From assembly GCA_002269645.1 (NCBI GenBank), contig NIVC01000127.1, forward strand, positions 310,001 through 374,000: a DNA stretch of 64,000 nucleotides. The letters run 5' to 3'. The translations under genes were made by a program, and so were the position numbers. Source of the stretch: Macrostomum lignano (Eukaryota). The notes under the pieces are model-generated. The model was not told the DNA's origin. It saw only the letters and a program-made list of their open reading frames with translations, and did not search any database. Shown piece by piece: positions 1-64,000 of the stretch; the stretch's first letter is position 1, and the number at the start of each line of letters is the position of its first letter.

Positions 1-2345
1 AATAAATTAGGGCCTGACCTTTTTTGAATTGCATAATGGATCCATTAATAGATAATTTGGTATATTTTTTCCACATGATTCTATATAGTGTATACCAAGT
101 ATACTATTTTGTTAAGAGTGGTCCATGCCAATTGTGCATGCCTACTTTTGGTATGCAAGGCCAATGCCACACTTTGGATCATGTAGTATATGCCCAAAAA
201 TTCGGGCATGCATTGGCCTTTCACACTAAAATTAGGCGTGCACAGTTGGCGTGCAATCACTCCTAAGAAAATAGTATGTGTACACACCTGGTATGCACTT
301 TATAGAATCATGCGTAAGAGTTATTGTGAAGTTAAAAAAGATGAAAAAAGTTATTTTTAAGCGCAAATTTCAAGCTTTCTAGTTTTTTCAAGCTTGTAAA
401 AGAGCATTTAAACAAATCTCTATGTGAATAAATTTTCTACTGTAAATATTGCCAAAGTATCGCCAAAAAAGAATAAAAAGCAACCAAATTATCTGGTAAT
501 AAGGGTCTATAATAAGGGTCTATTATGCAATTTAAAAAAGGTCTTTTATTGTCATAATGTAAAAAAAGTCATTTAATGTTGCAACACTAGTAATTTTTGA
601 GAATGGGCATGCACAACATTTTTTGGTGTGCATTTGTAATTATTAAATTTTTGTTAGGGTATGCACCTAGCATGATCCAGACTATGGGGCCAATGCACAT
701 CTAAATTTTCTGATGTATATTATGATCCAGAGTGTAGCATTAGCAGAGTGAATATTGTCAATTCTAGCATTTGGAATTTTGGATGGGATGGATAGTGTTT
801 GATCATTGATAGATTTTAAAATGTCATGAGTTACTAGAAAGATTTACTAATCTTAATTGCTAAATTGTTTGGATTATAATATTTTATTATATAGTTTTTA
901 ACTTTTTAAATTTTAAAATGTTATAAAAATAAAAGGTCAATCTATCACTAAAATAATGAAATTGATTGAATCACTAACATTGATTACCTTTTTAGTATTT
1001 ACTTTAGTCTTTTCTATTAGAACTATTATTATTAAAGTAACACTTTGTTATCCTAACCATTAATCATATTTTTGACACTTATTCTATTACTTTATCAGCT
1101 ATGGTATAAATATATACACTTTGCTATCTACTCTTTAGACATTATCATATATTTTTTTACATGAAACACTTAGCTATGTGTAACTTTGTTAGCCAATTTA
1201 TATCAATAGTCATAAGAGGCCACACTTACTACACCTAAATGCATATAACTTTTTATATATAGGATAAAAACTTAAGACATATATGTATATTACTATGCCA
1301 TAGCTTAGCTGACAATGCTATCATTGTTAAAATATGTGCTTGCTATTTTTTACTAATTGGTTATTGGCAAAATCTGCAGGTGTCTTATATTTTCACTTTA
1401 ACCCATAGTTTGGATTGTGTATTAGTGTATACTAGGTCTATTGGGGAAAAATACAGGATCTTTTTGTACACTAGGACTAAAACGTTTTTATTATGTATGC
1501 CAAAGTTGTACACCTTTGAGGCATGTGCATCCTTTAAGTTTGCTCAATTAGAAATTAATTTTTTATTCATGTAGGGTAAAAAAACTAAAAAATCATGCAC
1601 TTTTACAATGTTCATAAGAGAAGAGAAGACAATTATAAAAGAAATAATTTTTATACTTCTTATTCACTGAAAATGTAAGAAAATTAAGTTTTTTAGGGCA
1701 TGAAATTTGACTTTTTTATTATAATTATTTGTTCCTATTGACAATGTTACATGTAGCATATCTTACATAAAGTCACTTTAATTTTTTTGTAGATACTACC
1801 ATAGATGTAAGCCAACAATTTTCTACTGTGTCATGTATGCCAGAATGTATGTTGATGTATGCTGAAAAATGGCAAGTACCCTTGTACACCAAGAAATCCT
1901 GGCATATATGTTGCCTTCCAAACTGTGAACTTCAACTAGCTATATCTTCATCTAGCTATAGCTTCTTATACATCATAGTTATAAAGAAATTCTGAGAATG
2001 TTCTCAGTTCTCTGAGAAATGCACATCTTCCTATGTGCACTTTCTCTTGGATCTACTACTAGGATGGTTGGTTAGTCAAAGCATACCCTATGCCTTTTTT
2101 AACCTAAATTGTACCCCAATTCCTCTAAGTAGTGCAAAGGCATAGACCTTAGTCAACTAAATCAATTGCAGATCCAATAAACTGTCTTGAAATTATGTCT
2201 TTGAATATTTACTCATGAAATTAATTTTAGTTTTTATTGCTTAATTTAAGTAAATAAGCAATAAATACAACTATCTAGTGTTAAAACTTAACCCATTGTG
2301 CCAAGAAAAGTATCTAAATATATCAAAACCTGATTAACCGCAGCA

Positions 2346-2708
2346 ATGGCTCCGCGTCGGGAAAAGAAAAAGAGCGCCCTGAAGGACGTTGTCACCCGCG
2401 AGTACACCATCAACCTGCACAAGCGCATTCACGGCATCGGTTTCAAGCGCCGGGCGCCGCGCGCAATGACGGAGATTCGCAAATTCGCGGAGAGAATGAT
2501 GGGCACCCCGGACGTGCGGCTGGACACCAGGCTGAACAAGTTCGTGTGGAGCCAGGGCGTCCGCAACGTGCCGTTCCGCGTCCGGGTCCGCCTGGCCAGG
2601 AAGCGCAATGAGGACGAGGACAGCGCGCACAAGCTGTACACCTTGGTCACCTACGTGCCCTGCACCGAGTTCAAGGGCAAGCAGACCATCAATGTGGAAG
2701 GAGAATAG
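2346..2708 (+). CDS. RPL31: 60S ribosomal protein L31 (eL31), single coding exon, 120 aa
   Basis: Translation [40 protein letters not shown]...[21 protein letters not shown] matches eL31 over its full length. GC3-rich codons. Acceptor-like ccgcag lies 2 nt before the ATG. Confidence 0.97.
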
Positions 2709-2952
2709 TCGGCTAAATTAGAATCTGTCACCTGGTTCAACTGACGCTTCGCGTGATTTTAGTTGCTAAGCAGTTTCATTAGTGACCCTTATCGTTAATA
2801 CACTGCCGGACCTGTGTTGCGGATTGTTAAAGTCCGAATTGGATTGAAATTATTGTACGGCTTTGACCTCATTTATTTCCTATGCGACTAATTCTTTTTG
2901 TTGATAGTTAGCGATTAACTGATGCAGCAGTTTGTTGAGACTCCGCTATTTT

Positions 2953-3900
2953 ATCCCAATCACCCTCTCCCGTTGCCCATTTATCCCCATCACTGCCTCC
3001 CGTTGCCCATTTATCCCCATCACTGCCTCCCGTTGCCCATTTATCCCCATCACTGTCTCCCGTTGCCCATTTATCCCCATCACTGTCTCCCGTTGCCCAT
3101 TTATCCCCATCACAGCCTCCCGTTGCCCATTTATCCCCATCACTGCCTCCCGTTGCCCATTTATCCCCATCACTGTCTCCCGTTGCCCATTTATCCCCAT
3201 CACAGCCTCCCGTTGCCCATTTATCCCCATCACTGTCTCCCGTTGCCCATTTATCCCCATCACAGCCTCCCGTTGCCCATTTATCCCCATCACTGCCTCC
3301 CGTTGCCCATTTATCCCCATCACTGTCTCCCGTTGCCCATTTATCCCGATCACAGCCTCCTTTGATTATGTATCCCCATCACAGCCTCCCTTTGACGATT
3401 TATCACCATCACTGCCTCCCGTGGCCCATTTATCCCCATTGTCTCCATAGTCCCATTTATCCCTATCACAGCCTCCTTTGCCATTCTGCCATATCCCATT
3501 GCATTTTGCCACGTCTCATTACTGCCTCCCTATTCCCGTTTATCCCCATCTCAGCCTCCCTAATCCCGTTTATCCCCATCTCAGCTATCCACTCCGTTTA
3601 TCCCCATCTCAGCCTCCCTAATCCCGTTTATCCCCATCTCAGCCCCTTACTCCCGTTTATCCCCATCTCAGCCCCTTACTCCCGTTTATCCCCATCTCAG
3701 CCTCCCTAATCCCGTTTATCCCCATCTCAGCCTCCCTACTCCCGTTTATCCCCATCGCAGCCTCCCTACTCCCGTTTATCCCCATCTCAGCCTCCCTACT
3801 CCCGTTTATCCCCATCTCAGCCTCCCTACTCCCGTTTATCCCCATCTTAGCCTCCCTACTCCCGTTTATCCCCATCTCAGCCCCTTACTCCCGTTTATCC
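2953..3900. repeat. Two related adjacent minisatellites (30-bp cccgttgcccatttatccccatcactgcct; 29-bp cccgtttatccccatctcagcctccctact) between RPL31 and RPS21
   Basis: Tandem units directly visible. Confidence 0.95.
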
Positions 3901-3915
3901 CGAGTCTCCCACGCC

Positions 3916-3945
3916 CCGGAAGTCAGCCGCACCAAATATGGCCCG
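3916..3945 (+). promoter_or_regulatory. ETS (CCGGAAGT) and YY1-like (AATATGGC) motifs upstream of the RPS21-like gene
   Basis: Both motifs are typical of animal ribosomal-protein promoters; motif match only. Confidence 0.35.
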
Positions 3946-4255
3946 GGATTTCCTCTCACCTTTGCAGCCGCAATCGTTCAAGCAGCCCATAGCAACAATG
4001 GAGCACTCATTTATCCCACGCAAATGCGACGCGACCCAGCGCATCATCGGGCCGAAGGACCACGCCTCCATCCAGCTGGCCTTCGCCGAGTTGAACGCTG
4101 ACGGCCGCATGACCGGCGGCAAGAAGGTGTTCAACATCAGCGGCGACGTGCGGCGACGCGGCGAGAGCGACATGTCTCTGAATGTGCTGACTAGCGAGCG
4201 AGGCATCACCGCCCCGTTCCTGCTCAAGCTGGACGAGACCAACCGCACGGCCTGA
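3938..4255 (+). CDS. RPS21: 40S ribosomal protein S21 (eS21)-like, divergent; true start uncertain (ATG 3938 or ATG 3998)
   Basis: FIPRKCDATQRIIGPKDHASIQ...GRMTG...GDVRRRGESD matches the eS21 motifs PRKC..NRII.AKDHASIQ and R.MGESD. AATAAA at 4350-4355. Confidence 0.88.
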   Translation: MARDFLSPLQPQSFKQPIATMEHSFIPRKCDATQRIIGPKDHASIQLAFAELNADGRMTGGKKVFNISGDVRRRGESDMSLNVLTSERGITAPFLLKLDETNRTA

Positions 4256-4499
4256 GCATTGTGGCTGATGAACTCAAGACTGACAGACTTCTGTCATTGT
4301 CTAACGAGATGCTTTAGTAGTTTAACAACTTGAATGCGTTTGGTGTGAAAATAAAAGCACTGAAGGGTTTCTCAATGCGCTGATTCTTTGTGCGGATTAC
4401 CGTGGATTAATGACGGTGTCTGAGTCTTGATTGCTTTTTCTAATTAGATTCTAGATTTAGGATTTTATAAAATTAGATTTTTCTCATTTGGTTTTACAA

Positions 4500-4812
4500 T
4501 CCCCAAATTTTCAAAATCTCAAGCTGCTGGATTTTTTAATCCCTAAATTTCCCAAATCCCATTCTTTTAAATCCATAAATTTTCCAAATTATCCATCCTT
4601 TTAAACCCTTAAAATTCCTCACACCCCATCCTTTTAAGTCGCTAAAATTCCCAAATTTCCCAAATTCCTATTCTTTTAAATCCCAAATTTCCCAAATCTC
4701 TATCCTTTTAAATCCCAAATTTCCCAAATCTCTATCCTTTTAAATCCCAAATTTCCCAAATCTCTATCCTTTTAAATCCCGAATTTCCCAAATCTCTATC
4801 CCCTTCAATTCC
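4500..4812. repeat. Degenerate about 32-bp tandem (cccaaatttcccaaatctctatccttttaaat)
   Basis: Tandem units visible between RPS21 and NACA. Confidence 0.85.
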
Positions 4813-5103
4813 AAAGGGCCTGTCAACTTAAGCTCATAAAGTGGAGCCCGAGTAACCTATGTACACAAATAATATGTCATTCGGCTCATAGTGACACCAG
4901 GAAGCTGATTTTTGGCAAAAGAGCAACAAAAATCAGACCGGGGATATGGGAGAACAAGCAAGAGGATAAGAAGGCAGACTTTTCGGCCCACTTTTCTTTT
5001 CCTATCGCATAACAATCCAGCGAAATTCGATAGTTGCTTACTGAAATCTGAGGTCAGTAGGATTGCTTGAACATGACAAGCTAAAATTACGCTCAGCAAA
5101 TAA

Positions 5104-6847
<1,744 letters not shown>

Positions 6848-7468
6848 GCCGGTGTGAACAGACTGCTAGTGAAAGGTGAGCTGATTCGAATAACAGAGAG
6901 AGAGAGAGTTCACACAACTTGAACAAACAGCTGGTGGCGGCTCGCGTCTGTGTCCTATGCGTTGTTAGTTTGTAAGCCTATTTTTTATTAATTTCTGCTT
7001 TTCCCCTACGAAATTTGTCCTACGTTATATTCAGTCTAATTGTAGCGAGGCAGAAGAGACCCCAGTCTGTTGCTGAACAATATCTGATAGATTAGGCTAG
7101 CATGAGGGCTTTGTATTCGATGAGTGTTTCAAATACACGCGATTGAGCTTGCAAGCCAACTAATCATATTAATAAGTGTTGGAATTAAAAACCTTTTGTG
7201 ACGCTTGAAATGATCGCTAATGTGACTTTTCTCTTCTTATTGTTTGCTATTTATTTCGTTAAAACTCCTGTCGCACTACTCATTGAAAGTAGAATTAATC
7301 GTATTTTTTAAAGCGGCTATAGAAAACGAAAAAGTAGTTTATTTGTGTAGTGAAAAAATGCGCTTGTTCTACTTTTCTAAGTAGCAAAATCATTTAAGTG
7401 CAACTTTTATTACTGAAATTTGTAAAAAAACACTAAAATAAAGCGCCTTTATTAGGAACGTGGAACCT

Positions 7469-7545
7469 GCACAGAGAGTGTACATGCCTGACGATTAGAA
7501 AGTCTGGGCTGCTGTACACCCTGTGTGAGCGTGCGTATTGACTTG
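7469..7545 (+). mobile_element. SINE core fragment
   Basis: agtgtacatgcctgacgatt..gggctgctgtacaccctgtgtgag matches the SINE body. Confidence 0.65.
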
Positions 7546-7936
7546 CCGTCAAAGCTTTCAGGCTCTCGCGCAATTATTACATGAAATTGCGGCAAGCAAA
7601 TGCGCAGAAACAGGGGATCGAATCAATCAAGCGTGTCTTGATCTGATTAGCCAGAGCAATTCGCATTGCCTGGCTTGCATTGATTGAGTGCCAGTGCGAA
7701 ATTGCCAGAAACACCCTGCAGCTTTCAGCCCCGCGCGAATTTGCTTATGAATCTTATCTGATATCTGCAGTAGAGCATTGCAGTTTACTGCCGATTTTAG
7801 AAAACAATCGTAGCGTGTTAACAGACCGGTGGGCGTGTCCGCTACAGAAGGAAGCGTGCTAAAATATTGGTTTTAACTTAATTTCGGGTATTGAAAGTAA
7901 AATTTCGCTAAAAAATTACTTCTATAGTGCCAGAAT

Positions 7937-10900
7937 CTATACATAGTGCTCTGTTGAATCTGTCAGTACAGTCGCTGCGCGTAATTCAGCTTGCTGCTGC
8001 TGCTGCTGTACAGATGTACGCGGCTTTGGCAACGGTTTCGGTGACGTCACACCGAGCAGCTCGGAAGCTGATAGGCGTAGAATTATTGTCGGCGGCCCGT
8101 GAAGCTTCCGGGGTGGAAGCGGAGGGCGGAATGTTGGCTGCGGTGGTTGGGGCTGCTGCTGGTTAGGAAGAGTTTGCAGCCTGTGTGATTTTTGGGGGGA
8201 GGGTCGCATGATTAACTGCTACATGCATCTGCGCGATGTAATGACACTGGTCCCTGTATGTAAATGTGCAGGTGCTGTATCTCCAACTGGCACTGATCTA
8301 TCTCTGAAACTGGCACTGATCTATCTCTAACTGGCACTGATCTATCTCTGAAACTGGCACTGATCTATCTTTAACTGGCACTGATCTATCTCTAACTGGC
8401 ACTGATCTATCTCTGAAACTGGCACTGATCTATCTCTGAAACTGGCACTGATCTATCTCTGAAACTGGCACTGATCTATCTCTGAAACTGGCACTGATCT
8501 ATCTCTAACTGGCACTGATCTCTCTAACTGGCACTGATCTATCTCTAACTGGCACTAATCTATCTCTAACTGGCACTGATCTCTCTAACTGGCACTGATC
8601 TATCTCTTACTGGCACTGATATATCCCAACTGGCACTGATCTATCTCTGAAACTGGCACTGATCTATCTTTAACTGGCACTGATTTATCTCTAACTGGCA
8701 CTGATCTATCTCTGAAACTGGCACTGATCTATCTTTAACTGGCACTGATCTATCTCTAACTGGCACTGATCTATCTCTGAAACTGGCACTGATCTATCTT
8801 TAACTGGCACTGATCTATCTTTAACTGGCACTGATCTATCTCTGAAACTGGCACTGGTCTATCTCTGAAACTGGCACTGATCTATCTCTAACTGGCACTG
8901 ATCTCTCTAACTGGCACTGATCTATCTCTAACTGGCACTGATCTATCTCTAACTGGCACTGATCTCTCTAACTTGCACTGATCTATCTCTAACTGGCACT
9001 GATCTATCTCTAACTGGCACTGATCTCTCTAACTTGCACTGATCTATCTCTTACTGGCACTGATATATCCCAACTGGCACTGATCTATCTCTGAAACTGG
9101 CACTGATCTATCTTTAACTGGCACTGATCTATCTTTAACTGGCACTGATCTATCTTTGAAACTGGCACTGGTCTATCTTTAACTGGCACTGATCTATCTT
9201 TAACTGGCACTGATCTATCTCTGAAACTGGCACTGATCTATCTTTAACTGGCACTGATCTATCTTTAACTGGCACTGATCTATCTCTGAAACTGGCACTG
9301 GTCTATCTCTGAAACTGGCACTGATCTATCTCTAACTGGCACTGATCTATCTCTGAAACTGGCACTGCTGATCTATCTCTGAAACTGGCACTGATCTATC
9401 TCTGAAACTGGCACTGATCTATCTCTGAAACTGGCACTGATCTATCTCTGAAACTGGCACTGATCTATCTCTGAAACTGGCACTGATCTATCTCTGAAAC
9501 TGGCACTGATCTATCTCTGAAACTGGCACTGATCTATCTCTGAAACTGGCACTGATGTATCTCCACATCCGTGACGCACCGCCCGCAACTCGACTGCTGA
9601 TCGTCCTCATCCAGCGACTCCACCGACGCTTGCCTACTCGCGCCAACTTTAGTGGACATTGTGGAGTTGGTGGCGGCGCCGCGGTCAGCAGCCGAGGAGG
9701 CCGACGTCGCCGTTGCAGCCGAGCTGCTGCTGACGAGCCGCAGCAGCGCCGGAGCCGGCTGGCTGCAGCAGCTGACGCCGCTACCGCAGGCCCTGCGAGC
9801 CGCAGCTGCCACGAAAAAGGCGACGCCGCCGACCAGCAGGACGGCGACTGAGGCGCCGAGCCCGCCACCGACTGCCGTCGCCGAGGCGGGGATGGCGTTC
9901 GCAGAGGTTGCAGACTCTGGGCGCACCGGGGACGTCTCGTACACTTGGACATCGCCGTCCATGACCACGATGGAGACGGAAAGGCTGCTGATTGCAGCTG
10001 CGGCAGCTTCCGGCAGCAGAATACTGGCTCTTCCGGAGACAATCTGAAGCAAAATGGCTGCGAATGAAGTACCTGGTTGTCCTCGAGGCAGTGCCGAACG
10101 AGATAGCACTGTAGATAACAGTGAGGTCTGTAGATAGCACAGTAGATAACAGGAGGTCTATAGATAGCTCTGTAGATAACAGTAAGGTCTGTAGATAGCA
10201 CAGTAGATAACAGAGAGGTCTGTAGATAGCTCTGTAGATAACAGTGAGGTCTGTAGATAACAGTGAGGTCTGTAGATAGCACTGTAGATAACAGTGAGGT
10301 CTGTAGATAGCACTGTAGATAACAGTGAGGTCTGTAGATAGCTCTGTAGATAACAGTGAGGTCTGTAGATAACAGTGAGGTCTGTAGATAGCACTGTAGA
10401 TAACAGTGAGGTCTGTAGATAGCACTGTAGATAACAGTGAGGCCTGTAGATAACAGTGAGATATGTAAATAGCACAGTAGATAACAGAGAGGTCTGTAGA
10501 TAGCTCTGTAGATAACAGTGAGGTCTGTAGATAACAGTGAGGTCTGTAGATAACAGTGAGGTCTGTAGATAGCACTGTAGATAACAGTGAGGTCTGTAGA
10601 TAGCACTGTAGATAACAGTGAGGTCTGTAGATAGCTCTGTAGATAACAGTGAGGTCTGTAGATAACAGTGAGGTCTGTAGATAGCACTGTAGATAACAGT
10701 GAGGTCTGTAGATAACAGTGAGGTCTGTAGATAACAGTGAGATATGTAGATAGCACAGTAGATAGCAGTGAGGTCTGTAGATAATAGTGAGGTCTGTAGA
10801 TAGCACTGTAGATAACAGTGAGGTCTGTAGATAACAGTGAGGTCTGTAGATAACAGTGAGATATGTAGATAGCACAGTAGATAGCAGTGAGGTCTGTAGA

Positions 10901-13900
10901 TAACTCTGTAGATAACAGTGAGGCCTGTAGATAGCTCTGTAGATAACAGTGAGGTCTGTAGATAGCACTGTAGATAACAGTGAGGTCTGTAGATAGCTCT
11001 GTAGATAACAGTGAGGTCTGTAGATAGCTCTGTAGATAACAGTGAGGTCTGTAGATAGCTCTGTAGATAACAGTGAGGTCTGTAGATAGCTCTGTAGATA
11101 ACAGTGAGGTCTGTAGATAACAGTGAGGTCTGTAGATAACAGTGAGGTCTGTAGATGACAGTATCCTATAGACAGGCACCTCAGAGTTTAGCAGCTGCCG
11201 CAGGAAGCACGAGGATGCACCGCTGCCGCCGCCGCAGACGCGCGCCTCCAATCGGGTGAAGGCGTCCGAGGCGGGCGGCCGGAATTCCAGCCTCAGGGCG
11301 TCTGCGGCGGATCCGGCGGTCAGCGCCGCAGCCGCGACCGCCACCGACCAGTCCGGGACGGCGGGCAGCCGGCGGGTCACCAGCGGTTCGGCGGCCGACG
11401 CGAACTCGCTGGTCCCGAGCTCGTTCTCCGCTCGCATCCGCAGCTCGTAGGCGGTGTCGGACAGGAGGCCGGACAGGCGAGTCCAGCCGAGCCGGCCGGA
11501 TTCGTGTCCGGGATCGGGCAGGCCGGTCACCTCCGTCCAGTTGGCCGAGTTCAGCGGGCGCCACTGCAGCCGGAAGATCTGGGCGGCGCCCCGGCAGCGG
11601 CCGGGCAGCCAGGCGACCCAGCCGGACACGGCGGTGGCGTTGCCCGGCCACGGACCTCCAGCCGGCGCTTCTGGCGGCCCCGGCGGCGCCAGAGTCAGCG
11701 GCGCAAACACAGCAGCGCCGGCAACGTTGGACACCGTGGCGGAGTAGTCGGCGTAGTCGTTGGGCGTCAGGGAGGAGAACAGCAGCGAGTAGGTGAGGTT
11801 CCGCGGCCTGTCGAGCACCGTCAGGCGGTTGCGGTCGATAGGCGCGCAGCTGCCGCCGCCGGAGCGCGCAAGGCGGCACCAGACGGCGCCAGTCGGAGCC
11901 GGACTGGCTGCGGCCAACGTCAGCACCAGAGCGGCCGGCTGCCCGACCGCCGTCCAAGAGGTCGTTCGACTGGCTGACTCGAGCAGCCGCGGCGGCGACA
12001 GCGGCGTCAGTGGCACCGCGTCGGAGGCTTCCCCGAAACGGCGGCCGCTGCCCCGGCTGGCGGCCCGGCATCGATAGCGACCGGCCGTCGTCGACGTCAG
12101 CGAGTGCACCGTCAGGATGGTGCCGGTGGCGACCATCGACCAGTTCGACCCAGCGCCGCCGGCTCGCTGCCATTCGAATTCGACTTCGTCGTCTTCGGCG
12201 GCGCTGGCGGCGTTGGGGTTCCCGCCGAAGGCCCGGCAGGCAAGCAGCACGCGAGCTCCTGGCGGGCAGCAGCCGCCGATGCCGCCGCCACCGACGCCGC
12301 CGCCTGCGGACCACTCGGCGACCGATGCGGCGGCGGATGGCGGGTACAGCACGGCGAGAGTCCGGCTTCGCTGCAGGGCCGGCAGCGGCCGTCCGGAATG
12401 GCCGATCGAGCACGTGACGTTGGCCGAGTTCAGCGACCGGCCAAGGCTATCAAGGCGGAGGCGGCTGGCCGAGCTGAGGCCGCCGAACAGACCCGGCTCC
12501 GTCCAGCTGGTGGCCGCCGACAGGCCGGAAGCTGCATCGGGGAGAGTCCAGCTGATGGAGGCGGCCGGGTTGGCCGAGTCTGCCCGGCACAGCAGCTCCA
12601 GCGACTCGCCCTCGAAAGCCGCGGCAGACGAGACCGTCAGGGAGCTGTCCGAGGGCGGGAACTGCACCTGAATGGGTTGGCAGGCGCCGGACTTGATCTA
12701 CAGCTGATCTACAGCTGATCTACAGCTGATCTACAGCTGATCTGCAGCTGATCTACAGCTGATCTACAGCTGATCTACAGCTGATCTACAGCTGATCTAC
12801 AGCTGATCTGCAGCTGATCTGCAGCTGATCTACAGCTGATCTACAGCTGATCTACAGCTGATCTACAGCTGATCTACAGCTGATCTACAGCTGATCTGCA
12901 GCTGATCTGCAGCTGATCTACAGCTGATCTGCAGCTGATCTGCAGCTGATCTACAGCTGATCTACAGCTGATCTGCAGCTGATCTACAGCTGATCTGCAG
13001 CTGATCTACAGCTGATCTACAACTGATCTGCAGCTGATCAACACCTGATTGACCCTCATCAACAGCACAGCGAATGCCTCACCCTGAGACTGGCGATTCT
13101 CCTGTCAATCTCGGTGCCGAGGTACCTCAGGCTGCACCCCACCGTCCGGCCGTTCATCTCCTGCCTCAGCCGCAGCCGCAGGCGGGACCAGGCCGCCCGG
13201 CCCACCTCCGACGGAGTGGCCACCACTGTCTGGCCGTCGGTCACCTCGGCAGCCGCTGAATCCCAGGTGGCGGGCGCGGGCAGCCAGTCGATGGCGCTGT
13301 CCGGGCTGCTGGGCGCCGATGCCGCGCAGAACACCTCGCCGACGGTGCCAGCCGGCCCGGCGACCGAGGCCGCCGACTCCGAGGAGTTCAGCGTCATGCG
13401 GAGGCCTCCGCCGGTTGGCGGGAAGGGAACCGTCAGCTGCTCCTGCTGGCTGAGCACCGCAGGCAGCGGCGGGCCGGGCGAGGGCGTGTCGGCCTGGCAG
13501 ACGACCGCGGCCAGGTTGTCCGCGGGTGACAGCCGCAGCAACGCGCCCGGCCGCAGCTCCGAGACGTTGGCCTGCCGCGTGTTGAATTGATCTTAAATCC
13601 CCAATCCCGGAATTCAAATCGCAATATCCAGAAAGCCGGATTTTAAATCCTTGAAACTCTGGAACTCTAAATCCCAATCCCGAATCCCAATCCCGAATCC
13701 CAATCCCGAATCCCAGTCCCGAATCCCAGTTCCGAATCCCAGTTCCGAATCCCAGTTCCGAATGCCAGTTCCGAATCCCAATCCCAAATCCCAATCCCGA
13801 ATCCCAATCCCAAATCCCAGTTCCGAATCCCAATCCCAAATCCCAGTTCCGAATCCCAATCCCAAATCCCAGTTCCGAATCCCAATCGCGAAATCTCAAA

Positions 13901-15021
13901 CAATCAGCATAAATCCTAAATCCTAGATACGGACGCAGTCATACGCGCAGGCACACTCACACAGGAGTTTACAGCGGCCCTGAATTTATTTATCGTTAGG
14001 CATGTACACTTCACTGTGCCTTTTGGTTTGGCCCTCAAGGGCGCTAATTGCACGGGCAGAGCCAAGCCGAGATTTCAGTTTAGCAGACTACGGCCCCCCA
14101 ATATGAAGATCCGACCATCCCGGAACTGCGCTGTCGCACCTGTCCGAGTCTCCGAAGCAGCAGCCGCAGCGCGGGCTCCGGCCAGCCGCCCTCGGCCGCA
14201 CAGTCCAGCGCCGCCGTCCCCGGCACCGACTGGTTGACGATTGCGCGAACCTCCGTCGGCGGATGGGCGACGTTCAGGACGGCCAGGCCGACGCCGACCC
14301 CACCGGCTGCGTTGGTCACCGAGCAGTGATAGTGGCCGGCGTCTGTCCGGCTCAGGTTGCTTAGCAACAGCCGCGACTCTGTGCCGTCCACTGATTGGAC
14401 GGTGGCGGCACCGGCCGGCAGCGGACGGCCGTCGGCGCGCGACCAGACGAAGCTCAGGCCGGCAGCCGCGGCACGGAAGGCTGCGCACCGGCCCACGGCC
14501 TGGCCGGTTTCCATGGCTACGGCCGGATCGAAGGCGGCCAGCCGGACGCCCGGGTCGGACAGGACCCTCAGGCTGGCCGGCGGCTGGCTGGAGTCGCCGG
14601 CGTGTCGGCAGCTCCAGTAGCCGTCGAAATCGGCGGCGGCGGCCTCCGTGATGGTGTACAGGAAGCTGCGGGGCCCGGCCTGCTGGCAGAACAGGCGCAG
14701 CAGAGCCGGCCGCTCCGGGCAGGTGTGCACCGAGTCGGAGCACACTCGGTGGCAGTTCTCGAAGCAGGCTGAGCCTGAGGCGGCGCTATCCTCTGCGGCG
14801 CTGTCACCGACAAACGGCGCCGGGCAGAAGAGCCGGACGGAGAAGCTGCTGGAGTTGACGCCTGGAGCCAATTCGCAGGCAAACTGCAGGCTGGCGCCCT
14901 GGCGAACGAAAGCGCTGGAGGCTGGGACGCTGGAGTTGATGAGGAATTGGCCCGTGATTGCCGGTGAAACCACGTGCGGCAGAGCGCACAAGAGCAGGAT
15001 GAGGCGAAGAGGCGGCTGCAT
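7937..15021 (-). CDS. Nephrin/echinoid-like immunoglobulin-superfamily adhesion receptor (signal peptide, about 7 Ig domains, FN3, TM, Pro/Gln-rich tail ending EHYV); exons 15021-14140, 13571-13083, 12667-11180, 10043-9580, 8180-7937; about 1188 aa
   Basis: Signal peptide MQPPLRLILLLCALPHVVSP. Ig Cys/Trp motifs (FACEL..YWSC, DAGHYHCSVTN, LLCRADSANPAASISW, YRCRA). FN3 (YELRMRAENELGTS). TM GLGASVAVLLVGGVAFFVAAA. All four introns are GT-AG with matching phases (0,0,0,2). Confidence 0.88.
8277..9557. repeat. 19/21-bp minisatellite aactggcactgatctatctct(ga), Ig gene intron 4
   Basis: Tandem units visible. Confidence 0.95.
10100..11160. repeat. Minisatellite ctgtagataacagtgaggt / ctgtagatagca, Ig gene intron 3
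   Basis: Tandem units visible; source of the spurious long ORFs at 9488-12667 and 9781-10968. Confidence 0.95.
12695..13040. repeat. 11-bp minisatellite agctgatctac, Ig gene intron 2
   Basis: Tandem units visible. Confidence 0.95.
13645..13890. repeat. 6-7-bp-based repeat (cccaat/ccgaat/cccagtt), Ig gene intron 1
   Basis: Tandem units visible. Confidence 0.9.
13927..14085 (-). mobile_element. Truncated copy of the same SINE family, in intron 1 of the Ig gene
   Basis: Near-identical to 29240-29390 (cactcacacagg..tacagcggccct..atcgttaggcatgtacacttcactg..gcagagccaagccgagatt). Confidence 0.8.
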
Positions 15022-15221
15022 GGGTGTGGCGGCTGAATAAAATTCTTTGAGAAATTTGCTTTACTGAGCGCTCCTTTTATATATAGGCGCCTGTCAGGGC
15101 AGACCCTTGATCCACTTACTACTGCTTTCGTTCAGTAGTAGTATATATAAATTGTATTCATATTTAGAGCTGTAGAGAGACAGCCATGAAAGAGCCTGTC
15201 TAACAACCGGTTCGCCTGCAC

Positions 15222-18200
15222 AACTGAATGACTTGCCCACTCACTGAATGACTTGCCCACTCACTGAATGACTTGCCCACTCACTGAATGACTTGCCCAC
15301 TCACTGAATGACTTGCCCACTCACTGAATGACTTGCCCACTCACTGAATGACTTGCCCACTCACTGAATGACTTGCCCACTCACTGAATGACTTGCCCAC
15401 TCACTGAATGACTTGCCCACTCACTGAATGACTTGCCCACTCACTGAATGACTTGCCCACTCACTGAATGACTTGCCCACTCACTGAATGACTTGCCCAC
15501 TCACTGAATGACTTGCCCACTCACTGAATGACTTGCCCACTCACTGAATGACTTGCCCACTCACTAAATGACTTGCCCACTCACTGAATGACTTGCCCAC
15601 TCACTGAATGACTTGCCCACTCACTGAATGACTTGCCCACTCACTGAATGACTTGCCCACTCACTGAATGACTTGCCCACTCACTGAATGACTTGCCCAC
15701 TCACTGAATGACTTGCCCACTCACTGAATGACTTGACCACTCACTAAATGACTTGCCCACGCACTAAATGACTTGCCCACTCACTGAATGACTTGCCCAC
15801 TCACTGAATGACTTGCCCACTCACTGAATGACTTGCCCACTCACTGAATGACTTGCCCACTCACTGAATGACTTTCCCACTCACTGAATGACTTGCCCAC
15901 TCACTGAATGACTTGCCCACTCACTGAATGACTTGCCCACTCACTGAATGACTTGCCCACTCACTGAATGACTTGCCCACTCACTGAATGACTTGCCCAC
16001 TCACTGAATGACTTGCCCACTCACTGAATGACTTGCCCACTCACTGAATGACTTGCCCACTCACTGAATGACTTGCCCACTCACTGAATGACTTGCCCAC
16101 TCACTGAATGACTTGCCCACTCACTGAATGACTTGCCCACTCACTGAATGACTTGCCCACTCACTGAATGACTTGCCCACTCACTGAATGACTTGCCCAC
16201 TCACTGAATGACTTGCCCACTCACTGAATGACTTGCCCACTCACTGAATGACTTGCCCACTCACTGAATGACTTGCCCACTCACTGAATGACTTGCCCAC
16301 TCACTGAATGACTTGCCCACTCACTGAATGACTTGCCCACTCACTGAATGACTTGCCCACTCACTAAATGACTTGCCCACTCACTGAATGACTTGCCCAC
16401 TCACTGAATAACCTGTCCACTCACTGAATGACTTTCCCACTCACTGAATGACTTGCCCACTCACTGAATGACTTTCCCACTCACTGAATGACTTGCCCAC
16501 TCACTGAATGACCTGTCCACTCACTGAATGACCTGTCCACTGACCTGTCCACCATTGAATGACCTGTCCACTCACTGAATGACCTGTCCACTGACCTGTC
16601 CACCACTGAATGACCTGTCCACTCACTGAATGACCTGTCCACTCACTGAATGACCTGTCCACTGACCTGTCCACCACTGAATGACCTGTCCACTCACTGA
16701 ATGACCTGTCCACTCACTGAATGACTTGCCCACTCACTGAATGACTTTCCCACTCACTGAATGACCTGTCCACTCACTGAATGACTTGCCCACTCACTGA
16801 ATGACTTGCCCACTCACTGAATGACTTGCCCACTCACTGAATGACCTGTTCACTCACTGAATGACCTGTCCACTCACTGAATGACCTGTCCACTGACCTG
16901 TCCACCACTGAATGACCTGTCCACTCACTGAATGACCTGTCCACTCACTGAATGACTTGCCCACTCACTGAATGACTTGCCCACTCACTGAATGACTTGC
17001 CCACTCACTGAATGACTTGCCCACTCACTGAATGACTTGCCCACTCACTGAATGACTTGCCCACTCACTGAATGACTTGCCCACTCACTGAATGACTTGC
17101 CCACTCACTGAATGACTTGCCCACTCACTGAATGACTTGCCCACTCACTGAATGACTTGCCCACTCACTGAATGACTTGCCCACTCACTGAATGACTTGC
17201 CCACTCACTGAATGACTTGCCCACTCACTGAATGACTTGCCCACTCACTGAATGACTTGCCCACTCACTGAATGACTTGCCCACTCACTAAATGACTTGC
17301 CCACTCACTGAATGACTTGCCCACTCACTGAATAACCTGTCCACTCACTGAATGACTTTCCCACTCACTGAATGACTTGCCCACTCACTGAATGACTTTC
17401 CCACTCACTGAATGACTTGCCCACTCACTGAATGACCTGTCCACTCACTGAATGACCTGTTCACTCACTGAATGACCTGTCCACTCACTGAATGACCTGT
17501 CCACTGACCTGTCCACCACTGAATGACCTGTCCACTCACTGAATGACCTGTCCACTCACTGAATGACCTGTCCACTGACCTGTCCACCACTGAATGACCT
17601 GTCCACTCACTGAATGACCTGTCCACTCACTGAATGACTTGCCCACTCACTGAATGACTTGCCCACTCACTGAATGACTTGCCCACTCACTGAATGACTT
17701 GCCCACTCACTGAATGACTTGCCCACTCACTGAATGACTTGCCCACTCACTGAATGACTTGCCCACTCACTGAATGACTTGCCCACTCACTGAATGACTT
17801 GCCCACTCACTGAATGACTTGCCCACTCACTGAATGACTTGCCCACTCACTGAATGACTTGCCCACTCACTGAATGACTTGCCCACTCACTGAATGACTT
17901 GCCCACTCACTGAATGACTTGCCCACTCACTGAATGACTTGCCCACTCACTGAATGACTTGCCCACTCACTGAATGACTTGCTCACTCACTGAATGACTT
18001 GCCCACTCACTGAATGACTTGCCCACTCACTGAATGACTTGCCCACTCACTGAATGACTTGCCCACTCACTGAATGACTTGCCCACTCACTGAATGACTT
18101 GCCCACTCACTGAATGACTTGCCCACTCACTGAATGACTTGCCCACTCACTGAATGACTTGCCCACTCACTGAATGACTTGCCCACTCACTGAATGACTT

Positions 18201-19240
18201 GCCCACTCACTGAATGACTTGCCCACTCACTGAATGACTTGCCCACTCACTGAATGACTTGCCCACTCACTGAATGACCTGTCCACTCACTGAATGACTT
18301 GCCCACTCACTGAATGACTTGCCCACTCACTGAATGACTTGCCCACTCACTGAATGACTTGCCCACTCACTGAATGACTTGCCCACTCACTGAATGACTT
18401 GCCCACTCACTGAATGACTTGCCCACTCACTAAATGACTTGCCCACTCACTGAATGACTTGCCCACTCACTGAATAACCTGTCCACTCACTGAATGACTT
18501 GCCCACTCACTGAATGACTTGCCCACTCACTGAATGACTTTCCCACTCACTGAATGACTTGCCCACTCACTGAATGACTTGCCCACTCACTGAATGACCT
18601 GTCCACTCACTGAATGACCTGTCCACTGACCTGTCCACCATTGAATGACCTGTCCACTCACTGAATGACCTGTCTACTGACCTGTCCACCACTGAATGAC
18701 CTGTCCACTCACTGAATGACCTGTCCACTCACTGAATGACCTGTCCACTGACCTGTCCACCACTGAATGACCTGTCCACTCACTGAATGACCTGTCCACT
18801 CACTGAATGACTTGCCCACTCACTGAATGACTTTCCCACTCACTGAATGACCTGTCCACTCACTGAATGACTTGCCCACTCACTGAATGACTTGCCCACT
18901 CACTGAATGACCTGTCCACTCACTGAATGACCTGTTCACTCACTGAATGACCTGTCCACTCACTGAATGACCTGTCCACTGACCTGTCCACCACTGAATG
19001 ACCTGTCCACTCACTGAATGACCTGTCCACTCACTGAATGACCTGTCCACTCACTGAATGACCTGTCCACTCACTGAATGACCTGTCCACTCACTGAATG
19101 ACCTGTCCACTCACTGAATGACCTGTCCACTCACTGAATGACCTGTCCACTCACTGAATGACCTGTCCACTCACTGAATGACCTGTCCACTCACTGAATG
19201 ACCTGTCCACTCACTGAATGACCTGTCCACTCACTGAATG
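15222..19240. repeat. About 4-kb 20-bp minisatellite actgaatgacttgcccactc with higher-order variant blocks
   Basis: Roughly 200 units. The same family occurs at 39513-40785. Confidence 0.97.
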
Positions 19241-19244
19241 AATA

Positions 19245-19440
19245 AATGCCCACCCCTATCTCCCACTGCTCACCCCTATCTCCCACAGCTCACCCCATCT
19301 CTCACTGCTCACCCCATGTCTCACTGCTCACCCCATCTCTCACTGCTCACCCCATCTCCCACTGCTCACCCCATTCTACCCCCTGACACCTCTATGACCT
19401 GACACCTCTGTCCCCCTGAAACTTCAATCCCCGACATCTT
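19245..19440. repeat. Short C-rich tandem (caccccatctcccactgct)
   Basis: Degenerate tandem units visible. Confidence 0.75.
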
Positions 19441-20756
19441 TATCCGGCTCCACTCATGGACTCATCATCACAGCCGATGTTAATGACAGCTTCATTAAGC
19501 CTCCCCTTTTTCCGTGCAAGGTGCTAACTTCTCTTGAATCTCCATTTAAATAAAGTTCGGGAGAAATCACACAATACGCAAGAGACCGGAAGTCATCTAA
19601 AAAAGCTCTGTCCGCAGAAGTTACTGTAAATCTTTTAAACTCAAATATCGAATGTATATTTGTGTTTACAAAAAGTCTAAACTTACTACACAGGAGGTCT
19701 TCGGCATCTCGGGTACAAAAGTTCGTACATGATTGCTTCAGCAGTAATTTTATAATATATAAAATCGATACCCGATACTTTAACAGCCGTAAGTTTGCAA
19801 GTTTCGTTTAAACACTGGCTGAATATTTGTGTACGAGCTACATAATAACTGCCTTATTAAAAGTCCAAAGTAAGCATGCAATTTTTTTGCAAATTCGAAT
19901 ATTTGTGAAAATTAGTTTAATAATTAATACGCCAGCTCCAAAGCACTTCGTTTTCGAGCATTGAATCCTTTAAATTTTATCAAGAATTTTTTGTTATTTA
20001 AAACAAAATAAAAAACTTTATAATAAAAGTTCCTAGAATATTATTAATGTTTGATACAAATGGTAAAAGCAACAAAACTGTTGGACATATTTCTGACAAA
20101 ATTACATATTATATTAGCCAACAACTATTTTGATGTTTGACCTCAATCACAATCTCTATTTAGTAGCAAAGGACCTTCTTGAGGAAGGAAGAATCTTCTT
20201 CTAGTGGTCCTTGTTTAGTAGATTAATATATTAATTCATATAAACAAAGAATAATCAAATATAATCAAAATAAAGGATAGATAAAGCATGTACTAGATAA
20301 CTTTTTGCAAGAGTAATCAATCAGATAAATTCATTAATCATTATTAATTTTTAATTTGATTATGTAAAAATATTACATCTACTGATATAAAAATTGATCG
20401 AGAATATTTAACTGCTCAGAAGCAAAACTGATCAAGAAAATAAATCAGTTATTTAGCTACTTAAATTCAAAATATTAATTTTGACGACGGGGTATTCATA
20501 GACACAACACTTAAAATGTGAGGAAAGGAAAGCAGAAAAAATTGTGTTGTTGCTACTCACTTTTTGTGCCTTTTGCGCGTTTTCGTCGGTTATAAGATTA
20601 AAATTTTATACCGGTAAAAACCAAGCTCTCTTCCTTTCATTAAATAGATTGTTCCTCTTGCCACAAATAATAGAACAAATCCTCGCCCCATTTACATGTA
20701 CGTGTGAGCACACTTAGTCAGTTATTAGTTTAAAGTCAATTATCATCGAAAACTGC

Positions 20757-21118
20757 CACCAACAGAAAGCGGAGGAAAAAATCCGGAGAATTCAGACCAA
20801 TCAGAAAGCGGAGGAAAAATCCGGAAAATTCAGACCAATCAGAAAGCGGAGAAAAAATCCGGAGAACTCAGGCCAATCAGAAAGCGGATGAAAAATCCGG
20901 AGAATTCAGACCAATCAGAAAGCGGAGGAAAAAATCCGGAGAATTCAGACCAATCAGAAAGCGGAGGAAAAATCCGGAGAACTCAGGCCAATCAGAAAGC
21001 GGAGGAAAAAATCCGGAGAATTCAGACCAATCAGAAAGCGGAGAAAAAATCCGGAGAACTCAGGCCAATCAGAAAGCGGATGAAAAATCCGGAAAATTCA
21101 GACCAATCAGAAAGCGGC
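20757..21118. repeat. About 39-bp minisatellite gaccaatcagaaagcggaggaaaaatccggagaattca overlapping the TRPM stop codon
   Basis: About 9 units; the last unit overlaps GCT TTC TGA of the TRPM CDS. Confidence 0.93.
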
Positions 21119-24100
21119 ACCGTGGTGCTGCGCGGCCAGTCTCAGCAGCATTCGCTCGGTGGAGCCCAGCATTCGCCTGTTGGCCAAATCCGTCCAAGCC
21201 GGCTGATCGACCTCGCCGAAAACGGTGGCCGCCGCCAGCAGCTGGTCGCCCATGCTTGAAGTGTAATTCTCGTGCACGTTGACGCAGGCCAGCTCAAGCC
21301 AGGCGTTGCTACCCGGATGCGATGGCGGCGAGACACCGGTGTAGAGCTGGTGGCGGGGAGCAGCAGTGTAAATCGAAACGTTTAATGCCTTGGGCAAAAA
21401 ACAAAAACCTCCCTTTGTGACCATAGACTATTCGATTCTAGAATTAATCTCTAATACCGTGTCCATACCCTCTCCACCGTGTCCATACCCTCTCCACCGT
21501 GTCCATATACCCTCTCCACCGTGTCCATATACCCTCTCCACCGTGTCCATACCCTCTCCACCGTGTCCATACCCTCTCCACCGTGTCCATACCCTCTCCA
21601 CCGTGTCCATACCCTCTCCACCGTGTCCATACCCTCTCCATTGTGTCCATACCCTCTCCACCGTGTCCATGTACCCTCTCCACCGTGTCCATACCCTCTC
21701 CACCGTGTCCATACCCTCTCCACCGTGTCCATATACCCTCTCCACCGTGTCCATATACCCTCTCCACTGTGTCCATACCCTCTCCACCGTGTCCATACCC
21801 TCTCCATTGTGTCCATACCCTCTCCACCGTGTCCATACCCTCTCCACCGTGTCCATATACCCTCTCCACCGTGTCCATACCCTCTCCACTGTGTCCATAC
21901 CCTCTCCACCGTGTCCATACCCTCTCCATTGTGTCCATACCCTCTCCACCGTGTGCATACCCTCTCCACCGTGTCCATGTACCCTCTCCACCGTGTCCAT
22001 GTACCCTCTCCACCGTGTCCATACCCTCTCCATTGTGTCCATACCCTCTCCACCGTGTCCATACCCTCTCCACCGTGTCCATACCCTCTCCACCGTGTCC
22101 ATACCCTCTCCACCGTGTCCATACCCTCTCCACCGTGTCCATACCCTCTCCACCGTGTCCATACCCTCTCCACCGTGTCCATATACCCTCTCCACCGTGT
22201 CCATACCCTCTCCATTGTGTCATACCCTCTCCACCGTGTCCATACCCTCTCCATTGTGTCCATACCCTCTCCACCGTGTCCATACCCTCTCCATTGTGTC
22301 CATACCCTCTACACCGTGTCCATACCCTCTCCACCGTGTCCATACCCTCTCCATTGTGTCCATACCCTCTCCACCGTGTCCATACCCTCTCCATTCTCAC
22401 TGCTTATTCTAGTTAATTTCAGCCAGTGCTTCAGTATCCGTAGTTGAAATCAATGAGCTCTTCAACTGCTCACCGTCTTGGTTGAGGCTTGCCGCAGGCT
22501 GCTCAATCTGCGGTCCAGCTGCCTGCGCCCGTCTGGGCGGCCGCGCGACTCGGCGACCAGAGCCTCCTGCAGCCAGCCCATCGCCAGCTGCTCGTTGCAG
22601 GTGGCGGCTGCCGACTCTGCCGAGCCGCATCGTTCGGGATGCTTGATCAGGAACTGGGGGCGAGCGGCCGGGGTTCGGGTCGTGTGCTTGGACCCACCAG
22701 TCATTGACTTCTCACATTAAATCTCAAAATCCCACACCCTCGATCGAAAATCCCACACCCTCAATCGAAAACCCCACGCTCTCAATCGAAAATCCCACAC
22801 CCTCAATCGAAAACCCCACGCTCTCTATCGAAAATCCCACACCCTCAATCGAAAATCCCACACCCTCAATCGAAAATCCCACACCCTCAATCGAAAATCC
22901 CACACCCTCAATCGAAAACCCCACGCTCTCAATCGAAAATCCCACACCCTCAATCGAAAATCCCACACCCTCAATCGAAAATCCCACACCCTCAATCGAA
23001 AACCCCACGCTCTCAATCGAAAATCCCACACCCTCAATCGAAAACCCCACACCCTCAATCGAAAATCCCACACCCTCAATCGAAAATCCCACACCCTCAA
23101 TCGAAAATCCCACACCCTCAATCGAAAATCCCACACCCTCAATCGAAAACCCCACGCTCTCAATCGAAAATCCCACACCCTCAATCGAAAACCCCACACC
23201 CTCAATCGAAAATCCCACACCCTCAATCGAAAATCCCACACCCTCAATCGAAAATCCCACACCCTCAATCGAAAACCCCACGCTCTCAATCGAAAATCCC
23301 ACACCCTCAATCGAAAATCCCACACCCTCAATCGAAAATCCCACACCCTCAATCGAAAATCCCACACCCTCAATCGAAAATCCCACACCCTCAATCGAAA
23401 ACCCCACACCTTCAGTCAAAAGTCCCACACCCTCCAGAACGGAAATCCCATTCGCTCACCCAAGGCAGCAGGTGCTCAGCCATGCTGACATATTGCAGCA
23501 CCTTCTGGCTTCCCTTCTTCACCAAATTGTGCTTGTCGTCCCGTTTCCATCTGGTGATGAGCACCACCAGTCCGTGATTTGGTCCCCACAGAGGCAGCGG
23601 TCCTCGACTGGGCGGTCCAGTGGCGGCCGCGGTATCCTGCGTCGGCGGCGGCAGCGGCCAGCCATCGTCAGTCAGCGGGAAGCCGCCAACCAGCAGAGAG
23701 CGGCGGCTGAAGCCGCGAGCCCGGTCGAATGAATTGAACACTCGACGGCGATTCTCTGGTGTGGTGGCCGTGAGGCTGGGCTCGTCTCGCTGCCACTCCT
23801 GCCAGCTCGCATCGTCTGGGGCCGATGGCTGCGGAATTGGGGAAACAGCTGCCCTTGTCTGTGCCTTGTCCGTGTCTTGTCTGTGCCATGTCTGTGTCAT
23901 GTCTGTGCCATGTCTGTGTCATGTCTGTGCCTTGTCTGTGCCTTGTCCGTGTCTTGTCTGTGTCTTGTCTGCGCCATGTCTGTGCCATGTCTGTGTCATG
24001 TCTGTGCCTTGTCTGTGCCTTGTCTGTGTCTTGTCCGTGTCTTGTCTGTGCCTTGTCTGTGCCTTGTCTGTGTCTTGTCTGTGTCTTGTCCGTGTCTTGT

Positions 24101-27100
24101 CTGTGCCTTGTCCGTGTCTTGTCTGTGCCATGTCTGTGTCTTGTCTGTGCCATGTCTGTGCCATGTCTGTGCCATGTCTGTGTCTTGTCTGTGTCTTGTC
24201 CTTGTCTTGTCTGTGCCTTGTTTGTGTCTTGTCTGTGTCTTGTCTGAGCCTTTTCTCTTGCAAACTTCTTGTCTTTTTGATGCTTCCTGTTTTAGTCCCC
24301 TGTCCCCCTGTGTCCCCTGTCTCCTGTCCCTGACCCCTGTCCCTGTCCCCTGTCCCTGACCCCTGTCCCTGTCCCCTGTCCCTGTCCCTGTCCCATGTCC
24401 CCAGCCGCACCGGATCGGTCAGGGCATCAGCTGGCGATCGGAAGGGTTTGGCCCGCAGCATCTGGTGCTCCATCAGCGGCAGAGCCACCCAGGTGAGCTC
24501 GGTGGTTAGCAACGAAGAGAATCGACTGCTGGCCCTGGCGCTGGCGACGTCGATCTCGGACAAGTGCAGCGAGTTGCTGCAGTGGCGAGGAGGGGGTCGG
24601 GGGTTCGAGTTTTGTAGGGAAGAGAAATGAGGAAAGATGGCGAATTAGAGCCACACCTTCTGCTTCCGGTTGCTTGGGCGGCCTCGGGCTCTCGCGCCGC
24701 TTGCCGGGCACCCGCGGCGCCGCCTGGGCCTGAGCGGGCGACGGCGCGCGCCTGGAGCCGCCTGTTGAGGCGGCCGCGGCGGCCGGTTTTGGGTGTACGT
24801 CGATGTTGAACTTGGAGCCTGCGCGGGAGCTGCAATAGAAATCGGTGGCAGATTGATAAGATAGCAGACACCCCAGGGGAAATACCGGACACCTTAGAGA
24901 TCACGGACACCCCTGGTGAAATACCGGACAGCCTAGATATCGGACCCCCAGGTAAAATACCGGACACCTTAGAGATACCGGAAACCCAAGGTGAGATACC
25001 GGACACCCAAGGTGAAATACCGGACACCCCAGGTGAAATACCGGACACCCTAGAGATCGCGGACACCTAGATAAAATACCGGACAACCCAGGTGAAATAC
25101 CGAACAAACCAGGTGAAATACCGGACACCTACGTAAAATACCGGACACCCTAGAGATAGCGGACACCCCAGGTGAAATACTGGACACCCTAGGTGAAATA
25201 CCGGACACCCTAAAGATATCGGACATCCTAGGTGAAATAGCGGACACCCTGAAGATATCGGACATCCTAGGTGAAATACCGGACACTCTAGAGATAGCGG
25301 ACACCCCAAGTGAAATACCGGACACCCTAGGTGAAATACCGGACACCCTAGGTGAAATACCGGACACTCTAGAGACATCGGACACCGAGGTGAAATACCG
25401 GACACCCCAGGTGAAATACCGGACACCCTAGAGATAGCGGACACCCAACAAAAGCAACAGCAAGCCAAGCAAAAGCTGACCCCATATGCTGCACCAGCTG
25501 GTTCAGGCAGTTTAGACAGGCGGTCTGCTGCAGCTCCATCCTCTGGCCCAGCCTCCGCACTTCCTCTTGCAGTCCGTCGACCCGCTCAGACAATCCGACG
25601 CATCTCTCGTCAACATCGTCAATTCGACGCAGCTGCTTCTCGGTGTCGCGGAGACCCTCGCGGATTCGAACCCGGACCACCGAGTGCATGGTGTCCCAGT
25701 CCATGGACTGGGCGGCGGCTGCCGCGGCTGCCGCGGCCGCAGCGACCGCCGATGCGGTGTTTTCGGTAGTGCCGGCAGCCGACTGCGACGGCAGCTGCAG
25801 CTGGCGGCGACCTGCCAGGTCGGATGCATTCGCTCGCCGGCGCTGCTGATTGGCCTCCTGGCGACGGCGAAGGAACTCCTGCGAGCGAAGGCCCTCCCAC
25901 TTGGTCAGCTGCTCCTCGCTCACGGCGGAGTCACCCACGATGCAGCCTTGTAGGGGGGAGTGAACAGGTGTTTGTGAGCAGGCTGGAGTGATGTGTGTTT
26001 GTGAGCAGGCTGGAGTGAACAGGTGTTTGTGAGCAGGCTGGAGTGAACAGGTGTTTGTGAGCAGGCTGGAGTGAACAGGTGTTTGTGAGCAGGCTGGAGT
26101 GAACAGGTGTTTGTGAGCAGGCTGGAGTGAACAGGTGTTTGTGAGCAGGCTGGAGTGAACAGGTGTTTGTGAGCAGGCTGGAGTGAACAGGTGTTTGTGA
26201 GCAGGCTGGAGTGAACAGGTGTTTGTGAGCAGGCTGGAGTGAACAGGTGTTTGTGAGCAGGCTGGAGTGAACAGGTGTTTGTGAGCAGGCTGGAGTGAAC
26301 AGGTGTTTGTGAGCAGGCTGGAGTGAACAGGTGTTTGTGAGCAGGCTGGAGTGAACAGGTGTTTGTGAGCAGGCTGGAGTGAACAGGTGTTTGTGAGCAG
26401 GCTGGAGTGAACAGGTGTTTGTGGGCAGGCTGGAGTGATGTGTGTTTGTGAGCAGGCTGGAGTGAACAGGTGTTTGTGAGCAGGCTGGAGTGAACAGGTG
26501 TTTGTGAGCAGGCTGGAGTGAACAGGTGTTTGTGAGCAGGCTGGGGTGATCTGTGTTTGTGAGCAGGCTGGAGTGAACAGGTGTTTGTGAGCAGGCTGGA
26601 GTGAACAGGTGTTTGTGAGCAGGCTGGGTGATCTGTGTCTGTGAGCAGGCTGAAGTGATCTGTGTTTGTGAGCAGGCTGGGGTGATCTGTGTTTGTGAGC
26701 AGGCTGGGGTGATCTGTGTTTGTGAGCAGGCTGGGGTGATCTGTGTCTGTGAGTAGGCTGGGGTGATCTGTGTCTGTGAGCAGGCTGGAGTGATCTGTGT
26801 CTGTGAGCAGGCTGGGGTGATCTGTGTCTGTGAGCAGGCTGGGGTGATCTGTGTCTGTGAGCAGGCTGGGGTGATCTGTGTCTGTGAGCAGGCTGGGGTG
26901 ATCTGTGTCTGTGAGTAGGCTGGGGTGATCTGTGTCTGTGAGCAGGCTGGAGTGATCTGTGTCTGTGAGTAGGGGTTATGGGGGGAGTCATTTGGTGTCT
27001 GTGAGCAGGGGCTGTAGGAGCAAGAGCAGCATGAACACACAATGAGACATTTCTGACTAGTGAACTCACGCAAAAATCCTCGAAAATCTGAAATTTTGGT

Positions 27101-30100
27101 AGTGTAAGTATATTGTATTAAATAGGTAATAAAAATCTGATATCCATAATTCCCATGAAATTTCATTCCAACTCACTGATACGACACATGAACGGATCTG
27201 TTTCAAATTGGATCCGCCTGCGACGCACACCTAGATAAATTAGCAGAGCCAGATTCCACAGCAGCGACAGAGGCGGCGGCGCAATGCTGCGCTCGGTGTA
27301 CTCGCGCATGATTAAGTAGCGCTGTAGAGTCCAGTACTGCATAGAGGAGCTCTGGATGCGCTCGTACGTGTTGCTGGAATGTCATTTGGGTCTCAATGTG
27401 CACTCTGTCCCGGTGGAGTGGGGGTGAGGGTTCCAATGTACACTCTTTCTATCCCTCTGTCTGGTAAGTGCGCGGTGAGGGTGAGGGTTTCACTGTACAC
27501 TCTTTCTATCCCTCTGTCTGGTTAGTGCGCGGTGAGGGTGAGGGTTTCACTGTACACTCTTTCTATCCCTCTGTCTGGTTAGTGCGCGGTGAGGGTGAGG
27601 GTTTCACTGTACACTCTTTCTATCCCTCTGTCTGGTTAGTGCGCGGTGAGGGTGAGGGTTTCACTGTACACTCTTTCTATCCCTCTGTCTGGTTAGTGCG
27701 CGGTGAGGGTGAGGGTTTCACTGTACACTCTTTCTATCCCTCTGTCTGGTTAGTGCGCGGTAAGAATGGGAGCTTCGATCTGAAATTTCGAGCTTGTGAA
27801 AGCGACCGGTGGAGAGGGTGGAGTTAAAAAGTAAACATTCAAAGACACTCACGCAAACATGGCAATTAGCAAGTTGAGAAGCAGCACATTCGTAAAGACT
27901 ATGTAGAATCCCAATAGGACTGGCGCGATGTAGCGGCCCCAGGAGTCTGGACAGCCGGTCATGTTTAGCCTGCAGGCGTCCGCTGAAAATATGATATAAT
28001 TTCTATGGCTTATGAAAAGTTTAGCAACGATACGAAAACATCGGGGTCAGGCTGGTACAACGGGGTCAGGAGATGAGACCATACTGTCAGGGCATGAAAC
28101 CATAGTGTCAGGGCATGAGACCATACTGTCAGGGCATGAGACCATACTGTCAGGGCATGAGACCATACTGTCAGGGCATGAGACCATACTGACAGGGCAT
28201 GAGACCATACTGACAGGGCATGAGACCATACTGTCAGGGCATGAAACCATAGTGTCAGGGCATGAGACCATACTGTCAGGGCATGAGACCATACTGTCAG
28301 GGCATGAGACCATACTGACAGGGCATGAGACCATACTGACAGGGCATGAGACCATACTGTCAGGGCATGAAACCATAGTGTCAGGGCATGAGACCATACT
28401 GTCAGGGCATGAGACCATACTGTCAGGGCATGAGACCATACTGTCAGTACATGAGACCATCGGGTCAGGACATGTACTGTCAGGAGATGACGAATCAGTG
28501 AGTCAGTTGTCGCCAGCAGCTGAGGTCCAGATTCGAACTTACACAGCGTGGAAACTGAAAACGAGTCAAATCGAAGTGATTGAGTTTATTTTTACGGTGC
28601 CACAGAAACCGAATTATTTAATTTGCGGAAAATCTGCTCTCAAGCTCTCACCTTCGCCGCTGATGTAGCCAACTTGTAGTTCGCCAAATGACTCAAAGTA
28701 AGCCAGCTTGAGCAGGCTCATCACAGCGTCCATCGCTCCGCCCATGTCCGGCGTGGACATTGGGAAGATGGTGCTCCACACAAACACTCCGTAGCCAACA
28801 ACAAAGACCATGAATATGACCATGAACGGGATGAGGTCCTCAATGATCTGGTTGGAGATGTGCGGGATTTGAGGCGATCAGTTTGAGTCATAGGCCTTCC
28901 CTTGTCGTGTGATCTAATAGTCTAATCTGGATGATGACTCACTAATGATCTGGATGATGACTCACTAATGATCTAGATGATGACTCACTAATGATCTAGA
29001 TTATGACTCACTAATGATCTGGATGATGACTCACTAATGATCTGGATGAAGACTCACTAATGATCTAGATTATGACTCACTAATGAACTAGATTATGACT
29101 CACTAATGATCTAGATTTTTTTTATTAGAGGCAGGGGGTTGTGTGCACCCTGGCGCACTTTAAGCGACATATGGACACAACCGGCGAGAGGCATTACTGC
29201 CCATTCCGCCGACTCCCCTGAGCAGGCATACAAGCGCGCGGATACGTACGCAGGCACACACTCACACAGGGAGTGTACAGCGGCCCTAACTTTATATTAT
29301 CGTTAGGCATGTACACTTCACTGCGCCTTGGGGGGTTGGCTCTCAAGGCCGTTAATTGCACGAGCAGAGCCAAGCCGAGATTCCAATTCAGCCCCAAATT
29401 AATGTGACTGCACTTGGAATCGAGCCTGGGTCGCTGGCACACCAGAGCAGCTGCGCTACCGCTGGGCTACGGCCCCCTTAATGATCTAGATTATGACTCA
29501 CTAATGATCTGAATGATGACTCACTAATGATCTAGATTATGACTCTCTAATGATCTGGATGATGACTCACTAATGATCTAGATTATGACTCACTAATGAT
29601 CTGGATGATGACTCAATAATTATCTGGATTATGACTCACTAATGACTCACCGCAGTCTAACCAATGACTCACGACTGTCTAACCAATGACTCACCATGGT
29701 CTGAATCATGACCACCTTTGGTCCCAGGTTGACATGCACGGAGAAGTTCTGCAGCAGTCGGCAGAAATAGAAGAACAGCGCCAGGCCGAGCAGGATCCGG
29801 CAGATTCGCATCATCTTCACGGAGCCGGTGTCCAGTGCGCTGCCCGAGGTGTCCACGCCGAAGATGGAGTCAGGCAGGCCGGGCACGAACCGCAGACCAA
29901 ACACGATGGCAGCAAGAGTGAAAATCGCCATTGAGGCAAAGTCCATCAGGTTCCAGCCTTTAGCCAGGTGGTCAGCGACTGACTCGCCGCTCACCAGCAG
30001 CTGCTTCACGGCTTCAACCATGAAGGACAGCACGAAAACGGCTAGCAGCAGCTGGAGTGGGTTCCACGACTGAGTGGCGTTGCCCACCGTGAATAGAAGG

Positions 30101-33100
30101 ACGTACGAGTACAAGCATAGGAAGCCTGCGTAAGCAACCTGCGAGTTGGGGAGCGGCGATTGGCTCTCTGCGTAGATCCAGCTGATTGGCTCTTCTCTCC
30201 CCAACTCAATGCTGATTGGCTCTTCTCTCCCCAACTCGATGCTGATTGGCTCTTCTCTCCCCAACTCGATGCTGATTGGCTCTTCTCTCCCCAACTCAAT
30301 GCTGATTGGCTCTTCTCTCCCCAACTCAATGCTGATTGGCTCTTCTCTCCCCAACTCGATGCTGATTGGCTCTTCTCTCCCCAACTCAATGCTGATTGGC
30401 TCTTCTCTCCCCAACTCAATGCTGATTGGCTCTTCTCTCCCCAACTCGATGCTGATTGGCTCTTCTCTCCCCAACTCGATGCTGATTGGCTCTGCTCGTC
30501 CCAACTCAATGCTGATTGGCTCTGCTCTCCCCAACTCAATGCTGATTGGCTTTTCTCTCCCCAACTCGATGCTGATTGGCTCTTCTCTCCCCAACTCGAT
30601 GCTGATTGGCTCTTCTCTCCCCAACTCAATGCTGATTGGCTCTGCTCGTCCCAACTCAATGCTGATTGGCTCTTCTCTCCCCAACTCGATGCTGATTGGC
30701 TCTTCTCTTCCCAACTCGATCCTGATTGGCTCCGTACTTACTGTAAGTACTAAGTACAAACTCATAAATCTGTAAAAGGCCAGCCCAGCCGCATGCGCTC
30801 ACCGAGGTGTACAGAAAGCGCACCATAGGCGTGGCGTAAAAGTCGTAGGTGTCGCAGACCATCCTGCTGCACAGGCCGTGCCGCTGCTCTGACGACTTTG
30901 GCTTTGCGGCGACGTTCGCAGCTCCGCTGCCCGGCTTTTGCTCTTCCAACGGCAAGGCCGAGGATTCCTGCTGAGATTTTGCACGCGTTGTAGTCGTACA
31001 TAAACTTCCATTTCTAACAGTGTTCTCCATTTTCTTGACTTTTATCCATTTCAACCCGATTCTCCCGATGTCTACCCGATTCTCCCGATGTCTACCTGAT
31101 TCTCCCGATGTCTACCTGATTCTCCCGATGTCTACCTGATTCTCCCGATGTCTACCTGATTCTCCCGATGTCTACCTGATTCTCCCGATGTCTACCCGAT
31201 TCTCCCGATGTCTACCCGATTCTCCCGATGTCTACCTGATTCTCCCGATGTCTACCCGATTCTCCCGATGTCTACCCGATTCTCCCGATGTCTACCCAAC
31301 TCTCCCGATGTCTACCCAACTCTCCCGATGTCTACCCAACTCTCCCGATGTCTACCCGATTCTCCCAATGTCTACCCGATTCTCCCGATGTCTACCCGAT
31401 TCTCCCGATGTCTACCCGATTCTCCCGATGTCTACCTGATTCTCCCGATGTCTACATGATTCTCCCGATGTCTACCTGATTCTCCCGATGTCTACCTGAT
31501 TCTCCCGATGTCTACCTGATTCTCCCGATGTCTACCTGATTCTCCCGATGTCTACCCAATTCTCCTGATGTCTACCCAATTCTCCCGATGTCTACCCAAT
31601 TCTGCCGATGTCTACCCGATTCTCCCGATGTCTACCCAATTCTCCCGATGTCTACCCGATTCTCCCGATGTCTACCCAATTCTGCCGATGTTTACCCGAT
31701 TCTCCCGATGTCTACCCAATTCTGCCGATGTCTACCCGATTCTCCCGATGTCTACCCAATTCTCCCGATGTCTACCTGATTCTCCCGATGTCTACCCAAT
31801 TCTGCCGATGTCTACCCGATTCTCCCGATGTCTACCCAATTCTGCCGATGTCTACCCGATTCTCCCGATGTCTACCCGATTCTCCCGATGTCTACCTGAT
31901 TCTCCCGATGTCTACCTGATTCTCCCGATGTCTACCCGTTCTCCCGATGTCTACCCAATTCTCCTGATGTCTACCCAATTCTCCCGATGTCTACCCAATT
32001 CTGCCGATGTCTACCCAATTCCCAAAATTCTTTCGACTTTCCTCTGCACCCAATCATCCCCACGTCCCCACCAGCTCTCACCTGATGGTTTCCACCGTCT
32101 CTGCGGCCGCCCGGCCGCCGAACCAGCAGCTGCAGCAGCGGCCCCACAAACCAGGGTGCTGAGCAGCCAACAAGGCCGACCAGCAGGAACTGCAGTCCGC
32201 TCAGGTGACCGACAATCCGGCCGCGCCACATCATGTCGAGCAGATTCTGGCAGCTGGGATGCGCGATGAAGCTCAGCGAAGTGCCCTCGGCGGCCAGCTC
32301 GAAGGAGGTCGCCCCGCCGAAGGTGTGCAGCCGCCTGACAACCGTCATGCTGGCCAGACGGGCTTCCTCAGCCCAGCAGTCATTGAGTACTTCGACAGCG
32401 AGCTGCTCGAAGCGGGCGGCCTGCAGGTCGAGCTCCGCCCGCATCTGTACGCTGTCGCAGCAGGCCCGGGCCCGCCGGAGCACCAGGGCGGCCAGCAGAG
32501 CGGACGGGATGATCTCGCGCTGGTGCAGGCAGAAGGCCTGGGCGAGGCCGAACCGGCCAGTCAGCAGGCACCACAGGGTGGCCCGCAGGCCGCCGGACAG
32601 GCCGGATTCGATGAGGTGGCCGGGCCGGGTCAGCAGGTGCACCGCGGCCTCGACGTCAGCCTGGTTGACCGTGTGGCTGGTGCTGGCCGAGCTGGGAGAG
32701 GCTCTGGACCCGCTGCGCTTGGCCACCAGGCGCTTGAAGATGCCGCAGCTCTGGTGGGTTGGGTGGGTTGTGGATTGGGTGAATTGGGTGGGTTGGGTGG
32801 GTTGGGTGGGTTGTGGATTGGGTGGCTTGGGTGGGTTTGGTGGATTGTGGATTGGGTGGGTTGGGTGGGTTGGGTGGGTTGGGTGGATTGTGGAATGGGT
32901 GGCTTGGGTGGGTTGGGTGGATTGTGGATTGGGTGGGTTGGGTGGGTTGGGTAGGTTGGGTGGGTTGGGTGGGTTGGGTGGATTGTGGATTGGGTGGGTT
33001 GGGTGGGTTGGGTGGGTTTTGAGGGTTAATGGGTGACTTTAGATCAGGTCAGTAAAATCCTTACAAAGTCCTCCGCCATGGACATGCCGTACAGCTCCAG

Positions 33101-36100
33101 CATCAGCGAGTCCTTCACGTAGGCGTTCAAGCTGAAGCCCTGCTCCACCATCAGCTCGGCGAACTCCGTCTGGTTGTCCCGCAGAGCCTGCAGCATCAGT
33201 GGCTCCAGGTCGTTTTGCTGGAGTGGCGGCGGGTTGAAGAATGTTTGCATCCGCCCCCGATCCTAATTCTCATCCGCCCCGATCCTAATTCTCATCCGCC
33301 CCTAGTTAGTGTCTTTATCCGCCCCTAGTTAGTATCCTTATCTGCCCCTAGTTAGTGTCTTTATCTGCCCCTAGTTAGTGTCTTTATCTGCCCCTAGTTA
33401 GTGTCTTTATCCGCCCCTAGTTAGTGTCTTTATCTGCCCCTAGTTAGTGTCTTTATCCGCCCCTAGTTAGTGTCTTTATCTGCCCCTAGTTAGTGTCTTT
33501 ATCCGCCCCTAGTTAGTGTCTTTATCCGCCCCTAGTTAGTATCCTTATCTGCCCCTAGTTAGTGTCTTTATCTGCCCCTAGTTAGTGTCTTTATCTGCCC
33601 CTAGTTAGTGTCTTTATCCGCCCCTAGTTAGTGTCTTTATCTGCCCCTAGTTAGTGTCTTTATCCGCCCCTAGTTAGTGTCTTTATCTGCCCCTAGTTAG
33701 TGTCTTTATCTGCCCCTAGTTATTGTCTTTATCCGCCCCTAGTTAGTGTCTTTATCCGCCCCTAGTTAGTATCTTTATCCGCTCCTAGTTAGTATCTTTA
33801 TCTGTCAATAGTTAGTATCTTTATCCACCCCTAATGAGTATCTTTATCCGCCCCTAGTTAGTGTCTTTATCCGCCCCTAGTTAGTGTCTTTATCCGCCCC
33901 TAGTTAGTATCCTTATCCGCCCCTAGTTAGTGTCTTTATCCGCCCCTAGTTAGTATCTTTATCTGTCAATAGTTAGTGTCTTTATCCGCCCCTAGTTAAT
34001 GTCTTTATCTACCCCTAGTTAGTATCTTTATCTGTCAATAGTTAGTATCTTTATCCACCCCTAATGAGTATCTTTATCCGCCCCTAGTTAGTGTCTTTAT
34101 CCGCCCCTAGTTAGTGTCTTTATCCACCCCTAGTTAGTATCCTTATCCACCCCTAATGAGTATCTTTATCCGCCCCTAGTTAGTGTCTTTATCCGCCCCT
34201 AGTTAGTGTCTTTATCCGCCCCTAGTTAGTGTCTTTATCCGCCCCTAGTTAGTATCTTTATCCGCTCCTAGTTAGTATCTTTATCTGTCAATAGTTAGTA
34301 TCTTTATCCACCCCTAATGAGTATCTTTATCCGCCCCTAGTTAGTGTCTTTATCCGCCCCTAGTTAGTGTCTTTATCCGCCCCTAGTTAGTATCCTTATC
34401 CGCCCCTAGTTAGTGTCTTTATCTGCCCCTAGTTAGTGTCTTTATCCGCCCCTAGTTAGTGTCTTTATCCGCCCCTAGTTAGTGTCTTTATCCGCCCCTA
34501 GTTAGTATCTTTATCTGTCAATAGTTAGTGTCTTTATCCGCCCCTAGTTAATGTCTTTATCCACCCCTAGTTAGTATCTTTATCTGTCAATAGTTAGTAT
34601 CTTTATCCGCTCCTAGTTAGTATCTTTATCTGTCAATAGTTAGTATCTTTATCCACCCCTAATGAGTATCTTTATCCGCCCCTAGTTAGTGTCTTTATCT
34701 GCCCCTAGTTAGTATCTTTATCCGCCCCTAGTTAGTGTCTTTATCCGCCCCTAGTTAGTATCTTTATCCGCCCCTAGTTATTGTCTTTATCCACCCCTAA
34801 TTAGTATCTTATCCGCCCCTAGTTAGTATCTTTATCCGCCCCTAATTAGTATCTTTATCCGCTCCTAGTTAGTATCTTTATCCGCCACTAATGAGTATCC
34901 AGATCCGCCAATAATGAGTATCAGCTCACAGTCCATTTCTTGGCATCCGTGAGGATCTTAGTCCTAGCAATGTCGCAGCGATCGATGGACATTGCGATGC
35001 GCAGCTGGTCCACATTCAAGACCTCCGAGTCTTCGCCCGCGGCTTTTTCGCCGTTGCCGCCGGCGTCGTCTCCTGCAGACTGCGGCATTCCCAGCAGCGA
35101 GGCGAGAATCTTGGCGTCGAAGTCGGATGCCATGTCGTCCTCGACTGAGAACACCTCGATGAGGTGCTGCGCGGCGGCGATCTCCATCAGCATGGAGACC
35201 TCCGGCTTCGGGGCCTCCTGATCGCCGCAGAGCCATTTCTGCAGCGTCACGCTGGCGAGGACCTCCGGGCTGGCGGTGCGCAGAGCCGGATTGTCGATGC
35301 GAATCTCGCCGCTCAGCAGGTCAAGCAGGTAGCAGACCGCGTCGGCCAGGCCGCCGGAGCCGCGAACCAGCACAGCGGAGCAGTGGCGGAGCACCAGGCA
35401 TCTGGATGGCGGCGGGCGGTAATAGACATTATAGTATTTTCGGGGATTCCAAGAGAGAACCCGAATTTTATAAATAGAAACACGGAGTTCTTTAGTCAGT
35501 ATCCAGAATATCCAATCAGAGTCAAGAGGAGTGCTATAAATAGAAACACGGAGTTTTCTATTCATTATCCAGTCTATCCAATCAGATTCAAGTGGGGAGC
35601 TATAAATAGAAACAAAGAGTTATTTAGCTCAGTTTAGTCAGCTCAGTTTTTATTTAGTCAGTATCCAGCCTATCCAATCGTAGTCAAGTGGAAAAGCTAA
35701 AAATAGAAACGCGGGAATCCCTAGCAAATGTTCAATCAGATGAAAAGTCTGCAAGTATGAAAAGGCTTGAGCATTTAATTCAACGAATATGGAGCTCGAT
35801 ATGTAGCTCAACAAACCTATGCAGGCTGGCCACATCGTCCAGCGTTCCGTTGGCCAGGATGCAGCAGGCCGGCGCCTGCGGCATCGATTCGTCTAAGCGG
35901 CTGAGCAGGGTTTCAATTCGAGTTCGAACTTCAACTACCGTGTCGGTCTCGGCGTTGTCGTCGACCATCAGGAAGAAGTTGTGGTTGGGATCAAGGCCAG
36001 GCAAAGATCCTGGCACGGCTGGCGGTGGCTGGTTTGATAAGCCCTGTTTGTTTGAAGTTTAAAAATATAATTTCTTACATTTCTACTTTCAGTAGTTTAA

Positions 36101-39100
36101 TAGGTATTTTTCAGATTTTTAAATTAGCAATTATATAAAAGGAAACATTGTAATAAAAATTCAATGCTGACCGTAAAGTCTTTGCTGACTAGTTCGGAAC
36201 GCGAAGGCACCCGTTTCCATGGCAACACTGCCAGCAGGCTGATCCTATCCTGTCCGTAGGCGTCATTGTAGTCTCTGACCGCCTTGCCAGCCAGTTTAAC
36301 AATGCCTTTGCTCAGGCCGTCCGTCACCACCAGAGAGTCTAAGTAGGGAAATTGAAAGAGATATTGGGCCTGGGGAATCTGTGCAAAGGTTTCAGGGAGA
36401 CTGTCCGCTTGGTCCTTCAATCATGTAAGCTAGAGGGAGACTGTGTCCGCTTGGTCCTTCAATCATGTAAGCTAGAGGGAGACTGTGTCCACTTGGTCCT
36501 TCAATTATGTAAGCTAGAGGGAGACTGTGTCCGCTTGGTCCTTCAATCATGTAAGCTACAGGGAGACTGTGTCTACTTGGTCCTTCAATTATGTAAGTTA
36601 CAGGGAGACTGTGTCCGCTTGGTCCTTCAATCATGTAAGCTAGAGGGAGACTGTGTCCACTTGGTCCTTCAATCATGTAAGCTACAGGGAGACTGTGTCC
36701 ACTTGGTCCTTCAATTATGTAAGCTACAGGGAGACTGTGTCCGCTTGGTCCTTCAATCATGTAAGCTACAGGGATTCTGTCCTTCAGGCAACTGAGTCTC
36801 ACTTGAGCAGCCGGCCGCCTTCCAGAAGCCCTTCATAAAGACTTTGTTAAAGTCGGTGCGGGTTGACTGCCCGCCCAAGACCGTCACAATCATGGAGGGC
36901 TGCTGGATGCCCCAGACTTTGTGCAGCAGCCACAACAGCTGGGCATCTTCGGTGAAGCTGGAGATGCGGACGAACTTCGCAAGGAGGAAACGGGGATTTG
37001 CGATGGTTCAATTGCAGCTGCAGGCAGAATAAACATTGAAAAGTGCACACACTGCACACACTGCACACTGCATACACTGCACACACTGCACACTGCACAC
37101 ACTGCACACTGCACACTGCACACACTGCACACTGCACACACTGCACACACTGCACACTGCACACACTGCACACTGCACACACTGCACACTGCACACTGCA
37201 CACTGCACACACTGCACACACTGCACACACTGCACACACTGCACACTGCACACTGCACACACTACACACACTGAGCACACTGCAGACAATGCACACTGCA
37301 GACAATGCACACTGCACACTACACACACTGCACATACTGCACACACTGCACACACTGCACACTGCACACTGCACACTGCACACACTGCACACACTGCACA
37401 CACTGCACACTGCACACTGCACACACTACACACACTGAGCACACTGCAGACAATGCACACTGCAGACAATGCACAATGCACACTACACACACTGCTCATA
37501 CTGCACACACTGCACACACTGCACACACTGCACACTGCACAAACTGCACACAGTTCACACACTGCACACTGCACACGCTGCACACTGCACACTGCACACA
37601 CTGCACAAACTGCACACACTGCACACACTGCACACTGCACACACTGCACACAGCACAAACTGCACACAGTTCACACACTGCACACTGCACACACTGCACA
37701 CACTGCACACTGCACACACTGCACACTGCACACTGCACACTGCACACACTGCACACACTGCACACTGCACACTGCACACACTACACACACTGAGCACACT
37801 GCAGACAATGCACACTGCAGACAATGCACACTGCACACTACACACACTGCACATACTGCACACACTGCACACACTGCACATACTGCACAGACTACACACA
37901 CTGCACATACTGCACACACTGCACACACTGCACACTGCACACTGCACACACTGCACACACTGCACACTGCACAAACTGCACACAGTTCACACACTACACA
38001 CACTGCACATACTGCACACACTGCACACTGCACACACTGCACACTGCACACACTGCACACTGCACACACTGAGCACAATGCAGACAATGCACACTGCACA
38101 CACTGCACACACTGCACACTGCACACTGCACACTGCACACACTGCACACACTGCACACACTGCACACTGCACACACTGCACACACTGCACACTGCACACT
38201 GCACACACTACACACACTGAGCACACTGCAGACAATGCACACTGCAGACAATGCACAATGCACACTACACACACTGCACATACTGCACACACTGCACACA
38301 CTGCACACTGCACAAACTGCACACAGTTCACACACTGCACACTGCACACGCTGCACACTGCACACACTGCACACTGCACACACTGCACACTGCACACACT
38401 GCACACACTGCACACACTGCACACTGCACACACTGTACACACTGCACACACTGCACACTGCACACACTGAGCACAATGCAGACAATGCACACTGCACACT
38501 ACACACACTGCACATACTGCACACACTGCACACACTGCACACTGCACACACTGAGCACACTGCACACACTGCACACACTGAGCACACTGCACACTGCACA
38601 CACTGCACACTGCACACTGCACACTGCACACACTGAGCACACTGCACACACTGCACATTGCACACACTGCACACACTGCACACACTGCACACTGCACACA
38701 CTGAGCACACTGCACACTGCACACACTGCACACTGCACACTGCACACTGCACACACTGCACACTGCACACACTGAGCACACTGCACACTGCACACACTGC
38801 ACACTGCACACTGCACACTGCACACACTGCACACAATGCACACTGCACACTGCACACACTACACACACTGCACACACTGAGCACACTGCAGACAATGCAC
38901 ACTGCACACACTGCACACTGCACACTGCACACACTGAGCACACTGCACACACTGCACACACTGCACACATTGCACACTGCACACACTGCACACACTGCAC
39001 ACACAATGCACACTGCACACACTGCACACACTGCACACTGCACACACTGCACACACTGCACACACTGCACACACTGAGCACACTGCACACACTGCACACA

Positions 39101-40891
39101 TTGCACACTGCACACTCTGCACACACTGCACACACTGAGCACACTGCACACACTGCACACACTGAGCACACTGCACACACTGCACACACTGAGCACACTG
39201 CACACACTGAGCACACTGCACACACTGAGCACACTGCACACACTGAGCACACTGCACACACTGAGCACACTGCACACAAGAAGTAAATCGCAGCGCACTT
39301 TGGCAGAAAAGTAGTCGGACATCTTCAAGCTACCGAAAGCGTTGGTGACAACGGGCATCAGGTGGGTCTCGGCCGACCAGCTGCCGACTTCCAAGGAAAC
39401 GAGCGAGGAGTGCTCAAAGTACAGGTGCTCGTCCTGTGGCAGTCCGCAGTGGCACAGGCCCTCGGCTCTGGGGTGACGAAGTGACAGGGAATGATCTGCC
39501 ACCTGGGCTGCACTGAATGACCTGTCCACTCACTGAATGACCTGTCAACTCACTGAATGACCTGTCCAATCACTGAATGACCTGTCCACTCACTGAATGA
39601 CCTGTCCACTCCCTGAATGACTTGCCCACTCACTGAATGACCTGTCCACTCACTGAATGACCTGTCCACTCACTGAATGACCTGTCCACTCACTGAATGA
39701 CCTGTCCACTCACTGAATGACCTGTCCACTCACTGAATGACCTGTCCACTCACTGAATGACCTGTCCACTCACTGAATGACCTGTCCAATCACTGAATGA
39801 CCTGTCCACTCACTGAATGACTTGCCCACTCCCTGAATGACTTGCCCACTCACTGAATGACCTGTCCACTCACTGAATGACCTGTCCACTCACTGAATGA
39901 CCTGTCCATTCACTGAATGACCTGTCCACTCACTGAATGACCTGTCCAATCACTGAATGACCTGTCCACTCACTGAATGACCTGTCCACTCCCTGAATGA
40001 CCTGTCCACTCACTGAATGACCTGTCCAATCACTGAATGACCTGTCCACTCACTGAATGACCTGTCCACTCCCTGAATGACTTGCCCACTCACTGAATGA
40101 CCTGTCCACTCACTGAATGACCTGTCCACTGACCTGTCCACCACTGAATGACTTTATCACTCACTGAATGACTTGCCCACTCACTGAATGACTTGCCCAC
40201 TCACTGAATGACTTGCCCACTCACTGAATGACTTGCCCACTCACTGAATGACTTTATCACTCCCTGAATGACTTGCCCACTCACTGAATGACTTGCCCAC
40301 TCACTGAATGACTTGCCCACTCACTGAATGACTTGCCCACTCACTGAATGACTTGCCCACTCACTGAATGACCTGTCTACTCACTGAATGACCTGTCCAC
40401 TCACTGAATGACCTGTCCACTGACCTGTCCACCACTGAATGACCTGTCCACTCCATGAATGACTTGCCCACTCACTGAATGACTTGCCCACTCACTGAAT
40501 GACTTGCCCACTCACTGAATGACTTGCCCACTCACTGAATGACTTGTCCACTCACTGAATGACTTTATCACTCCCTGAATGACTTGCCCACTCACTGAAT
40601 GACTTGCCCACTCACTGAATGACTTGCCCACTCACTGAATGACTTGTCCACTCACTGAATGACTTTCCCACTCACTGAATGACTTGCCCACTCACTGAAT
40701 GACTTGCCCACTCACTGAATGACTTGCCCACTCACTGAATGACTTGCCCACTCACTGAATGACTTGCTCACTCACTGAATGACCTAATCCTTGATGTACT
40801 ACTGTTAATAAAAGATCCTGCATTACCTTTCAACAAACGTGCAGCACTCCCTCACATCCAGGCACCTGTGCTCGAAGAAGGCGCTGCTCAT
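21107..40891 (-). CDS. TRPM2: TRPM2-like cation channel module (MHR1-4, 6TM, TRP box, coiled coil, NUDT9-H). Exons 40891-40827, 39512-39299, 36974-36803, 36338-36172, 36043-35817, 35401-34930, 33217-33065, 32750-32082, 30970-30803, 30138-29695, 28847-28652, 27982-27853, 27373-27177, (27087-27070), 25946-25481, 24818-24657, 24576-24411, 23828-23460, 22653-22474, 21346-21107; about 1624 aa alone
   Basis: TRPM motifs RECCTFV, CHCG..H, FVRIS, LDPNHNFFLMVDD, DFYATPMVRF, WNLMDF, NLGPKVVMI, FGEL, NVLLLNLLIAMF, WTLQRY..PPP. NUDT9-H motifs WGPNH..ITRWKRD and NAWLE...NVHE. Splice phases are consistent except around 24.6-24.8 kb, where the acceptor choice is ambiguous. Symbol given by domain architecture; orthology untested. 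Confidence 0.92.
21457..22395. repeat. 20/22-bp minisatellite ccgtgtccataccctctcca (TRPM intron)
   Basis: Tandem units visible. Confidence 0.95.
22725..23450. repeat. 21-bp minisatellite aatcccacaccctcaatcgaa (TRPM intron)
   Basis: Tandem units visible. Confidence 0.95.
23855..24400. repeat. 10-bp cttgtctgtg/catgtctgtg repeat plus ccctgt repeat (TRPM intron)
   Basis: Tandem units visible. Confidence 0.92.
24865..25445. repeat. About 20-bp ggtgaaataccggacaccct repeat (TRPM intron)
   Basis: Tandem units visible. Confidence 0.92.
25955..27005. repeat. 28/27-bp minisatellite ggagtgaacaggtgtttgtgagcaggct grading into ggggtgatctgtgtctgtgagcaggct (TRPM intron)
   Basis: Tandem units visible, with a polar variant gradient. 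Confidence 0.95.
27425..27760. repeat. 57-bp tandem repeat, about 6 copies (TRPM intron)
   Basis: gtgcgcggtgagggtgagggtttcactgtacactctttctatccctctgtctggtta repeated without spacers. Confidence 0.93.
28060..28480. repeat. 21-bp minisatellite cagggcatgagaccatactgt (TRPM intron)
   Basis: Tandem units visible. Confidence 0.94.
28922..29690. repeat. 23-bp minisatellite atgactcactaatgatctagatt, interrupted by the SINE
   Basis: Tandem units on both sides of 29116-29477. Confidence 0.92.
29116..29477 (-). mobile_element. Full-length tRNA-derived SINE (about 360 bp) with A-tail
   Basis: Minus strand begins GGGGGCCGTAGCCCAGCGGTAG (A box) and GGCTCGATTCC (B box) and ends CTCTAATAAAAAAAA. It is flanked by a duplicated TAATGATCTAGAT, an apparent target-site duplication. 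Confidence 0.85.
30175..30732. repeat. 30-bp minisatellite gctgattggctcttctctccccaactcaat (TRPM intron)
   Basis: Tandem units visible. Confidence 0.95.
31055..32020. repeat. 20-bp minisatellite tctcccgatgtctacccgat (TRPM intron)
   Basis: Tandem units visible. Confidence 0.95.
32753..33020. repeat. G/T-rich (gggtgggtt)n low-complexity intron
   Basis: Dense GGG runs. Confidence 0.9.
33255..34920. repeat. 23-bp minisatellite ccgcccctagttagtgtctttat (TRPM intron)
   Basis: Tandem units visible. Confidence 0.95.
35445..35720. repeat. Degenerate about 57-bp tandem (aaatagaaacacggagtt...tcaagtggg) in a TRPM intron
   Basis: 4-5 diverged copies. Confidence 0.7.
36385..36775. repeat. 42-bp minisatellite cagggagactgtgtccgcttggtccttcaatcatgtaagcta (TRPM intron)
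   Basis: About 9 units. Confidence 0.94.
37042..39278. repeat. cacactg/cacacactg 7-9-bp satellite (TRPM intron)
   Basis: 2.2-kb array; source of the His/Thr and Cys/Val artefact ORFs. Confidence 0.96.
39513..40785. repeat. 20-bp minisatellite actgaatgacctgtccactc (same family as 15.2-19.2 kb)
   Basis: Tandem units visible; shares diagnostic variants with the 15-19 kb array. Confidence 0.96.
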
Positions 40892-40993
40892 CTGTGAGAA
40901 AAAAATGGACAAATGCCAAGAGGCTGGCTTGATGCACATGCCTGGAGCCTACTTGGCTCGTATAGCGCATGTAGCTGTGAACAGCGAACTTAC

Positions 40994-43900
40994 GGTTTGG
41001 TACAGTCTGATTAATTTTTGAACCTCGCTGCGCTTGTTTGCCAGGTCTACCGGTGTCTTGCCGTCCTGAATAGATTGGAAACCGAGTGCTTATCTGTATG
41101 GCATTACGGGTACTGTACTGTGCACACACTCGGAGCACACTGTACTGTACACACACTCGGAGCACACTGTACTGTACACACACTCGGAGCACACTGTACT
41201 GTACACACACTCGGAGCACACTGTACTGTACACACACTCGGAGCACACTGTACTGTACACACACTCGGAGCACACTGTACTGTACACACACTCGGAGCAC
41301 ACTGTACTGTACACACACTCGGAGCACACTGTACTGTACACACACTCGGAGCACACTGTACTGTACACACACTCGGAGCACACTGTACTGTACACACACT
41401 CGGAGCACACTGTACTGTACACACACTCGGAGCACACTGTACTGTACACACACTCGGAGCACACTGTACTGTACACACACTCAGAGCACACTGTACTGTA
41501 CACACACTCGGAGCACACTGTACTGTACACACACTCGGAGCACACTGTACTGTACACACACTCGGAGCACACTGTACTGTACACACACTCGGAGCACACT
41601 GTACTGTACACACACTCGGAGCACACTGTACTGTACACACAATCGGAGCACACTGTACTGTACACACACTCGGAGCACACTGTACTGTACACACACTCGG
41701 AGCACACTGTACTGTACACACACTCGGAGCACACTGTACTGTACACACACTCGGAGCACACTGTACTGTACACACACTCGGAGCACACTGTACTGTACAC
41801 ACACTCGGAGCACACTGTACTGTACACACACTCGGAGCACACTGTACTGTACACACACTCGGAGCACACTGTACTGTACACACACTCGGAGCACACTGTA
41901 CTGTACACACACTCGGAGCACACTGTACTGTACACACACTCGGAGCACACTGTACTGTACACACACTCGGAGCACACTGTACTGTACACACACTCGGAGC
42001 ACACTGTACTGTACACACACTCAGAGCACACTGTACTGTACACACACTCGGAGCACACTGTACTGTACACACACTCGGAGCACACTGTACTGTACACACA
42101 CTCGAAGCACACTGTACTGTACACACACTCGGAGCACACTGTACTGTACACACACTCAGAGCACACTGTACTGTACACACACTCGGAGCACACTGTACTG
42201 TACACACACTCGGAGCACACTGTACTGTACACACACTCGGAGCACACTGTACTGTACACACACTCGGAGCACACTGTACTGTACACACACTCGGAGCACA
42301 CTGTACTGTACACACACTCGGAGCACACTGTACTGTACACACACTCAGAGCACACTGTACTGTACACACACTCGGAGCACACTGTACTGTACACACACTC
42401 GGAGCACACTGTACTGTACACACACTCGGAGCACACTGTACTGTACACACACTCGGAGCACACTGTACTGTACACACACTCGGAGCACACTGTACTGTAC
42501 ACACACTCGGAGCACACTGTACTGTACACACAATCGGAGCACACTGTACTGTACACACACTCGGAGCACACTGTACTGTACACACACTCGGAGCACACTG
42601 TACTGTACACACACTCGGAGCACACTGTACTGTACACACAATCGGAGCACACTGTACTGTACACACACTCGGAGCACACTGTACTGTACACACACTCGGA
42701 GCACACTGTACTGTACACACACTCGGAGCACACTGTACTGTACACACACTCGGAGCACACTGTACTGTACACACACTCGGAGCACACTGTACTGTACACA
42801 CACACAACTACTACTAAGCTACTAATTTATCACGAATTTGTACTTTAACAGTTGCACTCACCCTGTTTCTGACCGTCCAGTCGAGCCGATCAATCAGGCA
42901 CAGCTGGGCTACACAGGCCGGGCCGGCCGCTGCGGCCAGGTGGCACGGCGTGTTGCCATGGCGATCGGCCACCTCGGACTGGCGCGGGATCCGCCTGGCC
43001 AGCTGGCGCACCAGGAACGGGTTGCCAACCAGACAGGCCAGGTGCAGCGGCGTCTCCCCGTCCTGAGGAGTCATTTAGAGTGAACTAGTAAAACACTTTA
43101 CTGTCTATATGGACAGAGCACCATAGACAACAAAAACCGTTCTTGCTGAATCCCCTTGAAGAGGGGCTGGCGCCTCCTCTGAAGCTGGCGCTCCTCTGTT
43201 GCTGGCGCCCTTTTCTGTAGCTGGCGCCCCCTCTGTAGCTGGCGCCCCTTTCTGTTAGCTGGCGCCCTTTTCTGTAGCTGGCGCCAACCTCTGTATCTGG
43301 CGCCCCTCTGAAGCTGGCGCTCCTCTGTTGCTGGCGCCCTTTTCTGTAGCTGGCGCCCCTTTCTGTTAGCTGGCGCCCTTTTCTGTAGCTGGCGCCAACC
43401 TCTGTATCTGGCGCCCCTCTGAAGCTGGCGCTCCCTCTGTAGCTGGCGCCCCCCCCTGGAGTAGCTGGCGCCCCCCCTGGAGTGGCTGGTGCCCCCCCCC
43501 CTTGTAGCTGGTGCCGCATTATAGCTGGTATAGCTGGTGCCCCCCCTGTAACTGGTGGCCCCCTGTAGCTGGTGCCCCCCTGTAACTGGTGGCCCCCTGT
43601 AGCTGGTGCCCCCCCCTTGTAGCTGGTGCCCCATTATAGCTGGTGCCCCCCCCTGTAACTGGTGGCTCCCTGTAGCTGGTGCCCCCCCCTTGTAGCTGGT
43701 GCCCCATTATAGCTGGTGCCCCCCCCTGTAACTGGTGGCCCCCTGTAGCTGGTGGCCCCTGTAGCTGGTGCCCCCCCCTGTAGCTGGTGCCCCCCTGTAA
43801 CTGGTGGCCCCCTGTAGCTGGTGGCCCCCTGTAGCTGGTGCCCCCCCTGTAGCTGGTGCCCCCCCTGTAGCTGGTGCCCCCCTGTAGCTGGTGCCCCCCC

Positions 43901-45227
43901 TGTAACTGGTGGCCCCCTGTAGCTGGTGGCTCCCTGTAGCTGGTGCCCCCCCTGTAGCTGGTGCCCCCCCTGTAGCTGGTGCCCCCCCTGTAGCTGGTGC
44001 CCCCCCCCTGTAACTGGTGGCCCCCTGTAGCTGGTGGCTCCCTGTAGCTGGTGCCCCCTGTAGCTGGTGCCCCCCTGTAGCTGGTGCCCCCCTGTAGCTG
44101 GTGCCCCCCTGTAGCTGGTGCCCCCCTGTAGCTGGTGCCCCCCTGTAGCTGGTGCCCCCCTGTAGCTGGTGCCCCCCTGTATCTGGTGCCCCCCTGTAGC
44201 TGGTGCCCCCCCCTGTAGCTGGTGCCCCTTTTTGAAATTGCAACTCACAGCGGTGAGCGGCGCGGGCTCCCCGGGTCGGCAGTAATCAAGCAGGAGGCTC
44301 ATCGTAGTCGGGCTGTCGATAGCAGCGGCCAGGTGCAGCAGGGTGCAGCAGTTGACGGCTGAGCGATTTGGAAGCTGGAACGGACCAAATAGCTGAGTTC
44401 GTAGATAGCTGGGATGTCTGCAGTGTTGCAGTGTCTTTGAGTGAGGCACAGTGTCTTTGAGTGAGGCACAGTGTCTGTGAGGGGGGCGCAGTCTCTATGG
44501 GAATGAGATGCAGTGTCTGTGAGGTGGGCGCAGTGTCTATGGGAATGAGATGCAGTGTCTGTGAGGGGGGCGCAGTGTCTATGGGAATGAGGTGCAGTGT
44601 CTATGGGAATGAGGTGCAGTGTCTATGGGAATGAGGTGCAGTGTCTATGGGAATGAGGTGCAGTGTCTATGGGAATGAGGTGCAGTGTCTGTGAGGAGGC
44701 GCAGTCTCTATGGGAATGAGGTGAAGTGTCTATGGGAATGAGGTGCAGTGTCTATGGGAATGAGGTGCAGTGTCTATGAGAATGAGGTGCAGTGTCTGTG
44801 AGGAGGCGCAGTGTCTATGGGAATGAGGTGCAGTGTCTGTGAGGAGGCGCAGTGTCTATGGGAATGAGGTGCAGTGTCTGTGAGGAGGCGCAGTGTCTAT
44901 GGGAATGAGGTGCAGTGTCTGAGGAGGTTCAGTGTCTATGGGAGTAAAGCTAAAGTCTTTCCACCGTTGACAAAGCGGAGCCTGGAGCGAGGCGCTCACC
45001 TGAATCCGGTCGGACTTGTACATGAAGGACATCTCCAGCATGCCGGCAGCCACTGCGGTCTGCAGTCTGCCTGGGGTCAGCTCATCGGCTTCAATCTCGC
45101 TAACTACGGCCTGCAGATCCCCGGCGGGCAGATTATTCCCATACTCCTCCAGATCCCGCAGCTTCAGACTGGAGTCGCTGCAGTTGAGCTCGGACATGAC
45201 TAAACTCACCGTGTGCTCGTCGGACAT
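40994..45227 (-). CDS. Ankyrin-repeat module (about 4 repeats); exons 45227-45000, 44374-44249, 43062-42862, 41065-40994. Probably the N-terminus of the TRPM gene; otherwise a stand-alone protein stopping at 40949
   Basis: CTLLHLAAA, DGETPLHLAC, HGNTPCHLAA, DGKTPVDLA. All introns are GT-AG phase 0. The 5' end of the first exon is less certain. Confidence 0.82.
41112..42805. repeat. Highly homogeneous 27-bp minisatellite actgtactgtacacacactcggagcac (ankyrin intron)
   Basis: About 62 near-identical units; open in several frames. Confidence 0.97.
43170..44228. repeat. tagctggcgccc / tagctggtgccccccctg minisatellite (ankyrin intron)
   Basis: Tandem units with variable C-runs. Confidence 0.93.
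44420..44945. repeat. 22-bp minisatellite gtgtctatgggaatgaggtgca (ankyrin intron)
   Basis: Tandem units visible. Confidence 0.93.
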
Positions 45228-45864
45228 GCCTGCTTGCGGTTGGAGCGGATGACAGAGTGTGCACTACTAGCTGCTGTTTCTGGGAGAGCAGCTCAGTGCA
45301 AATGTGGCCGGCAGTCAGCCGTATATGGAAGCCCGTGGGAGACCTGATGGGAGGAAAGGGGGCTGCTCCTAGCGATTCTGAACAATGCTTCGCCCGGGAG
45401 ACTCACTTAGAGAATAGAAGCTGCCCCGAGAGGCTGTCACCCCACTGAGCATTTCAGCTCAGCTCAAAAATTAAGTTTTCGCTTTGTTGTCTCACGGTTG
45501 CTTGGGACAATTCTCCCAGCCCCGTCCCATGGCACTTGAATACTTCTGGTTGAGAATTTCGTTTTGAGTCCGCATTGATCGGCTAATAGTGACGCCTTCT
45601 CAGCAAGCAGCTACTGCTCAAGCATCTCAAATAGCTACTCAAACAGCAGCTCTTGCATGAAAGCATGGAGAGCTAAGTGTGTTAGACTTCCGAAACAATG
45701 GGTATTGGGCCTCTCCGGAAAGTTTTGTACTTTTTGTAGTATGAAATTTTGTTATACTGCGGCATATGTATTCCATATATAAAGTGATAAAATTATGATT
45801 TTTTGAGCAACATTTGTTAAATTTTTGCTTTGTTAGTTTGCAGCAGGCCACTATACTTCGGTTG

Positions 45865-46030
45865 CACACTCAGCAACTCGGGTAGCACACTCAGCAACTC
45901 AGATCGGACAAACAGCAATTCTTGTTGTACACTCAACAACTCGGATTAAACACTCAGCAACTCTGGTTGCTCACTCAGCAACTCATGTTGTACACTCAGC
46001 AACTAGGGTTGCGCACTCAGCAACTCATGT
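45865..46030. repeat. Short degenerate cactcagcaactc tandem
   Basis: About 7 units. Confidence 0.7.
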
Positions 46031-46549
46031 TAAGCAACATGAACTACACAATGACTGACTGGTTGGTATCTGATAAGAAAAAATGACACGAACTGAATCC
46101 ACCGCAGCATTCCCCAAGTCTCAAGTCTAAAGTCAATGTCACAGTCACTGTTGCACGCAAACAGCCGGCAGTTATGTATATTTATGGAAACAATCTGTAA
46201 CGGTAATAGCTTCAAATTTTAGACTAAAATACTCCAAATATTACTCATGATTTAGATACTACTACTGTCGCAGAGAAAGGATAAATCGAGACGATGAGTG
46301 AGCACCAAGTTCAATAGCAATTATGTAAGGCACTGTTAAATTATTATAGTGTAGCGACTGCTCCATTAGTCCCTCAGTTAAAGAAGTCATAAAGGTAAAG
46401 AATACTTCGTATGGTATTCGGAAATATCCGATGCAAAGAATTCAATTCAAGTTGAGGACAGAGAAATGACTGCAGCTTGATCAGAAAAGATGACGAAGGA
46501 ACAAGTAATTTTGTGTCCAACAACAGGTACTAATATTTGAAACAGTACC

Positions 46550-47125
46550 GGGGCGAGAGGGCGAGGAAGGGAAAGGAGAGAGGAGAGAGGAGGGGAAGGG
46601 GAGGGGAGAGGGAGAGGGGAGAGGGAGAGACGAGTGGGGGGAGAGAGGAGAGAGGAGGGGAAGGGGAGGGGAGAGGGAGAGGGAGGGGGGAGAGGGAGAG
46701 AGGAGTGAGGCCTGTGAGGGGTGAGGGGGAGAGGAGGGAGGGGAGAGGGGAGAGGAGTGGGGGAGAGGGGAGAGAAATGAGGGGAGAGGGGGAGAGGAGG
46801 GAGGGGAGAAGGGCAGAGGGAGGGGAGAAGGGCAGAGGGAGGGGAGAGGGGAGAGAAGGGAGGGGAGAGGGGAAGAGGAAAGAGGGGAGAGGGGAGAGGA
46901 GGGAGGGGAGAGGGGGGGAGGAAAGAGGGGAGAGGGGAGAGGAGGGAGGGGAGAGGGGGAGAGGAGAGAGGGGAGAGGGGGAGAGGAGGGAGAGGAGAGG
47001 GGAGAGGGGGAGGAGAGGGGAGAGGGGGAGAGGAGGGAGGGGAGGAGAGTAGGGGGAGAGGAGGGAGGGGGAGGAAGATGGGGGAGGGGAGGGGGGAGGG
47101 AGATGGGGGAAGGAGGGAGAGGGGG
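46550..47125. repeat. Polypurine (GA-rich) low-complexity tract
   Basis: Almost only G and A on the + strand. Confidence 0.92.
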
Positions 47126-47298
47126 CTCGACTTACTTGACTTAGCTGCAGGGCTGTCCCAGAGGGGACACAGCGGGAAGGCGCGGACGCCAGCGCAGGAG
47201 AGGGGGAGAGGAGGGCAGAGGGGCGAAGACAAGGCAGGAGGCGGAGAGGTGCCAGCATAATGACGCACAGAGCTGATGGAGGCACAGTTCGCTGTCCC

Positions 47299-50037
47299 TC
47301 AAGCGACGCCTGGCAACATGGAGGCGAGCAGGGCGCAGAGGCACAGCGCAAAGGCCAGGCTCAGCAGCAGCCGCAGGCAGCGGGCGGAGCCGCGAGCTGG
47401 GCGGGCAGCAGTCGGGCGGCCCCAGCCGCGCAGGCGAAACCAGGTGACGCACTCGGTCAAATCGTTGCTAACGGTGGGCTGGTAGCCCAGCGCATCGGCG
47501 GCGGCGGCCACGCTAAAATAATGCGTGACGCCGGTTTTGCACACCTCGGCTCTGGTTAGCCAGGGCTCGAACTCCAGGCCGAGCCGGTTAGCAACGGAGT
47601 GGGCCAGTTCGGCTAGCCAGGCCAGGCCATAGACAGCGTGATACGGCGCCGCCAGGCAGGGCGTCGGGTAGCCGAGGCCGCCGGCCAGCTTGGCGAAGAA
47701 GTCGAAATTCGGCGTCGGCGCACCGTCGGAGAGGAAGAAGGCGCGGCCGGCGACGCGGCGATCACCAAGCAGCAGGCGGTCGGCGGCCTTCACGTGACCC
47801 TTCCAGGGCGGCGGGCAGTGGCGGTTTTTGTTAGCGCGATGCTTGCTAAGCCTAATTCATATTTATATACAATTTTAACCGGCTCTTTCTTAGAAATGTG
47901 CTTTCTTAGAAAATCTCGAAACTCCCCATCTTTTGACGTAGAAAGTAAAACTAAAACCTGACAGCTCTGGTTTCATAGAAAGGCCTTAAATTTTTCTAAG
48001 AAACAACGTTATTCTTTAGTAGAATTTTTTCTAGGCCCCAATTTCTTAGAAACTTTGAACGTCTTCCGAAATCTCTTTTTTTAAAATAAAAATTATGCAT
48101 CCGTTTTTCGTAGAAAATTTTGTTTAAATTCTTCTACTTTCTTAGAAACAATCATAAATCAGAGATAAGTGAATATTCCTAGAAAGTTGCCGCCTCACCT
48201 GCACCAAATTGTCGATGTGCAGAAAGTCCACGTCGGCCTGTCGCAGGCCCCAGCGCACGCGGAATGCGCCGACGGCCATGAAACCGACGGCGCGCGGCAG
48301 GTGACGCTGCTCGCCGGGGCCATAGACTCCGGCTAGGCGGAGAGCGCAGGTGAGCAGGCCTGAGTTCGAGTTGGCGGACAGCACCAGCTGCTCAGCCTCG
48401 CTTTTGGTTCGGCTGTACGCGTCCACGTGCTGAGCGGGGGCGATAGGGAATTATCAATAGGCGATTTTACTAATAGGCGATTTTTCTAATAGGCGATTTT
48501 TCAAAATGCAATTTTTCAAGGCGATTTTTCTGATAGGTGATTTTTCTAAAAAACGATTTTTCTGATAGGCGACTTTTCTAATAGGCGATTTTACTAATGG
48601 GGGATTTTTCTAATAGGCGATTTTTCTTAAACGGCGATTTTTCAAGGCGATTTTTCTACAAGGCGATTTTCTGATAGGTGATTTTTCTAAAAGGCGATTT
48701 TTCTGATAGGCGATTTTTCTAAAAGGCAATTCTTTCAGCTCGTACATCCAATTTTTATTTTAGGCGATTTCATAGCCAGCGGTGTTTTTATTAGCCGCTT
48801 TTAATTATAGGCAAAGTAGTTCAGCGGTGACGCGGCTGGCTCTCGTCGCAGGTCATTGTAAGAAATTCAGGACCCCGTGTACACCCCGTGTGAGTGTGTG
48901 CGAACTGGCCGTGACTGCTCGCCTCCTCCTTGCTGACTGTCATTAGGCTGTCCGTGCCTCATGGCCTCTCCGTCCATCGAATTCGACTTCGGCAGCCGCT
49001 AACTTAACGATTTCAAAGACTTTTCAATCATAAGCCTGCGAGCTCACCCGATCCATCGGCAGATACGGCAGGGTCTCGTCGCCGTTGCGAATCTCCTGCC
49101 CGCCGAACACCACATTGTAGGTGCTCGTGTACACCAGGGCCTTCACGCCGTGCTTCTGGCAGGCTGCCGTTTAAATAAAGATTGGCCATTTGCACTGATC
49201 TCTCTGCACCCTCGATGACCTGCCCGATCTCTCTGTACCCTCTATGACCTGTCCGATCTATCTGCACCCTCTATGACCTGCCAGATCTCTCTGCACCCTC
49301 TATGACCTGCCCGATCTCTCTGCACCCTCTATGACCTGCCCGATCTCTCTGCACCCTCTATGACCTGCCCGATCTCTCTGCACCCTCTATGACCTGCCCG
49401 ATCTCTCTGCACCCTCTATGACCTGCCCGATCTCTCTGCACCCTCTATGACCTGCCCGATCTCTCTGCACCCTCTATGACCTGTCCGATCTATCTGCACC
49501 ATCTATGACCTGCCCGATCTCTCTGCACCCTCTATGACCTGCCTGATCTCTCTGCACCCTGACCTTCAGATCTCTCCGCACCTTGGTCCTTATACCTTCC
49601 TTGCTTTCCGCACGTACCCGCAATGACATTCCGAGTGCCAACCACATTAACAGCGTAGATCTTGTCCTTCTTCAGCTGCAAGTTGCAACGATATTGAAGT
49701 GTTGATACTGAATGGCAACAAAAAAGTTTACACAGGCATCTCCTACCATCTCGCCGCCCGACATGCCAAAAGAAGCTACGTGGAAAACGCAATCATATCC
49801 AGCAGAAACAGCCCGGTCCACGTCTTTGAGCTTGGCGACGTCAACCTGCACGCGCTTGAACTTGCTATCGTCCGAGCTGAACCGCAAGTCAGCAAGGCTG
49901 ACAGAATCTCCGCGAGCCGCCAGAACCTGGGCAAGACTTTGGCCAACATAGCCGCCTCCGCCAGTGATAAGGAATCGGTGGCTGGGCGCCGACAGACGGT
50001 TGCTAAGGGCGCTGCTGCTGCGCAATTCGACAGGCAT
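47299..50037 (-). CDS. SDR42E1: Short-chain dehydrogenase/reductase 42E1 (3-beta-HSD/NSDHL-like extended SDR); exons 50037-49747, 49675-49618, 49163-49048, 48429-48199, 47799-47299; 398 aa
   Basis: Rossmann ITGGGGYVG, CVFHVASFGMSG, LVYTSTYNVVFGGQEIRNGDE, catalytic YSRTK, GVYGPGEQRHLPR, LTRAEVCKTGVTHYFS, C-terminal TM helix. Phases are consistent. Confidence 0.93.
48455..48770. repeat. aggcgatttt(t)cta short tandem (SDR42E1 intron)
   Basis: Degenerate units visible. Confidence 0.85.
49195..49575. repeat. 29-bp minisatellite ctctctgcaccctctatgacctgcccgat (SDR42E1 intron)
   Basis: Tandem units visible. Confidence 0.93.
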
Positions 50038-50129
50038 TGTCGAATATCGATTACTTTAAATAACTTCTGTACCTTTTGTATTAATTGAAATTTTTCAGCT
50101 GAAAATTTTCATTAAGACCATAGTATAAA

Positions 50130-50586
50130 CGTACTAAAGTACTAACGTGCTAAAGTACTAACGTACTAACGTACTAAAGTACTAACGTACTAAAGTACTA
50201 ACGTACTAAAGTACTAACGTACTAAAGTACTAACGTACTAAAGTACTAACGTACTAAAGTACTAACGTACTAAAGTACTAACGTACTAAAGTACTAACGT
50301 ACTAAAGTACTAACGTACTAAAGTACTAACGTACTAAAGTACTAACGTACTAAAGTACTAACGTACTAAAGTACTAACGTACTAAAGTACTAACGTACTA
50401 AAGTACTAACGTACTAAAGTACTAACGTACTAAAGTACTAACGTACTAAAGTACTAACGTACTAAAGTACTAACGTACTAAAGTACTAACGTACTAAAGT
50501 ACTAACGTACTAAAGTACTAACGTACTAAAGTACTAACGTACTAAAGTACTAACGTACTAAAGTACTAACGTACTAAACTACTAAC
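50130..50586. repeat. Near-perfect 16-bp repeat gtactaaagtactaac
   Basis: About 28 units, identical apart from the ends. Confidence 0.96.
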
Positions 50587-51224
50587 AGGCGAGACTTACC
50601 TTAGTACTTTACAGGATTCTTTACAGTATTCTGTAAATATAAACTTGTACTAAACTACACAAATTTAATGAAGACAAGACACAGAAGGCAAAACGCTTTT
50701 AACTCCAATGGATCGACAAACTGCGGAAAACAGAAAATGCCGTCAGTTCATGCTTAACAACTAGAGTTGGCCAGCATAGGAAGAAGCAGATTGACTGTTT
50801 AAGTTGTATTTATTTGTTGTTTCGATCTTTGCTTTTCACAATAATTCACAAAGCAACCTGTGGCATACAAGGATGAACAAACATGTAAACCTTTGTATAT
50901 AGGAACTCAAAATCAGAGCTAAAATATCTGCACTAGATATTAGAATCCTGTATCATATTCTAGAATTCTGTACCAGACAATACAATCCTGTGCAAGACCC
51001 TACAATCCTGTACCAGACCTTAGAACCCATGCCAGACCCTAGAATGAGACACCAAATACAAGCATGCTAGTTATACTACATAATTCTTTAACCAAAGACC
51101 CACACGCAGTTCCCAACAAGACTCCCTAATAATTCCTCTTCCGTTAGAACAACGCAGGTAATGCCACGAATATTTCTCATTCGAATCAGTTGAGACAGAG
51201 AGTCAGTTCCAAAGTCACTGGCCT

Positions 51225-54200
51225 TTATTTGGCTTCCCCATCAGCTGACGCCTCCAGACCCTTCTTCCTGTAGCGCTTGTGAGGATATTTACGCCGCCAG
51301 GCAGTCCGCGACCTCGGCTCCAACATGCTGCGCCGCTGGTAGCTCTTCACGGCGTCCACAAACAGGTCGCCCTCGGGCCGCAGCTGCCGCAGGCTGGGCG
51401 CCAGTTCGTCGGCCAGTTTAAACTCGGCTTCGGGCTCCTCGAACCTGTGCCGGCCCAGCCGTTTGGTGCCAGAGGCGCGTTCGCGGCGCTTAGCAAGCCG
51501 CGCCTGACGCTGACGGTCGCCGGCGGCCAGAGAACGGCCAACTTGGCGGCTCAGCTCGGTCAGGCGGTCCAAATCGACTGATTGGCGCTTGCGGCGCTTC
51601 AACTCGGCGGCCTGGGCGCGCTGGCGGCGCACCTCAGCGTTCTGCTTGCTGCTGGTGCGGCCGGCCGGCTGGAATAAAACAAAATTGTTAAAAGAGCAAA
51701 TTTAGTAACATTGGACTAGCCAATGCGCCCCCCCTCGGGTGCAAAACTCCTAATGCTGAACTTTAGACCAATAGCAAGACCAACCTAATTAGAATTAGGG
51801 ACGTAACACCTAAATTTCTTAGAATTGTTTTGAAGGCCGACTTTATGGAAGAGATGACCTACCATAATAGGAAATACCATAATAGTATTATTATTAGTAT
51901 TATTTTGTCTTTGGAACTAGTCGTGCGCTTCACACCCACTAGTGAGGGCCAATCTTCAAAACACAGAGATCGAGTGTGACATGCCTGAATTTCTCAGGGC
52001 CGCTGTACACTCGGGAGTGAGCTTGTATGTTTGCATGTGCTTAGGAGTCAGTGGAATTGGCAGTATCGCTGCATTACTGGCTAAAGAATGATGTCTATTA
52101 TGCTTGTAGGGTGTCCAAGATGTCTAAGGTGTCTAGTTCTAGAACTCTACAAATCCCATGAGGTTGTAGTGTGAGCATCTTTTGCGTATTCTATTAGTTA
52201 GGTTTTGCATTATTGTTATTGAATTATTATTTTGCTTTAGTTTAGTCATACGTTTTTGGTGTACTTTTTCCTTGTTAGTTAGAATCAATTTTGCGTAAAC
52301 AGGTTAGAGTTAGACGCCATTTGTGACTCAGCGGAGGGTTGAGTTTTTCTGCGAACCCCAGCTTTGCGCGGCCAGCCAATCAGAACCGGCCTGGACCCTG
52401 GCACGCGGCAAGTTTCAATTCTACCCGGCGCCGCGGGCACAGTACAATTCGGCTTAGCAAGCGGCCGGCCAGACGACCACCACCCGGCTTGAGGGGGTTT
52501 TGAGGGGTTGTGACTCTGACTATATATGAAAGTGTGTTTGGCAATCAGATCTCGCCTTCCTTTCCGCCTTTCGTTCCCCGGTTCTTGGTTTTGTCCAGCT
52601 TCCCGGCCGGTGGCCTAGCTGTTTCCCTTTGGTTCGCGCTTTGAGGCGTTTTGATTCGTCACCCCCGGTCCATATCTTTGTTCCCTTGCCCAACCGCTTC
52701 AGTCTTGTGGCGTAACGCCTACGGCAAATTCCTGTCTGAAGTCGTCGCTGTCAAGCGCGGTTAGATAGAGACTGTCGGATCTGATCAAGTACGCGGCCTC
52801 GACCCCGAGGGCCTCAGTGTTACACTGAAGGGCAGTGCCGATAGAATTTAGTCGGTACTCCGTTGAACGGTCGGTTCGGCAGGGCTCTCGTTTGAGAGTA
52901 GGTTCTGGTTTAGGCCAGGGGTTAGGAGTCTTCTCCGTGGTCGTGTTCGGTTTTCTTCCTCTTCTTCATCAGCTGAGATCTGCTTGTCAGTTGCGTAATC
53001 TAATTATTATTATTAACCGTTATTGTCGTTTTGTCAACTCTAGTTATCTGCGCCGTTTGAATTTGAATCTTGTAACTTGAAGTAATCAAATTAAATCGTC
53101 TAGCCAATTATCAGTTTGTATCACATAGGATTATCACTCTCTAAATCTTTCGGTTTGTGTTCCCTCGTGTTCTTTCTTTTCTGGTACTGTACCTGCGGCT
53201 ATTGGAGAAGACTGGTAGGACTCGCCGACCGGCGATAGGCGATTAGGATTAATAGCTTTAAAATCTCTGACGCTCCAAGTAGGTTTGTCTAGGGCCTAAA
53301 TAATTGCTCACCGTGCATGCTATTTATCTAATTGCCTTTTTATCACAAGGTGGCCGCGCGATTCGATGGCTGCTTTCTTAGACAGATGGTGTGCAAGTTT
53401 AAAAGCTTTAAAGAGAGATTCGCATCGCATTCTTTACTCGCTACTCGTTAATAGATTGACTTGCACAAAGTCCTTCAGAAACCTACTGGTTCTGAAAGTT
53501 TGCCTTTATTATTAAGTTACCTGGTCCGACTTTGCGACGGGCGGCGGTTCGCTAGGCGTCGAATCGTCCACTTCTTTGTCAACAATGTCATCGCCCTCGC
53601 CCTCGCTATCGCTCTCAAACAGTCCGGCCGCCATCTCCTTGTCATTGGCGGCAGCGAGCGCCGCCGCGGCGCCAGCTGTACCAGGGAAATGGCGCTCCAT
53701 CTGGCCGTGAAGCCGCTTGGCCCGGGACTCCTTGACCAACTCGGACTGGGTGGCCGCGGCCAGCATGGCCTCGTGATCGGCCAGAGAAGGATTGTATGAA
53801 GCGCCAGGCTGGGGCACCGGACAGGCTGGCGCCGAGCTAGTGCCGGTTCGAAACCGGCGCTTAACAGGCGCTTGACGAGTGCAGCGCATTTGATGCAGCA
53901 CCAGATCTTTGATATCGGTGTCAGCTGACGACTCGGGCTTGGGGTCCGAGCCCCACAGGTCCATGGTCTGTGGACCGGCTGCCTTGTCCTGATCGGCAGC
54001 GGCCGCATGTTTGACCAGGCGATCCAACGGCCGAGAATTGAATTTCTTTTGACGCTTCGACTCGGCGACTGGAGCGGAGGCGGCGCCCGATGGCAGCGAC
54101 TCGTGGCAGCGAAGGCCGGACAGAATCCGCGAGGTGGCCGAGGAGCCGCTGCCCTCAACCTTGGCTTGCTGCTGTTGCTGCCGGCTCTGGCGCCGCCGCT

Positions 54201-54924
54201 GGCCCGGCTCGCCGACGTCAATGAAGAATCCACCACTGCGGCGTCTGGAGGCGAAAAATGAAGCATTGGAGCCTTGCTGCTTTGGTTTTTAATTAGTGTT
54301 TCACAGATTATAAGCTGGCGCCACATCCAATTTCCTAGATTTCAGCTGGCGCCACATCTATATCCCTAGATTTCGGCTGGCGCCACAGCCAATTCCATAG
54401 ATTTCGGTAGGGCCACAGCCAATTCCATAGATTTCGGTTGGCGCCGCAGCCAACTGCCTAGATTTCAGTTGGCGCCACATCTATATCCTAGATTTCAGTT
54501 GGCGCCACATCTACATCCTAGATTTCCGTTGGCGCCACACCTATATCCTAGCTTTCGATTGGCGCCACATCTATATCCTAGATTTCAGTTGGCGCCACAT
54601 CTATATCCTAGATTTCAGTTGGCGCCACATCTATATCCTAAACTTCAGTTGGCGCCACATCTATATCCTAGATTTCGGTTGGCGCCACAGCAAATTCTCT
54701 AGATTTCGGTTGGCGCCAAAAACCTCTCCCAACAGATTTCCCGTGAGCTCCATCAACTGAGTTGGAAAACATCAATCAAGAGGTCGCCCCAGAACGCACC
54801 TGATCAGCTCTGCCGTGGTCTGTTCTGGCAGCAAATTATCAACATCTCGAGACAATTTGCGCCAAGTCTTCTTTTTATTTCTTGATAATCTCAGCCGCTT
54901 GGCTGCTGGCTTAGCCGGGTCGGC
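51225..54924 (-). CDS. NOP53: Ribosome biogenesis protein NOP53/GLTSCR2; exons 54924-54800, 54244-53521, 51668-51225; start codon not identified
   Basis: SRNKKKTWRK, GFFIDVG, PGASYNPSLADH, and C-terminal KRLGRHRFEEPE...LRQLRPEGDLFVDAVKSYQRRSMLEPR. GT-AG introns in phases 2 and 0. Confidence 0.92.
51960..52070 (+). mobile_element. SINE core fragment in NOP53 intron 2
   Basis: gagtgtgacatgcctg..agggccgctgtacactc..ggagtcagtggaattggcagta matches the SINE body and 3' part. Confidence 0.65.
54312..54720. repeat. 30-bp minisatellite ttggcgccacatctatatcctagatttcag (NOP53 intron 1)
   Basis: Tandem units visible. Confidence 0.93.
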
Positions 54925-56450
54925 CTGAAATAAAAATTGCTGGAGTTTATTTTTGTTGTCGTGTAATGCTTCTGCCAAATGCAATCTGGCAATCCTCATT
55001 CTGTATGTGACAGGCCTAGGGGGATTTGTGTCACAGGGCGTGTCGTGACACATCACCTTCAATTTTGGCTACCTGGATTTGGACCCCGGATGCCAAATTA
55101 GCACCAGATGGTGATTAGTAGTTTTTGGAATTTCCTGGAAAAATAGTTATTTTCATCACATAGCCAATGATTGCGTTTGATTGGGGAAAGTAAAGATAAT
55201 AATTCTTTTAATTTAGCTTGCACTACATGTTACTCTGCAGTGCATTTCTGCTAGGTAATCTTCACTGCGCAAGATCAAATGCAATCATTGATTTTGTGAT
55301 GAAAAAAAGATTTTTTCCTTTTACCGCCGTGAATTTTTTGCAGCAAATCGGCCTCCAAAAAAACTACACGATCTTTGAGTTTTACGTCCTGTTATACTAC
55401 TTGTAAGACTTGTATGTGGGCTCAGCAGTGTAACTGGTAGGGTAGGGATGTTAGTACTTTATTTGATTTCCAATTTTTGACTGATGCCTAGGACCGCAAA
55501 AAGTAGATTAACTACAGATAGATATGTCACTCCTAGAAAATGCGCTTATCTACTTATTTAGTAGTAATGTTAGTGTTTTTTAATAGAAAAACTATGAGAT
55601 TATAAATTTTAGTACCTGTGGTTTTACGCTTAAAAATCCTATTGTCAGACAGATAAATAAACAAAAGAATTAAAAGTTTTGATTTTCCAGTTTAACTGAA
55701 ACCAAATAAACACGCGAATATGGTTTAGCATTAAAATATAAAAAAACGATCAAAGAGTGTTATCCAACGGTAGAAAAAACCTTCGGAACACCAACATAGC
55801 TTAGCATAGATAATGTGTATTAAAATCCGGTAATGAAGTCATGACGGTGAGTAGATAAGCAGCAAAATCTATTGAAATAAAGCCAACGCATCAATGATCC
55901 CAATATACATAAACACTTGGCATTACGAAGGCACAGAAACTTCTTTGTGTTTGACGTCGCAAACAAAATAAATAACGGAATGCAGTCCGATAAATAAAAT
56001 AGAAAATGAGCAGCTTCATAACGCATAATAAGTTATAACGAGGCACAAAATTAGCAAGGATAGGACAAAGTACAGCTGTGTGCTTAGAACTTGTGACCAG
56101 TTGAAACTTTTCTTGCTTAACAGTTTCAACTGGATTTGAACTTGCTAAACTCTAGGTCAGTTTTAAATAAATTTCTCTTAAGAAATAAAGATAACAGTCT
56201 GATGGACCGGGTGAAAACGGTGCCTTGGACCAAGAAGCGTCCCAAGAAGTGTCATTTGCTTCGCCCCAGAGTTGTTTCAGGTAACACAGGTAAAGTAGGA
56301 AAGGAAGTGTAAAAAGCGAAAGAAAAGAATATTGATTTTTTATTAGTGGATAGCTGAACCTCCTGTCCAGGTCTGTTTGAGTAGTCCATGACAGGCGTCT
56401 TGTATGCATCAGCATGGTTCAGAAAAGTACTTTCATCTGGATTCCAGGTC

Positions 56451-56903
56451 TCATTCAATTTCCAGCAGAAGATCGGCCTTCCCGTTGTTCTGCTCCACTT
56501 TGCTGCACTCGCCGAAGCCGGCAGACTCGCCGTCGCACTGGACAGACACAGAGCGCGTGCTGTGCTCCTCATAGCCGAATAGGCAGCTATCGATCAGGCT
56601 TGAGCAGCAGTACAATGCCACTACTAGGAGCAGCAATAGCAGCAACAGCAGCAACAGCATCGCTAGATTTGACAGGCCATGCGACCAGCCGAATCGCATC
56701 AGGTAGTGCAGCGGCACGAATCGCCATTCAACAATATACAATTCGTCTCGTTGAATAGCTACGTTGCTGTGGAGGCCGGCGGATCTGGCTTCCAGAATTA
56801 ACTGGCGCAACTGGTGGTCCCGCGTAGCGGTGAAGTTGCGCAGTATAGCCTGCAGAACGCTGCGCGAATCCAGCAGATTTGCGGGGGTATATGCTAGTAA
56901 CAT
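56451..56903 (-). CDS. Uncharacterised 150-aa single-pass membrane protein (may be the last exon of a larger gene)
   Basis: GC-rich open frame within AT-rich flanks. Poly-Leu TM segment AMLLLLLLLLLLLVVALYCC. Acceptor tttacag lies 1 nt before the ATG. No family recognised. Confidence 0.45.
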   Translation of the reverse strand: MLLAYTPANLLDSRSVLQAILRNFTATRDHQLRQLILEARSAGLHSNVAIQRDELYIVEWRFVPLHYLMRFGWSHGLSNLAMLLLLLLLLLLLVVALYCCSSLIDSCLFGYEEHSTRSVSVQCDGESAGFGECSKVEQNNGKADLLLEIE

Positions 56904-59900
56904 ACTGTAAACATTAATTTATATTCAGATTTTTATAGATTTCTATAAAACTGAACTTGATGGTTTAGCATACATTTGAATTTTCTTCGAAACAAGTTCA
57001 CACAAGTTTTAAAACTATATAAACTGCACTATTGTGTCATAAATTGACGGGTTAACTTAATGATAGTGTTGTTCCGCTGGTATTTCTACTATAAGTATGG
57101 TATAACGTAAATACTAACTATATTAATATTATTCTCGTTTTTTACACATACTATCACTTTCAGTAGAGTGGTTAATAAATTATCTGTATAATGTATTATT
57201 GATCATGTGACATCTCTGGCTCTAAAATATTATTTGTGTAGTTTTTCTAGTGGATGCTTTATAATATAAATAAAGCAACTGAGCGCATCTTGCACTTTAA
57301 CTTTACAATTACAACTGGAAAGCTCCTATATTTGGCTATACAACACTTACATCAATAGCTTGACAGAATATAACTTGAAACACTTGAGATGCATCTTTTT
57401 CTCAAACGGATAACTGTGAAACTTATATAATGGACTGAATAGTTTACTAGCAAAATTTTCAACAGATAAATAAATATTAGACTCTAAATTGGAATTCTCA
57501 TACTTCTTTGAAAAGATCATATCATAATCATATGTGCACAGACTTCAGAATTTTAGAGTGAATGAAAGAGCTTTTCTTTCTTTTTCTTTTCATTTTTTAT
57601 GTTTTTTCTTGCTTCATTTTATTTTTCATTCTTTTGCATGCATACTAGGTCAGCTAGGTGTTGCAAATGTATGAAAATGATTATAATTTTAGACCATAGC
57701 TTTTAGATAGAATATATTTCAATAAGCTAGGGTAAAGAATATCAATTAGGGCTTACTTGTCCCATTCAAAAAATATTAGCTAGGCCTTTGTTCAAATAAA
57801 TGCCAAGTAGTTATGTTCTACAATACCCTGATTATAGCTCTGGCTATATAGAATACTAATACTAAGAGAAAGCAAATACTCTTATAGATATACCCAAGGG
57901 AATATTATAGTTAAAAGCTTTTATTATAAATTTTATTGGTTTGCAAAAATTGGAAAGCAAAATAAAAGAGAATTATATCATTAATCAAGCAAAAGGTAAA
58001 AATAAGTATTTTAGTAATAAAAATAGAAAATTTTTATTTTACCGAATTTGTCTTGCTATAATATTAATAATGACTATAGCTATAGTATGTAGTAAGCAAC
58101 CACAAAAATCTAGATACTTATAGATATTGGTTTTTTTCATTTTATTTTATAAAAAGTAAATTCCATTTTAAGCAAAGCTGTTGATCTTGGCAGTTTAGGT
58201 GGCGTTCTTAGATAAGTAAGTGATAAAAAAATTGGCTTTATTCTGCAACACATATTAAACAAAGATTCTAAGGAACTGCTTGCTGAATAGTTGCTATGTA
58301 ATCATCTAGAATTGCAATTATAGGCTTCAACATCTGATGCAATATAGGCCATGATGATTTGCCAATAATGACATTCTGTATTAAAATCACAAAAATCATA
58401 GTGGATCACTAAAAGGAAAAAAATCAATACAATTGATTAGATTAACTAATCTTAACTAATTTTGTATATGAATACAGGCACTTAGACACAAGGGTATAGA
58501 ATTAAGCTATTTTGCTACTTCAAATGTTTTATAAATTGATTATATATAATTTATTGCTATTGCTATTCCTTCTCCAGTGTTAGGTGTTAGAATCTCTAGT
58601 GTCTATCTTTTAAACAACCATGCCGCTCAAATGACCACTCCACTACAATTATAACTACCCTCCCCCAGAATTTGAGGACCCCAGCAGTCAGAGTAAAACA
58701 AGAGAAAGAATTTTGTTGTGATTTGTCTGTGTGACTCTCTGGATTTATTTGTGTGAATGCAACACTGACGGGAATTCAAATGTAGAATCTGTCCTTCTTC
58801 ATTAGTGACAGCAATTGACTTTAATCATCCAAAAAAACTTTCTCCACCCCCACACCCCATCTCCAGCCACCTCATGCATGCGCAACTGCTGGCCGACCTG
58901 GCCGATCTGGCCACAGTAAATTGTGGTGAACCAGGGGTAAGTCGCAAAAATGCCCAACCTAAAGAATACAGACGGAGTACTAATTAGATGACAAGGCATT
59001 TAGCTCTAATAAGACAGTTATAGTTTCTCCTGCCGTTTACCCAAAATTGTGTTAAGGTTTCTTTTACAGGTAAGTTGCATTTTTGGTTGAAAAGTAAGTT
59101 GCATGGCCAGTGTAAATCAGGGGGGTTGCGCATGTATGAGCCACCTCAAAAGTATACAAATTATAGCTACATACATATATAGCACTAAGCAATTTTTACC
59201 TAGAGTGAACTAAATTAAATAGCAATTTCTTGGAAAAATTTATTGATAAAAGAAAAACTGACATTTTTTCACCCACAATCTTTGATTTTGTTTAGTTTCA
59301 TTTTAGGATTTCTATTAAAAATGAATAGAAAGGCAATATAGTTTATCAAAAGATTGCTATATAATAATTATATTTTATTTCATAATTAGGCCTATCTCAT
59401 CTCAATAGTAAAATTATATTTATATACTCATATAGAATATAGGGAGATCATAGAAAGTAAAAAAATAAAAAGTAGTTTTTCAACTAAACTAATAACTGCT
59501 AGTCAGTTAATCAAATCAAGTCAAAACCAACTATAAGTATAAAGGCTATATTTTTAAAGATAAAAAACAAATATGATACAATGGTATATTAAATTTAAAT
59601 TTGTTTTCTATGTTTTTGTGCAGATACATACCTTTTCTTACTTTTATCTTATAACCTTATCTCATTATAAAATTTACTAAGAGATCATAAGATTAAAGTG
59701 AAGGGCACACACACATGGAAGTGCTTATCCCCACTGGCCACAGTCCCATGTCAATAATTTGAATTTTATCCATACAGTTCTATGTCAATAATTTTCAGCT
59801 TATCCCTACAGCTAAGGTTATGCAGTTGCTTGTATTTATTTTTGTGTATTGATGTTAAATTGATAGTCATTATTATTAGTATTATTACTTATTATTATTA

Positions 59901-61916
59901 CATTTTAAATTTTGAATTTTTTAAATCTCATTTGCCTCAATTTTAGGGTCTATTTGGTTGTTCTAAGCAAAGCCGGCAGCTAAGCGAATATTTAAAATTA
60001 ACCTTTTTAATGACAAAAAAGTTTTAACAAAGTACTTGATACTTTTCATTATTCAATAGTTTACTTGGAAGATTTGTAAAACAGTGAAAACAAATAGATG
60101 GTTTTGAACAGATTCATTTTTAAGGTTCTCTATTCCAATAAGCTATAATAGAGATAAGCTAGAAATTATTGACATGAATCAATATCAATAAAATTGGAAT
60201 TATTAGCATGGGATGGTAAGGATAAGCACTTCCCATACACATATCTATATAAAAATTTATTGAAAAATAAACATGAGCATAAGCTTATATAGGCCTAGGC
60301 CCTATTCACTTTTATATTTTGATATTGCTTTTAACTTACACTATAGAATGACTAAGGCCAAGGGGCCTAGGCCTAGGCCTAGACCCTAACAAAAATTTGT
60401 TAATTTATAAACTATATTTAATTTAATTTACTTTTATGCTATGATCCCCATAATGTTTTATATAAGTGATTGTAAAATGAAATAGATTAAGGCTCATATC
60501 ATATCTCTATCAGTGGAATCAGTCTATCACTTGACTTGTCTTTTTAGGCTCTAATCATTTTAATACAATCTCCCTATTTAAATATTTGTATAATGGAAGT
60601 GAATTTATATAGGCTTTATTTATAAAGATATAAGTCAAAACTAATATATGCCTTTATCAATGAACTAACTTGATTTTAAAGAATGTTAGTCACTCTTATT
60701 GGGGATTGTATAACAAAAACTCCAACTCTCATTCACATTTAGACAATAGTAGGGGATTTTAGGATGAAAGAATGCCAAAATATCATGAATTTTTATTCCA
60801 TAGATTAATTTAGTTAATTTATTATTGGTGCAAAAAGTTGATTTTTTAGCTTGCAGGGGCAAAGAAACTTTTACTAAGTCTGTGTTTTGACTTTAGTGCA
60901 CAGGTGAGGCACTGCACTATAGGCCCATGGTACTAGGTAGAAAAGTTATAAACAATCTTTATTTATGCAAGTCGGAACAATCAATGACTTTCATTCAATT
61001 TTATATGTATGATGTACACGTATCTGATAGGGCCTATTCATCATTCGGTTTTAAAATCAATAATATTCTATTCAACTTATTTATTGCTCTAAACTTAATT
61101 TTATAGGTTTTCTTTCAGATTAGTCCCGGTCTATATACTAGGTCAAAGATAATTAATTACTGTTTTTAAGAGGAGGCTTTATTCGTCAATATTTAAAAAA
61201 TCCTATATACTAAAAACTTAAAAACCTTTTTCTAAAAATTTGGCTTATTCTGAGAAAGCTAGTGGACGCCAAAAAGTTAAATTAAAAAACAAATGCTAAA
61301 CATATGCCTACTTCAAACAAATGTGTCCAAACAAACAATTTTAAAACTGCAATTACTACAAAACGCAATGGATTTCTTGACCTTATATTCAATTTGCATT
61401 GCTTAGGCACCCAAATTAGTAGCATTAAACTACTCTTTACAATATGCATCACAGCATAGAGCATATACAGCGTACTTGTTCATGTGTAAAGATTCAACAA
61501 TCCGTTAACGATCAACAAGTCCTGTAACAATTAATGAGCGCATTAAGAATTCAAAAGTATTTTAATAATGTGGGATAATATGAGATTTCAGTAAAATAGC
61601 TGAGACACGGGGAACTTACATGAAAGTGCAGATCGAGCTTTAATTGGGATGAGATGGATGGCTATTTTTTGGTGAGAGTGGGATGAGATTGAGGTTGAAT
61701 GAGCTGGATGTAAGATGAGTTTAAACTAAGTTATATTAAATAAGCAATAAATATTTGCAAGAAGGTTATCGTGAGAACCCTGGTGCAACGCTTTTTTGGC
61801 GATGAACATGATGGCCCCCACGCAACGAAACCACCGTGGTGAGGCTTTTAGCTTCCTGCTGACTCTTGAGCCCATAAGGCGCGCGGATGGGCACGCACTC
61901 GTCAGCTCGTCGCCTC

Positions 61917-62048
<132 letters not shown>

Positions 62049-62782
62049 TACTAATAAGAAAAACAAAATTATAATAAAAAACAATTGATTATACCTGCCT
62101 TAATGGACAGATGTGCAACCGACAGCTCGCTCGATCAGCCACCGCTATTTGCGTGGCGCATCTGAAGGCTTTCAGATGCTAATTCGGTACTCGATCGTAG
62201 ATGCTGGGTACTGTACTCGCGGACACCCCCGGGTTAGACTGCTCGGTGCTCGATGCTCGGAATGAAATGACTGAACCAATTACGATCGCCCAACCCGGGC
62301 TGTACCTCAACAGTTTATTTTCTGCGTAATACTGCAGGCCTGCTGGAGACCCCACCAATTGATTTAGCCTTTCCCCGGATTGCGACATCTGCCTGTCGAG
62401 TGACATCAAGTTATTAGAAGACAATATCTTCGCCGTCAACAGTTATTTAGAACTCATAGATCATATATATATTCCTGATAGGCCACTCCCAATGCATTCA
62501 ATTCAGTAGCAGCTGCAGTTCTTCACACTATAGCTTCATTATTGCTGAAACTTTCTGATTTTTATCGTTTCTTGTATATTTCGTTTACATTTTAACTGTT
62601 TTGTTTGAATAACGATTTTTCATTCGCTCATCCTCATGGTTCAAGTGAAAATACACATCATTTGCAAGAATTATACTAAAAAATGAAAATAGCTATAAAT
62701 ATGCCTTGATACGCGCATAAGCTACTGACCTGATACGTGGTCGCTAAATTTTCCAAGAAATACAAAGGCTCTATGGGCGCGC

Positions 62783-63144
62783 CATAGGCGTAAGAACGGG
62801 GGGGACAGTAGGGCCATGCCCCCCCCACTTTTTAAAGTTGTAGGGCCAGTATGGTATCTGCATGTGGCCCCTCCACATTTTAAATGCAAAATGTAGACTT
62901 TTTGCTTATTTTTTACTCTTCTTTCTGGTTTTGCTGCTTCGCATGAATGCATTTTGCTGCAGGACGACAAAACATGCGCCAAAATGAGTACCTGCGGCGC
63001 CAAAATGAGTGCCTGCGGCGCCAAAATGAGTGCTGACAACACCGATTCTGAAAGTAATCGGTACATGATAATGTGCATTTCCCATGTAAAAAATAAAAAA
63101 TCTTACTCGACGGGGGGGGGGGGGGCGGGGGGCGTGCGCCTGTG
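62783..63144. mobile_element. Possible MITE-like non-autonomous DNA element
   Basis: Imperfect terminal inverted repeats CATAGGCGTA / TGCGCCTGTG, G-tract/C-tract subterminal palindrome, internal 21-bp tandem. No TSD found. Confidence 0.35.
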
Positions 63145-64000
63145 GAAAGCCGATTTTGAGAGAGCTGGTTTGGTGAGCCAGGTAGCGGATTAGCTTAATC
63201 TCCGGATTAGCTGATGTCTGCTTTTGAAATTCTCGCCGTCTTTTCTTAGCTACCGCGAGACCTTCGGCTGCTCGCCATATCTATGCTACCTTGAGGATCA
63301 CCATCTGACGGAACTGGGAGGCCAGAGCATTAGGTGATCGATTTCTATGCTCTCAGGCCCGACAAGCTTCCATTCAAGAGCTTAAGAAGGCCGAACCCAT
63401 CAATTTATTGGTGATGCTGAGGCTGGAGGTTGAAGAATTAAGCAGAAGAATGGGATGGAGAGTGGCATTATTATGCTGATGCTGAAGGTTGACTAAAATT
63501 ACCAGTATTTATGCTATTTATTCTGCTAAAAAATTTGCTGACCCAGTCTGGGAAAAGTTTACAAATTGCAATAATAATAATTAATAATGGCCTGGGCTTT
63601 TGATTATGCCGATGCCTAGGCGTGCAGATATCTAATTATTGATAAAATAGTGAGCATACCCCATGCAGATTGCAGACGCCTCGTGGGACATAGCTGGATT
63701 TAAAATTAAATGGAAGTGGCGCTCTTCAAATTCAGCAGCGCATAATAAACCGTTTTAGACCAATGACTAATACTGCCTGGCTGAAAGTGTAATTACCGTA
63801 TAATTGGCCTGCCTATTTTATTGCAGGCTATACATTTTTTATGTCCGATAATAACACGCATACGTAATTGATTTTTCAGTCTAAGAGCAAGTCCCGTTAA
63901 ATAGCTTATCTAATTGGCTAGCCTGCGGCATGCCCTTATGACTTTTATCTTGAAGATAAGATTGCGCTAGACTATACGCAATCGATGAACACTTATATTT

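Follow-up and report, generated by a model that had tools for sequence, protein, structure and literature searches.

Predicted ankyrin-headed TRPM2-like channel very probably encoded by a single cis-spliced gene of Macrostomum lignano, with relatives in flukes

The window analysed here (64,000 nucleotides) contains on its minus strand, from 45227 to 21107, a single 24-kb gene of 23 exons, which together form one open frame of 1841 aa ending in ...AAQHHGAAF and the stop at 21107. All splice sites of the model are canonical, those at the boundary of exons T15 and T16 being tentative. The domain order of the predicted protein is four ankyrin repeats, a Cys-rich motif, SLOG/MHR domains, six transmembrane helices, a TRP helix and NUDT9H; the original prediction of a cis-spliced Ank-MHR-6TM-NUDT9H protein stands in its architecture, with which relatives are colinear, but not in its length of about 1833 aa.

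The ankyrin head is encoded by four exons whose lengths are all divisible by 3, with AG acceptors and GTGAG or GTAAG donors. Exon A1 (228 nt, 45000-45227, donor gtgagc, phase 0) supplies the start codon, the first ATG downstream of an in-frame stop in a reading frame that opens at 45263, and a 76-aa N-terminal stretch in which no domain is recognised. Exon A2 (126 nt, 44249-44374, phase 0-0, AG acceptor, GTGAGT donor) encodes ankyrin repeat 1 (CTLLHLAAA...; Pfam Ank_2, residues 80-140), which aligns with repeat 1 of an M. lignano paralog and of fluke proteins, and exon A3 (201 nt, 42862-43062, phase 0-0; Pfam Ank, 1.9e-11, and Ank_5) encodes repeats 2 and 3 (DGETPLHLAC... and DRHGNTPCHLAAA...). 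The C-terminal capping repeat (DGKTPVDLANKRSEVQKLIRLYQT; counterparts SGRSALDCAREAGPKARACLRLL in the paralog and HKKTPYNMATEH... in Paragonimus) lies in exon A4 (72 nt, 40994-41065, phase 0-0), which ends in ...RLYQT at the donor CAAACC/GTAAGT. Pfam Ank, Ank_2, Ank_3 and Ank_5 all score over cut-off within residues 80-194, and the predicted run of four phase-0 ankyrin exons ending RLYQT/GTAAGT is confirmed at 45227-40994.

Exon T1 (65 nt, 40827-40891, phase 0 in, phase 2 out) encodes the Cys-rich TRPM N-terminal motif MSSAFFEHRCLDVRECCTFVE(R) and is homologous to a 74-nt Paragonimus exon (PKEGSLWIPFNLNAPICVKPSHSLQ) with identical phases; a second in-frame donor at 40866/40865 is used in the UniRef model A0A1I8FFN3. 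A CHCGLPQDEH motif and an FG..K segment ahead of SLOG follow in T2 (39299-39467; tblastn with human TRPM2). The SLOG/MHR1-2 region starts in T3 (36803-36974, FVRISSF...VTVLGG...; Pfam LSDAT_euk, 8.5e-28), continues through T4 (36172-36338; Pfam) and T5 (35817-36043, LDPNHNFFLMVDD...; tblastn with human TRPM2 and Pfam), and ends in T6 (34930-35401), which also holds MHR2/3 and matches the UniRef M. lignano models P0001 and P0002. MHR3 occupies T7 (33065-33217) and MHR3/4 occupies T8 (32082-32750; Pfam TRPM2-like domain PF25508, 1.1e-26); T7 and the linker and pre-S1 region in T9 (30803-30970) are placed by the 23-exon gene model. The membrane part comprises S1-S4/S5 in T10 (29695-30138; tblastn with human TRPM2, Pfam Ion_trans, alignment), S5 and the pore helix FESFGELQ in T11 (28652-28847; alignment), the pore loop and S6 in T12 (27853-27982, FTNVLLLNLLIAMF; tblastn with human TRPM2) and the TRP helix in T13 (27177-27373, YWTLQRYLIMREY; tblastn with human TRPM2, alignment). 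T14 (25481-25946) encodes the post-TRP region with a poly-Ala tract and, from the sequence alone, a putative coiled-coil, followed by a Pro/Ala-rich linker in T15 (24655-24829, tentative 3' boundary on the T16 side) and the linker preceding NUDT9H in T16 (24411-24554, tentative 5' boundary). NUDT9H spans T17 (N-terminal part, 23460-23828, LPLWGPNHGLVVLITRWKRDD; tblastn with human TRPM2, NUDT9 match), T18 (middle, 22474-22707, Nudix box degenerate) and T19 (C-terminal part and stop codon, 21107-21388, SNAWLELACVNVHE...AAQHHGAAF; tblastn, NUDT9 match).

Outside the head, Pfam recognises LSDAT_euk (SLOG), the TRPM2 domain and Ion_trans. Among solved structures, Nematostella TRPM2 (6co7, E 9e-109) scores best, followed by zebrafish and human TRPM2; the alignment to these begins at residue 211, just past the exon-initial Met210. 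The C-terminal 294 aa match human NUDT9 (1q33, E 5e-12) as well as NUDT9H in solved TRPM2 channels. Also conserved are the pore, TRP helix, S3 N..D and NUDT9H flanks. Near-identical proteins to the locus are confined to UniRef models that carry frameshifts and derive from an older assembly, and no identical protein was found, neither transcript-derived nor in NCBI, unlike the paralogs, which have transcript-based NCBI proteins.

A search of proteomes for Ank+TRPM(+NUDT9H) architectures, proposed with the original prediction, found them in an M. lignano paralog and in Clonorchis, Opisthorchis and Paragonimus. The paralog, BOX15_Mlig003066g1 (P0029; GCA_002269645.1, NIVC01000307.1; 1781 aa with Ank_2, LSDAT_euk, TRPM2 and Ion_trans), shares the ankyrin repeats, SLOG, TRPM2 domain, 6TM and a NUDT9H-like tail (ending ...AEAHKAYY), and a single BLASTP segment (residues 86-475 against 96-501 of the paralog) spans the junction without a break. 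Identity with it is just 27% across the N-terminal 430 aa and 44% in the core segment that matches best. The paralog has neither the RECCTFVE/CHCG Cys-rich motif nor introns A1-A2, A4-T1 and T1-T2, and it retains the S2 Glu-Glu; the last ankyrin repeat, linker and TRPM N-terminus lie in one uninterrupted exon (L001 11771-12023). The fluke proteins, all computational gene models, are from Clonorchis sinensis (KAG5447154.1, 1708 aa), Opisthorchis viverrini (XP_009171463.1, 1731 aa) and Paragonimus westermani (KAF8568535.1, partial, 507 aa). Ank_2 scores over the Pfam cut-off N-terminal to SLOG in all three, their repeats align one-for-one with those of the M. lignano gene, and the group shares the order Ank_2, LSDAT_euk, TRPM2 domain and Ion_trans; weak NUDT9_N matches are also recorded for Clonorchis and Opisthorchis. 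The fluke proteins differ in a linker about 25 aa longer between ankyrin cap and Cys-rich exon, in S2/S3 Ca2+-site residues (EN and K..E) and in genes extending over more than 120 kb.

Introns A3-A4 and T2-T3 (both phase 0) are common to the M. lignano gene, Paragonimus (L002) and the paralog (L001), which also shares A2-A3 (phase 0) for a total of three positions near the junction. The phase-0 intron ahead of the small Cys-rich exon and T1-T2 (phase 2) are shared with Paragonimus, in which the match of junction intron positions and phases was checked. A neighbor-joining tree of the channel part alone (1100 columns) gave bootstrap values of 100% for the flatworm clade, 97% for the ankyrin-bearing clade, which includes the fluke proteins and in which the paralog is sister to the studied gene, and 100% for a sister clade without ankyrin repeats. 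Ankyrin-bearing flatworm TRPM2-like channels are therefore monophyletic, and, because of the tree and the shared intron positions and phases, the fusion predates the Macrostomum/trematode split. It is real and old, and not a nascent one in which an operon is becoming a fusion gene, as had been suggested.

Exactly 102 nt (40993-40892) separate the ankyrin module from the TRPM part, running from GTAAGT through a poly-Y tract to CACAG/ATG as first described; the 3' end reads ttgtccatttttttctcacag / ATGAGCAGC. Read-through past the A4 donor yields VSSLFTATCAIRAK and then, as foreseen, the stop TAG at 40951-40949, with 57 nt between this stop and the acceptor. The A4 donor GTAAG conforms to GT[G/A]AG, the cis-donor motif of M. 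lignano, and the acceptor TCACAG does not match the trans-splice acceptor motif [T/C]TNCAG (PMC8629364). By chance, phase compatibility alone is expected in about 1 in 3 cases and an exon-initial ATG in a few percent; it is the colinear homology with fused relatives that marks the junction as not accidental. Positions 40993-40892 form a phase-0 cis intron of the ordinary kind, and the locus very probably encodes a TRPM2-like cation channel with an ankyrin head, as one ordinary cis-spliced gene and a member of the flatworm ankyrin-headed clade.

An unlikely alternative, though the best of those considered, is a dual acceptor at 40892/40891, mostly cis-spliced but also receiving the spliced leader on internal-start transcripts or unspliced precursors, to give an ankyrin-less channel from Met210 or from the leader AUG. 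In M. lignano, about 30% of genes are trans-spliced to a 35-nt leader whose 3' end is ATG (PMC8629364), which at this phase-0 acceptor would be in frame with ATGAGC; T1 itself opens with ATG, homology to solved TRPM2 begins at residue 211, and ankyrin-less M. lignano paralogs exist as normal gene models (Mlig001812). However, a rule cited in PMC8629364 has trans-splicing win only where there is no upstream donor, and here the 102-nt interval begins with a consensus cis donor; the acceptor is off-motif, any internal promoter is conjectural, and the exon-initial ATG has little weight because the leader carries its own AUG. Nor does that Met begin a complete TRPM N-terminus, as had been thought, since the paralog has Ala in place of Met210 and the corresponding exon of Paragonimus begins with Pro. 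An ATG at the exon start and a spacing of 102 nt would be expected under an operon or trans-splicing too, and were counted against a cis-only reading.

It is still less probable that the gene is a silent or decaying ankyrin-TRPM duplicate in a recently duplicated genome, its splice pattern functionally meaningless. The Glu to Ala change at the S2 Ca2+ site and the missing annotated transcript are to some extent compatible with a copy that is weakly expressed or decaying, as is the tentative T15/T16 junction, but the 1841-aa frame is open over 23 exons with canonical splice sites, and the conserved channel and NUDT9H features listed above argue against decay. Channel mRNAs are typically rare, so a missing transcript model is weak evidence.

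Least credible of all are two operon genes and no fused protein, one for a 223-aa ankyrin protein stopping at TAG 40949 and one for an ordinary TRPM spliced to the leader from 40891: although the interval from coding exon to acceptor equals the modal M. lignano operon spacer of about 100 bp (PMC8629364), much as in nematode operons, and read-through gives a short open tail and then a stop, the stop-to-acceptor gap is only 57 nt, the upstream end has a strong cis donor, no AATAAA, ATTAAA or common variant occurs within 41065-40600, no stand-alone ortholog of the ankyrin module was found (generic ankyrin matches only; in relatives it is always fused to SLOG), both parts share one exon in the paralog, and Paragonimus keeps the junction intron and phase. 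With Met210 unconserved, no poly(A) signal and a consensus donor upstream, the operon, the separate ankyrin mRNA and the three-product reading of one dual cis/trans site are therefore unsupported, though a minor SL-spliced isoform may occur.

On the single-gene reading, the clade very probably arose when an ankyrin module was added once, anciently, in front of a TRPM2-like gene, before macrostomids and flukes diverged; exon shuffling, favoured by the symmetric phase-0 exons, is the probable route. From its N-terminus the predicted protein has a 76-aa head, four ankyrin repeats (three full and a cap), the Cys-rich motif, SLOG/MHR1-2, MHR3-4, six TM helices and their pore loop, the TRP helix, what is probably a coiled-coil, and NUDT9H. 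The protein would form a tetrameric non-selective cation channel, with the ankyrin head as a peripheral docking or regulatory module under the SLOG layer and with NUDT9H, its Nudix box degenerate, presumably non-catalytic. In the alignment, the S2 motif VEAVKQ has Ala (30012-30010) in place of the usual Ca2+-ligand Glu, at the position of human TRPM2 E843, so Ca2+ co-activation may be altered.

Like TRPM2 (Nematostella 6co7, zebrafish 6drk, human 6mix), the M. lignano protein has SLOG/MHR1-4, 6TM, a TRP helix and a C-terminal NUDT9H; TRPM2 lacks N-terminal ankyrin repeats, and the M. lignano protein lacks a recognisable Nudix box and the S2 Ca2+ ligand. The flatworm praziquantel target TRPM_PZQ, including Ml.TRPM_PZQ, is likewise TRPM2-like with NUDT9H, but longer and without an ankyrin head; it appears to belong to the sister clade (Schistosoma spindale, 2242 aa; Clonorchis KAG5451156; Mlig001812). 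The TRP-helix Glu of Ml.TRPM_PZQ is at 1495 (PMC9910428) and here near 1245, so the two are different genes. Ankyrin(-like) repeats at the N-terminus are mentioned in the literature for schistosome TRPM_MCLZ (PMC10788528, PMC11731825, PMC12861061), the meclonazepam target (Smp_333650 of Schistosoma mansoni, 1380 aa, three exons; PMC11731825), which, unlike the M. lignano protein, lacks SLOG/MHR1-2 and any C-terminal enzyme domain, NUDT9H included. No paper describing ankyrin repeats joined to a TRPM2-like channel was found, but this architecture is already present in public annotated flatworm protein sets, and novelty falls, much as the original prediction had allowed for, because of these proteins and the repeats already remarked on in TRPM_MCLZ. 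Ankyrin-headed TRPM2-like channels constitute an old, flatworm-wide group, at odds with the textbook picture in which, to our knowledge, TRPM channels are without ankyrin repeats.

The window sequence is eukaryotic, with gene bodies rich in GC and a minisatellite of its own in almost every intron, and its minus strand carries a gene of 23 exons (45227 to 21107) for an ankyrin-headed, TRPM2-like channel. Four ankyrin exons, each with an AG acceptor and a length divisible by 3, open the gene: A1 (45227-45000), A2 (44374-44249) and A3 (43062-42862), each with a GTGAG or GTAAG donor, and A4 (41065-40994), which ends in ...LIRLYQT followed by gtaagt. The 102-nt intron after A4 (40993-40892, 3' end ttgtccatttttttctcacag) leads into the first TRPM exon, T1 (40891-40827), which opens with ATGAGCAGC, translated MSSAFFEHRCLDVRECCTFVE. 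These ankyrin-exon and intron coordinates match the original prediction exactly on the minus strand, and the stop that it expected upon read-through of the A4 donor is a TAG at 40951-40949. Manual extension of the model from T1, with 19 more exons (T1-T19) and a stop at 21107, gave a single open frame of 1841 aa in this hand-built exon model. The T15/T16 junction (24554-24655, in a Pro/Ala-rich linker) is uncertain: the obvious acceptor (tgcag then C) requires a phase-2 donor, which is absent, and in the model GGT then gtggct is joined to tccgag then ATC in phase 0; an assembly indel in the C5 homopolymers close by is possible. Within T1, 39 nt upstream of the main donor, there is an in-frame alternative donor (CACAG then GTGCCT, 40865-40866), which is used by the UniRef model A0A1I8FFN3. 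Its use would remove CLDVRECCTFVER, most of the Cys-rich motif, and the paralog Mlig003066 is likewise without that motif.

The encoded protein is a TRPM channel by its SLOG domain, MHR3/4 region and six-transmembrane domain with TRP helix, and TRPM2-like by its NUDT9H domain. Ankyrin repeats score above the Pfam cut-offs over residues 80-194 (Ank, 44 bits against a cut-off of 21.1; Ank_2, 43.6 against 27.3; Ank_3, 39.6 against 22.3; Ank_5, 39.5 against 27). Also present are SLOG/MHR1-2 (LSDAT_euk, E 8.5e-28, 97.9 bits against a cut-off of 25.7), the MHR3/4 region (TRPM2-like domain PF25508, E 1.1e-26) and a six-helix channel domain with a pore loop (Ion_trans, E 1.2e-11; residues 939-1321 align to 6co7), after which the TRP helix YWTLQRYLIMREY aligns with those of relatives. 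The best match among solved structures is Nematostella TRPM2 (6co7, E 9e-109), followed by zebrafish and human TRPM2, and the alignments to solved TRPM2 structures start at residue 211 of the window protein. The last 294 aa match human NUDT9 (1q33, E 5e-12) and also the NUDT9H domains of nvTRPM2 and human TRPM2 in phmmer, and the C-terminus (...AAQHHGAAF) resembles that of human TRPM2; Pfam NUDIX was not detected in the protein. The predicted domain order, Ank-MHR-6TM-NUDT9H, is thus borne out both by Pfam and by the matches to solved TRPM2 and NUDT9.

Four independent lines of comparative sequence evidence indicate that the fusion of ankyrin repeats to a TRPM channel is real. M. lignano possesses a paralog of the window gene, BOX15_Mlig003066g1 (1781 aa; NCBI protein, Mlig_3_7 assembly GCA_002269645.1), which contains Ank_2, LSDAT_euk, TRPM2 and Ion_trans according to Pfam, and the gene annotation of this assembly was derived from transcriptome assembly (PMC8629364). 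A single BLASTP segment crosses the junction, aligning window residues 86-475 with residues 96-501 of the paralog. At the paralog's locus (L001, from NIVC01000307.1), one uninterrupted exon (11771-12023 of L001) encodes the ankyrin cap SGRSALDCAREAGPKARACLRLL, then a linker, then ...NNCFGEVEFPGLGNTAQ, the conserved TRPM 'FGE.EF' segment; the ankyrin and TRPM halves share one DNA reading frame in this exon, so that the fusion there needs no splicing choice.

Relatives were sought with the UniRef model among 1.8 billion representatives and then examined by a local scan for ankyrin repeats, by name and with Pfam. Predicted gene models with Ank_2 N-terminal to SLOG were found in Clonorchis sinensis (KAG5447154.1), Opisthorchis viverrini (XP_009171463.1) and Paragonimus westermani (KAF8568535.1), and the ankyrin repeats of these flukes align one to one with those of the window protein in a multiple alignment. 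Of the Ank+TRPM(+NUDT9H) architecture for which a proteome check had been proposed, the order of ankyrin repeats before SLOG is present in the M. lignano paralog and in three flukes. The ankyrin-TRPM genes of Clonorchis and Opisthorchis are each more than 100 kb long. Three introns (A2|A3, A3|A4 and T2|T3) are common to the window gene and its paralog in position and phase, and the Paragonimus locus has the same intron series as the window gene: phase 0 before the cap repeat, phase 0 before a small Cys-rich exon, phase 2 after that exon, and phase 0 before 'YVRIS/FVRIS'. The small exon is 74 nt long in Paragonimus versus 65 nt in T1 of the window gene, and in Paragonimus it opens with Pro, not Met. 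Proteins nearly identical to the window gene are found only as frameshift-ridden UniRef M. lignano models from an old assembly, with stretches 97-100% identical to window exons. One of them, A0A1I8FFN3, joins the ankyrin and TRPM parts; two small near-identical fragments, P0042 and P0058, are by their sequence genome-derived read-through models. No protein identical to the window gene was present among the Logan or NCBI proteins returned by homology searches.

About 30% of M. lignano genes undergo spliced-leader (SL) trans-splicing, with a 35-nt leader that ends in ATG, operon spacers that peak near 100 bp and a trans acceptor motif of [T/C]TNCAG (PMC8629364). The original prediction had raised the possibility that the acceptor at 40892/40891 lies within an operon and serves both cis- and trans-splicing, so that one site would yield three products, a reading that the 102-nt spacing and the ATG at the start of T1 would fit. 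Beyond these two features nothing supports it, and it is unlikely. None of AATAAA, ATTAAA or 10 common variants occurs within 41065-40600 (from A4 to 225 nt past T1), and the acceptor follows the read-through stop after only 57 nt. A consensus donor GTAAG(T), the cis motif of M. lignano, lies 102 nt upstream, a situation in which the rule quoted in PMC8629364 favours cis-splicing, and the acceptor itself (TCACAG) departs from the trans motif. A protein homology search found no stand-alone ortholog of the ankyrin module, and Met210, the first codon of T1, is unconserved among relatives. The ATG at the start of the exon carries little weight, because the leader itself would supply an AUG in frame wherever the acceptor is phase 0. 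The SL leader sequence was not found anywhere in the 64-kb window.

There is a slim chance that Macrostomum uses the conserved phase-0 intron between the ankyrin and TRPM parts in two ways, with cis-splicing giving the ankyrin-headed channel and SL trans-splicing onto the same AG giving an ankyrin-less channel, and for the window gene itself a minor SL-spliced, ankyrin-less isoform is judged improbable to about the same degree. At the 40891 acceptor, the terminal AUG of the leader would fall in frame with Met210. If true, the choice between cis- and trans-splicing would be an on/off switch for the regulatory head within one gene.

The ankyrin-headed cis fusion was placed among its relatives with a simple distance tree (neighbour-joining) of 1100 columns with <=20% gaps, from which the window ankyrin head was excluded, so that it reflects essentially the channel part only. 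All flatworm sequences group together with 100% bootstrap. One clade (97% bootstrap) comprises the window gene and Mlig003066 plus Clonorchis and Opisthorchis; another (100%) is without ankyrin repeats and comprises a 2242-aa protein of Schistosoma spindale, Clonorchis KAG5451156, an Echinostoma protein, Mlig001812 and A0A1I8HSQ2. This ankyrin-less sister clade is presumed, from its size and composition, to be the TRPM_PZQ-like group. The window gene shares with the other ankyrin-headed members an ankyrin module that stands on the N-terminal side of the Cys-rich motif and SLOG, colinear with both and in a single frame, monophyly in the channel-only tree, and common intron positions. The split between the two clades in this tree indicates that the ankyrin head was gained once, before macrostomids and flukes diverged. 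Every ankyrin exon is symmetric (phase 0-0), which fits a gain through exon shuffling; the head would then be a clear-cut case of a domain acquired by the shuffling of symmetric exons.

By homology, the window protein would be a tetrameric non-selective cation channel of the TRPM2 type. The Nudix box (22474-22707) is unrecognisable in its alignment to relatives and to a NUDT9 reference that is consistent with the phmmer match to NUDT9. This box is gone in every flatworm TRPM2-like protein compared (the ankyrin-headed clade and Mlig001812, the sole member of the ankyrin-less clade examined) and still present in the mollusc Solemya. On either side of it, the NUDT9 segments are retained in the window protein and the other flatworm proteins. 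Because its Nudix box is unrecognisable, the NUDT9H of the window protein is probably non-catalytic, and that of flatworm 'nudix' TRPMs may be so generally. At the Ca2+ site, Gln in S2, Asn and Asp in S3 and the TRP-helix Glu are present, and the S2 motif VEAVKQ (exon T10) has Ala (30010-30012) where other TRPMs, including Mlig003066, have the second Glu of 'EE..Q', which we take to be a Ca2+ ligand in TRPM2/4/5/8 (E843 in human TRPM2). The fluke members of the ankyrin-headed clade have Asn at this S2 position, and K..E replaces N..D in S3. Together, the degenerate Nudix box and the S2 Ala suggest that gating differs from that of textbook TRPM2. The window protein has an intact SLOG domain; in zebrafish TRPM2 this domain binds ADPR (cited in PMC13143021). 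The four-repeat ankyrin head, N-terminal to the Cys-rich motif, would most likely be a peripheral module on the cytoplasmic side that serves docking or regulation. An AlphaFold2 model of the Paragonimus Ank+SLOG fragment from a 6-row alignment had a mean pLDDT of 56, too low to interpret.

The channel gene has same-strand neighbours on both sides: upstream, a C-terminal exon of Nop53 (51701-51228) and a 3beta-HSD/epimerase-family (SDR42E1-like) gene (50055-47302), and downstream, a gene for an immunoglobulin-domain protein (15060 to about 9500), all on the minus strand. The ankyrin exons are not part of the 3beta-HSD-like gene, the frame of which closes near 47302. In the channel gene (21107-45227), almost every intron holds a long minisatellite of its own, which can reach 2.3 kb and has a period between 9 and 57 nt. 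The intron between T1 and T2 (39511-40785) is filled by a related 20-mer, ACTGAATGAC[C/T]TG[T/C]CCAC, which recurs as a 4-kb array beyond the 3' end of the gene (15223-19241). The stop and last codons of the channel (GCCGCTTTCTGA) fall within unit 1 of a 38-bp minisatellite (20758-21117), about 9 copies of which extend into the 3' flank. On the plus strand, RPL31 (2334-2705), RPS21 (3851-4252) and NACA (NAC domain, 5104-5616; UBA, 6497-6844) lie head to tail within 4.5 kb, separated only by minisatellites (2950-3876 and 4533-4815); this stretch (2334-6844) looks like an operon of translation-related genes that is resolved by SL trans-splicing. The flanks of the window (1-2000 and 56000-62000) are strongly AT-rich (GC 0.29-0.36) versus a gene-dense middle with GC 0.50-0.63.

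The window gene is a further member of an unnamed flatworm subfamily of ankyrin-headed, TRPM2-like channels, which is visible in public annotation and for which no published description was found. Its importance is limited, since the proteins of the subfamily are already public with an Ank domain flagged and ankyrin-like repeats are known in TRPM_MCLZ. What the subfamily offers is a genuine head of four ankyrin repeats joined to a complete SLOG-6TM-NUDT9H channel, a design that liver and lung flukes share with a free-living macrostomid. Its clade adjoins what appears to be the clade of the praziquantel target, and this makes it a defined, testable channel subfamily in parasites whose TRPM channels are proven drug targets.

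Reviews and phylogenetic surveys single out TRPM as the TRP family that lacks ankyrin repeats (Himmel et al. 2020, PMC7306681), and a 2026 survey of how TRPM channels gained and lost domains is silent on flatworms and on N-terminal ankyrin gain (PMC13143021). Ankyrin(-like) repeats were pointed out by the Marchant group in the schistosome channel TRPM_MCLZ, which is without SLOG and NUDT9H, and a figure in the group's 2024 review colours ankyrin domains in schistosome TRPM schematics; the text of that review contains no Ank+SLOG+Nudix channel. The window gene is not an ortholog of TRPM_PZQ, to judge by its ankyrin head and by its place in the neighbour-joining tree, next to the clade presumed to be that of TRPM_PZQ; from Ml.TRPM_PZQ it also differs in TRP-helix numbering. 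Nor does it belong to the TRPM_MCLZ group, in which an ankyrin-like N-terminus replaces SLOG/MHR1-2 and there is no C-terminal enzyme domain (PMC11731825), whereas SLOG and NUDT9H are both present in the window protein.
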